Shown here in pieces: positions 1 to 64,000 of a DNA stretch of 64,000 bases. Origin of the DNA: Paraspadella gotoi (lineage: Eukaryota > Animalia > Chaetognatha); contig CM119268.1 of assembly GCA_051294375.1 (NCBI GenBank), forward strand, positions 857,218-921,217. Reading direction: 5' to 3'. Below the pieces are notes generated by a model. It made no database searches. It was not told where the DNA came from and worked only from the letters and a program-made list of their open reading frames with translations. Each line of letters opens with the position of its first letter. Position 1 is the stretch's first letter. The translations under genes were made by a program, and so were the position numbers.

Positions 1-508
1 ACAAAAGTCCAAAGACCTCAGCCTTCAAGAGCGTTGCATCACCGTCGCCGGTGTGTTGGGTTGTCGGGGGAGTTGGGGGGTAGGGCACATAGGCCCGAAT
101 GCAAGCCCCACCCTTTAAATTTTCCAAACTCTTCACCCGCCACGCATATCTAGTATGGGGGTGGTTCATCTGACATATTTGCCAATGCTCAATCGAAAGA
201 ACAAAGCAACTCGGAGGCTGAGCTTATTGATAGTTTGGTTGCGAAAAAAAGAATTGTTTTATTTTTCCGAGCGAAAATAAAGAAAAATTAGCTTTGTTTC
301 CCAATATAATTTTTTTTTCTTCTATCATAAACGGTTTTCGTGCTGTAAAATCCCTTGATGTTAGTCCCAAACGACCTGGACCTCCCTGTGAAGTCAAACA
401 AATATTGATAATTTTGATAGAATAAAGCGATACCATAACCAGTTCCGTTCGTCGGCTTCTTTCAAACACCCTTTCACCCCCCTGCCCACCCCCCACCCCG
501 TTCTCCAG

Positions 509-3500
509 GCGAAATGGATCAGACTCGTCACGCCGTCGCGATGATCGTGGAGAAGATCGTCGAGGATCCCCAGAGTTCCTCCTGCCCCAACATCTCCTAC
601 GCGGACGCCACGGGGCCGATTCCCTCTGCTAATCCCACAGGTTTCTTCTCTTTCTCCCAGGCGCTCTCTTTTTGGCTCTTCGGCTTTCTCCGTTTTCTTG
701 CCATTTCATCAATACTTTTTAATAAGTCTCATATTTTCCACTATCTCCAAGTTGGAGACTCTCGGCAACTCTTTTTCCAAAGCATGTCCTATTTTCCACA
801 ACTTTTTTTTCCAGAACCTTTCCACACTTCTCTCACGCTTTCCTTCTCTGTCCCCCGGACTTTTCAACACTTGTCACACTTTTGCCCTAGGACCTTTAAA
901 CACTCTTCTCGTACCATTCCCACTTGTTAATCTTTTTCCAGAACCTTTCCACACCTCTCTTACGCTTTCTTCAGAAACTTCTCTCTCTCTCTATCCCCCT
1001 GGAGCTTTAAAACACTTGACACACACTTTCCCGACTTGTCACACTCTTTCCTTACTTGTCACACCACCCGCTTTTCATCAAAACTAATCCCACTTTTTTA
1101 TAATCTCTTTCACCAAACTTCCTCCATACCATTCAAGGTTCTCCCTACGCGACGTTGCCCGCCTCTCGAAATCCATCCGCTGCTGGAATCCCCGACAACG
1201 CGGCAGCGGCGGCGGCGCTGTTTGGCAACAACAACAACCCGACGCTGGCCAGTCTGATGGGACTTTTTCAAGGGTGAGCGCTTTGAGGGAATGATAAGGT
1301 AACGAAGTATAGCGGACCCCTGCTGTTTAGTTATTGAAACATATCTATTAATACCGTTTAATTAATTCCGTTTCATTTGAAAATGCCGTTCCATGTCCAC
1401 AAATGACATTCTCGTTTGGCAATGACATTCTTTATCCAAATATCATTAGTACTCTCTCCGTAAAATGCCTTTTTGGAGAATGCGGTTCTTTTTTTCTAAA
1501 AATAAGTTGTTTTTTTTGTTTGTTTTTTTAAGTCAATACTTTTCTCAGAAATACGAATTACTTTTCTCAGAAATGCGAATTACCTTTCTCAGAAATGCGA
1601 TGGCGGCGACGGGCGGATTCGGTAACAACGTGATGGGGAATCTCGCCGCCAATTTGGCCGGTCACATGATGAGCTCTTTCGCTTCGGGTGAGTTTCTCTT
1701 GTCAACGAACGCAACTCTCGAAATCGGCTCCGTTTATGGTGAGTTAATGATTGGGCCAAGTGATTACCTTTAAAAGATGATCTTGTGTTAGAGAGACGTT
1801 CCTTCAACAACCTCTGCTTTTCTCTAGTGCCTTCAAATGAGCTCAGGGTCGGCAATAAATGAAAAAAAAAAAGCTTCCCGCCCAGTTTTGACTCGTTGCC
1901 TCCGGCGAGAGTTTCTTAACAATGGGCGCGCGGCAGAAACCCGATTGTCGACTTAATTTGGTCACGCGGCCTCGATCCCTACTGGGCGCCTTTATTTTCC
2001 TAATGGGTGGGCACAAGAAAATAGAAGAATAATTGCTGGCCAAAAAATTAATGAGCTGTCACAAACATAAATATTTTTGAAAAGTTTTTTAATAATTCGT
2101 TCGTTCGTTTCTCTTAGGAGTAAATAAGACTGAAATTAGTTTCGAACAGCCGAAACAGTACTGTACTCTTTATATATGACAACTGTCTTATAGTTGTACA
2201 TTTGGTATATGAAATTAGTACCACCAATATAAAAATTATCCATTGATTTAATAAATAAGCTATCTTGCCCCTGCCTTTGGACAGGCTTTGGTTGTTTAAG
2301 GCCTTCATCACTCTTACAATATAATGACATAGGTCCCTGCAAGCTTTCAATCAAGACTCCCTCAGTCTTGTTTATTCTCTCCCAGAGTACCTGGCTTCCC
2401 TATCAATGAAGTGGTATAATATTTCAAAGAATGTTTCAATTGTATGAAAAGTCCATTCCCTTAAGTATTAGATCGGGGAATACCATATTGTACTCCGCCC
2501 AGCATCAAAATACAAGGAGCTGAATTTTATGAAATTGGTACAACTAATATATAATATATATGTATGAATTTTGTATTATGATTTAAAGCTTACCAGCCCT
2601 GCTGTGCTATTATCTTGTATACAAGAGGGATGGAGGCAAGATTACTTATTTATAGAATGAATCGGTCATTTTTATGTTGGTTTTACCAATTTTACATATT
2701 ATTATTATATATCAAGTACGTACGTTCTAAATGTTTAAATTTTTTCCTTCTATCTTAACCGTAATCAATCCAAGACGAATAACTATTCCGACTTCATAGA
2801 CAACGTATATAAATAACTCTTTCTTCCTTTTCTCTCGTTGCTAGGCAACAACAACTCCCCCCTGATGGAAAGCCTCAAGGCCGCTCTCCGCGGTTCCGGT
2901 TATTCCGAGCAAGCGACGCAAGACATCGCCAACGCCATGTCGACCCTGGCCCACTACGGCCTCTTGGGCCAAGGGTTTGGGCTGGCCGGGCCACCCGGGG
3001 CGAACCCCACCTCCCCGCCCGGCATGGTGCCCAATCCCATGACACAGGCGGGCGGTTACGGCCCGCCGGCAAACGTTCAGGTGGAGTAAGTGTGCCGCTT
3101 GTTGTTTCTTATACTTTGGCGATGATTGTAAATCAGTGAATGTGTTTAGTATGTGTAATCTTTTGATTTTTAAAATATGCATAAAACCGTAAGAATTTGT
3201 AAATCCAACTAATGTAAACTATCTATGTTTAAAGTGACAGCACACTAGACCCTCTGTAAGTTTCTGTATGTCTTTGTCTCCCGTTTATGAAATCTTATTT
3301 TTGTGTGTACGTTAAATTTTATCACGATTAAATCCTAGTCATAGTTTCCTTAACTTTGTTTCTTTGTTTAATGTTTAATTGTTCTATTTTTCTATTGTTG
3401 ATTGAGTTTGGAGTTTTGAGATGGACATTCAGGCGGAACAAAGTAAAAACTAAGAGTTCTGTAATATAAATAACGTTAGAGCATCCCTGTGTGATAACGA

Positions 3501-6500
3501 AATTCAAAAGAAATTAAAGATTTTATATATAGTTAATAACAGAAGCATTTAAAGTTTATCGTATTACTATAAATCATGAAATTTTTTTTTCAAAATCAGA
3601 ATTTTTAAAAACGGATTCGGGTAAAAAAATAAATAAAAAATATTATTACAAGATTTCCATATTGATTAAGTATATGATAAAAAAATGAATTTTATGAAAT
3701 TGGTACAACCAATATAAAAATTATCCATTCATTGCATATATTACAGAACTCTTAATGACAAAAAGTGATCAATTATGGCCCGCCTTAACCGACATTATCA
3801 TTATTATTACCAGACATTATCCACTTTTTGTGAAATAAAAATAATTCTTGTACATACAATATAAAATGCTACTAAGTCTAAAAAAATGTTTATACTGAAT
3901 CAACCATGTTGCATTAAAATAAAAGACCATATTAAAGAGAGTAATAATTGTTATGAGTTAGTGACAGAACCGTTAAATATAAGCAGTCTCTGAACTTCGT
4001 ATCAGGCTGTAACTGGCGGGTTAAGCGCCCCGCCCCTCTTAACTGCTAGGCGACCACCGGTCTAGAACCCCGGACCTTTGGGTTGGGAGCCTCCCGCTGA
4101 TGAACGCTTGGTGGATTTTAGTCCACCATAATATATAATACACTCCTGTGCAAAAAAAAAAATGCGCCACTTTATAACTTATTTTTATAAAATATATTAA
4201 AATTTTTTTTTTTTAAATCAATATTTAAATTTTATTACAATCAGTCAAGAGGTTTATGAGATGTCATTTTTTAAACTTGTGTTTCAAAACCAAATGGGGA
4301 AAATTGATTTTTATCTTTATATATTTTTTTTAATTAAAAAAAACTATAAAATGAAAAAAGCTGTCATTATGGTTGTAAAAATTGTTTGATATTCAGATTG
4401 TTCAGATATATACTCCAATATTTATTTATTAATTTTAAAATATTTTTTTTTCAAAAAAATCTAATTTATAATAAAAAAGTTTGATTCAAATACAAAAAAA
4501 AATATTTTTTAAAAATTTGTTTGTTATTGATGAGCACATAACTAAAAAAGTAAACAAGCTGGATTACTTATTGGGAATTAAAAAATAAAAAACGTCAATA
4601 ATTTTTTTATTGAGGTATAAAATTTAAAAATATTATATCAGATAATTGAGTTACAATATTTGATCATTTTATTTTATTCTCACATGAAATCCATATAAAA
4701 GCTCAACTTATCATTTTTTAATAAATTTTAATTTTTTAAAAAGATTTTTAAAAAATTCATGTATATAGAGTAATTTTTAAAGTCTGCAATAAAGTGGCGT
4801 GATTTTTTTGCACATGACTGTATATAAAGGCTGACATTTAATTTAAATTCTTTTTTTTTCCGCAAAGACTTCGCCGGGCGGTTCGGCCAGCAGCGGCGGC
4901 GGCGGCGGCGGCGGTTCCATGGTGAGCAGTCCACAGGGTGGCGGCGGCGGAGGCGGCGGGCCCGGTTTCAACTCGCCCAACTCCAGCCTCCTCGGCAACC
5001 CCGGCGCGGCCACGCCCACATCTTCCTCCAACGTGGGGACGACGCTCTTCGGCGGAGCGGGCCTCGGCGCCGCCGACTCCTTCGGTCAGCAGAACACCAG
5101 CCTTTTTTCCTCGGGTGAGGGAAAAGGAAAGGGGGGCGAGTGTTTGTGTGTGAGGTGGGGAGTCGGAGGGGGAGTGAGGATCTGTGTGTGGGAGGGAGGA
5201 GTTAGGATCTGTATGTGTGGGGAGTGAGGATTTGTGTGGGGGGGTGTGAGGTATGGTTTGTGAGGATACTACAGGGACTAATTTCAAAAATTGTTTGGAT
5301 TGGTAATAGGGCCAACAGGGTGAAGTGAAAGTTTGGAATCAAAATTTAGCTGTTATATCTTAAAAACTATCATATTAGTAAACATTAATCTGTAGTTATT
5401 TTTACAAATATAGTAGCCCAGTCAGCTTATTTTGTACATAGTACTACCCTTATATAATGTCAAAATTTCTAAGTTTTTTTTTTATTCTGAGAACAGATTC
5501 AGATTCCTTGTTAAAAGTTAATAAAAGAAAATATAAATCTTTTTCAAAAATTAGATTATTAAGTAGGTTAAAATTACAAAAAACTATATTTTTAAGCTGG
5601 AAATTAAAAATTGGCATCTTAAACATAGTTTTTTATATTTTTGACTTAATGAAGGAATTTTTATAAAAGAATTAAACTTTCTTATATCAACTTTTTGTAA
5701 AAAATCTAAATCCGATCTTAATCTTTAAAAATTTGCATTTTGAAATTTTAGCCTATAAGATATTTATTTTCATATATAAATATAGCTCACTGTGCCCACT
5801 AATGTATAAAATTTAAAAATAAATTTACCAAAGCATTTTATTTTCTTGTTTTATATGCTAAATTTTAATTTTATAAAATTTTATCATTTTCACATCACGA
5901 GTAAATAAAAAAATCGAATAAAAATTGATAGTCATTAAAAATTTAATGACAACACAATCAATTAAAACGATTCACTTTCGGCAACCACACCCGTTAGAAA
6001 TATTGTCATTTCTGTCATTATTGTTACTATCATTAAGTTGACAGTTCAAGAGGGGATGCGTGGAACAATCTGCTTCTCTATCCTACATTATCATTAATCA
6101 GGGGGATTGCAGTCAGAAAAACTGCGTGGCCAATCAGAGGTTACCATCCTTTATCTTGATTTTCGCCAAATTTTTTTAAATTTCGTAAGGAAGCGGCGGC
6201 AGAATTTTGATATGTCATGCAAAAAGCTTTAATTACAGTAGTTACTCGTTTTTTTGTATTGATCAAAATAAAATTAAGCTTAGTTTCCAAATATAAGTTT
6301 TTTTCTTACGTCAAAACCGTTTTTGTGCTGTAAGCACTTGAAGGTGGTCCCAATAGAGCTATTATCCCAGTACTATTCTTTATGAAAAATTGTAAGATTT
6401 ATTTTTCATTATATAATATATTAGACTAAATTAAACAGAAATTCTAAAATGAATTTAAAAGTTGAGTATATTTTACATAATTATTAGATTTAACAATTAT

Positions 6501-7984
6501 TTTTATATTTAATAAAGAGAGGGAGAGGGATGTTAGTGTTGTCTTCTGGAAATAGAGGGAGCATCTGTACAACACAAGGTTAAACATTTATCTTTGCCCT
6601 AGTATTCTAATAAGATATTAGATCTTATTATTAATATGTCATTTTTCATCCTTAACATCTCACCAAACTCAATACCTACCACCCTTTTTCCACCCCACCC
6701 TTTCCCCCCACTCTAGGTAAGGCGCCCCCACCTGGCGCTGATCCTCGGTCTTTTGGCGCCTCCGACTCTCTCCTCGACTCAGGCGCCAACGGAAACGCCG
6801 GCGTAGCAGGCGGCGGGGGTGGCGGCGCCATGGCGGCGGCTTTTAATAACAACTCGTTCGGACTTGGACCGACCCTGATGGACAAGGATTGCAAGGACGG
6901 CGCAAAACTCGACGTCGAGGTGGCGGAGAATTTGGTCGGCGCCATCCTGGGCCCAGGGGGAAAGGTGTGTTTAAGGGGTTCATCACGGACTTTCAAAATT
7001 GATAATGTTATATTTCAAATGTTTGATCTAATTTAGTTTCCCTTCACATTATGATTAACTGTATTATTCAAATTAGAATTTATTCTAGGAACATTTTTTT
7101 CTTAGTCGCTTCCTCTTTTGAGCTAAAAGTTACGCGTCTCTCTCTCTATCTCTCTCTTCCTCTCTCTTCCTCTCTCTCTATCTCTCTTTCTTTTTTAATA
7201 AAAATCGAATTAATGATGTTAAATATCGCAGTCGCATAATGTCATCATTTTATCATCTTTTAACTTTCTTTTTTATCTCTCACAAATTTATTCATACAAT
7301 TTCTTTAATTAAATTAAATTAATTAAATTCGTCCAATTTAATTAAGTTGATACTTTTAATATTTATTCTATGCAATTTATTTATCTTAATTGTTTTATTT
7401 TAATTTATTTATTTATTTTTGTTTTTCCCTTAATTCTCTCTTTCGCTCTTTTTCATTGTTTTATTATTGTGCGTCGCATCATTGATTTGTTTTGTTACGT
7501 TTTCCTGCATCAAATTTTCATTTTTGAGAATCAAAGTTTGTCGTGGGTCCAGATTTTTGCTTTGCGATTGCGACGATCCCTATTCTTTTAAGATTTTTTT
7601 TTCTATATCTTTCTCTATTTCTCTTCCACACATCGAACGAATCTTCCCTTTCCTCTCCATCTGTTTCGCGAAGACAAAACAAAAGCCCCGCTTCATCTTC
7701 ATCCTTGCCATCTGTTTCCGTTTTGAATCAAGACTCCTCATCCCATCCCTCTTCTCCCCCCCACCCCCCCCCCCCCCCATCCCCGCAGGGCATCGTGGAG
7801 ATCCAACAATACACGGGAGCCAACGTCCAAATCTCCAAGAAAGGCAACTACGCCCCGGGCACGCGCAACCGCGTCGTTACCATTTCCGGTACCCGCCTGC
7901 GTCAACGCGGCTCAATACCTCATCCAGCAGCGCGTGCAGCAGGAGCAGCAGAAGCGGGAACGCGGTCAAGGAGCGCAGCGATGA
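509..7984 (+). CDS. NOVA: Nova/pasilla-family KH-domain RNA-binding protein, 3' part (5' exons lie upstream of the window)
   Basis: Phase-consistent exons 509-640, 1138-1273, 1593-1687, 2845-3080, 4868-5114, 6717-6964, 7789-7984. They encode the end of KH2 plus the Nova linker ([31 protein letters not shown]), [22 protein letters not shown] and KH3 ([50 protein letters not shown]). A frameshift at ~7891-7900 is needed to reach [14 protein letters not shown]..; stop TGA at 7982-7984. Confidence 0.93.
2210..2692. mobile_element. Foldback/MITE-like element with long imperfect TIRs
   Basis: GAAATTAGTACCACCAATATAAAAATTATCCATT..TAAATAAGCTATCTTGCC is mirrored by GGCAAGATTACTTATTTA..TTTTTATGTTGGTTTTACCAATTTT. 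Related pieces at ~3695-3735, 18840-19010, 26555-26768, 35960-36070, 59575-59720 and 61262-61285. Confidence 0.65.
3933..4130 (-). mobile_element. Solo LTR of TRIM family A in a Nova intron
   Basis: Reverse complement matches 34153-34385 with an internal deletion in the tRNA-like 5' half. Flanked by TSD ATAT (3929-3932, 4131-4134). Confidence 0.85.
4141..4820. mobile_element. Non-autonomous Tc1/mariner-like element
   Basis: TA|CACTCCTGTGCAAAAAAA..GCGCCACTTTAT at the left end and ATAAAGTGGCGTGATTTTTTTGCACATGACTG|TA at the right end, with an AT-rich interior. A similar left end occurs at ~19282. Confidence 0.6.
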
Positions 7985-10750
7985 AGCTTGGAGGACGGAA
8001 AGGGGGGACAAAAAGGAAGAGGAGGCAGAGAGAGAGAGAGAGGGAGAGAAATTGGGGAGAGAGAGAGAGAGAGAAGTGGGGAAAAGAAAGGTGTAATTAG
8101 GCTCGGGTATGGGGTGACTGAAACTCGCCCAATTTTCTTTTCTTTTTTTTTTTAATTGGAGCAACAGAGGAAACGGATGCTGACTTCCTTCGATGCGAAT
8201 TTGAGCTGCGCTGGAGGAAGAGGAATGATCTTTCTCTCTCCCCCTCTCTCCCCCTCGCTCTCCCTTCTTTTCTTCTCACGGACGCTTCGATGCCTGCGAA
8301 GATTATCCCCATTTTCTAATTTTTAAAAAAAATCGATCGAAAATACTTATTCGATCCCATTTTAAGGCATTCGGTGTCACGCATTTCCGCATTTCGAGGG
8401 CATTTCCGTCGCATTTTCGCAAATCGTGCGTCATTTATTGGACCTTTTTAATTTGCTCAATCGTTCTCTCTCTTTCTCTAAGAAAAAAATGAACTAATGA
8501 TTAACAGCGAGAGCGAGTTTATTTCTCGCGACTCCTATGCTTGCGTCTGTACGCGTGGATTCCGTGCGTCCGTGCGTTCGATGACCGCATGGGTTGTTAA
8601 TACATCTTGGTTGAAAAAAAAAAATAATGAAAGAGAGAGAAAAAAAAGATAAAATTTATCTTGAATCGTTGCTAAATTAAAAAGGTTGGAACCGACGAAA
8701 TATCTCTCTCACTCACCCCCACCGCCTTTTATATATATTTATATAAATATATATACATTTATTGATAAGAAAAAGAATGTACCATGAATTCCATTCTCCC
8801 CATTTTTTTTTAGTTTCCCGGAAATGCCATGCCATGCACCGTGTTATGTCATGTTTAGAAAAAGAAACTATGAAAGACGATCATGCTGTGACATACTTCA
8901 TGTCGTGACATACTTCATGTTATCCGCGTCTCCGCTCCGATGCTTGAAGATATATTAATGATGAAAAAAAATGTGATTTAGAGAGCGAGAGATTCAAACT
9001 CTCTCTCTATCATCGCTCAGACTTTTAAGTTTTTTGTCGTGAACAAGAAATAGAGAGTCGCTTTAATCCACCCCCCCTCCCCTCTTTTTTTTCCTCTTCC
9101 CCCTTTCCCCTTTTTCTCTTTCACAAAAAAAAGTTAACTTAATCGGTTTTTTTTTCCTTTTATGATTTTTCTTCTTTTCATTAAACAACTTTCATGTATT
9201 TATTCTTCATCTGTCGTAGACAATTGTTGCTTATCTTTAATTTGGAAAACACAACAACAACAAAAAACAAAAAAATCATGGAAAAAAGAACATGCTTTTT
9301 GTCATTTTGATTCTTAAAATCATTTCGAAGAATCAAAATGAAAAGCTAACATTATTTCCCTTTTTTTCGCCTTTCCCCCCTCCCCTGTTTTATCCGTATC
9401 GTCTCGGTCGCCATTTATTTGGGGGCGTTCACCCCCCCCCACTCTCCTCCCACCACCCCCTTAAATTAATTCACGACGTCAGTTTTTTCTGTTTGTTGGG
9501 TCAGAAAAAAAGTCGGTTTTCCGCTGGACAGTTATTTTGACGCCGTCTGCTCCCCCGATTGTGATAAAAAAGAAAAAGCAAATCCCTTTTCGGTTCGGGT
9601 TACCTTTTTTTTTACTCTTTCCATCCGCGGTTGTCAGTAGATGATAAAAACAAAACAAAAACAAAAAGCCAGAGGATTTGAAACACCCTCCCACTCACCC
9701 TCCCTTCTGCATTTCCCGTCATCTTCATTTCATCTCATGAAATTTATTTTTGTAAAGAGAATAACCGCCTTAAAAAAAAACAGCATAAACGATGATACAA
9801 CATCTGAAAAGAGCTTCGCATTCATGTTCGGGACCAACGCTCCTCCAGTTGCTTTTCGAGGGAGCGCGGTGGTAGCGACTGAGGGAAATCCAAAAAAAAA
9901 GAAGCTTTTTTTGATTCCATCTCATGTCTCTCTCTCTTTCTCGTCTCGCACTCTCTCCCAGCTGAAAATATGAGGAAAGAGGTAGGAGAGACTCTCATTC
10001 ATTTTGTCCTTCGTATTCCATTCGGTATTTTCTCTTCTTCGTCTCTTCTCTGGCACGACCGCTTCCAAACTTGTAACCACACTCTTGCTAATATTAATCG
10101 ACGTGATCAAAAAAAAAAAACAAAAACAAAAACAAAACAAAAAAAATACCTGTGAAATCGAGTCAAAAATTCTCTCTCCATGCTCACGGAATTGGGTTTT
10201 CCGCTAATTTCTTTGAATTCTAGTCATGTTTTCCTTCTCACTCGGGCCTGCCGCGGGCTCAAAAACATTCAAACAACAACAAAAACAAAAACAAACAAGC
10301 GTGTCGTTTTGACTCTTTCGCCCCATGGGGGGCCCCCATGGTGTTAATGTCATTTTGTAAGTGGCCTTATCGTACTGTATGGGAAAAAAGTTTCGTTTTA
10401 TATATATATATATATATTCAGTCATTCTTTTTCGTGTCATGCCTTGTCTGAATAGGGTAGAACTAGGCTAGACGTTTATATAAAGAAAATAAATGAATTT
10501 GACTGAGAAAAGAGCAAAATGTTTGGGATGCAGGAAGAGGAATAGGTTAGTGTCGCCAACACATCTTATTCGCCCCGCAAGTTTCATTATTATTATTATT
10601 ATGATTATTTTTAAATTCGAGAGTTGATTGAATTTTCGTATTTAGCTTCTTTCGCTTCATCTCTTACGGTCGCCGTTTTCTATTTGCTCCCAAATTATAT
10701 TATTCACAATCCACATAACATTTTAGGTCTCTGATTTTTTTAGGGGGCAT

Positions 10751-10901
10751 AATTTTACTTTCGCCGACAGGGGGTAAGGAAGGGTTAGGGGTGGTTAGGG
10801 TTAAAATGGTTTAGGGTTAGGGTAATTAGGTAATGATTTTTAAATTTGTTTTTTTGGAAATAAGTAAAGACGCCAAAACCCCGGTCGGCGAAAGTAAAAT
10901 T
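10751..10901. mobile_element. MITE with 18-bp TIRs and internal TTAGGG-like repeats
   Basis: Perfect TIR AATTTTACTTTCGCCGAC / GTCGGCGAAAGTAAAATT. Related copies at ~25584-25790 and ~41513-41661. Confidence 0.7.
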
Positions 10902-13900
10902 TTTCCCTTTTTTTTCGTGTGTGAGATAAAACTAAGGTTGTGCGCTTTTTTTGTCGCTTTTGAATTTTGGGGGAAAAGTAAAGGGTTTTGCCTTTAAATT
11001 AAAATAACATATATAAGGTCGTGGCGATTTTTGATGAAGCTTTGCAAATGATTTGAAATGAAAGTACATACAACGATTACGTTGGCAACTTCATAGCGTC
11101 TTCAGTTTCCGTTGATCCAGGAATCCATTGATTCTGGGGACCCTTAGATTCGTTAATCATTTGTGATCGTTTCTTCGGTGATGGTCATATACAGTTAATT
11201 ATTCATCTAAATACCCATAGTTTTCTCCCTCCCGCCGTTCCTTCATATTTTTTTCCGTGCGGTTTAAACTCCTTCAAAAATCCCCCGATTGGCTATGATA
11301 GGTTTCTGAGATATCCTATACCCGCAATTTTGTATGCGCTGGGCAATTCTCGTTGCTAAGTCACGTGGTAAACAAATCATGGACATGGGATGCTTGACAG
11401 AAACGAGTGAATTTTCTTTTAGTTTCTAGCTCTTAATCTAACATTTCCTAATTTGCTCTTTCCATTTTTTGCAAAAGCAGCTTTTCAATCCTATTAACTA
11501 TTTAAATTTATTATAAAACATTTCGATCGCTCCTTTTTGCCTTCCAGTTATTGAATAACTGTCATGATTGGATGTAAATCACGAAAATTCTTTACGTACT
11601 TGTGATGACCTTTTTTTAAGTTATGGTGTGTATTCAACCGGCATCTACTCACATGTTATCATCCTAGTTAAAAATCTTCATATATCATACATAGTGTCAT
11701 ACTACTAGTCATTTTAACACATAGTGCTTCTCCAAATCTGGAATGACAACGCTTTAGTTTCATCGCTGTTGAGTGTTTTCACAAGATCACTCTGACAAAC
11801 ATGATCAAAAAGTTTTAAAAAATTATTTTATCGATATATATATATATTAGTTTTCAAATAAGGATTTTTCATCCGGAATGCTGCATGATTTCATATAAAG
11901 TGTTTTTACAGTAGAGAAAAAACTAAAATATTTGCTACTGTATGCGCTAGTAAGAAAATCTTGCATCATTTTAACTCTACACTACAGTAAAGACAGTGAG
12001 AGAAAAATGATTCTAATTAATAACCTTTTACAATGATGCTCAAATGATTATATTGTAGCTTTTCATAACCAATTTTTTTTCTTTTTTTTTTTTTTACAGA
12101 AATTATGTTAATTGCTTTTACAGCAGAAATTTATCAACTGAATCAACATCCATCCGCTTCATGTCTTATTAGTCCTCCAGAAATCGACATTTTAGGGATA
12201 GATTATTTCATTGGCATCATGTAAGGGTTTTTATAATTTATAAAATAGTCATTCTTATGGTATCATTTTAAAGTACCTTGTCTTTCCTAAATTAAAACAA
12301 ATTTATATAAACTCATCTTGACCGAATGATAACAAGAGCCTAAAACTAAAATGATGATCATAATATATTATTACATCTTTGGATTTGATCACCATTTTTT
12401 TAATAGTTAGATTCGTATTGATGCTAATTTTTAACTATTATTAATTTATTGGTTCAGGACAGATATGTAAAAATGTAGCGAATTAATTTATTATTTTTTT
12501 TTTTCGAGATTGTTTCAAGTATTGTCATAGAATGATAATGTCATGCTGTGAAAAAATTTAAATTTTTGTTTTCATTAATCATGATTCAATGAGGCTGTTC
12601 TAAATAATTTCATTGTCATCAAATTCAATCATTTTATCTTGAAAAATGATATTCTTGCTCTTCAGTCTTCACTTATAAAATCATCGGTCATAAAAGAATT
12701 TTCAGCACAGTTTTGATATTAGGTAAAAAGAAACTCACTTTTTACTGGATAAAAACATAATTTTTGTTTTTATGCATTATTCGAATATTAAGCGGGTAAT
12801 TAGTGTGGTCGTAAGACAACTTTAAATTGTATTTATTTTGTTGGCTACAAAATAAATTCCAAGTTCGATTTCTAATTATCTTTTTTCTTTTAAACATAGT
12901 TTTAATCAATTAGTCTCGATTTACACAGCTAATGGCATAAACATCCACGGTTTGATATAGTAATTATTATATTTTATCAAGTTAACCGTTCTTTAGTTAA
13001 AAATCATGTTATGAAATAATTTTACTTCCAGAAGACTTTTAAAAGAATTTTAGTTTTATTAGTATCATGTAGGAAACCTAATATAAGTATAATAAAATCA
13101 AAAATTGCTTAATCTTTGGAAATATGTGATTTTTGCTTACTAAACATGAAAAGGCGAAATCCCTCGAGAAACATTAAATCGCTTTGGCTATCCCCCTTTT
13201 TTATTTTCTAGAGAATATTTCTAATTTAAAACTCTGTATTTTCGGTAAAAGAAATTACAACGTAGGAATGACGTGAAACGCGATATTGTCTTCTTGTCCT
13301 TAATCGAACAAAAGGACAAAGCGCGGGTCGGCGTCGAACGGGGGCGCGACTTCGGGCCCTTCGTCCTTCCTGACTCACCAGCTGGATCTTTGGTCTCTGG
13401 CCATTTTTCTTTCTTTCTTTTTCCTTTTTGTTGGCCTTCGATCAGTCATAACAGAAAAAGAGTTTATCTCTCCATTTATTATCTAAACTCTTTCTTACTA
13501 CGTCGTTTTGTCAGTCTCAAAAACCGATGACGAGGTGCGCTTAAACAACCCGGATCTAATAAAAAAATAAGTTTGAGCAAACAATGTCGGATCTGTCCAC
13601 GATAATAGCGGTAATTAATTAATCAATTAATTAATATAAACTAAAATTATAATTTTATTCATAAATTAATTTTGATTTGATCCGAAATGTTTGTTTTTAG
13701 GTCTTTTCGTCACTCACCACAAAAAAGCAACGACGACGATGATGGCGATGACGACAATAATGCCGATAATGATTGACTTGATTATTTGATTGATTGATTG
13801 ATTAAGTAATTACTTATAAATAAATTGATTGAAGAATTGATTAATAGATAAATTGATTGATTGATTAATTGACTGATTAATTTATTATTTATTAATTAAT

Positions 13901-13974
13901 TGACGAATTGATAAATTAGCTGATTAATTATTTGATTAATTATTACACCTTGCATTTACATTTAATATAAAAAA

Positions 13975-14420
13975 AAGAAGCATAATCAATTAGTGAAACA
14001 GGTTTTTTGTTTTTTCCATTTAAACTCATTTACACACGATTTCATCAAAACATTATTTCCAGCTTAATCACAAACTTTCCTGCCCATATACAAAATTTAA
14101 AGTAAATCGCCCCCTCCACTCATGTGTAAGTGACGTTCAAATAATGAAATTTTTTTCCCATTTAAGCTCATTTCCACTCTCACGATTCCATCGAAACTTC
14201 ATATCCAGCTCAATCATACACTTCCTTACCCACACAAAAAATATCATTCCAATCCATCCATCCAATCACGAGCAATTGTAGTTTTTTGCTCAGGTGGGAC
14301 GGACGGACATCGGTTTTTTTGTTGTTTTTTTTGCATAATTCATCATAATTCGATGTTCTGACATAAAATAAGTTAATGCCCGACAAGATTGAGGGGACGG
14401 ACCGACAAAGTGAATTATAG
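13975..14420. repeat. Dispersed repeat shared with 48270-48575 and its mirror at ~58700-59010
   Basis: AAGCATAATCAATT.GTGAAACAG.TTTTTTGTTTTTTCCATT..CCAGCTCAATCA..GGACGGACG..CCGACAAGATT..GGACCGACAAAGTGAAT occurs at all three sites. Confidence 0.65.
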
Positions 14421-15588
14421 AGTCGGGATCTGCTGATAAGAATAAAAACGTCGCCTGAAAATAATGCCGCCTAGTTTATTTTCGATTTAATTAAAAAATA
14501 TAAAAAATATTTCCGTAATTGTCATTGGTTTTGTTTGAGAATTGAGATTTGTCCGCATATTTTTTTGGTTTTTTGTTTTGGCTTAAATCAAACCCGGCCT
14601 TGTTCCCTTGTTTCTACAGATTGTCAGCACTTAGCGTTCGATACGGTGAAGCTTAAGAGAAGGTCGGGTTCATTTCGTTCAATCTTAGATCATCTGTCCA
14701 AACGACTCACGATCAAGAATTAAGTCCATTCAAAAACTGGATTAACCTAATCCAACTCAAAAGGGCAGGAATCTATTCCAATCAAAATTGAAATCACTAA
14801 ACTTCGGGTGAATCACACGGTTCGGCGAATGGACGCGAGGCCAAACGAAAGGGTGAAGCTTCACGGAGGATTTCTGCTCTTGGGCGGAGTTGTCATCACG
14901 AGAAGGTGAGGCAGAGCTTGAGTCTGGGCGTTGGGATGGCTGGTACTGGTTCTCTCGTTGGTTTCTTGCTTATTAAAAAAACGTTGGTCATTAGAAAAGG
15001 TGTTTAAATCTGGAATGTTGAAAATGGAAGGGTCATTCTAGATGGCTTGTTGAATGTTGAATTTTGAACGTCCTTGTAGAGCGTGGCCAAGGGGCATTTT
15101 AGCACGTTTTAAATATAGGGTTGTTTAACTGTAAATGTGATTATGAAATATAATTAATTTTGTAAATGGTTTTACGTTTAATTTCACTTAAAGATATTAT
15201 TTTTTAATGTTTCATTTCGTATTTAACGTGAAGCTGGTAATTATTCAAACTTGTGCCTTCAGGTAATGATCAGAATAAAAACGTTCTTCCTTATATCTTA
15301 CCCATTATTTACTCACTTAACTCCTTCAGCTGTCAACGCTTCTTGATTTGACGAGCGCCCTCGTCATGAAAAAGCCGCGCCCACTCGCGTGGCGTCATCG
15401 TCGCCGCCATCCAGTGACGTTTTGACTCGCCCCTCCCCCCCCCTCCCCCGTGTCCGCCGCCGTTTCCGCGTGAGACGCTTCCCACGTTTGTCTCCTCTCG
15501 ACTTCACTCACCCTCTCCCCCTCTTTTTCTACCTTCGCTCCAATCCACGATTTAATCCAAAAAGATAACAACAACAACGAGTTAAACG

Positions 15589-18500
15589 ATGTCAGCCGAC
15601 GCCGCCATGGACGCCGACGCCCTTTTAGGCGACGAAGCGACGGAACAGCCGCGCCCTCCGGATGACCCACGACAATGTCCCGAGATTCGTGTGGATTTCG
15701 ACGTCCAACGATCGGACGACGATGATGATGATGAAGACGATTCGCAGACGAAGTTGACGGAAGGTAAGTTCTTTCTCGACTTATTCTTGTTAATCATGGG
15801 AATTTAAAAAAAAAAAAAGATCGTTTGATCCAATGTGTTGCGCCTCAGTGATTTGATTTTCATGCATGTTTCCCTTTTATCACATGATATGACATGACAT
15901 AACTTTTATTGTATTTTATTGTATTTATAATATGCACTGCATCAAAATTCCGTCTTTTATTCCCGAATTCCTGAAGTGAGCAACCAACTATAGTCAAATT
16001 ATAAGCATTTTTAACATAAGTGGGACAGACTGACGGACAGACATACCGACAGACCGATCGAAAAGTGACTTAAAGAGCTGCTCGGCGAGTACTCGCGGCG
16101 CAACTAAAAACTTTAAACTAATGACTTGGTAACTCTGCATTCTGCAAACCAAAGATTCCATTTTACTCTCTGAAGATGAGCGCTCTCACTCGCCCTCTAT
16201 CGATCTTCGCACTAACCCTTTTCCTCCTACTTAGCACTGGACATTAGACAAAGTCTATATCTCCTTCCCCCCCCCCATTCTCTTTCCCTCCCGTCACTCT
16301 TCCTCTTTGTAAGAATCCCCGTGGATGAACCGAGTCTCTCGCCCCTCGAGCCACCGCCCGCCTCTTTTCGGCGGCGTGGGCGTGGAGGCGTTACCCGGGG
16401 CCGTCTCCCGTCAAGCGTCGCCCGGCGGTCTCCGTCAAGCGTCGCCCGGCCTCGTCCGTCAGAAGAATCGTCCTGTCATTCGTTATTTGCCCTCTGCCGG
16501 TGGAGTTAAGAAGCTGGGCCTCTCCTCCGTTGCCAGCGAGTCCGTCTTTACGAGTGAGACTTTATGAAGTCGGTACAACCGATTTCAAAATTATTCATTA
16601 ATTTTCTGACCAGACACGGTTCCCGCCAAACTACCTGATGGAATTTTATGAAAATTTGCAACTTACAATATCTAAGAGGCTGAACAGAAAAGGGTGGGAA
16701 TGGATAATTTTTTGAGGGGGCACCAAAGTTATATATGATTTTTTTACCAATAGGGATACATACTGAGGAAAGGTCTATAGAGGCACCTTTATAATTTTAA
16801 AATACTTTAATGAAAATTACATTTTTTCTTTATCCTACTTTTTTGAATTTTTTAAATCTTTTTTGTTTATACAATGGGAAGGTCATCAGTTGGGAACCTA
16901 TACCCTTCATGGATTTCGGCTCTTTAATCCCAAATGAAATCCTCATAATCCTCATAACTTAATTATAAATGCGACTATCGAGGGGAATTTTGTTAAACCC
17001 CCTGAGAGGTGATAGTGTCCTAAACTAATTCGCCATGTATCATTGGTAATCGTTGACTTCATTGACTTTTTCCTTGTTCAGCCTCAGCATCTCTTGGCGG
17101 AAGTCATGGCGTCATCTCCCCAACCTGCAACGGACATTTGGCACCACATAGACCAGGCGCTTTGCATCAGGCAAGTTGGAAATGTTTTTTGGTGATTAAT
17201 GGTTTTAAAACGACTCCAATGCTTTCATTGGATGAATTTGATGACCACCTGTGATGCCGGGGTCGCAGTACTTCTCAACATCTGGATATGGTCAGGTGTT
17301 TGGGGTCTTGAGTAATCTCCTTCCTACCATCGGCTTGCTTTCAAGATTGTAGGCAAGCATTGAACCTGGGCCCATTGTTGGTAATCGTTACCAACTTGAA
17401 ATTACCGCGGTATTGTGAATTTTGGCTCATCAGCAGATCTTACTAAAATTGTCAACGTCTTTGTGGTTTTGTTTTTGTTGTCGTCCAAATTGTCATTTTG
17501 TCTTTTCTTTGTCTTCAGGTCTCCTCCGATGTCGTGATGGCCAAAAACCTCGGCTTCGATTTTCGCTCAAAGCCACTTGCCTTACATGAGGTAAGATGCT
17601 TCTCTAAGTGATTAATATTATTATGAATTAAAGCCAATTGTCTTACATGAGGTAAGATGTCTCTCTAACTGATGAATATTATGAAGAATTAAAGCCAAAT
17701 ACATTTTAGTGATAAATATTATGAAGATTTAAAGCCACTTGCCTTACCTAAGGTCAGTAGCTTCTCTTAGTAACGAATATTATGCAGAATTAAAGCCACT
17801 TTCATAATATTAGACGCTTCTTTTAGAGACAAATATTATGAAGAATTAAGCTGTTTTCTTTACATGAACTTGTCTGAATGACATATATCATATGAAAAAT
17901 GTTAAAAAGAATTAACTATTATTACACTACCTCCCCTAAGGTCGCCTCTGAAACGGCTATGGCACTCTCCACGGGCCGTTGCAACCTCCACAAAAATTGT
18001 TCCCTTCAAGGCGCCTCTTGGCAGAACCTCTGCCACGCTGAAGCGGACAAACGTTTCTCTGTGGAGTTGGCGTTGGCTCTTCCAAACGGACTCACGCCTT
18101 CAGGTTGCAAGGGTTTTGTCTTTCGTCGGGATTTGGTACAACCAATATAAGAATTTGTGGCGAATCCTAAATTCGCCTTCCGTTCCATTGACTTGGACAG
18201 CTATGTACTTGTTCACCAACCGTGAGTTCCGGGTTCAATCCCCTCACGGTCACCCTGGTTAAAGTGTGATGGTGTCGGCATAAGCACGCCAGTTACACTG
18301 CAGGTCCAAAGCCCTAAGCGCCAGCTGTCGGGATATGCCTCACACCCCGGGCAATCACACATGTCTCCCCGTTGCCATGAATTATCTATTTATCTTGTCC
18401 CTGACGTTACACAGGCTACAATGAGTTAAGGTCTCCATTTATCTTACAAGATAACATGGTAGGATCCTGCAAGCTTTCTTTCAAGACTGTAATTGTGTAT

Positions 18501-20190
18501 TATTTCAATAAATTGTTTCAATTGTATATTTGATGAATCTGAATTAACTAATTAAATATTTAAACATTTTAGCGATTTCTTGAGTTGCTAATGTAAAAAA
18601 AATGATTTTAGAGTAATAATAAAAATTAATTAATTTAATTGATTAATTAAAAAAATTATTAAAGTAATTTCTCATTTCCCCCCCCCCAGTATCTTTACAA
18701 AACGCGTCGCGTAATTCGTCTTCGTCTCAAGTTTTTCCTGAAGAGAAAAACTCTGTCAACTTTAACGCCCTGTCCGGTGACTTTATGATTTATATATATC
18801 TGTATATTTATTATAGATAAGAAATTGATGATACCACTTCATTTAATAAATGAGCTATCTTGCCCCAGACTTTGGAAACTTTGGACAGGTTATTGAGGGT
18901 CAAGGCCTTCCTCCCGCTTTCAAGATAATAACTTAGCAGGATCCTGCAAGAATACCGTGAAGTCTCTCCCACAGTCCAGTTTATTCACCTGGCTTCCCTA
19001 TCAATGAAGTCGTATTATGGCGAATCCTAAATTCGCCGTCTGTATCGTCTGGTTGAACTTAGCTCGTCCCATTAGCTTGAACAGCTAATCCCTTCACGGT
19101 CACGCTGGTTAAGTAAGATGGTGCCTGCATACTGCATGCAGTGCATAGACAAGTAGTGTCTGGGGGTGGTCACTGCCGGTCCAAAGCCCTGAACGCCAGC
19201 TGTCGGGAAGTGCCTTATACCCCGGGTATCACACATGTCTACCCGTTGCCATAGTATAATATTTTAACGAATAATTATATTACACTCATGAGCAAAAAAA
19301 AAATGTACCACTTTATAACATTAAATTATAAACATTTTATAAAAATATTTTTAAAAATTTTATAAAAGAATTTTAGATTTTATATATAGTTAATAACAGA
19401 AGCATTTAAAGTTTATCGTATTACTATAAATCATAAAAAATTTTTTTTCAAAATCTGAATTTTTAAAAACTGATTCGGGTAAAGATCAAAAAAATAAATA
19501 AAAATTATTACTATAAGATTTCCAAATTTTTTGGTTTTATTGCTTAAAATTAGCAAAAACTATAAAAATTATGGTATGACGATAATGATGATGATTTTAA
19601 AGAGTTTTTCCATTATTTGACCCACTTATCATCGAAATATTGAAAAACGCATTGTACTTTGCGCAGACAACTTTTTATGGGCTATCTGAATCTGTTCTTA
19701 AAAAATAATATTTTTACAAAAAATTGTTTTCATTGCCTATACATTGATAAATATTTAAATGCTTTAATGTTATACTGTGCTTCACTAGTTAAAAAATTGA
19801 TAGTAAATATTGATTAAGTATTTGATGGACAAATGAATTTTATATTACAGAACTCTTATTGATAAAAAGTGATCAATTTTGGCCCGCCTTCCTGTATATA
19901 CGTATTTATTCAAACCAAACCATATCTCCAATTTAAAAGAGTGATATGACTTGATAAATTCTTTGGTAGATTTCAATAATACTGCAATAGCTTTATACAC
20001 CAGTAATTAGTAACAATACTGCAATGCTGTAATTCTTGTCTACTTTCCTCAGGATCAACGATATCTGTGTCGCCGTTTCCTTTCTGCCGCATTTGCCACA
20101 TGGCGGCCAACGACTGTGATGAGCCTTTGATCTCACCGTGTCGATGCTCAGGGACAATGAAATACATCCACGGCTCCTGTCTTATGGTAT

Positions 20191-20234
<44 letters not shown>

Positions 20235-22268
20235 TTCTCTCTTTTCTCAGAAATGGATGGACATTTGCTCTCGGAAATCACGGAAAAGCCAGCGATGTGA
20301 ACTTTGCCAATATCAGTACACGAGAAGAAAGCGATTTCAGGTTGTGAAGGCGACTAGAGTGAGTGAAACTTTTCTTTTTTTTTTCTTCTTATTCTAATTA
20401 GTATTTGAACAAATGGATTCAAATCCTTAGTCACTTATATCCCCCCCCCCAAATTAATAAAAATCTCTAGCTATGACTTGATATCATGCTTCTTTTTTTT
20501 GTTGTGTTTGTCATTGGATATTCCTTTTGTTTTTATACTACTAAGCTATTTTTGCGAAGCTTTAGTTATGAATAAAACTTAAGTTTTCTTGTATTATTAT
20601 TCTTGGATTATCAAAGTTTGTCATGGGTCCAGATTTTTTTTTTATACGAATGCGACGAATGCTTTTAAGATTTTTGTTTTAAATTTAAAAATTTTCCTGA
20701 CGTCAAATCCAATTTTGTTCTTAAAAAATTTACTGATTTTTTTAATTAAAGTTTTATCCTGCCTCACAACTATTTTAAATTATAAAAATGACGTTTTTTT
20801 TTTTTTTTTTTAATTTGTTAATAATCCAGTACAAAGAGTGGAAGTGTTAAATTTGTTAAATTTGTTAATAATCCAGTACAAAGAGTGGAAGTGGCCGCGA
20901 TGCAACAAACGCGACAAAGTTCTTCACTTTGTCTTCTTTCTCAATCTGATCATCATGGCGGGATGCGCCGTCGCCACCGTCTATTGCTTTCTCAGGTTCG
21001 ACAACGTCGCTTTTCATTTTCTCTCTTTTTAAGTTTTTGTTGGTTATTTCGCGGGGATTTTTTTACCCAAGCATTCTTCCCTTCTCCCACCCCACACCCC
21101 CCTTCAGTGACAAGGGCCTCCCGAAACGCGCCCGGTACTTGAGGGGCGACGCCGTCAACCACGACGCCTCTGCCCCTCGGGCCACCGTGGTCGAGACCTC
21201 CGCGGCCGAGGGCAGGCCCGACCCCGAGACAGGGGCGGACCCTTACCTTCGGGGTCAAGTCGACCTGACTTCGGAGGAGGTCGTTACTCTTTGTTGCGGC
21301 GTTCTCTTTTTCATCTCCTTTTTCGTCGCCATGTATGCCCAGGTATGCCCCGGTCAGTATGTTAGTGTGGGGGGGGGTTGAAATTTGAATCCGAAATAGG
21401 TAGAACCAATATAAAAGATATCCAATATCGAATTCGTTGGATATCTTGCCAATGACCTTCGACGCGCTATGGTGGTCCTCCATACTTTTTACAAGATAAT
21501 CATCTGTAACTTTTATAATAGTGTTTTTTTGAAAAAGTAGATGTAACGCCTGGTGTTTTGCGCCTCTGTTACGAGATTGTAAAGCCAATTTAACTCGCCG
21601 AACAGTGGAGGTGGTCGAGATAAAAATGGAGAACAAAATAAGATGAAATCAGAAAAGCGAATGGAATCTAATTGGCTAATTGTACAATGTGGCATTAATT
21701 TTTATAGAGAGAGAGAAACCTTGATTACATTAGTAAATAAAACAAAACAAAACAAAAAGAATTCAAAATAATTTCTTAGCGGGCTGTGGAATCTCTAAAG
21801 AATTCGGCGGGCGATTTTCTTTTCTTTTTTACTAATAATATTAATCAGAATTTCCACTGTACCTAGGTACTGGAACAAACGAAAGAGCCAAGCTAATCTC
21901 TACTATTTCTGATCAGATTAAAGCCAAGCACACGCTGTACCAGCTCTTTGTCCGGTTCTCTGTTCTGAACACAACTTGGGAGATCGAGGAGTACGATCGA
22001 GCCAAAGATCCGTTGTACAACAGACCAGGTAAGCTTGTGCTTTTAGTTTGTTTAGATTTGATCAGGACTAGAAAATTTGGAAGAATGTAAATAATAAATA
22101 GTAAATATTTGAGGACAAAAAAACTGCAGGTAATACTGCGGTTATCAACTTAGTAGAAACTGAGTGTCTCAATCTTACTTGTATGTACTGTTTTCGTGCA
22201 AGACTTGATTCTAATACTAATTTTTTTTTTTAGGAAAACCCGCCAACCAATTGCCAACTTTGCTTTGA
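15589..22268 (+). CDS. MARCH-family (RING-CH) membrane E3 ubiquitin ligase
   Basis: Exons 15589-15763, 16314-16553, 18690-18776, 20053-20186, 20251-20340, 20877-20995, 21108-21342, 21917-22028, 22234-22268. RING-CH: [33 protein letters not shown], followed by two hydrophobic segments ([25 protein letters not shown]; [22 protein letters not shown]) and C-terminal PTLL. The first three exons are supported only by splice phase and are less certain. Confidence 0.85.
15818..16110. mobile_element. DINE-1/HINE-like non-autonomous element
   Basis: Subterminal inverted motif GTTGCGCC / GGCGCAAC and a (GACA/GACG)n microsatellite near one end. Both ends are shared with 44459-44986. Confidence 0.5.
18156..18379 (+). 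mobile_element. Solo LTR-like element (family C) with Pol III B-box
   Basis: Begins with the hairpin TGTGGCGAATCCTAAATTCGCC, contains GGGTTCAATCCC and ends GTTGCCATG. TSD AATT on both sides; homologous to 19016-19253. Confidence 0.7.
19016..19253 (+). mobile_element. Solo LTR-like element (family C), second copy
   Basis: TATGGCGAATCCTAAATTCGCC...GTTGCCATA with TSD GTAT (19012-19015, 19254-19257). Shares long blocks with 18156-18379. Confidence 0.7.
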
Positions 22269-24587
22269 GTAAAACGGAAAATTCTCTTCCCTGGTGAACG
22301 CGAAAAAAAAAGAGAAGCTGGTTTTTATTATTTAAAGGAATGGAATCTTGACTTCAATCTGGACCTGCTCTTGGCCGACGTAAAGCCGACAAAAAGCCTA
22401 CAGCGTCTTCTTCGTAAACTACTCCCCTTTAAAAAAAAAAGTTTTGTCGTCGCCATTTTTTTTTATTTTGGGCGCAGAAAACTCGCAATTATTTTTTTTT
22501 TCCATCGTAGATATAAGTTGTCGAGTTTGAAAGGGGAGGAGGACAGAGATAGAGACGTAGTCAGATAGAGTGCGAGTTCTCCCCTTCTAGGAATTCCTGG
22601 AAAGGGAAAACCTCATTGCTCATTGCTCAGTCGTTCACGTTGCTGTCAACCGCTAAACCGACGCATTAATAATTCGAGGTTTTATGTACAAAAAATAAAT
22701 ATTTTACTGTCAAACTATCCAGTTTATTTTGCTGCTAATACAATTTTTTGTGTTTCGTCTAGTCTTCAGAAAACAAACGTATTGCCCCGAAAATGCATTT
22801 GTGCCCTCAATGCCATGCCATGCCATGGCCAAGTGGGAGCCGTTATTTTTTTCGGTTCGCCCTTGGTGCGGACAAGCAATATTTGACTTTGTATAGAAAC
22901 CTGGCTTATACATACGTTTTGTTGAAATAGTTGTAATATAGAGGCGTAACGATTATACTAATCATCTTATGATTATTATTATTATTTTTTGTTCTTTTTG
23001 CGCATGAAGTTACTAACTTTAATTTATAAAATTAATGTTCCCGCCAAAACCGAAAAGGTGGTTTTTTTTTTCATGTTATTAAGGGGGACAAACAAATAAT
23101 TTCTTTTTCGTATTTATTTAATTTTTTTTTAGCTTAATATGGGCGTGATCGACTAATCATCTTTCTCTCTGCATTTTCCACTTTTATACTTTCGTTCTAT
23201 TTTTGTCTCGCTTCTTTTCTCGGAAATTCTGGTCACGTAATCGCGTTGGATTCGGACTCTCGATTTGAGAATTATGATTAATTTTTTTTCGATCTTTCGC
23301 ATGCGTAGCCATATTTTTTTTACATATATGTATAATCGGTTAATAGTTATTTGTTTACAAGTTTTAGATATTAGAAACGAATGAATGTTGCTTTGCGGTT
23401 AAGATTTACACTTTTTTTTGTTCTAATAGTCGGAATTATTATGTTAAAATTAATTTTTATCGCGTAATATAAGCTGTTTTTTTTTCGTGCAACATGTTTT
23501 TGTAACGATCCAGTGACTAAGGAAAGTTAGTCAGTCTTTAAGCTAAAGCTTAACTCCATAAGTTAATTGTAATGGCTGAAGATGCTAACTAGGTGCAATC
23601 CAGAGTTATTAACTTTCATTAATAAAGTAAAAGGACTAACATTAGTCCAAATTTTTCTCGGGACTCAGGTGTGCATCGCGCTTTTACTTTGGGTCCAACT
23701 TGGAATGAACTTGTCTATGCCGGCTGCCTTTCCTTTCGCCTTTTCTGTTCCTTTCCTTTCCTTTCCTTTCCTTTCCTTTCCTTTCCTTTCCTTTCCTTTC
23801 CTTTATTTTTTTTTCTTTCATTTCTTTTTTTGTTCCTTTTTATTTTTGTTCTTTTTTTCTTGTTCTGTTCTTTTCTTGTTCTGTTCTTTTCTTTTCTTGT
23901 TCCTTTTTTACTTTTCTTGTTCCTTTTTTACTTTTCTTGTTCTTTTCTTTTCTTGTTTTTTCTTTCCTTTCATTGTTCCTTTATTTCCTTTCCTTTCTTT
24001 TCTTCTCCTTTCCTTTCCTTTCTTTTCTTCTCCTTTCCTTTCCCTCCCTTCCCTTCCCTTCCCCTCCCTCCCGTCCCTTCCTTCCCTCCTTCCCTTCCCT
24101 TCCCTTCCCCTCCCTTCCCTTCCCTTCCCTTCCCTTTCCCTCCTTCCCCTCCCTTCCCTTTCCCTCCTTCCCTTCCCCTCCCTTCCCTTCCCTTCCCTTC
24201 TCTCTCTCTCTCTCTCTCCCCTTCTCTCCACCCATCGTTCGCTCACGACTTTTTTTTTTGCTTCCGCAAAAAAACGATTTCTCCATCTTTGTTCCACTTT
24301 TTCCTCGTAACGTCAAAGTTCAGTCCTAAACCTAAATAAATTTTTAAAAAAACTCATTTTTTGGATTCCCTCATTTTTTCTACATCGAATTCTTCGCTCT
24401 TTGTATTAAGTAAAGCGTTTCCATCTTTCCACTACGGTCTTGTGCGGGTGAGTTGATGTTTTGGCGGAGAAGGTGAAATACCGTAGCGACCTTCGCTCCC
24501 GAAATTAACGTTTTATTAAGTTAATCAACTTTCGTTTACTTTTTTATTAATTTTCGTCACTTTCACCATCCATTTTTTTCTCCCGCC

Positions 24588-27500
24588 ATGCATACCTTTC
24601 CACCACCACAAACCCGCCACCCTGCCAAACTTACCCCAGTCTCAGCCATGCCTCACGAGACGGAGGTGGCCGTGGTCAAAAAGCCAGGGGTGGTCTATTC
24701 CCCGGCGGATTGGTTCACCTCTGGCTACACCATCAGTGTCAACGCGGGAACCCAAAGGAACAATTCGGAGCAGGCGAGATTTTAGGATTTAGTGTTTGGG
24801 GGGGCCGGATTTAAGGTCAGATAGAACTAATTAACTATCCATATCTTTTGTGTCACCTCGGGTACATAGGAATGGGTAATGTGCTTGGAACCAGGCTTGA
24901 AGGTTTTCCAGCCTCCAGGTCCCCCAATGCGGATTACGATCGTCCTCACGCTCCCCGCGGGTTAGGTACCATTGGGGATCTATCGCGGTACAATTGGGGA
25001 TCGATCTTGGTACCATTGGGGATCGATCCCGTTACCTAATGGTTCTGAGCAGATGTCTTTAATCAATAAGCTACCGAGTCACAACTGAACGAGTTCTGTT
25101 TAAAGACGTGAACTTGGCGCGAGGCAAGACTACAGGTCTTCCGGTTTTTTTTATTAAATTATTGTGAGAAAAATATCAAACCAATAGATATTTTCGGCGT
25201 TGGAGGCAAAAGTTGAAACCCGTAAATAATATTAGTATGAAATTAAGAAGTTATAAAAAAGAATAATTTAATGAAATCCTCAGGTTCGCGCTCAATCAAA
25301 GTATCTCATCAATGAAACGGACAACAAAACTTTTTGGAACGAAAGGAACAACAGAACAAGAATCGACGAACGAAATATCGAACTGGGAAATTGGCGGGAA
25401 GCTCTGACCAAATTGATTAAGGAAATTGACAACGACATCAGCGGTTTGAACGATTTGCTGTTGCTGTTGTATCTTGTTGTTGCTGTTGTTTCTTGTTGTT
25501 GCTGTTGTTTCTTATTGCTGCTGCAGCATAAAGACGAAAATCTAATCCGACTTTTTAGTTTATTTTTTAAAAAACAAGGGCTAAATTTTACTTTCGCCGA
25601 ATGGGGTTTGGGCGACTTTTGAAATCTCTTTAAAATATTTATTTAAAAAAAACTTTTTTTAAAAAAATTATTTAATTACTTTAACCCTAAACCCTTTTAA
25701 CCTTAACCCCCCCTTAACTTTAAACTACCCTTAAACCCCTCCAAAATCTAGCCAGGACGGGCTTTGCCGTCTGGCTCGATAAAAACTTTCGTCTTTCTTA
25801 AATCTAAAATGAGCAACAAAAAAGAAAGGCTAAATCTAAATCCTTTCAATAAATGTTGATCTTTTTCCTTTTTATCAAACAAGAATTAAGCGTGGCGAAA
25901 TCTAAAACGGAGGCATGCATCGCTGAAAAAAACGTGGCTCTCGACGTCGCAGTGGAAAATCTCACCGTTTTAGATGGGAGAGTTCAGGTACAGATGGCGT
26001 TTCTAACAATTAAATAAGTGCAGTTACAGATGGCGTATCTAACAATTAAATAAGTGCAGGTACAGATGGCGTATCTAACAATTAAATAAGTGGAGGTACA
26101 GATGGCGTATCTAACAATTAAATAAGTGGAGGTACAGATGGCGTATCTAACAATTAAATAAGTGCAGGTACAGATGGCGTATCTAACAATTAAATAATTG
26201 CAGGTACCGATGGCGTATCTAACAATTAAAAGTGCAGGTACAGATGGCGTATCTTACAGACAATTAAAACTTATAGATAAAACTTTATTCTAATTTAAAA
26301 ATTTGACCTCGTGTTAAGACTTTCTTTTCGTTGCGCTATTTAACTAAGCTAAAGAGAAAACAAAGTTTATTTGTTTACAAACAACGTGTTTTTTATTTAA
26401 AAAAAAACGGACATGTTTCGACTCTAATTTTTCGATTCTTCATCAGCGCGTAATGAAAATTTTGTCAAACATTTGATGAAGGAAAACAGAGAGAGAGATA
26501 TATATATATAAAGGTTTTCTATTAAATATTTGACCTTAATCTCTCATCAAATCCTAAATAAGCTATCTTGCCCCTGACTTTGGACAGGCTTTGGTGGTTT
26601 AAGGCCTCCATCACTCTTACAAGATGATGACATAGCAAGTCCCTACAATTATGTTATTATCTTGTAAGTGGGATACAGGCCTTGACCAGCCAAAGCATGT
26701 CCCAAGTTAGGAGCAATGATAGCTTATTGAATGAATGGATAATTATTATATTGTTTGTACCAATTTCATGGCCATTTTTTTTCTCTATTCTCCAACCCCA
26801 ACCACCCCCCCCCTTCCAGGTGGACAACGTCCGTGACGACGTCTTTGACGAACTCAACAACGAAGTCAAAGTCATTCAAGGGACGAGGATGAATTTGCAG
26901 CACAAAGTGCAGCAAGCCTTCGAGCAGCTCTGCCTGCTGCGGGAGGCGCGGCAGAACCTGCAGCGGGATTTGGAGGATAAGACGGTGAGTTTGTGTGAAC
27001 GTAAACGTGAACTCCGTGAATCTTCATGGCATGTATAATATACATTGTATATGATATTGTAATCTGTAAATCCTATCGGTTTTGTGTGCGAGGCTTATGT
27101 GTGGCTGTTATCTGTGAATGCCGAAGGCCTATGTGTGAATCTGTAAATTGTGAGTCCTAAATGGCTTGTGAGAGAGGCTGCGTGAAGTTTGTAGTAGTGT
27201 GTAATGTTATGGCCTGTAAGTGAGACCTCAAAACTCAATTGACTTTGGCAATATAATTGCTGATCGATTGCGTGTGAGACTCTAAACTTTGACCCCCCTA
27301 CCTTTTGAGGTGACTCACGGGGTCGGCATTCACAATTCACAATTGACGCCCGAAGCTCCTGGGATTTCTTTTAAACCGGATCCGACGAGGATTCCTAAAG
27401 GCAGAGCAGAGATGAAGGAAGGGAGGGGAAATGATTAGGATAAAGAAAACTATTAGTTTGTTAGTTTATAAATTCATAGCATCAGTTGTGTATGCTATTA

Positions 27501-30396
27501 TTTACTCTTGTATAGACTGTCTACTATAGTTTATGTAAACCTTATAGTGTCGAAGGTGACATCACGTCACTAATTAGTTGATTATTTAATTGATTAATTA
27601 ATTAATTAATTAATTAGTTGATTATTTAATTGAGCGGCTCCGCTGTCCTTTTTAGTAATCATTTGTTTTCGCGATCATTTCCGTTTTGATTCGAATTTTA
27701 GCGCGATCCTTATATCACGAAACAAAACGAGTAATTAAAAACCAAAAAATTAAAATAAAACGGATAAAGATATAAATATTAAATCTTCCAATTTTTTTTA
27801 GGCGCCAACACAAAAGAACAGTCGGAGCAGCTTTCGCTCTATAACCGTCAGAGGGCTGAGGCCGAGTTGGACGCCTCGCAGAAGCTGAGGGAGGCCATTC
27901 AGGTTTTGGGATTGGGTTGTGGAGAATGGTTGTGGAGAATGGGTTGTGGAGAATGGGGGGGTGAGGACTGTGGGTAGGAAAGGGGTTTAGTTCCAAGGGG
28001 GTTGGGGTCTTGTCTCCGTTCCATGGATTTAAGTGAGACCCTGGGGTACCCCAAGAATTGAACCCGGGACGCGCGGTTAAGACGGTCATCGAGCCGAGGC
28101 TGTTGACGGCCAGCGGTGAGGCAGATTTCAACTCGTACGGTCGCTGGATGGAACTGAGAGATAGGGTGGGGGGAACCGATCAAGATTATAAAATCCTGGA
28201 CAAAACGCGAAAGAAGATATGATAGAGTCCGAGATTTTAACTTACCCTACACGACCTTACTTCTTTTACCGCTCGCCAGGCGGCGTTGATGCAATCGGCA
28301 AACGACATCGAGGCTCAAAAGACGGCGACAGAATACGCGTTGAGAAGAAGAATACACGAGACCGAAAGAGCTAAGGACGAATTGGAATGGCAACAGGCGC
28401 AGGTAAAGAGTGGTGTCGGGCGAATGGGGGAGAAAGCCTGGTGGCAGGCTCAAGTAGGGTTTGGTAATTGAGTTAAAATCGTCATTCGTTATTAAAAGGT
28501 GATGAACGAGATCAAAGACATGGAAGGACAAATCCACGATTTAGAGATGGCGCTGCGAGCAAAGAAGAACATTCTCAAGGTTAGACGAGACGGGATTAAT
28601 AAAATAATATTAAACATAATTGTTAAAGATATTAGAGACTCATTTTAGCTGTATTTAACAATGTTTAACGCTGTTTGTCAATGAATATTAAATATAAGAA
28701 ATAAAAAACGAAACATTTGAAGAAAGATGTGAGGACTTGACTCGACCGATGATGATTTTTGACTCTCACCTTTGTCTTCACTCCCCTTAACCGTAAGAGG
28801 TCATGAAAACTTGACCCCTTGACCCACTCAGGTCTAGATCTTCTGACCATCTCAGGTCATGAAACCTTGACCCCTTGACCCGCTCAGGTCTAGATCTTCT
28901 GATTATCTCAGGTCGTGAAATCTTGACGCCCTGACGCACACGGGTCTTAAGTAATGATTAATTCTCATTAAAGTCGTGATCCTCTGACCGTGCACGGTCA
29001 ATTTGCTACTTGGATCCCTGACCCAAGTGTTAATAACGTTAATAAGTGTTAATAAGTGAAGGCAAGTATCGGGTTGACATTCGTTTTATTAAAGACGGAC
29101 AATGATTAAGGTGATGTCAAAGGTAACGATGACACTATGACAAAGGTTACGACAAAGGTGATGACAATAATTATGTATTTGAGTCTTTAGTCATTAGTCT
29201 CTCTGTCGGTCATTGGTCGGTCTCAGGTTCATATAATTATAAAGTCTGTGATTCGTCGGCTTTCTTTCGAAGACGACAAGCAATCACGTTACAAGGCCGA
29301 CCACACCCTCCCGCCCTTTTTTTTTTTGGATCACACCCTTCTCCTTTTTTTGGACCACACCCACCCCCCCTTTTTTTTGACCACATTCAGGTTGCCCACA
29401 CGCGACTGGAGAATCGCGCAGATCATCCCAACGTCGAACTTTGCATCGATGAGATTTATTACGGACTCGTGGACGAAGTCAAGCAGCTTGAGGCCACCGT
29501 CAACGCTTTGAATGTAAGTCGGAGAATTACTTGATTCATTGGGGGCGTGGCCAAGCAGCTTGAGGCCACCGTCCAGGCTTTGAACGTAAGTCGGGAGGAT
29601 CCTTTGATTGGTCGGGGAGATGAAGCAGCTATGGTCTTCTCCCTCTTTAATTTTTTAACATTTTTTTTTTTTGCACAGGCCAAGCTTACCGATGCCAAGC
29701 ACCAACTGAACTCTCTCCAATCGGAACTGGCGACCATCAACGCCGACCTGACGGCCAAGCACAACGCCGTCAGCATTTTGAAGGTTCGTTTGATTTCTTT
29801 TCATTTTCTATTCTCTCTCCCATCTTTCTTTTCTTTTCATTTTCTATTCTCTTTCCCATCTTTCTTTTCTTTTCATTTTCTATTCTCTTGCCCATCTTTC
29901 TTTTTTTTTTCATTTTCTATTCTCTTTCCCATCTTTCTTTTCATTTTCTATTCTCTTTCTCATCTTTCTTTTCTTTTCATTTTCTATTCTCTTTCCCATC
30001 TATCTTTCCTTTTCATTTTTTATTCTCTTTCCCATCTTTCTACTTTTTTTTTCTTTTTTTTTTCTCTTTTTTTTTCTCTTCCTCTTTTCTATTCTCTTTC
30101 TATGTCTGGCTTTTCCATTCTCAACCTCTCTTCTCTTATTTCCAATCCCTACATTTCTTCTCTATTTCTTTTGTTACTCCCTTCTCTTATCTTTTCTCCT
30201 CTCTTATCTATTCCCAAACTCTCTTCTCTATCTTCCTATCTATTCTCTCCAGGGCATGATGGACGCTCGCGCTCGACTCGAAGCCACGCCCAAAACCGCG
30301 GCCGAGCTCAATCTCACGATGACGGGAATCGAGAAGGAAGAGTACAACTTCTTGGCCAAGAACGCCAGGCTCAATCCCAAGCCCAATGCTGTTTGA
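24588..30396 (+). CDS. TEKT2: Tektin-2 (tektin B1-like) ciliary/flagellar filament protein
   Basis: Exons 24588-24773 (start may be ATG 24648), 25284-25443, 25884-25987, 26820-26984, 27310-27400, 27802-27902, 28280-28402, 28499-28579, 29391-29513, 29679-29783, 30253-30396. Motifs DWFT..NA..QR, QKVQQAFEQLCLL-like (LQHKVQQAFEQLCLL), ISFKPDPTRIP, ATEYALRRR and the tektin signature HTRLENRADHPNVELCID (cf. RPNVELCRD) are colinear with tektin-2 as remembered. Confidence 0.92.
24878..25055 (-). mobile_element. Degenerate family B LTR fragment in tektin intron 1
   Basis: GCTTGGAACCAGGCTTG, CGTCCTCACGCTCCCCGCGGGTTAGGTACC and GGGATCGATCCCGTTACCTAATGG match family B in reverse; the GGTACCATTGGGGATC segment is internally triplicated. 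Confidence 0.65.
25985..26268 (+). repeat. 36-bp minisatellite starting at a tektin splice donor
   Basis: About 7.5 copies of CAGGTACAGATGGCGTATCTAACAATTAAATAAGTG. Confidence 0.95.
26555..26768. mobile_element. Foldback MITE copy (same family as 2210-2692)
   Basis: AATAAGCTATCTTGCCCCTGACTTTGGACA is inverted against TGTCCCAAGTTAGGAGCAATGATAGCTTATT, followed by the reverse TIR ..TTGTACCAATTTC. Confidence 0.65.
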
Positions 30397-32363
30397 GGAC
30401 GAAGGAGGAGGAAGATGAGGAAGATGAGGGAAGAGGAAGAAGGGGGAAGAGGAGGAAAAGGGATGGGGAAGAGGAGGAAGAAGAGGAAGGGGAAGAGGAG
30501 GAAAGGGATGGGAAGAGGAAGAAGAGGAGGAGAGAGGAAGGGGAAGAGGAGGAAAAGGGATGGGAAGAGGAGGGGAAGAGGAGGAAGGGGAAGAGGAAGA
30601 AAGGGATGGGGAAGAGGAGGAAGAAGAGGAGGGAGGGAGGAAGGGGAAGAGGAGAAAGGGGGAAGAGGAAGAATGAAGAAAATGATAAAAAAAGAAAGAT
30701 ATTAAGAATTGAACGGAAGAGTAAAAAAAATTGAGAAAAGCTATAGTATGCCATAGTTTATAAAGGAGAGAGAGAGAGACAGACAGAAGGTAAAGAAGCG
30801 TCGATATCAGGATTAATTAACCTCTCGTTCTAAAACAATTTTTTTTTTAGACGGGTGAAATTTTTTTAATCTAAATCAAATTTAGGATTGGAGTAATCTG
30901 TGAATTATGCGGTCCGAGACTTTGTTGCATGAAACTTATTTGAAGACAATAAATACTTTTTTTTAGTGGTAAAATTGGGAAGCATCGTTTGTTTATTTTA
31001 GATTCGGTCAAGTGAGTTTTTTCAATATTCAATACTGTACCATTACAGATGAATAAAACCTATCAAATAAAGCGTAGGAATGTAACCTATTAACCGAGAA
31101 ACATTTTTTGGCGAGTTGATTGAAGACTATTTGAATTACCACACCGACAATGTTGTTAGATATGTTCATTGACTATGACCAGAGAGAGAGAGAGAGAGAG
31201 AGAAAGAAAGAAAGAGTAATTCGGCCTAGTGTTTTTCCTCGTATCAGTATTTTGAGCTTTTAATGAAATAAAAAAGCGTGAAAATATCTCCAAATCACCC
31301 ATTGCCTAATAATATCTCCAAATCACCCATTGTCTAATAATAGTATTTGTAAGTACATCATTCTCTTAAGATTTGCAAGGGCTTTCAGAAGATAATCATA
31401 ATATTATTATTATATTTAAAATTTCTTCAAAAAACTAACTGAATGTAAGAGAAAAAAATCCAATCTGAAAACAGTGAGTTTAAAAATCCGAGACGATTTT
31501 TCAAATCTATCTTCCAGCTATCATTGCTAAGGCATATCAAAGTCGAATCATATAAACTTTGCATACAACAATAGTTTTGGTTTTTACTCTTAATTTCATA
31601 TTTAACATTGAAAAAATCTTCATGGGTTTGCAAATGGAAGGGTTTTTTTACCGGCGCTTGTAAAATTGTCACCATGTAAAAGCGAATGGTGGGTAAACTA
31701 TAAAATAACAACTGAGTGAAAATTTACAGCATGTTAATCATTCAGTTCCCTGTCATTGGCCTTAACTTGTAAACACGTCATCTACCTGGCTCCGTTTATT
31801 TTTAAAAGCCACGAAGACAAAATTTCCTAGTCGTCGTCGGGTCCAGGGTTCGAATCCCGAGACCAAGGGTCGAGACTTGGTTGTTAATTCGGGCCAGAAA
31901 TGCTTCCTTACACTTCCAACGAACAGATTTGCGAATTGTAGAAAGGAAAAGCTTTTTATAACAAAAAATGTGTTACAAATAATTAAATCATTTATAAACA
32001 ATTTATTTAAAGAAAATGATAAACCTGAACAGAGAGCAGAGGGGGGGGGCGTCGTGATGAGATACTGGATAACTCGAGCAAAGTGTGTCCATTGTCCAAT
32101 GCCAAGGCCCTAGGGGTATGAAAGATTATCCAACAGTTGCTGAATTTTATTTTCAAGCGGAAGTCTTGCTAACGGTAGTTTCGAGTTCGAAGTAGAAGCA
32201 TAAACTTTTTTGCTGATGGACGAAAAACGGCAACTGGCATATGGCATATCCAAAGTTACGTGGGCTGAAGACTATCTTCTGTGCTCGCTTTGCAGCAATG
32301 GAACGGGACCTGGTCGTGAGCCAACGGGTCACGATTAAAGTTGTCATGCTTAATGCTTATATA

Positions 32364-33046
32364 TGTAGTCGGGCATTGCCTAGGTTCACCCCGCTATAAG
32401 CATGACACCTTCAGTCCTGACCCGGTGGCTCATTGAGTAAAGCCATCAGCTCATGACCACTAGGTACCGGGTTCAATCCCAACCCGGTACTACCCTGCGG
32501 GAAGGTGAGGACGGCCGTAAGCCGCCTTGGGGCGTGGCAACCCTCAAGCCTGGTTCCAAGCCCAGGACCCGTTCCATGCTGCTATAAGGGGGTTATAGAA
32601 GTTAGGATAGTCATCTTACGCCCACTTAGCGCCTTATCACACTGGTGAGCCCATCCTGTCGAGCGTATTCCAACCTTCTAATTCCAGGCCCAGGACGTGC
32701 TGAAGATTGCTCCCCTCCCTCCACTGGAAGCATGCAGGGTGGGTTACAATCTGGGGGGCATGTAGTCGGGCATTGCCTAGGTTCACCCCGCCTATAAGCA
32801 TGACACCTTCAGTCCTGACCCGGTGGCTCATTGAGTAAAGCCATCAGCTCATGACCACTAGGTACCGGGTTCAATCCCAACCCGGTACCTACCCTGCGGG
32901 AAGCGTGAGGACGGCCGAAAGCCGCCTTGGGGGCGTGGCAACCCCTCAAGCCTGGTTCCAAGCCCAGGACCCGTTCCATGCCTACTAAAGGGGGTTTATA
33001 GAAGTTACGGATAGTCATCTTCAGCCCACTTTGCGACTTATCCACA
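32364..33046 (+). mobile_element. Complete TRIM (family B) with a tRNA-like Pol III module in each LTR
   Basis: LTR1 32364-32641 and LTR2 32761-33046, both TGTAG...CA. PBS TGGTGAGCCC at 32643-32652; purine tract GGGGGGCA just before LTR2; TSD TATA at 32360-32363 and 33047-33050. A-box TGGCTCATTGAG (32426) and B-box GGTTCAATCCC (32470) lie inside the LTR. Confidence 0.88.
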
Positions 33047-33167
33047 TATAATATATAAGAATTTATATAGAATATATATACAGAATATATATAGGCGGGG
33101 TGAAGTTGTTGAAACGCCCGAGAAGATAATTATGTTTTTGATTTTTATCTTCAGGATTCCGGATTTG

Positions 33168-33205
<38 letters not shown>

Positions 33206-33741
33206 ATTCGACAATGATTCAGCTTTATTACGTTGTTCTCGAGAAAATAACATTGAACTTTTAATCGTTTACTTCACCGTAAAACATTTCCCTAATTATT
33301 TAAAATGCTCTCTTATTATTTAAAATTATAAAATAATTCGTTCATTTAATAAATAAACTTACTTTGGACAGGTAATCAAATCTAAAAATTTTAAATAAAT
33401 AAAATAAATATTCGTTATGTTTCTGTAAAACGAGTTTCGATTAGTTTGGAATATAAATATATCAATATAATATTATCACAAAAATTCGCAGTTGCCATAC
33501 TTCTCGTTTCCAGCGTTTCTTCTGCTTACAATGTTAACGTCGCACAAACAAAATAATTCGCCCCCCCCCCAAAAAAGAACAATATATTCTACAGTAAAAA
33601 CTTTTCGCAGTATTTTAGCATCCACTATCCACGTCACTAATGTATGAAGTTTCATTTGGCAAGGTTCCCAAATCAAACTTCTGACCCACCCCATTGACAA
33701 AGTTTGGCTCTATCACTCTGCTTCGGTATTCGACAAACGCC

Positions 33742-36700
33742 ATGAGCGTCCGACGGTTAACCGCGCTCTCTCTCGTGGCGAATCAGCGAATTACGATAAC
33801 AACAAAGCGTCGAAAATATTTCGCCTCGTCCTCGATTTTAGATGAAACACAAGTACAGCTTAAAATCGTTGCACCGTAGCGACGCAAGTTCGGCTAAACT
33901 TTACATTCGCCGACCGGGTATTTGCGGTCGGTTATTTGTTTTTCGCTTCTCATGAGCGATGAATACAAATCACTTTATGTAAAAATAAAAATGATATTGA
34001 TATGGGTAGAAAATTTTTTTACAAATTTCATTTTAAAAACTTTCTTAACACTAACTAACCCCTATTCACCTTTAATCCAATTATTAACAGCTTAAAAAAT
34101 ATAATATAAAAATAACAATTAAGATAAATTTAAAATAATTATTCAAACAAATTATGGTGGACTAAAATCCACCAACCGTTCATCAGCGGCCATTGGTGCC
34201 GGAGGCAAGTCATTCGCCTCCCAACCCAAAGGTCCGGGGTTCTAGCCCGGTGGTCGTCTGGCAGTTAGAGGGACGGGGCGCTTAACCCGCCTGTAACATG
34301 GTGTTACAGCCTGATCCGAAGCTCAGGGACTGCTTATATTGAACGGTTCTGTCACTATCACATAACAATAATTACTGTCTCTTCATTGGTGAGCCCGACT
34401 TCCGAACACAACAGCAACAACACTTTCAGGCGACATGCCTCAACCTGGCGATGCACTTTCGCCCACAACACATCAGGCGACATGCCTCAACTTGGTGATG
34501 AACTTTCCACCAACAACAACAATTCACTGAAGAGACGCAACAGACTTCTCCCTACGGGAGGGGGGATGTATGGTGGACTAAAATCCACCAACCGTTCATC
34601 AGCGGCCATTGGTGCCGGAGGCAAGTCATTCGCCTCCCAACCCAAAGGTCCGGGGTTCTAGCCCGGTGGTCGTCTGGCAGTTAAGAGGGACGGGCGCTTA
34701 ACCCGCCTGTAACATGGTGTTACAGCCTGATCCGAAGCTCAGGGACTGCTTATATTGAACGGTTCTGTCACTATCACATAACAATAATTACTGTCTCTTC
34801 AAAATAATATATAATTTGTATTATTGCCAAAAAAATATGGGTCCAGGGCTCTGAACCAGGCTTGGGGGTTTTCCAAGCCCTTAAGGCAGTTTACAGCCGT
34901 CCTCCAGCTTCCCGCAGGGTAGGTACCATTAGGGATCGATCCCGGTACCTAATGGTCACGAGCTGATGGTGATATGCTTATAGGCAGGGTGAACGTATAC
35001 AATGCCCGTCTACACATACTTTTTAAAATAATTTTTTACAATAGACTTGCATTTTTCAATAAAATTACTTTTTTAGATAGATTAATGAAACATAAAAATA
35101 AGAACATAGTACAAAGAAGTATACTAAATATAAATTGATTACTCCCCCAATCCAAAGTCCACTCCTCTTCCCCCGCCAGTTCCCCTTCCCTTCTCATCGA
35201 TCCCCGGTCCCCTCGACCTTCCCTTCTTCGGTTCTCTCTTTGGATTCCGTCCCTTCTCATCATTGGATCCCCTCTGCCCCTTTTCCTTCTTCCATCTGCT
35301 CCATTCTCGTTTCGGCCATACCGCCAAATTCAGGATCCCTCACTATGGGACCTTCGTCTCCGTGACTCGGCCGGAGGACATGGAATGCGTCTTCAGGAAA
35401 GCGGGGAAGTTTCCCGATCGAACGGGGAAGCGAATGGCCTTTGTGGAGTTGATGCATCGATCCCGGAGGAAGCGGGTAGGGTTAAAAGAATAGGGTGGTC
35501 AAGGGTGTTGCAGGGAAAGTGTGGGCAAATGGCATTGTGTTAGATGTGTGGGAAGAGTATTTGGGGACAGTGTGGTCGAGAAGCGTTGTGGGCAAAGTAT
35601 GGTCGAGGAAATTGTTGGTTGGTATGTTATTAATATTAAGGAATTTGTGGGGAAAGGTTTATTGTGCTATTAGAAATAATTGCGTTGACCTATATACCAG
35701 ATATCTATATACCAGAAAATCGACTGTAGCGATGGGCCGATTTATTCAGAGGTGTTCGCTGGAGGTCAGCAACCGGCTTACCCTTTTAATCCAGTTGGTG
35801 AGATGACCCGATGCTAGTGTGTAGTATATCACAGTATTTTCTAATTTACTACTAGAGGCAGTTGTCCTTTTATATTATTGAAAAAGTTTCTAAAACTTTG
35901 TATTATTTCATTTAGTTTAGGAAGGATAGGTATTCTGAGATTGAATACGCTAGATTTTGAGTCTTGCAGGGTCCTGCTATTTTGTTATCTTGTAAGAAGG
36001 ATGGAAGTTTTCACCGACCTCAGCTCGTTCAAAGTCAAGACCCACATAACATATTCGGTGAATGAATGAATGAATTTTTTCAGAAAAGCCCCATTTCTGT
36101 TCCTTAATCCTTGAATTTAATTTTAATTAAATAATTATTAAACTTAATCTTTAACTTTAATCGCCAACCTTAATCCTTAACCCAAACTAAATAAGGTTAA
36201 TTTTTGCTTTTGGATCAATTTCAATAATAAATAAAATTCTGTTCAGAATCTGTTTGGAAATTTGGGTTCCGTGAGCGGAGAAGAATGGTGGGGACATCGA
36301 CGGAAAGTCAACAACATCATAATGAAGAGAACATCGGCCCATCCTTATTTGGAGGATCAGTGCAGAGTGGCAGAGGAGATGATGGGATGGATCAAGGTGC
36401 TGTTATACTGATATAGACTGTAATTTTAATGATCGTGGTAAACTTTTTTTTAAAAATAAACTTTATCATAATCGTACAATTTTTAAAGTTTTTTTAAAAT
36501 ATTTATTAATATCTTAATTTATATCTTAATTAAAAAATAACTACATTAATAAATAGCATAATTGATGATCGATTCTGCTTTTTCAGTTCAACTTAACGTC
36601 GGACGGCGACTTGAACGAGGACCTCTTTCGAGTTCTCAACAAATTCGCTCTCTCCGCGATTTCTTTGGTTTTGTTCAACGAGGATCTGGGGTACTTTCGA

Positions 36701-38733
36701 ACCGGGTCGGTCGGTCAGTCCATCGATTACCCGGTCGGTCAGTCGCCGGACGAATTTCTCGACAACGTCTATCGTTGGTTCACCCTCGGCGCCGCTCTTC
36801 AGTTGAGGGCAAAATTCTCGAGGATAAATTGGACAAAAACGGAAAGGGTGAGTCTGTCTGTCTGTCTGTCTGTCGATATATCTAGTTTGTCAAGTGTTTT
36901 TAGCCAGTTAGTAAATCTGTTGTGTCAGTCCGTCTAGTCTTCAAGACTGTCTTCTTGTCTGTCAGCGTGTCTGTCGATCTAGTATGCCAGTCGATCAGGT
37001 TTTACAGTCCAAATAGCCTGTCTTTTCTCTCTTCTGTCTCTTTATTCTGTATGACAATCTAATCTATCTGTGTGTTAGTCGATCAGGTTTTTCAGTCCAA
37101 AGAACCTGTCTTGGGCTCAATTTTTCCAAAACGCCCCATTTCATCTTAAATTCGGAATTAAATTAGTACTTAGCGTTAGAGATTGCGATTGATTAATTCT
37201 CAATTCAAGACCTACTTAGCATTAGAGATTACAATTAATTAATTCTAAATTCAAGACCTACTTAGCGTTAGAGATTACAATTAATTAATTCTCAATTCAA
37301 GACCTACTTAGCGTTAGAGATTTCAATTTATTCTTTGCCCTTTTTTTACCGTCAGGACTTTTTCGCCGCTGACCAAGCTTTGATCTCCTACGCGGAGGCG
37401 GCTTTGTCCAAAAGTCTTCAAAGCGGGGATGCCTCCGATTTCATCCGTCAACTTTGGAAACGCGAGGATCTCGACTCGCGTGACAAGTTGGCCATCGTGT
37501 TGGACATGCTCAACGGAGGCGTGGACTCTACCGGGGCTTCCGCCGCTTGGCTGCTTTACAATCTGGCCAGGAACCCGGCAGCGCAGGAGAGGCTGCGGCG
37601 GGAGATCGCGGAGACTGTGGGAATGTCGGCGTCGATCGAGGCGGCGCTGCTGGACAGGTTACCTTACCTGGCGGCGGCCGTGAAGGAGAGTTTCAGACTG
37701 ACCCCAATTAATGTGGGGACGTCGAGGGTCTTGGCCGAGGACGTCGCGCTGGGAGGATACCTCGTGCCGGCTGGGTGAGGATCGGGATAGAATGAAGATC
37801 GGGTTAGAATGAGGATCGGGATAGGATGAGGATCGGGATAGGATGAGGATCGGGTTAGAATGAAGATCGGGATAGANNNNNNNNNNCGGGATAGAATGAA
37901 GTTCGGGATAGAATGAAGATCGGGTTAGAATGAAGTTTGGGTTAGAATGAGGATCGGGATAGGATGAGGATCAGGATAGAATGAGGATCGGGTTAGAATG
38001 AGGATTGGGATAGCTATGAAATATGTGTATCACAAACGTATTATGATGGATAATTTATCTGCAAAGTTTTAACTGAAACAAACAAATTTTACGATAATTT
38101 TTAAGTTTTGATTCCGTATTTATTTTGTGAAACCACAGGATTAAAATCATGCATAAAAATTATTTACTGATTCCTTCCTGATTGCTAAGAATTAATTATT
38201 TTATAAATTATAATTCATGACGTATTGAATTTCGAGTTATATGATCCTGTGATTGTACAAGTTTTATGGCACCTTACCTTACCTTACCTTACCCAAATAT
38301 GAACTAAATTAATTAACTTAAGTATTACCCGGGTTATGAGCATTTTTGGACTGACCGACTAAAAAAAAGTTTAATTCCCAGAACGAACGCGGTCATCAGT
38401 TACTGCGTGACTTGTCATCAGGAGAAATACTTTACCGACGCTCATCTCTACCGCCCCGAGCGATGGCTCCGCGACGGCACGGCCCAGAGGATACACCCTT
38501 TCTCCGTGCTGCCTTTCGGGCACGGGCTACGAATGTGCGTGGGCCGTCGGTTCGCGGATCAGGAGCTCAAAGTCATCGTCATCAAGATCCTGCAACATTT
38601 TCGGATCGAATTCCGGGGAGAAGAGGCCAAACCTAAAACTGGGCTTTTCAATCATCCTGACAGACCGATGCTGTTCCGGTTCGTATCGGGGGAGAGAGAT
38701 GAGAAAGAGAGAGAGAGGGAGAGAGCCCCTTAG
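33742..38733 (+). CDS. Cytochrome P450, mitochondrial clan-like
   Basis: Exons 33742-33852 (Arg/Ser-rich transit-peptide-like, less certain), 35158-35475 (PFSSIPGP), 36247-36396 (GEEWWGHRR, WxxxR), 36587-36847, 37356-37774 (I-helix GGVDST, K-helix ESFR) and 38382-38733 (PERW; heme motif PFGHGLRMCVGRRFA). Phases are consistent. Confidence 0.92.
34153..34801 (+). mobile_element. Complete TRIM (family A) with a tRNA-Gly-like module in each LTR, in CYP intron 1
   Basis: Near-identical 233-bp LTRs at 34153-34385 and 34569-34801. PBS TGGTGAGCCC at 34387-34396; [14 protein letters not shown] at 34556-34566; TSD AAAT at 34149-34152 and 34802-34805. A 73-nt tRNA-like segment (34186-34258) has a CCC anticodon loop and B-box GGTTCTAGCCC. 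Confidence 0.9.
34838..35014 (-). mobile_element. Diverged family B LTR copy
   Basis: Reverse complement reads TGTAGACGGGCATTG..CTATAAGCAT..CATCAGCTCGTGACCATTAGGTACCGGGATCGATCCC..CTACCCTGCGGGAAG..AAGCCTGGTTC..GGACCC, colinear with 32364-32570. Confidence 0.75.
37168..37330 (+). repeat. 46-bp tandem repeat before a CYP acceptor
   Basis: About 3.5 copies of ACTTAGCGTTAGAGATTACAATTAATTAATTCTCAATTCAAGACCT. Confidence 0.9.
37776..38012 (+). repeat. 17-bp minisatellite starting at a CYP splice donor (contains an N gap)
   Basis: Tandem TGAGGATCGGGATAGAA variants directly after GG|GTGAGG. Confidence 0.9.
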
Positions 38734-40582
38734 CAGTTCATTAGGACGAGACCCACCTGTATCTACAGCCTGATCAGGGGATGTGGAAATGTTGTAATAT
38801 TTACAGTTTACTCATTGACGCATTACTTTATTTCTGTCTCTTCGTTCATAAACGTATATTTTTGTATTTCTGTATGTGTACCGTCTTATTTTTTTTTTCA
38901 ATCAAAGAGAGTTACTTAATACTCTTAGATGAAATGATAGTCAATCACTGAAGCGATGGCTCTTATTCATTAATGAATTCATTAGCTATGCATTACTTCG
39001 CTCAATGCTAGTAACGATCGTAGGGTTAAGCAGTTTCTAATATTTGTACTATGGGTTTGGGTGGAGCAGTTTAAGTGAGTGTTAGAGTTGAGAAATTTTT
39101 GTTAACAAAAATACTAATATTTTAACTACGGTTGAACACTGTTCAATGAACAGTTTATGTTTGCTTTATGGTTGAGAAGTTTTGGGTTAGGGTTAAGGAG
39201 TTGACAAAAATACTAATATTTAAACGACCATTTGCTATTAATATCTGTACGACGAAGGCAAGAGTTAGGGTTATATAGCTCATTTAATTAGGAGTCGTTG
39301 TATGGTGCTTTCGTTTTTTGATTTTTTAAATTTGGTTTTACCAATTTCATATCTTCTGCAATTACTCTTATCATGTTTGTTTTCTTTTTAATCTTATTTC
39401 TCTCATTTATTTTCTCATTTTCGCTAATCAAAAATGTAAACAAAAATTTAAAAAAAAACCAGAAAAAAGAAAAAAAATCATTTGGAGGGATTTTGATTTT
39501 GAAAAAAATACTAAAAAAATTAAAAAAACATATGCGAAAAAAAATAATTGAAAAGATAAGGCCAGATGATATTTACATATTTATAGTAACATATTTTGAT
39601 ATTTTTATGAAAACGTACAGTAATATACAGTATACAGTATACAAAATACAGTAATATACTAATGTGTACTTTTTCTTCAAAATATCCAAATATGTAAAAT
39701 AAGTGATAAGTCGAAAAGTTCGTTAAAAATGTTTAAAATTACGGAAATAATTAGCTTTGAATCCGATGACGCAAAATAGCGAAACTGCGTCGTCATTGTT
39801 TTATATCGCCTTAGCGTGGGCTCCGGGGCCAGGGGCGTCGTCGCCATCTCATCTCTCCCGCCATGACCCGGATGTCCTCACCCGGATCTGACTGAAAATG
39901 TGGGGGGCGGTTTAACGACTAAGTTATTATGATGAAATCAGAGCTTTAAAGAATTTAGAAAATACAAATTAAAACCAGTAATTAATTTCTAAAATACAAA
40001 TTAAAACTGAGAACTGTAATGTTATGTTATATTATGAAAGTTGTAAAATTACTTGTTTCATTATCATTTTTTTTAGATTTAAAAATATGTTATGTTGAGT
40101 AATCATTTTTCAAATTGTTAATGTTAATGTTCTTTGTTCGAAACTTATTGTAAACAAACTTGGATGTCACTTCAAAACCATGACTGAAATGATTAAATTA
40201 AATCTGGATTTCATTTTTGTTTTTTATTATTATTTTATTGTCAATCATTTTAATTACGTATAATTTTTTAGCATAGTCGTCGACCATGATTTTTTTGGCT
40301 CTTTTCCCTTTTTTAAAAGAGAGGGAGAGGGAGAGAAAGATAGAAAGCTAGACAGACATACGGACAAAGACAAAGACGAAATACCACTTAATTATAGCGA
40401 CAAAATCAATATGTACTTGCGACTGTCATTATTTAAATATTTTTGTTATGCCAATTCAATTATATATTCGCAGCCATTATGCAAGTGTCGTCCGCACAAA
40501 ACCTTAAGTCAAAACAAACAAAAAATATTATGCTGAACAAAATCCGAGTTTCCGTCGTCTCATTAAAGAATTGATGTCCGGA

Positions 40583-40590
40583 TATATAAG
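40583..40590 (+). promoter_or_regulatory. Candidate TATA box of the ENPP gene
   Basis: TATATAAG about 80 nt upstream of ATG 40663. Confidence 0.4.
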
Positions 40591-40662
40591 CGTGATGATG
40601 ATAATTCACAGACAAACATTATCTTAATCACTCAACTGAAAAAAAAAAACCATTCAAATAAG

Positions 40663-40865
40663 ATGCCTTTTAAAGGAATGTTCGTCGTAGTGTCCTTTTT
40701 GGCTACGATATTTTGCGTCGAAGCCACGGAAAGCTTTACAGGTAGTAAATTAATTGGCCACAGCATCCTGATTTATTATTATTATTATAATTATTATTAT
40801 AATTATTATTATAATTATTATCATTGTTATTACTGGTAGTAAATTAATTGGCCGCAGCATCCTGC

Positions 40866-40912
<47 letters not shown>

Positions 40913-43900
40913 AGGTAGTAAATTAATTGGCCACAGCATCCTGATTTATTATTAGCATATGAATAATAAATCCATTATTTACGATTCATATAATTTTAAA
41001 ATTTTTCACGATTTCATTTGTCCTGATCATTAATGATCTCAACGGAGCTAAACAAACCAATAGCCAATAGCCAATGGCCAAAAGGCATTCGCAATGGATC
41101 ACTGATCACCATTCTGCCTCCGTTGCATTGCAGGCTACCGTCAACTCTTTCTAGTTTCCTTCGACGGATTCTCCTATAAATTCCTGCAGGAATTCAAACA
41201 GTTTTACCCCAATTTCTTGCACATGGAGAAGAACGGTGCTTCTGTGTCAGGCAAGAGATTTTCATTGCATCCGACAATCAGGAAATCAGTCAAAACTTGT
41301 TCTTCTTCTTCTTTTTTTTTCTCTCTCTCTCTCGTTGTTCTTGTTGTTCTCTTGTTGTTTCGCAGCGCCGGGGAACATCCCCCCGTTCTTTTCCGACACC
41401 GGTCCAGGACATTTGACGGCGCTCACTGGTCTGCATCCGGAGAATCACGGCATCGTGGCAAATACATTTTACGATCCGGAATTTAAGGAAATTTATAAGT
41501 CAGTTGACCTACTTTTACTTTCGCCGACCGGGGTTAGGGAGGTGGTTAGGGTTAAGGGTAGTTTAGGGTTAAGGTATTTAAATAATTTCTTTTTGTTTGT
41601 AAATATTTTTTAAATGGTTTTCCAAAAGCCGCCAAAACCGTGGACGGCGAAAGTGAAATTTAGCCGTAATGGATTATGTACGTAAAAAAATAATTAAAAA
41701 AAGATTTTTAAATGACCGAGAGGAGAGAGAGTCGCCACGCCTCCCTGTGAGTGTGGATAAGCCTCACACTTAGTGTGCCCAGTGAGTCTGTGAGATTTTC
41801 CCGTCAGGTGCCTTGCCTTCCGGAACGACGGATCCGGCGTTAGGCTTGCTACCGGTGTTTTAACCGGCCCGACATTCTTCCTGCAAGGACTGTTCCGTCT
41901 CGGGCTAGAACCCGTGACCATTAGGTTCGGAGATTAAGCGTTAGCCCCGTGCGCTATTACGGCGCTGATGGAAGGAACAGCCGTATCCAACGGAGAGTGA
42001 TATTACATCACTACAATTTCTTTGTTTTTTTTTATTCGCTTTAAAAAGTTATGCTGAATTCGACAAAGTTCATTTAAAAACAAATAAAATAGTTTATTGA
42101 ATTAATTTATATTAATTACATTAATGGATTAAATGATTTATTAGCTTATTTACCGCGAACAACGAGACCAAGTGGTACTTGAGAGAACCGATTTGGTTCG
42201 ACATCGCGAGAAACAACCTCACCAGCGGCGTCATATATCCCTTGGGTAAGTTCCTAATAAGTAAATGTTGATACGTACTGCTTAATGTGGCTCAATTGCG
42301 GGCAGAAAGTTAAATATCAGACTTAATGGCGACAATGGTTAAGATGAAGCTGTGGACGCTTTCTTAGTCTGTCTCTCTCTCTCTCTCTTTCTCTCTCTCA
42401 GCTTCAGCCATTAACAACATTTTGCCCGGGCTCTCAGTTGGATCCCAATCATTGGATTACGAGGGCAAGATTGACCAAGCCTTGGATTGGTTGGAGCAAG
42501 GTGAGCTCATTGAGAGCAAGGTGGGCATTGATTTGGCTAATTGCTTGCCTGGAGGCGGGCATAAGACTTGCGTAATAAATCTTATCTCTTTAGGAACCAA
42601 CTTTGTCTTCTTACACTTCGACGTGCCCGATCGACTGGCTCACTTGTTCGGGGAGTATCTGAGCCTCGGAATTCAAATGGATTATTTCTTGGGTGAACAG
42701 TGAACAGAGTTGGATTCGATTGTAAAAATAAGTAAATTAGCCTTTAACGCCGAAGTGACAAATGTCTCCCAACTCAGGAAAGATCCTGAGCGGACTCTCC
42801 GATCGAAACCTCACCTCCAAAGTGAACCTGATCGTGTTCAGCGATCACGGGATGACGGATGTTCACCCGTCTCGATCCATTGATCTCTTCGACTACATTC
42901 GTCGAGAGTTAGTTTGTTAAATTAGTTTTAGACATCGCGATCGTCTGTAGTCTTGTTTAATATTGCATAAGAATATTGTCGTAATACTATTTATTAATTC
43001 TATATAAAATTTCTATCAAATCGTTGTTTCCATAAAATTAATTTTGGGCCGATAATTTTTGGGGGTAAAATTAATTTTTTTTTAGTTTTTTTTTAACATT
43101 GCCAATGGCATTGGGTGAGGCCATTTGTTCTTCCACCAATGAGAGAGCTAGATTCTATCTCTTGCAGATTCTTCTCACGTCGCCGATCAGATTCCTTTTT
43201 TCTTTCTTCCAATTCGACAATTTGCCCACCGAAAAAAAAAAATAATGATCCTGGAACGCTATTAACTATAAAAATTAAAACGAAATCGATTAGATCAAAC
43301 GTAATCCAAAAAACAAATTACCAAATTTTAATTGTAGAAAACTCCAGGTTTAAACCTCACCTTTCCAGCTCCGTTTTCCTCGTTACGTCCGAGGTCAACG
43401 CCAACATCTGGCCATCGCATCCCAACCTCACCGAGGAGATCTTCGCCAATCTAAGCGGCGCCCATCCGCACATGACCCTCTACCGGAAGGAGGACTTACC
43501 CGACAGATGTCACTGCAGGAACAGCAGGAGGATCGCGCCCATCGTCGTCATGGCCGACGAGGGTTGGTGAGTTAAGAGGCGAGGGTTAAGGGGGGAGGTT
43601 AAGGGGAGGTTAAGGGGAGATTAAGGGAGGTTAAGGGGGAGGTCGGGAAGATGAGAAAGAGGTGAGGAGAGAGGGGAGAGTAAAGGAGAGAGGGGAGCGA
43701 GGAGAGGAGAGAAGGGATAGGATAGGGGAGGAGAAAGAGGAGAGGGTTAAGGGGGAGGTTAAGGGGAGATTAAGGGAGGTTAAGGGGGAGGTCGGGAAGA
43801 GGAGAAAGAGGAGAGAGGGGAGAGTAAAGGAGAGATGGGAGCGAGGAGAGGAGAGAGGGAATAGGAGAGGGGAGGAGAAAGAGGAGAGGGGAGGGGAGAA

Positions 43901-45343
43901 GAGGGGAGGAAAGAGAGGAGAAGAGAGGAAAGGAGAGAAGAGGAAAGAAGAGAAAAGAATATAGTAGAGAAGACAAGAAAAGATAGAAAAGAAAAGTAAA
44001 AAAAAAGATTAAATCAAATGATGTGAAAGAGCGCAAAAAAAAAATATATATATATATTCAGCAATTTCTCTTATCATGTTTGTATTTATTTTATCATTTT
44101 CACTTAATGATCTACCAAATAAAACTCCTTCAAGCTCCCAATACGATAATACTAATTATCACCAACAATTTTTTATAATTAATAGAGAGAGGTTGGGGGA
44201 GAGGGAGTAGAGAGAGAGAGAGGTCGAAGGGAGGCGGTAACTCCGTTCCCGCTGACGCTATAAATGAATTTCTCTCTTTTTTCCCCGCGTTAGGATCATC
44301 AACAACACGCAAGGATACCCCTTGTACTTCAACCAGCCGTTGCTTGGCAACCACGGTTACGACAACATCCTTCCATCAATGAGAGGCATATTTCTGGCCC
44401 TCGGTTCGTCGTGACTCTTAATTTGCGTCATGCATTTGTCATTAAAGAATATTAAAAAGGGATCGGTCGATCCAATGTGTTGCGCCGCAGTGATTTTCTT
44501 CTTCCCCGTGATCACATGACTACACGACTATGAAATTTATGTATAACAAACGTCCTATGATCGATCACGACTCTGCCAAGTTTCTTTTCGAAAAACCCGA
44601 CATTACAAGAAATATGCTTCATTTACTTTGCGATCACGTGACCGTAATTTTGAGTGGTCACGTGACTATGCAAGAATGAAACGCGTGCACAAGTATTAAT
44701 TAAAATGATTCAGTATTTTGTGAATTATGCCGCATTGCTTTTTATCCCGTGTATTTCCGTGTATTTTTGACACGTACTGCATTGGATCCCTTTTTTATTA
44801 TTTTAAAGTTTATAAGAGATTTCTTTAAAAAACAAAAGGCTTAGAGTTGAGATTTTTTCCTATCATAATAAATGAGCAACCGACAATAAGCAAATTAAAA
44901 GCATTTTTAATATAAGTGGGACAGACCGACCGACCGAAAAGTGACTTACAGAGTTTCTCCGACGAGTACTCGCGGCGCAACTTAAAATTTAAATTTAAGA
45001 TATTAACGTATCGCTAGTTACTTCTCGAACCCTAACTCGAGTACATCTTAAATTTTCGCTTCATTTGTTCATCGCCTCACTCCCACCACCCCTCTACCTC
45101 CACCACCCCCCCACTGCCCCCATTTTAAAAGGCCCCGATATCCGGCCCGGGGTTGTCCTTCCCCCTTTCCCCTTCGAGAGCTACTACGTTCTGATGTGTC
45201 GTCTGCTTGGGATCGTCCCTTCTCCTCACGACGGATCGGAAGCTGACATCGAGTCGATCTTCGCCTCGCGATTCGATTCCTGCCAAACATTTTTGGGGAA
45301 TATCATGTGGTTCGGGGATCACTTGTTCAAACTCGTCTTTTGA
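40663..45343 (+). CDS. Nucleotide pyrophosphatase/phosphodiesterase (ENPP4/5/6/7-like) with signal peptide
   Basis: Exons 40663-40741, 41134-41250, 41366-41498, 42145-42245, 42402-42500, 42594-42692, 42778-42907, 43369-43566, 44294-44403, 45132-45343. Motifs LVSFDGF, T-x-P-x-H..TGLHPENHGIVANTFYDP, EPIW, PDRLAH, SDHGM, RIAPIVVMADEGW, GNHGYDN..MRGIFLALGP, LLGIVPSPHDGS. Confidence 0.92.
41513..41661. mobile_element. MITE copy (family of 10751-10901)
   Basis: TTTTACTTTCGCCGAC...GGCGAAAGTGAAATTT with GGTTAGGG repeats inside. Confidence 0.65.
41708..42015 (-). mobile_element. Solo LTR-like element (family D) with a tRNA-like module, in an ENPP intron
   Basis: The minus strand starts with the hairpin TGTAGTGATGTAATATCACT, then CATCAG and a tRNA-like segment (~41892-41965; A-box TAGCGCACGGGG, loop CTCCGAA, B-box GGTTCTAGCCC). 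Possible TSD ATTT (41704-41707, 42016-42019). Confidence 0.6.
44459..44986. mobile_element. DINE-1/HINE-like element, second copy
   Basis: GATCCAATGTGTTGCGCCGCAGTGATTT...TAAGTGGGACAGACCGACCGACCGAAAAGTGACTTA..GAGTACTCGCGGCGCAAC matches 15818-16110. Confidence 0.5.
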
Positions 45344-47740
45344 TTGGCTCATTTTTTTTTTATCTTCGTTCTTGTTTATTGTAATCTACATTTGTTGTAT
45401 GCTTAAATTTGTAATTATATGTATTCTATGTATATTCATTTTGCTCTTTGAATGGAAATTGTAAACTCGATATGATGAATTGTGAAACTTTTGTTTTTCG
45501 GACAAATGAAACTTGGTTTTTTTGGCGCCGAACGTCGCTGATAGTTACGGAAGATCAGTGTTCCATAAAAAAAAACAAAATAGCAATTCACAGAGTACAG
45601 TAATTTTTGCAATAGCTAAGGCTTAGTAAGAGTGCAAAAATAATAAATACATTATAATGCAAAATTTCTCTATCGTCAACGATGTTCCGCCTTAGTACGT
45701 ATGTTTTACTAATGATAATCTATTTTTTGATTTTACAGCAAGAAATGATTAATTTCTGGGCAAATATATACACTAGGGTGGAGTAATGAAAATATTTAGC
45801 AATTGAACAATTTTTTTTGCTGCTTTTGTATATGTAATTAAATATAATTTAGCCCTTAAAAAAATTACATAACATAATCATAAATTAAATTTTCTTTATA
45901 GTAATATCCTTATAAAATCATAAAATTCACCGGAAAAAACTTAAAAATTTTAATAAAATATGTTTATGATATTTTTAGGTTAAAGCTACAAAAAATGACT
46001 AAAACGTTTTATCATATAATAGTTTTTACGACAGAGCGCAAAAAAGTAAAGAATTTTGACCTTTTTTTCCATTTTTGATGCTGAAGATATTTTAATTTTT
46101 AATAACATATTTTATACTTCTGATCTAACCTTTCATGAAAAATCAGAATCTTTAATAAAAATATTTTCAAAAAATATTTTGAAAAAATTATTATTTTATA
46201 AGGATATTATTATAGATATATTGTAATTAATGATACTGTTCCCCAAACAATATGAGCAAAATATTTTTTGAAATCCTTAATTATACTATCTCACGTTTAA
46301 ATTTCCTTGTTCACTCAAATAAATTTTATGTTCCCCAGTGCTGAACTCTAATATGCACCCTTCCATTCTCTTAAACATTTCCAAAAATGACAGACACTTC
46401 TTTATTTTTTCTTTTTTTTTTCTTCGACGAAATATAAAATGAATTCACGACCAAAACAAAACAGATGAAATCTCTTTTTCATCTTATACAATATGATTTT
46501 TTTTAGTTTGTTACATTTCCTAACAGCATATCTATGCAATAAGGCGTAGTAAAATTTCTAAATTTAACTTTAATTAAAATTCTAAAAGTGAGGAACGAAC
46601 AACATTATACTAATGAACATTTATGTATAAACAAAATTTATAATAAATTTTACAATTTACGCAGTAGGCCATATTTATACTAGTACTAATCCAATAAATG
46701 TTAAAATTTCAAAACAGTTTTTTCTAAGATTTTTTTGCAGATTTGGATTCGTCATAAAAAGTTGTTAAAAAGAAATATAACTCTTTTTAAAAAATTCCTT
46801 CATTAAGTGTGTCAAAAATTAGAAAAAGCTATATTTTAAGCTGAAAATTAACTTTTTATATAATAAATATAGTTTTTGTAATTTTTAACCCACTTAATGA
46901 AAGAATTTTTAAAAATAATTTATATTTTCTTTTATCAACTTTTGACGAGGAATTCAAATCTGCAATCAAAATTAAGAAAAGCCTATTTTGAAATTTTTCG
47001 ATTTTATAAGGATAGTATTATATATAAATATAGCCTACTGCGAAAATTAAAAAACATAAAATTAATTTTTTTTATAAATTAATGTTCACTGATGGTATGT
47101 TGTTCATAATTGACTTTTAGAATCTTCGTATGTAACTTTCACTACGCCTTACTATGCAACCGTATAATTATAAAATTTTGATGATAGTCTGTTTTGAAGG
47201 TCTCGGTGTGGCATTTTCTATGATGTATAATATAACATATTTGTAATTATTATTATTATTTAAAAAGTTATTAAGCACCCCGAGCATAAAACAAATAGGA
47301 AATCTATACCACTTTGTAGAGCAGACAACATGCTAAATTTTGCATACTATACTTTTTAAATTTAACAAAGTTTAAATTGATTGTGACTTCGTGAAACATT
47401 AAAAGGAAAAAAAATCATAAATGGATAGACGAATTCAAATACCTTATTGGAGCAGAGAAGTTAATACTAAATAAATATTGTATGTGTAAAAAACTGATAT
47501 ATTTAGAAATGCCAGACGACCAGCAACAAAATGAGCGACAATTTAAACCTCATGGATGAAGGGATCTGAAGATATCTCCACAGAAAATGTTAAAAACGAG
47601 AAAAATCGTTCTGTATAATATGTGTACTTGTATAGTGCATATTAAATCCGCAAAACTTATTTTTCTAGTTTCGACTCTAATCACTTTTTCGCAATATTTT
47701 TTTCTCCCTGTCATCCCTGCCCGTCGGCGATGACGCCCTT

Positions 47741-47845
<105 letters not shown>

Positions 47846-49628
47846 TTTTGTTTTGATTGAGACGGACGATTCTCGCCTCTTAGCTCGAAACAATAAATCT
47901 AATGGAAAAAACATGTGACCCGGTTTTTGGCGGGATTGTTTGAAGAGCGGATAATAGCGCCCTCTCTATCTTTCTCTCATTCTCTCTCTCTCTCTCTGTC
48001 TCTCTGTCTCTCTCTTTTTTCCCTTTCTTTTTCTCTTTTTTTAGAATGAGTGAGGAAGAGAGAGAGAGAATGAAAAAAAGACAGAGTAAAAGAGAAAAGA
48101 GAAACAAAATCAAACAAACAATTTGAGAAAACAATACCAGCTAACCATCCTCTTTTCCCTCAAATTAAATATGTAATAATTAATTAATTAATTGAATAAC
48201 TTAATGACTAATTAATTAATTAATATTTTTTTAATTAATTAATCAGAGTTACAATTTATATAAAAATAAAAAAGCATAATCAATTTGTGAAACAGATTTT
48301 TTGTTTTTTCCATTCAAACTCATTTCCACTCGGAAGATTCCATCAAAACTTGATTTCCAGCTCAATCACACATTTCCTCACCCACACACAAAATTTCTAG
48401 TCAGTAGCCTCATCCATTCATGAGTATTTATCGTTAAAAGCTGAGAGAGGACCGTCGGACGGACGAATATAATTTTTTTTGGCATAATTTATCATAATTC
48501 TAAGTTCTGACACGATCTAAATGACTTACCGACAAGATTTTTGTGGTGGGACCGACGGACCGACAAAGTGAATCGTCGGGCCGGTATGTACTGTAAGCAG
48601 ATCCGACTAAAAACTTCCAAGAAACTCATCAAGAAAACTCGATTTGTTAATTCGTTTAGTATTTCCGTTTTATTTGGGGGGGGGGTTTGGTTGACGTCAT
48701 CAGTGAAGGTCACGTGATGTCGTGACTCCTCGACGACGACGACGAAGACGACGATTCACACGCGACTCTTTCGGGACGTTTGAACTTTGACCTCTATTAG
48801 AGGATGTCAACTCCGGTCCTTCCGTGGCGCGATTCGTTAGATCTAGAAGAAGCTGACGAGAAGGTCCAGCGTTCGTGGTGAGAAACGAGCGGATTGACGG
48901 ACGGTAGACCACGTGAGATCTTTAAAACGCATTCATTTGGAAATTACGACAAGATTATGACAATTTGATGCGTGAAAATCTTAAGACCCTGCTTTTCGAT
49001 TACCGCGCTCTAACCGGTTTAAATTGGTCGCCTCAATTTTATTTTTCACATTCAATTTCATAAAAACGTAAACTTTTAACTTTTATCGTAAAATATTCGT
49101 GGAAAAAATTCGGAAATTTTATGGCGACGGGGAATGAAACCTTGGCCGTGGGTCCAAGGCCAAAGCTTCGATCCAAAAAAGCGGGGGTTCGTCGGTAAAG
49201 AAAGCCTTGGACCAACGAGACATTGTCGGTCCGAGCCAATTAGTCAATCGTTAGCGAGCGAGGCGCCGAGAAAGTGTCGGTCCACGCCCAATTCCATTCC
49301 CAAGCCCAAAGTGTCGGTCCAAGCCCAATTCTTTCGGGTCAAATGTGTCGGTCAGCATTCAACCTCCGCCAATTTCGACCGCAACTCTGTCGGCTCAGCC
49401 TTTTTACCGACGCCGGTCACGTGACAGGAGAAGATGAACTCGATCGTCCTTGCGTGACGACGACGACGACGACGACGATGAAGCCGGCTGCGTTGATTAG
49501 TCCGCGAGGAGGAGCCAGGAGGCAGACGACTACGACGATGACAACGACGACGATGAAAAAGAACAACAACCGAAAGACAAAGAGAAAATTTGACGTCGCG
49601 AAGAATTGACGTTCGAATAGACGCCATA

Positions 49629-49740
49629 TGACGTGGTTTTGTGACGTAGTTGGCGATGGATTGACGTGGTTTTGTGACGTAGTTGGCGATGGATTGACGT
49701 GGTTTTGTGACGTAGTAAGCGATGGATTGACGTGGTGACG
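49629..49740 (+). repeat. 33-bp tandem repeat rich in TGACGT cores (mirrored at ~57540-57650)
   Basis: TGACGTGGTTTTGTGACGTAGTTGGCGATGGAT x~3.3. Confidence 0.9.
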
Positions 49741-50644
49741 CAATGAGAGACGGAATAGAGAGAAAAAATCTGAGAAAAACAATAAAAAGAAAAAAACGGA
49801 AATATAGAAAGAAAGAAAAAAGAAAGAAAGAAAGAAAGAAAAAAGAAGCAAATATATAAACACAAGAAACAAACAAAGAAATAAATAAGGAAAGAAATAG
49901 AGAAATTTAGAAAGAATAAAGTTGCAAAAGAAAAAAAAGAAAGAAAAACTCGGACAAGAATTTGAGGAAAGGACAGCTGTGAAAAAAGAAAACTGCTCTA
50001 GACAAGAGAAAGGCTTTTGATTAATTTCCATTTTCGCGAAATCATTCTCTCTCTTCATTCTTCAATCACGAAAAAAATCAATCTCGATTGTCAATATCAG
50101 TAATCGATCTTGATCATTCTGTAAATCAATGTAGATGGTAAAACAATGAACCAATCAATAAATCAGTCAAGAGGTCAATCGATTAATTAATCATACCATT
50201 AGTGATTAGAGAACTCTTTGCGCTGTTTCGCCAATTTTTTGCGTTTCTGCACCATTTTAAGAAAAAATAAAAAACGTAAAAAAAAATCAGACTAAAAATT
50301 TACAGTTACTTGAACTTGATTTAAACCCTAAATTTTATATTTGTTGTACCATTTTCGTATTCAACCCTAATGTTTGGCTCAATTTTAGACCGAAACCCTA
50401 AACCATTCCTCTTTCAACGTATATTCGTAAACTTTCAATGATAAATTTTCCAGTATCATCAATGATGATGATTCATCATCGAATCTCATTCTAGTTTCAT
50501 CAAAGCGTCAAACGCCTCATAAAAATCTCTTCTTTCTGGATTCGTTAAATAAAAAACAACAAACTACGGTCAACTAAACAGAATCACTGAATCACTCAAT
50601 CACTGAATCACTGAAGCGGCGCTGAATTGTTATGCAACAGATAA

Positions 50645-50707
<63 letters not shown>

Positions 50708-50899
50708 CGCAAAAAATCTCTTCTAATCTCACATTCCGATCGTTTTGCGCTCTCTGTCTCTATGTCTATCTCTCTCACTCTCCCTCTCCCACACACTCAC
50801 ACACTCGCTCTCTCTCTCTCCCAAAAAAATTCGTTCCCTCCGTCAAGGATCCCAGGATTTCATTATTTTTTTTCTCCTCAAAAATTCTTAGAATCTCTC

Positions 50900-50930
<31 letters not shown>

Positions 50931-51249
50931 TCCCCTTTCTCTCTATCGTTCTCCTCTTCCTCCTCCTCCTCTCCCTCCTCCTCCTCCCTCCTCCTCCTCT
51001 TACGATGAATCGATCACGATCATCTGTCTTCTCTTTCTCCTCCTCCTCTTCCTCTTCCTCTCTCCCGTCGATTGACTTTCTCTTCATATTTTCCTTCCAT
51101 TTCCTCCTCCTCCTCCTCCTCCTCCTCCTCCTCCTCCTTTCGAACCTTCTCTCCATCTTTGTCCATCATGGTTACTCTCCTTCGCTCTGGATGAATCAAA
51201 GGCACTATAAACAACAACCAGGCTCTCTCGCTCTCTTTCTCTCCCAGGC

Positions 51250-51326
<77 letters not shown>

Positions 51327-52129
51327 AGAATCTCTGAATGGTAAGCAAATCTTCGAGGGAAAAAGAACGACGACGACGACGACGACGACGACTGCTCTCA
51401 ACCACCCAACACAAGTTTATCATCGTTTCTCTTCCCTTTTTTCTGCCAAAAAAGTAAAAGCAGACGAATTTTTCGTTACACGTTATTTTTCTCTTCCTCT
51501 CGCTGGGGCGGGTGTTGTTGTTGTCGTCGACGTTGTTTTCGTTTTTTTTTGTTTCGTTATTTTGTTTTTTTTTTCTTCGGATTTTTTCTCGCGGAAATTT
51601 TTTTGCTCTTTGAGAACCTTACCTCAGTCTGGTTGACTCACCCGACAGCCGCGGATTTCGAAAATAAAAAGAAGAAAACAACAGGAATTTTTTTTTTGTT
51701 GCAAAAAAATGGACTGTTTCAATTGTCATGTATATCACTCGCTATTTAACTTTTAACCGTGAATAATTGAATAATTTTGAATTAAAAACGAAGCCGTTTT
51801 GCTTACGAACACATTTACCGAAATCTACCGGTGTTTTTTTTTTTTTTTAATTCGACCGATGAATCCCAATCAAAACTAGTTTCTTGATCCACATTTATTT
51901 TCCGATTAATTTTCTATTTCGTTTACATCAAATCGATGAAAAGAAAACTGACTCGCCACCCCGAAAAAAAAAAGCCGTAAGTCTCGCCACAAAGATACAA
52001 AAAAATGACATTGCCGTATTTGTCCTTTTTTTCCCATATTGCCACATTTTTTCTTTGTTTTTCCCAAAATTTAATTTTAACTTCAGTATTTAACATAAAT
52101 ATATTTATAAACTTTTTAACTTAATCCTA

Positions 52130-52472
52130 AATCTTAACGCTAAACCCTTAATCCTAATTTTTACCCTAACTCTAATCCCTAACTCTAATCCCTAACTCTA
52201 ATCCTTAACTCTATTTCTTAACTCTAATCCCTAACTCTAATCCTTAACTCTAATCCTTAACTCTAATCCCTAACTCTAATCCCTAACTCTAAACCCTAAC
52301 TCTAATCCATATATCTAATCCATATATCTAATCCCTAACTCTAATCCATAACTCTAATCCATAACTCTAATCCCTAACTCTAATCCCTAACTCTAATCCC
52401 TAACTCTAATCTATAACTATAATCCCTAACTCTAATCCATAACTCTAATCCCTAACTTTAATCTCTAACTCT
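52130..52472 (+). repeat. 13-bp telomere-like minisatellite (CCCTAACTCTAAT)n, mirrored at ~54808-55140
   Basis: Direct tandem array containing CCCTAA. Confidence 0.9.
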
Positions 52473-52729
52473 CTTGCATGAAGCATGGAGCTCTTGCAGG
52501 GACCATGGAGCTATTGCATTGAGCTATTCTAGGAAGTTTTAATGAGTCTTGTTTACACTTAAGAGTCAATAAAAATCCCATAGAATCTCACTTAAAACTC
52601 ATTCTATATTTAATTCAAATTTCACTACGACAATCGAACATCAAAGAAAATCGATAAAAACTTTATTTCAAATTAAATGGAATCTCAATGGAACTTGACT
52701 GAATAAAAGTCTTCAACTCAAAAAAAAGC

Positions 52730-52777
<48 letters not shown>

Positions 52778-53098
52778 TTTGCCTTCGGATTCTTTGGATT
52801 TGGTTTCCTCTTCGTTTTCGATAGCTCCTTGAAAGCGACCAAATGAACCCATTGCAACCTCTTCCTTCCATCCGCTCCACGATTGGTCGCACATCGGTTT
52901 CTTTGGTGTCTCTGTTTTTACCACTCTTAGTATTTTTTGTGGTCAGTCAGTCTCTCTTTGCACAGAGATAGTATTTTTTTTAGGCTTTTTTTTCAGATAA
53001 AACTTTCCCTTTTCCTTTTTTTCTCTTTTCTTTTTTTTTCTTTTCTTTTCTTTTCTTCTTTTCTTTTCTTTTCTTTTCTTTTCTTCTCTTTTTTCTTT

Positions 53099-53194
<96 letters not shown>

Positions 53195-53521
53195 TTCTTT
53201 TCATTTTTTCTATTTTTTCTTTTCTTTTCTTTTCTTCTCTTCTTTTCTTTTCTTTCCTTTTTTTCTTTTTTTTTCTCTTTTTTTCTCTTTTTTTCTCTTT
53301 TTTTCCTTTCTTTTCTTTTCTCCTTTTCTTTTCTTTTCTTTTTTTTTCTCTTCTTTTCTTTTCCTTTTCCTATTTTACTTTTCTTGCTCATTTTTTCTCT
53401 CCCTTTATTCTCCTTTCTACCTTNNNNNNNNNNNNNNNNNNNNNNNNNTAAACAGAAGATTTTTGTTGTCAAAACAGAAAGAAAAAAAAAGAGACGTCGA
53501 GGAAGAACGTGGTGTGGGACC

Positions 53522-53585
<64 letters not shown>

Positions 53586-54085
53586 AGTGTGTGGAAGGTA
53601 GGCGTTAACAGTTGGCGCTTAACGGGCGCCAACCAAAACAGAGACCGCCGGGAATGCCGCCTCAAAAGGCGCCGTTTGTCGGCGGCGGAAGCGGCGCGGC
53701 GTCAAAACGAAGGTTGAGGAGGACCTGAGGGAAAGAGGCGGACCGAGGCAATTACCGAGTGGGAGGGGCGGAGGGGGGGAATGGCGGAGGGGGGAGGGGG
53801 AGCCGAGGGATGAAATGGGCGGAGGGGCGGAGGGGCGGAGGGAAAGAGTGAAGGTAGAAAGGAGAATAAAGGGAGAGAAAAAATGAGCAAGAAAAGTAAA
53901 ATAGGAAAAGGAAAAGAAAAGAAAGAGAAAAAAAGAAAAGAAAAGAAAAAGGAGAAAAGAAAAGAAAGGAAAAAAAGAGAAAAAAGAGAAAAAAAGAGAA
54001 AAAAAAAGAAAAAAGAAAGAAAAGAAAAGAAAGAGAAGAAAAGAAAAGAAAAGAAAAAATAGAAAAAATGGAAAAGAAAAGAAAA

Positions 54086-54130
<45 letters not shown>

Positions 54131-54488
54131 AGAAAGAAAAGAAGAAAAGAAAGAAAGAAAGAAAAGAAAAAAGAGAAAAAAAGAAAAGAAAAAGAAAAGA
54201 AAAGAAAGAAGAAAAGAAAAGAAAAGAAAAAAAAAGAAAAGAGAAAAAAAGGAAAAGGGAAAGTTTATCTGAAAAAAAGCCTAAAAAAAATACTATCTCT
54301 GTGCAAAGAGAGACTGACTGACCACAAAAAAATACTAAGAGTGGTAAAACAGAGACACCAAAGAAACCGATGTGCGACCAATCGTGGAGCGGATGGAAGG
54401 AAGAGGTTGCAATGGGTTCATTTGGTCGCTTTCAAAGGAAGCTATCGAAAAACGAAGAGGAAACCAAATCCAAAGAATCGAAGGCAAA

Positions 54489-54551
<63 letters not shown>

Positions 54552-55891
54552 CTTTTTTTTGAGTTGAAGACTTTTATTCAGTCAAGTTCCATTGAGATTC
54601 CATTTAATTTGAAATAAAGTTTTTATCGATTTTCTTTGATGTTCGATTGTCGTAGTGAAATTTGAATTAAATATAGAATGAGTTTTAAGTGAGATTCTAT
54701 GGGATTTTATTGACTCTTAAGTGTAAACAAGACTCATTAAAACTTCCTAGAATAGCTCAATGCAATAGCTCCATGGTCCCTGCAAGAGCTCCATGCTTCA
54801 TGCAAGAGAGTTAGAGATTAAAGTTAGGGATTAGAGTTATGGATTAGAGTTAGGGATTATAGTTTATAGATTAGAGTTAGGGATTAGAGTTAGGGATTAG
54901 AGTTAGGGATTAGAGTTATGGATTAGAGTTATGGATTAGAGTTAGGGATTAGATATATGGATTAGATATATGGATTAGAGTTAGGGTTAGAGTTAGGGAT
55001 TAGAGTTAGGGATTAGAGTTAAGGATTAGAGTTAAGGATTAGAGTTAGGGATTAGAGTTAAGAAATAGAGTTAAGATTAGAGTTAGGTTGGGATTAGAGT
55101 TAGGGATTAGAGTTAGGGTAAAAATTAGGATTAGGGTTTAGCGTTAAGATTTAGGATTAAGTTAAAAAGTTTATAAATATATTATTATGTTAAATACTGA
55201 AGTTAAAATTAAATTTTGGGAAAAACAAAGAAAAATGTGGCAATATGGGAAAAAAAGGACAAATACGGCAATGTCATTTTTTTGTATCTTTGTGGCGAGA
55301 CTTACGGCTTTTTTTTTTCGGGGTGGCGAGTCAGTTTTCTTTCATCGATTTGATGTAAACGAAATAGAAAATTAATCGGAAAATAAATGTGGATCAAGAA
55401 ACTAGTTTTGATTGGGATTCATCGGTCGAATTAAAAAAAAAAAAAAAACACCGGTAGATTTCGGTAATGTGTTCGTAAGCAAAACGGCTTCGTTTTTATT
55501 CAAAATTATTCAATTATTCACGGTTAAAAGTTAAATAGCGAGTGATATACATGACAATTGAAACAGTCCATTTTTTTGCAACAAAAAAAAAATTCCTGTT
55601 GTTTCTTCTTTCTTTTTATTTTCGAAATCCGCGGCTGTCGGGTGAGTCAACCAGGACTGAGGTAAGGTTCTCAAAGAGCAAAAAAATTTCCGCGAGAAAA
55701 AATCCGAAGAAAAAAAAAACAAAATAACGAAACAAAAAAAAAACGAAAACAACGTCGACGACAACAACAACACCCGCCCCAGCGAGAGGAAGAGAAAAAT
55801 ACGTGTAACGAAAAAATTCGTCTGCTTTTACTTTTTTGGCAGAAAAAAGGAAGAGAAACGATGATAAACTTGTGTTTGGTGGTTGAGAGCA

Positions 55892-55923
<32 letters not shown>

Positions 55924-55963
55924 TCTTTTTCCCTCGAAGATTTGCTTACCATTCAGAGATTCT

Positions 55964-56040
<77 letters not shown>

Positions 56041-56353
56041 AGCGCCTGGGAGAGAAAGAGAGCGAGAGAGCCTGGTTGTTGTTTATAGTGCCTTTGATTC
56101 ATCCAGAGCGAAGGAGAGTAACCATGATGGACAAGATGGAGAGAAGGTTCGAAAGGAGGAGGAGGAGGAGGAGGAGGAGGAGGAGGAGGAAATGGAAGGA
56201 AAATATGAAGAGGAAAGTCAATCGACGGGAGAAGAGAAGAGAGGAAGAGGAGGAGGAGAAAGAGAAGACAGATGATCGTGATCGATTCATCGTAAGAGGA
56301 GGAGGAGGAGAGGAGGAGGAGGAGGAAGAGGAGAACGATAGAAGAGAAGGGGA

Positions 56354-56384
<31 letters not shown>

Positions 56385-56574
56385 GAGAGATTCTAAGAAT
56401 TTTTGAGGAGAAAAAAATAATGAAATCCTGGGATCCTTGACGGAGGGAACGAATTTTTTTGGGAGAGAGAGAGAGCGAGTGTGTGAGTGTGTGGGAGAGG
56501 AGAGTGAGAGAGATAGACATAGAGACAGAGAGCGCAAAACGATCGGAATGTGAGATTAGAAGAGATTTTTTGCG

Positions 56575-56628
<54 letters not shown>

Positions 56629-59600
56629 CTCCTTTATCTGTTGCATAACAATTCAGCGCCGCTTCAGTGATTCAGTGATTGAGTGATTCAGTGATTCTGT
56701 TTAGTTGACCGTAGTTTGTTGTTTTTTATTTAACGAATCCAGAAAGAAGAGATTTTTATGAGGCGTTTTGACGCTTTGATGAAACTAGAATGAGATTCGA
56801 TGATGAATCATCATCATTGATGATACTGGAAAATTTATCATTGAAAGTTTACGAATATACGTTGAAAGAGGAATGGTTTTAGGGTTTCGGTCTAAAATTG
56901 AGCCAAACATTGGGTTGAATACGAAAATGGTACAACAAATATAAAATTTAGGGTTTAAATCAAGTTCAAGTAACTTGTAAATTTTTAGTCTGATTTTTTT
57001 TTACGTTTTTTTATTTTTTTCTTAAAATGGTGCAGAAACGCAAAAAATTGGCGAAACAGCGCAAAGAGTTCTCTAATCACTAATGGTATGATTAATTAAT
57101 CTGATTACCTCTTGACTGATTATTGATTGGTTCATTGTTTTACCATCTACATTTGATTTACAGAATGATCAAGATCGATTACTGATATTGACAATCGAGA
57201 TTGATTTTTTTCGTGATTGAAGAATGAAGAGAGAGAATGATTTCGCGAAAATGGAAATTAATCAAAAGGCCTTTCTCTTGTCTAGAGCAGTTTTCTTTTT
57301 TTCACAGCTGTCCTTTCCTCAAATTCTTGTCGAGTTTTTCTTCTTTTTTTTTTCTTTTGCAACTTTATTCTTTCTAAATTCTCTATTTCTTTCCTTATTT
57401 ATTTCTTTGTTTGTTTCTTGTGTTTATATATTTGCTTCTTTTTTCTTTCTTCTTCTTTCTTTTTTCTTTCTTTCTATATTTCCGTTTTTTTCTTTTTTTT
57501 TTTTCTCAGATTTTTTCTCTCTATTCCGTCTCTCATTGCGTCACCACGTCAATCCATCGCTACTACGTCACAAAACCACGTCAATCCATCGCCAACTACG
57601 TCACAAAACCACGTCAATCCATCGCCAACTACGTCACAAAACCACGTCATATGGCGTCTATTCGAACGTCAATTCTTCGCGACGTCAAATTTTCTCTTTG
57701 TCTTTCGGTTGTTGTTCTTTTTCATCGTCGTCGTTGTCATCGTCGTAGTCGTCTGCCTCCTGGCTCCTCCTCGCGGACTAATCAACGCAGCCGGCTTCAT
57801 CGTCGTCGTCGTCGTCGTCGTTCACGCAAGGACGATCGAGTTCATCTTCTCCTGTCACGTGACCGGCGTCGGTAAAAAGGCTGAGCCGACAGAGTTGCGG
57901 TCGAAATTGGCGGAGGTTGAATGCTGACCGACACATTTGACCCGAAAGAATTGGGCTTGGACCGACACTTTGGGCTTGGGAATGGAATTGGGCGTGGACC
58001 GACACTTTCTCGGCGCCTCGCTCGCCTAACGATTGACTAATTGGCTCGGACCGACAATGTCTCGTTGGTCCAAGGCTTTCTTTACCGACGAACCCCCGCT
58101 TTTTTGGATCGAAGCTTTGGCCTTGGACCCACGGCCAAGGTTTCATTCCCCGTCGCCATAAAATTTCCGAATTTTTTCCACGAATATTTTACGATAAAAG
58201 TTAAAAGTTTACGTTTTTATGAAATTGAATGTGAAAAATAAAATTGAGGCGACCAATTTAAACCGGTTAGGAGCGCGGGTAATCGAAAAGCAGGGTCTTA
58301 AGATTTTCACGCATCAATTGTCATAATCTTGTCGTAATTTCCAAATGAATGCGTTTAAAGATCTCACGTGGTCTACCGTCCGTCAATCCGCTCGTTTCTC
58401 ACCACGAACGCTGGACCTTCTCGTCAGCTTCTTCTAGATCTAACGAATCGCGCCACGGAAGGACCGCAGTTGACATCCTCTAATAGAGGTCAAAGTTCAA
58501 ACGTCCCGAAAGAGTCGCGTGTGAATCGTCGTCTTCGTCGTCGTCGTCGAGGAGTCACGACATCACGTGACCTTCACTGATGACGTCAACCAAACCCCCC
58601 CCCCAAATAAAACGGAAATACTAAACGAATTAACAAATCGAGTTTTCTGATGAGTTTCTTGGAAGTTTTAGTCGGATCTGCTTACAGTACATTACCGCGC
58701 CGACGATTCACTTTGTCGGTCCGTCGGTTCCCACCACAAAATCTTGTCGGTAAGTCATTTAGATCGTGTCAGAACTTACAATTATGATAAATTATGCAAA
58801 AAAAATTATCATTCCGTTCCGTCCGCGGTCCTCTCTCAGCTTTTAACGATAAATACTCATGATGGATGAGGCTACTGACTAGAAATTTTGTGTGTGGGTA
58901 GGAAATGTGTGATTGAGCTGGAAATCAAGTTTTGATGGAATCTTCGAGTGGAAATGAGTTTGAATGGAAAAAACAAAAAATCTGTTTCACAAATTGATTA
59001 TGCTTTTTTATTTATATAATAAATTGTAACTCTGATTAATTAATTAAAAAAATATTAATTATTAATTAGTCATTAAGTTATTCAATTAATTAATTAATTA
59101 TTACATATTTTAATTTGAGAGGGAAAAGAGGATGGTTAGCTGGTATTGTTTTCTCAAATTGTTTGTTTGATTTTGTTTCTCTTTTCTCTTTTACTCTGTC
59201 TTTTTTTCATTCTCTCTCTCTCTTCTCACTCATTCTAAAAAAAGAGAAAAGAAAGGGAAAAAAGAAGAGACAGAGAGCAGAGAGAGAGAGAGAGAATGAG
59301 AGAAAGATAGAGAGGGCGCTATTATCCGCTCTTCAAACAATCCCGCCAAAACCGTTTTTTTTTGTTGCCAAAAAAAAGAAGAAAAATTGACAAAAAAAAG
59401 TTTTGAGTTTTGACCAAAAAAGGTTAAACGTTTGGCGAGAAAAGAATTTCCGATGCCGCCTCGAAAGTCAAAGTCTTTCTGACTCAACTGTTAACAAAAA
59501 ATGATTTGATCGGAAAAAATAATATTTTAAAATCTCTGGGACAAAATTACGAAAATTATTCGTTTAATAATTAAGCTGTCTTGCCCCTGACTTTGGACAC

Positions 59601-60732
59601 CTACTACGGTCGGTTATGGTATGCCTATAACATAGTAAGCCTTTGTAAATTGTATATGATATATGAAATTGGTACAACCAATATAAAAATTATCCGTTCT
59701 TTTAATAAATAAGCTATCTTGAATATTGTATCAACACTATTTTTTCGCAAAATAATTTGCGTTTTTGGTTGATAATTTAAAAAACTAAAAAAAAATAAGG
59801 CCATTAAACTAAATTTGGGGCGTTCTGGGAAAATATGGCCAAAATTGTGCTTCCCTTTTGTTTTTTGGGCGCGACGATGTTGACCATGAAGATGACGACG
59901 ACGACGACGACGACGACAACCGAAAAAATTCCTATCTCGTGAAAAATCTCTCTTTGGCTGTTTTTATCTCAGCCATCAACTCCTCCCTTTCATTTTCTAT
60001 TGAGCGGAAACAAAAAAAAAAGAAACAAAAAAAAAAAAAAAAAAAGAAACAAAAAAAACAACCTTTTTTTCGTTTTTTTTTAATGCGATAAAAACTGTGA
60101 ATTCAGTTCATTTCTTTCTTTTTTACTCCTTTTTTTCTTTTTTCTTTTTTTTTAACACGCGCGATTTCTTTTAATGTTTTTAGGGGCGCGACCTCTCGGC
60201 GTTGCAAGGATAATTAGAGTCGCTTATAATTCGTTGGATGAGGCTCTAATTGAGCCTTGATTAAAATTTATGTCTTTTTCGCATAAACAGTCGATTAGAG
60301 CTTATTAGGGTCAGCGGTTCTTTTTTTAAGGGGGGGGGTTCATTGCTAACCTTTTTTGTTACTTTTTTATTATTGTGTTTTTTTATTTGGACGTCCGCAA
60401 AGAGGCCAATGCATTGATTTCAGTTATATAATTTATTTGTTTTTTTTTCCGCTTGGAGATTCGTTATGAATTTTGGGCCTTTTATATGTAGAGTTAAACA
60501 TTAAATAACGTCGCGGATAAATTAGTTTCCAAACTACGAACGAAGCTGTTCTCCTTAAATTAAAAACGCTCCCCTTAAATTAAAAATGCTCCCCTTAAAA
60601 ACAGAAAAGGAGAACCGAAAAATTAACTGGAAAAAGAAAAGAAAAACCGGAAAATGAACTGGAAAAAGAAAAAAACCCGGGACAGAAAATACGCAATGAA
60701 AAATAGAAAACAGAAAATGGAAAACGAGAATG

Positions 60733-60834
<102 letters not shown>

Positions 60835-62495
60835 GAAAAACAGTTGGACAGTTGACTTCACGAGAAATTTCATTACAAAATTTTTTCGTCGTTTGGCTTC
60901 GACAGATGAATCGATGTATTGAAATCAGAAAAAAGCGAATCGAATCGAATTGGCTAATTGCACAATGTGGCTATCATTTTTATAGCAAGAGAGAGATAAA
61001 AAAAAAGGTTTACATTAGTAAAGTAAATAACTCTAATTTCTTAATATAAGTTTTGCGACCGGCGTTTGATCAGTGAGACAAATGGCATAGAAATTTCTCA
61101 AGAATTCGTTTGGCGATTTTCTTTTCTTTCTCGTCGCATTTCATTTCCTTTCTATTCGTTTCCTTTCGTTGCGTTTTTGAAATTTGTTTGCCTAAATTGT
61201 CATAATTTTTTGCCCTGATGAAGGTTCTAATTAAGAACCGAAACAAATATTTTCTTTCTTATGAAATTGGTACAACCAATATATAATAATACTCAGAATC
61301 TCCACTAACGTATTCTTTATTTCATTAGTAATTTCTTGGACTTTCAAGTGTTTATCTCTATCTTTTTAATATTGAAATATATTTGTCAATATCGGTCATC
61401 GTTATCAATAAATAGTTCATCTACTTAATTTTATGTGCGAAAGGTTAACTTTTACGTTTCATGGACATTCGATTCACTCTGCCTTCTTTTTTATCTTATC
61501 ACAAATAAAGGATTTATCGTCCGTTTCATCGACCAACGCAAAGTTCTCTTTACTTTCTCATAATTTCAATTTATCGATTAAAACATTTTTTTACCCTTTT
61601 TTTCACAATATCGTTTCCCGTTAAATCTCCAAGATTTTTATTTTTGCCGGCGCAACAACGCTCGAGGAAAAAAAAATATTAGTTTTTCCCTTTATAAGTT
61701 TATCGACCGGAAAATAAACCTACGCTACGAAAATAAGGGAATTTTTTTTTTTTATGTTTGTGGAGAAAAATCTTTTGAACCGTGAAAAATAAAAAATAAA
61801 AAAAAATAGAGAAAAAAAACTCCGGTGAAGAAAAAACTCGAGCTTCGTTTCAAAAAAACAAAAAAATCATCCAACCAAACTTCAACGTTTTCAATTTCTT
61901 TTTGTTAATTTTTGTAAAATAACTTTAAAATCTGACTTAACATTAAGTTAACAACACATCCGACTTTCTCCTTTTCCGTCGGATTTTTGCTGTCGCCTTT
62001 ATCCGAATTGACAACTCGATCTTCATAACGTCTTTTGTTTTAATGTTCGCTTTCCCAATAACTGGTATTACTCATCCGTTCTTGACTTTGTTTATCATTC
62101 TTTTTTTGCTCTTAAATCCTAAATCCTAATTTTCTCCATTTCGTCCTGGTTCCCAGAGTCACAGAATCTCAAAGTCATACATCAACAAATAAACAATCAA
62201 ACGTTTCATGTTCTACTCCGTCATTTCTTATTCTCCTCTTCCATTGAATCGCTCTATCCTGTAAACCCCTCTAAACCCCTCTAAACCCCCTTTAAACTCT
62301 TCTTACCCCCTTTAAAATTCCCTTTTCACCCGCCCAATGTCCTCAGACGTTTTTACCTTTTTCGAGGATTCCCTTAACCACTCTTCGACCTCAGCCCCTC
62401 GGTTAACCCAGCCTTAACCCCTTTTTCGTCATTCCTAATCATCCTCTCTTTTTACGCTCCCTCTCCCTCTCTCACTCTCTCTCCCTCATTCACTC

Positions 62496-62563
<68 letters not shown>

Positions 62564-62622
62564 TGATTTCAACAAAGTTGTAAACGTCGCTCTACTTGTT
62601 CCCTCGTGTTCTCAGTTGTAAA

Positions 62623-62658
<36 letters not shown>

Positions 62659-63016
62659 CTCTGTATTGTTGCCATCGACGTCCTCGAGTATTGTTACCAT
62701 TACTTATTACTATTACTATTACTTACTAATGTCGTTGTTAATTTCATACGTATGTAATGTACCTATATATATATTATATATACCTATAATTACTACTACT
62801 ACATACTACGGTGCATTTAAAGTCATAGTCATAGTCATAGTCCGACAACAGTCTGTATCATCGTCGTCGTTGTACAACAGTCTGTATCGTCATTGTTTTC
62901 TTGTTTACATCTTTGTTTACGTAAACACTTAATGTTTAATGCTTAATTGTCGTTTGTTTATATCGTTGTTTTGCTCGTCGTTCCGGGTTTTTTTTTTGCT
63001 TCGCTCTTTGCTTCAC

Positions 63017-63094
<78 letters not shown>

Positions 63095-63614
63095 TCCACT
63101 TTCCTCCGTTAAACGTTTGGTTGGGGATCAAAGCGAAGGAAGGGGAGGGAGGAAAAAAAAAGAAAAACAAATAAACGAGGACAAAAAAAAGACAAAAAAT
63201 AGAGAGGAAAGAAAAGGAGGAAAGGAAAGAAAAGGAGGAAAGGAAAGAAAAAGTAGGAATAAAGAAGAAGAAAAAGGAAAGAAAAGGAGGAAAGGAAAGA
63301 AAAGGAGGAAAGGAAAGAAAAGAAGGAAAGGGAAAAAATGAGAAATGAAAAGAGAAGTAAGAAAGGAAAGAAGAGGGGAAAGAAAAGAAGAGGAGGAAAG
63401 GAAATAAAGAGAGGAAAGGAAAGAAAAGGAATGAAAAGAAAAGGAGGAAAGAAAAGGAGGAAAGAAAATAAAGCGAGGAAATAAAAAAGGAGGAGGAAAG
63501 AAAAGAAAAGGAGGAAAGGAAATAAAGCGAGGAAAGGAAAGAAGAGTCTCCGTCGGGAACGCGAAGTTAATGAAACGATGGGCGAGCGACGGAGGAAACG
63601 AATGGAGGAAAAAA

Positions 63615-63845
63615 AGGAAAGAGAGAAGATGGCATCTCAGAGAAAGGAAAGAGAGAAGATAGCATCGCAGAGAAAGGAAAGAGAGAAGATGGCATCTCAG
63701 AGAAAGGAAAGAGAGAAGATGGCGTCGAAGAGAAAGGAAAGAGAGAAGATGACATCTCAGAGAAAGGAAAGAGAGAAGATGGCGTCGAAGAGAAAGGAAA
63801 GAGAGAAGATGGCATCTCAGAGAAAGGAAAGAGAGAAGATGGCAT
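63615..63845 (+). repeat. 30-bp purine-rich minisatellite
   Basis: About 8 copies of AAGGAAAGAGAGAAGATGGCATCTCAGAGA variants. Confidence 0.9.
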
Positions 63846-64000
63846 AATCCCTAAATCCCTAACCCTAACCTAATCCTCGACTCTTAACTCTAAACATCTA
63901 AAAAAAGTCGCTAAAAAAACAAAAAAAACAAAAAAACAAAAAAACAAAACAAAAAAACAAAACGACAGACATTGGACAATGGACAATGGACAATGGACAT

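Follow-up and report, generated by a model that had tools for sequence, protein, structure and literature searches.

Miniature LTR retrotransposons of the Helenus type with a predicted twister-type ribozyme core behind the tRNA-like module of their LTRs

Two complete miniature LTR retrotransposons lie close together in the window, the 64,000-nucleotide stretch of Paraspadella gotoi DNA that was analysed, and each of their LTRs carries a predicted twister-type ribozyme core behind a tRNA-like module. Both elements are of the Helenus kind, and replication in the manner of plant retrozymes is the reading that we favour, with some reservation. The original prediction missed the ribozyme fold; as modelled, this fold is the feature that sets the elements apart from described Helenus, and without it they would count as one more ordinary Helenus record.

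Results

Overall structure of the two elements

Element 1 (positions 32364–33046; 683 bp; CAT-loop family, or family A) and element 2 (34153–34801; 649 bp; CCC-loop family, or family B) are both on the forward strand and are separated by 1106 bp. The LTRs of element 1 span 32364–32641 (LTR1; TG...CA, 278 bp) and 32761–33046 (LTR2; 286 bp, with loose contig ends at both termini) and are 94% alike; those of element 2 (LTR1, 34153–34385, TA...CA; LTR2, 34569–34801) have 233 bp each and are 99% alike. The element 2 LTR begins with TA instead of TG, and so does a solo copy on the reverse strand (4130–3933). The target-site duplications are TATA for element 1 (32360–32363, in low-complexity AT surroundings, and 33047–33050) and AAAT for element 2 (34149–34152 and 34802–34805). 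The primer-binding site (PBS) is TGGTGAGCCC in element 1 (32643–32652, +) and TGGTGAGCCCGAC in element 2 (34387–34399, +), and an exact search of the 64 kb finds TGGTGAGCCC exactly twice, each time one base past LTR1. A polypurine tract (PPT) lies 2 nt upstream of LTR2 in both, as G6 only at 32753–32758 (+) and as a G-rich tract at 34556–34566 (+). These data confirm the LTR-PBS-spacer-PPT-LTR organization, the 4-bp duplications, the distance of about 1.1 kb and the shared PBS that had been read from the letters.

The PBS is the sole similarity between the internal regions of the two elements. Among the variants listed for contigs of the element 1 family (at least 85% alike), no common one falls within it. 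Element 2 contains a 40-nt direct repeat with a period of 47 (34426–34512, +) and a single long ORF that has no Pfam match; it lies in the sense orientation within a probable intron. On the host group, one P450 search gave no match and another 8 fragments, the best named one 44% identical, a distance that places the host among animals and no more narrowly.

Contigs from public sequencing runs break into unlike flanks exactly at 32761 (111 contigs, one run) and at 33046 (40 contigs), which marks the element 1 LTR as a dispersed repeat that ends at these positions. As had been expected of further copies, an exact 4-bp duplication flanks six of the seven LTR units examined in the window, one of the six having an end that was picked post hoc. 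The PBS, the PPT, the defined termini and the target-site duplications reject a reading as tandem SINEs.

The tRNA-like module

The module spans 32426–32480 (+) in element 1, with an A box at 32426–32437, a CAT loop at 32450–32456 and a B box at 32470–32480, and 34188–34256 (+) in element 2, with a weak A box at about 34194, a CCC loop at 34218–34224 and a B box at 34238–34248. The B box is clear in both, and the A box is good in element 1 (TRGCY) and poor in element 2. ARAGORN reports no tRNA, the Rfam tRNA model gives no match at E ≤ 10 and no cloverleaf forms in either module, which rejects a functional tRNA; the proposed tRNA-like A/B-box module stands as a motif, in both B boxes and the A box of element 1, and not beyond that level. 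In most Helenus families the tRNA-like sequence is a non-functional tRNA, according to the portions of Kojima 2024 at hand (PMC10886601).

A twister-type core in the LTRs

In every LTR of the two elements, a type-P5 twister core lies 17–20 bases past the B-box arm. The cores of element 1 are located at 32498–32571 (+) in LTR1, as a P5 permutation with an added P3 hairpin (P1 CGGCCG at 32512–32517; predicted cut 32518/32519), and at 32897–32973 (+) in LTR2, as a descriptor match. Those of element 2 are located at 34261–34333 (+) in LTR1 (P1 GGCGCT at 34277–34282; predicted cut 34283/34284), where the descriptor matches and P3, P4 and P5 appear in the minimum free energy (MFE) fold, and at 34677–34749 (+) in LTR2, where P1 is one G shorter (GCGCT) and the cut is predicted at 34699/34700. 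P4 has 5 bp in both elements, and P2 has 2 bp plus a third pair across a bulge. The conserved twister nucleotides of L1 and L4 (the general-base G, the A, the cut-site A, and the U and A of L4) are present; a further family in the window, family C, deviates at two positions.

In Rfam, LTR1 of element 1 matches Twister-P5 best, along the whole length of the model (22.1 bits, E 0.012) and below its gathering score of 37.6; the model lacks P3, and its P1 is looped. Element 2 has no Rfam twister match, the whole 64-kb window has no Rfam match at the gathering level, and no hammerhead was matched in the Rfam scans. A strict descriptor matches at the LTR cores only, with none in 60 shuffled windows and none in 5000 shuffles per LTR, and a looser one with P1 unconstrained gives 5 matches in the window versus 0.08 per shuffled window (100 shuffles); both were composed after the sequences were seen.

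Across 10 aligned cores, 87% of the cells pair and 10 of the 15 pairs change on both sides. The covariation is 0.564 versus at most 0.173 in slid controls, a value that is inflated by related rows and that counts rows in which P1/P2 of the first family D copy and P1 of element 2 LTR2 are misregistered. The 3-bp (L1-L4) and 2-bp (L2-L4) pseudoknots are paired in 93% and 95% of the cells with both sides varying, the former occurring as UCC/GGA, CCG/CGG and CCA/UGG across families and the latter as GC/GC and AC/GU. A pattern that joins the B box to the twister core has 21 matches in public collections (19 + 2), in none of which the 3-bp pseudoknot is fully Watson-Crick; by pairing all are chance matches, and the pattern reveals no relatives outside the genome in these collections, while both of its matches in the window pair in every helix. 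A family-specific twister pattern has no match in metagenome and viral contigs. The folding z-scores of five cores (−0.03 to −1.66) give the fold no independent support, and in the MFE folds a competing hairpin takes up the pseudoknot strand.

The ribozyme spans of the element 1 family contain at least 10 common substitutions, 8 of them within the P3 loop or on its border; of the other two among the 10 listed, one preserves a terminal G-U pair of P5 and one is this copy's A at the cut site. None of the listed substitutions falls in the pseudoknots, P1, P2 or P4 (contigs at least 85% alike). Across LTR families, P4 and the two pseudoknots change in a compensatory way, and the core of the abundant element 1 family is free of common variants; together these observations imply selection within the LTR elements. 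They also count against the view that the fold was carried along when the tRNA module was taken up from a SINE or Penelope-type repeat that bore a ribozyme, and that it has lost the ability to cut. A possible donor is present in the window as a twister family without the module (family E), and the two changed positions of family C and the sub-threshold Rfam score would fit such a history, which we nevertheless consider quite improbable.

We place high confidence in a genuine twister-type fold, as modelled, in these LTRs, and active cleavage by the cores is probable. LTR2 is altered at or beside the cut site in both elements, and position −1 of element 1 (32918) is an A, against T in 97.7–99.9% of the depth of aligned contigs. 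As individual copies, elements 1 and 2 may have an impaired ribozyme.

A palindromic P1

In 10 of the 11 copies, which comprise 7 different sequences, P1 is fully self-complementary, a palindrome without a loop. The self-duplex is predicted at −6.3 to −10.7 kcal/mol and the P1 hairpin at +2.9 to +6.4 kcal/mol; within one molecule the 6-nt segment would form a hairpin of +4.1 to +6.4 kcal/mol, and only the two-copy duplex is stable. These energies hint at pairing of two copies, in which the P1 of one core would pair with that of a second, either activating cleavage or dimerizing the RNA. When the ensemble of element 1 is computed without pseudoknots, the pairing of P1 with P1 between the LTRs has a probability of 0, and the whole-transcript ensembles lend neither the dimer nor the fold independent support. 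The P1 of twister is reported to be dispensable for cleavage (PMC5408937), which weakens the dimer step, and we lean slightly against a dimer being required for activity in the model.

Related LTR families in the window

The window holds at least four such LTR families that are linked by sequence. The element 2 family, whose copies and variants are known from three window copies, includes a decayed solo LTR (3933–4130, −; duplication ATAT, P1 GGCGCT). Family D comprises a solo LTR at 18156–18379 (+), with a B box at 18232, an intact twister core at 18268–18316, P1 TGTCGGCA and the duplication AATT, and a second, decayed solo LTR at 19016–19253 (+; duplication GTAT). An LTR of an element-1-like subfamily (24819–25134, −) has a triplicated B-box arm and P1 CGATCG, its right end having been picked after a GACC match was seen, and a 3´-truncated LTR of the element 1 family (34839–35014, −) has P1 CGGCTG and a decayed core. 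The LTR-like unit of family C (41752–42015, −) combines element-1-like termini, an element-2-like B box and a twister-like core with two conserved positions changed; no duplication was found at its flanks. Family E has a twister without a tRNA module.

The two elements had been described as unrelated, with unlike LTRs and independent SINE/tRNA captures. Unlikeness holds for the direct alignment of the element 1 and element 2 LTRs, whose score of 27 is matched or exceeded by 14 of 500 shuffles, and fails for the architecture, in which the same twister core stands behind the B box. In both LTRs the parts follow one order: a 5´ leader, the A/B-box module, and a P5-type twister core with a palindromic P1, with no T4 run. 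The alignments of A with C (score 36), B with C (68) and A with the first family D copy (41) each exceed all 500 shuffles. Since the families are linked by sequence, independent captures are unsupported. Two unrelated TRIMs that share merely a helper would accord with the marginal A-B alignment, the different anticodon-like loops and internal regions that have only the PBS in common; given the same order of modules, the same unusual twister form and the bridge through family C, we regard this as very improbable.

Transcript start and end

A T4 run on the sense strand is absent from all five LTRs examined, an absence that also occurs in 26–29% of shuffles and is hence weak evidence. It would agree with a ribozyme that is active only in forming the 3´ end, as a substitute for the T-run of Pol III, the copy in LTR1 often remaining uncut, so that a linear RNA would keep an R repeat (the tRNA module and the 5´ half of the ribozyme) and undergo ordinary LTR reverse transcription. 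Among 11 LTRs in one section of Kojima's data file, 9 have a run of at least four T downstream of the B box, and the remaining 2 are those in which a hammerhead was recognized (by eye); the competing MFE hairpin could delay cutting. However, both ribozymes have the same sequence and nothing evident spares the first, and fish Helenus in the portions at hand have neither a T run nor a ribozyme; a role confined to the 3´ end seems unlikely to us.

The B box is kept at a fixed 23–26 nt upstream of the ribozyme GA in families A, B and D, and family C has one too. This constancy speaks against a retrozyme-like element whose RNA would come from read-through or a Pol II promoter, with the tRNA-like module a relic. 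The poor A box of element 2, the failure of both modules to fold as tRNA and the sense orientation of element 2 in a probable intron are in keeping with a relic, and ribozymes would make a defined start unnecessary; we judge it improbable, more so than a 3´-end former.

Discussion

Proposed life cycle

In the retrozyme-like cycle that we prefer, a transcript, probably of Pol III, would start at the tRNA-like module of LTR1 and cleave itself at U/AA in both LTRs. The released unit of 400 or 416 nt would be circularized by a host ligase, and a Gypsy-type helper would reverse-transcribe the circle, probably primed by tRNA-Trp. Measured from cut to cut, the units have 400 and 416 nt, and each includes a complete LTR along with the PBS and the PPT. 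Cleavage at both sites would leave a unit without a terminal R repeat, so that strand transfer would need a circle, as has been argued for plant retrozymes; by this analogy we incline modestly towards the circle route. The PBS of element 2 shares 12 of its 13 letters with the tRNA-Trp PBS in Fig. S2 of Kojima 2024, and that of element 1 shares 9 of 10. Self-priming is rejected, at most 5–6 nt of the PBS region being complementary to the element's own LTR. The helper is most likely of the Gypsy type, as judged from the 4-bp duplications; no reverse transcriptase or integrase domain was found in the 60 of the window's 70 long ORFs that were scanned.

A more speculative extension, which we hold to be rather doubtful, is that animals have LTR retrozymes of their own: a tRNA-Trp-primed Pol III TRIM lineage would need a ribozyme of either class (a twister here, a type III hammerhead in Synergus wasps) behind the promoter in its LTRs, and the twister would act as a domain-swapped P1 dimer, so that only full two-LTR transcripts would be cut and circularized and the many solo LTRs would be harmless.

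If the main reading is true, an abundant animal TRIM clan with a twister in its LTR would join Helenus and the retrozymes, two groups described separately, and twister ribozymes would gain a concrete role in LTR retrotransposition. A new class of 400-nt circular RNAs would be expected with an exactly predicted junction, and the definition of RNA ends in a Pol III TRIM without a terminator would be explained. Because of the palindromic P1, natural sequences would suffice for a direct test of whether twister cleavage is gated by dimerization.

Comparison with known systems

The suggestion that the class might be known as Helenus is borne out, Helenus being the TRIMp3 of Kojima 2024 (PMC10886601), and so is that of non-autonomous LTR elements with a shared primer. 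Helenus elements are likewise short, non-coding and of LTR-PBS-PPT-LTR structure, with an A/B-box tRNA-like module in the LTR and 4-bp duplications in animals; they occur as several families per genome with solo LTRs, some families starting with TA, and their lengths of 311–1263 bp accommodate elements 1 and 2. The class is further characterized by a PBS that complements the 3´ end of a host tRNA and is shared with a Gypsy element. Pol III transcription is unproven for published Helenus in the same portions. In the animal records at hand the module is mostly near the 3´ end of the LTR with little room behind it, whereas 130–160 nt, including the twister core, follow it here. In fish and some bivalve Helenus at hand, no T runs and no ribozyme are discernible. 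The text of Kojima 2024 does not contain 'twister', and 'ribozyme' and 'hammerhead' occur solely in a reference title; a motif search of its sequence file, in which line breaks can hide matches, found neither TGGTGAGCCC nor the twister motifs.

Helenus-2_SyJa and Helenus-2_SyUm from Synergus wasps resemble elements 1 and 2 in a tRNA-Trp PBS one letter off and in an LTR without a T4 run. Directly behind their tRNA-like module we recognize, by eye only, a type III hammerhead with a loop-loop pseudoknot, a hammerhead rather than a twister, which is unremarked in the available portions of PMC10886601. In the literature searched, which is mostly open-access, with Repbase and Dfam outside its scope, we came upon neither a twister reported from an LTR element nor a ribozyme reported from Helenus.

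The plant LTR retrozymes (Cervera et al., 2016; PMC4918200) are also non-coding, with a PBS, a PPT, a 4-bp duplication, a self-cleaving motif in each LTR (predicted here), a cut-to-cut RNA without R, hence a circle model, and a Gypsy helper. They differ in the type III hammerhead in each LTR, in place of which elements 1 and 2 have a twister-type core, in circles of 600–1000 nt and in a tRNA-Met primer, which is not that of elements 1 and 2; no tRNA-type module is described for them in the sections at hand. Self-cleaving ribozymes in LTR elements are described mainly from plants and, in the parts of the sources available, always as hammerheads, and the retrozymes of animals, arranged as non-LTR tandem repeats, have hammerheads of type I and neither PBS nor PPT (PMC7761336; bioRxiv 10.64898/2026.07.22.740005).

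The cores agree with type-P5 twister (Rfam RF02684; PMC5408937) in strand order, the G-A of L1 and U-A-A, both pseudoknots, P2, P4 and an open P5, and deviate from it in the extra P3, a loopless palindromic P1 of 6–8 nt, a short bulged P2 and the sub-gathering score. Altered P1 stems in a retroelement are also known from the T-variant twisters of Perere-3 (RTE) in Schistosoma mansoni (PMC8501958), a non-LTR element with a single ribozyme at the 5´ end, whose P1 is completed by flanking DNA. The Penelope-like elements differ in having hammerheads and pseudo-LTRs and, in the portions of PMC4209133 at hand, no PBS or PPT; their minimal hammerheads, active as dimers, share with the cores a short palindromic helix beside the cut site and the presence of two copies per element.

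Structure and termini of the two elements

Two miniature LTR retrotransposons lie where they were predicted, element 1 (family A; 32364–33046, TATA on both sides, LTRs 94% alike) and element 2 (family B; 34153–34801, AAAT on both sides, LTRs 99% alike). The PBS TGGTGAGCCC, claimed to be identical in both, occurs twice in the 64 kb, each time one base after LTR1, and the G-rich tract of each element stops 2 bases ahead of LTR2. Element 2 starts with TA; this boundary is settled because a solo copy (4130–3933, minus strand) shares the TA start and carries its own 4-bp duplication. Contig mapping to 31900–33057 covered four of the 9 public runs listed. In the element 1 LTR, contigs break into unlike flanks exactly at 32761 (111 in run X3) and 33046 (40 in X3), and the summed contig depth, which does not equal copy number, is 1e5–1e6 on the element 1 family versus 78 on the flank. 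The mapping shows that this LTR is a very abundant dispersed family with termini 32761 and 33046.

Single-base indels account for most of the differences between the two LTRs of element 1, and at several sites the copy lacks the near-fixed letter of its family; assembly error and real decay are indistinguishable here. Rearranged reverse fragments of this LTR (32292–32352, minus strand) lie directly upstream of element 1 and a truncated LTR of its family (34839–35014, minus strand) lies beside element 2, which suggests that insertions are clustered locally.

tRNA-like modules

Of the tRNA-like A/B-box modules originally predicted in both LTRs, the B box is present in both and a good A box in element 1, while the A box of element 2 is not good. 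The modules of both elements form no cloverleaf and have no tRNA match in ARAGORN or Rfam. Most likely, Pol III would start at the module in LTR1 and transcribe through the element; transcription by other means, with the A box of element 2 and the missing cloverleaf on its side and the two B boxes against it, is improbable. A T4 run is absent from the five LTRs examined. T4-free sequences make up 26–29% of shuffles, and a T4 run occurs in 97 of the 98 blocks of 650 nt that the window yields; taken alone, the absence is weak evidence. A lone perfect B box at 31847–31857 (plus strand) sits in a short T-arm-like hairpin with no twister behind it.

A twister-type core behind the B box

Immediately after the B-box arm of element 1, Rfam returns a weak full-length match to Twister-P5 (22.1 bits against a gathering threshold of 37.6; E-values of 0.22 with a 5-kb query and 0.012 with the LTR as query). 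No match across the whole window reaches gathering level, and element 2 has no match at all. The LTRs were read against a twister model that agrees with the portion of PMC5408937 consulted. In the same order, both LTRs contain first the P5 5´ strand, the P2 3´ strand, G-A, a 3-nt pseudoknot strand, the P1 segment and U-A-A, and then the P2 5´ strand, GC, a P3 hairpin, P4, U, a pseudoknot strand, A-A, GC, P4 and P5. This putative ribozyme fold is a feature that the original prediction overlooked.

A strict descriptor matches only LTR cores (0 matches in 60 shuffled windows and in 5000 shuffles per LTR), and a looser one with P1 free finds five window cores (18268, 32507, 34272, 34689 and 26612) versus 0.08 per shuffled window. 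Because the descriptors were composed after the sequences had been seen, the variation among cores is the better evidence. In ten aligned cores, which take in related rows and two misregistered rows, 87% of cells pair, both sides have changed in 10 of 15 pairs, and the covariation score is 0.564 versus 0.014–0.173 with slid partners. Across families the 3-bp pseudoknot is UCC/GGA, CCG/CGG or CCA/UGG, and the 2-bp pseudoknot GC/GC or AC/GU. As a control, public metagenome and viral contigs were searched with a sequence-only pattern that combines B box and core. Of its 21 matches there, none has a fully Watson-Crick 3-bp pseudoknot and one has a self-complementary P1; every helix is paired in both window matches.

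The ribozyme spans of the element 1 family hold at least ten common substitutions. Among the 10 listed, eight lie in or at the P3 loop, one at the end of P5, where a G-U pair is kept, and one at the cut site, which is U in 97.7–99.9% of depth and A in this LTR2. A one-base insertion behind 32504, common among the listed indels, fits a P2 bulge that is also present in element 2. Against the fold stand the z-scores from folding five cores, which are unremarkable (-0.03 to -1.66), and the MFE structures, in which P3, P4 and P5 are recovered for element 2 and element 1 LTR2 but a competing hairpin takes up the pseudoknot strand. Also against it, LTR2 of each element is altered at the cut site or next to it. 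That the fold is an inactive passenger, for which the sub-threshold Rfam score speaks and against which the paired changes stand, is very improbable.

A palindromic P1 segment

The P1 segment is 6 nt long (8 in family D), too short for a loop; full self-complementarity nevertheless holds for 10 of the 11 copies, among which seven distinct sequences occur (CGGCCG, CGAUCG, CGGCUG, GGCGCU, GCCGGU, AGGCCU and UGUCGGCA). The exception, element 2 LTR2, is one G short; LTR1 and the solo copy both have six nucleotides. Computed energies are -6.3 to -10.7 kcal/mol for the self-duplex and +2.9 to +6.4 for the hairpin, and the central pair, impossible in a hairpin, has both of its bases changed in 4 of the 10 aligned rows. 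The palindrome points to pairing of two copies, as described for the minimal hammerheads of Penelope-like elements in the part of PMC4209133 consulted. Since P1 is dispensable for twister cleavage (PMC5408937, in part) and no inter-LTR P1 duplex forms in the pseudoknot-free ensemble, the palindrome may serve RNA dimerisation or circle closure instead. The fold would work like a type-P5 twister; it lacks an intramolecular P1 and falls under the Rfam threshold, and we therefore call it twister-type.

Related families and genomic surroundings

Further LTR-like units with a B box and a twister core are two family D solo LTRs (18156–18379, duplication AATT; 19016–19253, duplication GTAT), a family C unit (42015–41752, where a duplication was looked for and none found), an element-1-like subfamily LTR (25134–24819) and the truncated LTR of the element 1 family beside element 2. 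An exact 4-bp duplication is found in six of seven units tested, one of which had an end picked after the fact. The A–B alignment of LTRs is marginal, its score being reached by 14 of 500 shuffles, whereas C with A, C with B and the family D copy D1 with A each exceed all 500 shuffles; B–D, C–D and A–D2 are not significant. The elements had been taken for unrelated, independent captures, a view that the alignment of C with both does not support. These alignments favour common descent or module exchange, and independent capture, for which the marginal A–B score could be cited, is most improbable.

Family E has a P5-type twister core without P3 (26572–26616 and 2269–2313, both minus strand), with related pieces at 18391–18488, 18838–18949 and about 59570–59600; no tRNA module is in view. 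Its P1, AGGCCT, is a palindrome, and its pseudoknots are CCA/UGG and AC/GU.

The window is animal DNA, with tektin, P450 and phosphodiesterase exons. The tektin exons occupy 25275–30400 and those of a nucleotide pyrophosphatase/phosphodiesterase gene 41106–43570; family C is flanked by exons of the phosphodiesterase gene and runs in the opposite orientation. By eye, a mitochondrial-clan P450 gene probably has its first exons at 33742–about 33853 and about 35150–35470, with later exons at 37272–38733. Element 2 would stand in sense orientation inside the first P450 intron and bring two predicted self-cleaving sites into it; the ATG would lie about 700 bp downstream of element 1. A 5.5-kb inverted duplication (47925–53423 and 53851–59351, 97% identical) around an N gap at 53424 is either a fold-back assembly artefact or a palindromic element.

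Proposed mechanism and comparison with known elements

The element 1 RNA would cut itself at 32518/32519 and 32918/32919, and that of element 2 at 34283/34284 and 34699/34700. The predicted cut-to-cut units (400 or 416 nt) contain the PBS, the PPT and exactly one LTR; without a terminal repeat, such a unit would have to circularise before being copied, as argued for plant retrozymes (PMC4918200, Discussion). The circle would be copied by a Gypsy-type enzyme from a Trp-like tRNA primer, rebuilding both LTRs.

Elements 1 and 2 are Helenus members by the features tested, as the original prediction had thought possible; in the part of PMC10886601 (Kojima 2024) consulted, the name Helenus covers TRIMs whose LTRs contain a tRNA-like module and which, in animals, have 4-bp duplications, with mobilisation probably by Gypsy elements and Pol III use unproven. 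The PBS of elements 1 and 2 was not found in the sequence file of that paper, where line breaks can hide matches, and is one letter off the tRNA-Trp PBS of its Fig. S2 (12 of 13 letters in element 2, 9 of 10 in element 1). No twister-like motif was seen in the portion of its Data S1 consulted, animal records included, motif searches being negative or matching unrelated places. The Helenus-2_SyJa and Helenus-2_SyUm LTRs (Synergus), from tRNA-Trp PBS families in Data S1, by eye carry a complete type III hammerhead with a loop-loop pseudoknot directly after the tRNA-like module, of which the text of PMC10886601 makes no mention. In the same part of Data S1, nine of 11 LTRs have a run of at least four Ts behind the B box, and by eye the two that lack it are these Synergus LTRs. 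A ribozyme might replace the terminator, the linear RNA being copied in the ordinary way. The Synergus LTRs favour this alternative; fish and some bivalve LTRs in the part consulted have neither a T run nor a visible ribozyme, so the trade is not general, and we consider the alternative unlikely. Copying through a circle remains the preferred reading.

We found no report of a twister in an LTR element or of a ribozyme in Helenus in the openly accessible papers searched. In the parts of the sources consulted, LTR retrozymes are described primarily from plants, and animal retrozymes are non-LTR, without PBS or PPT (PMC7761336; PMC4918200; bioRxiv 10.64898/2026.07.22.740005). Elements 1 and 2 would work similarly to LTR retrozymes, yet they are not members, as their LTRs contain no hammerhead and have the twister-type fold instead.
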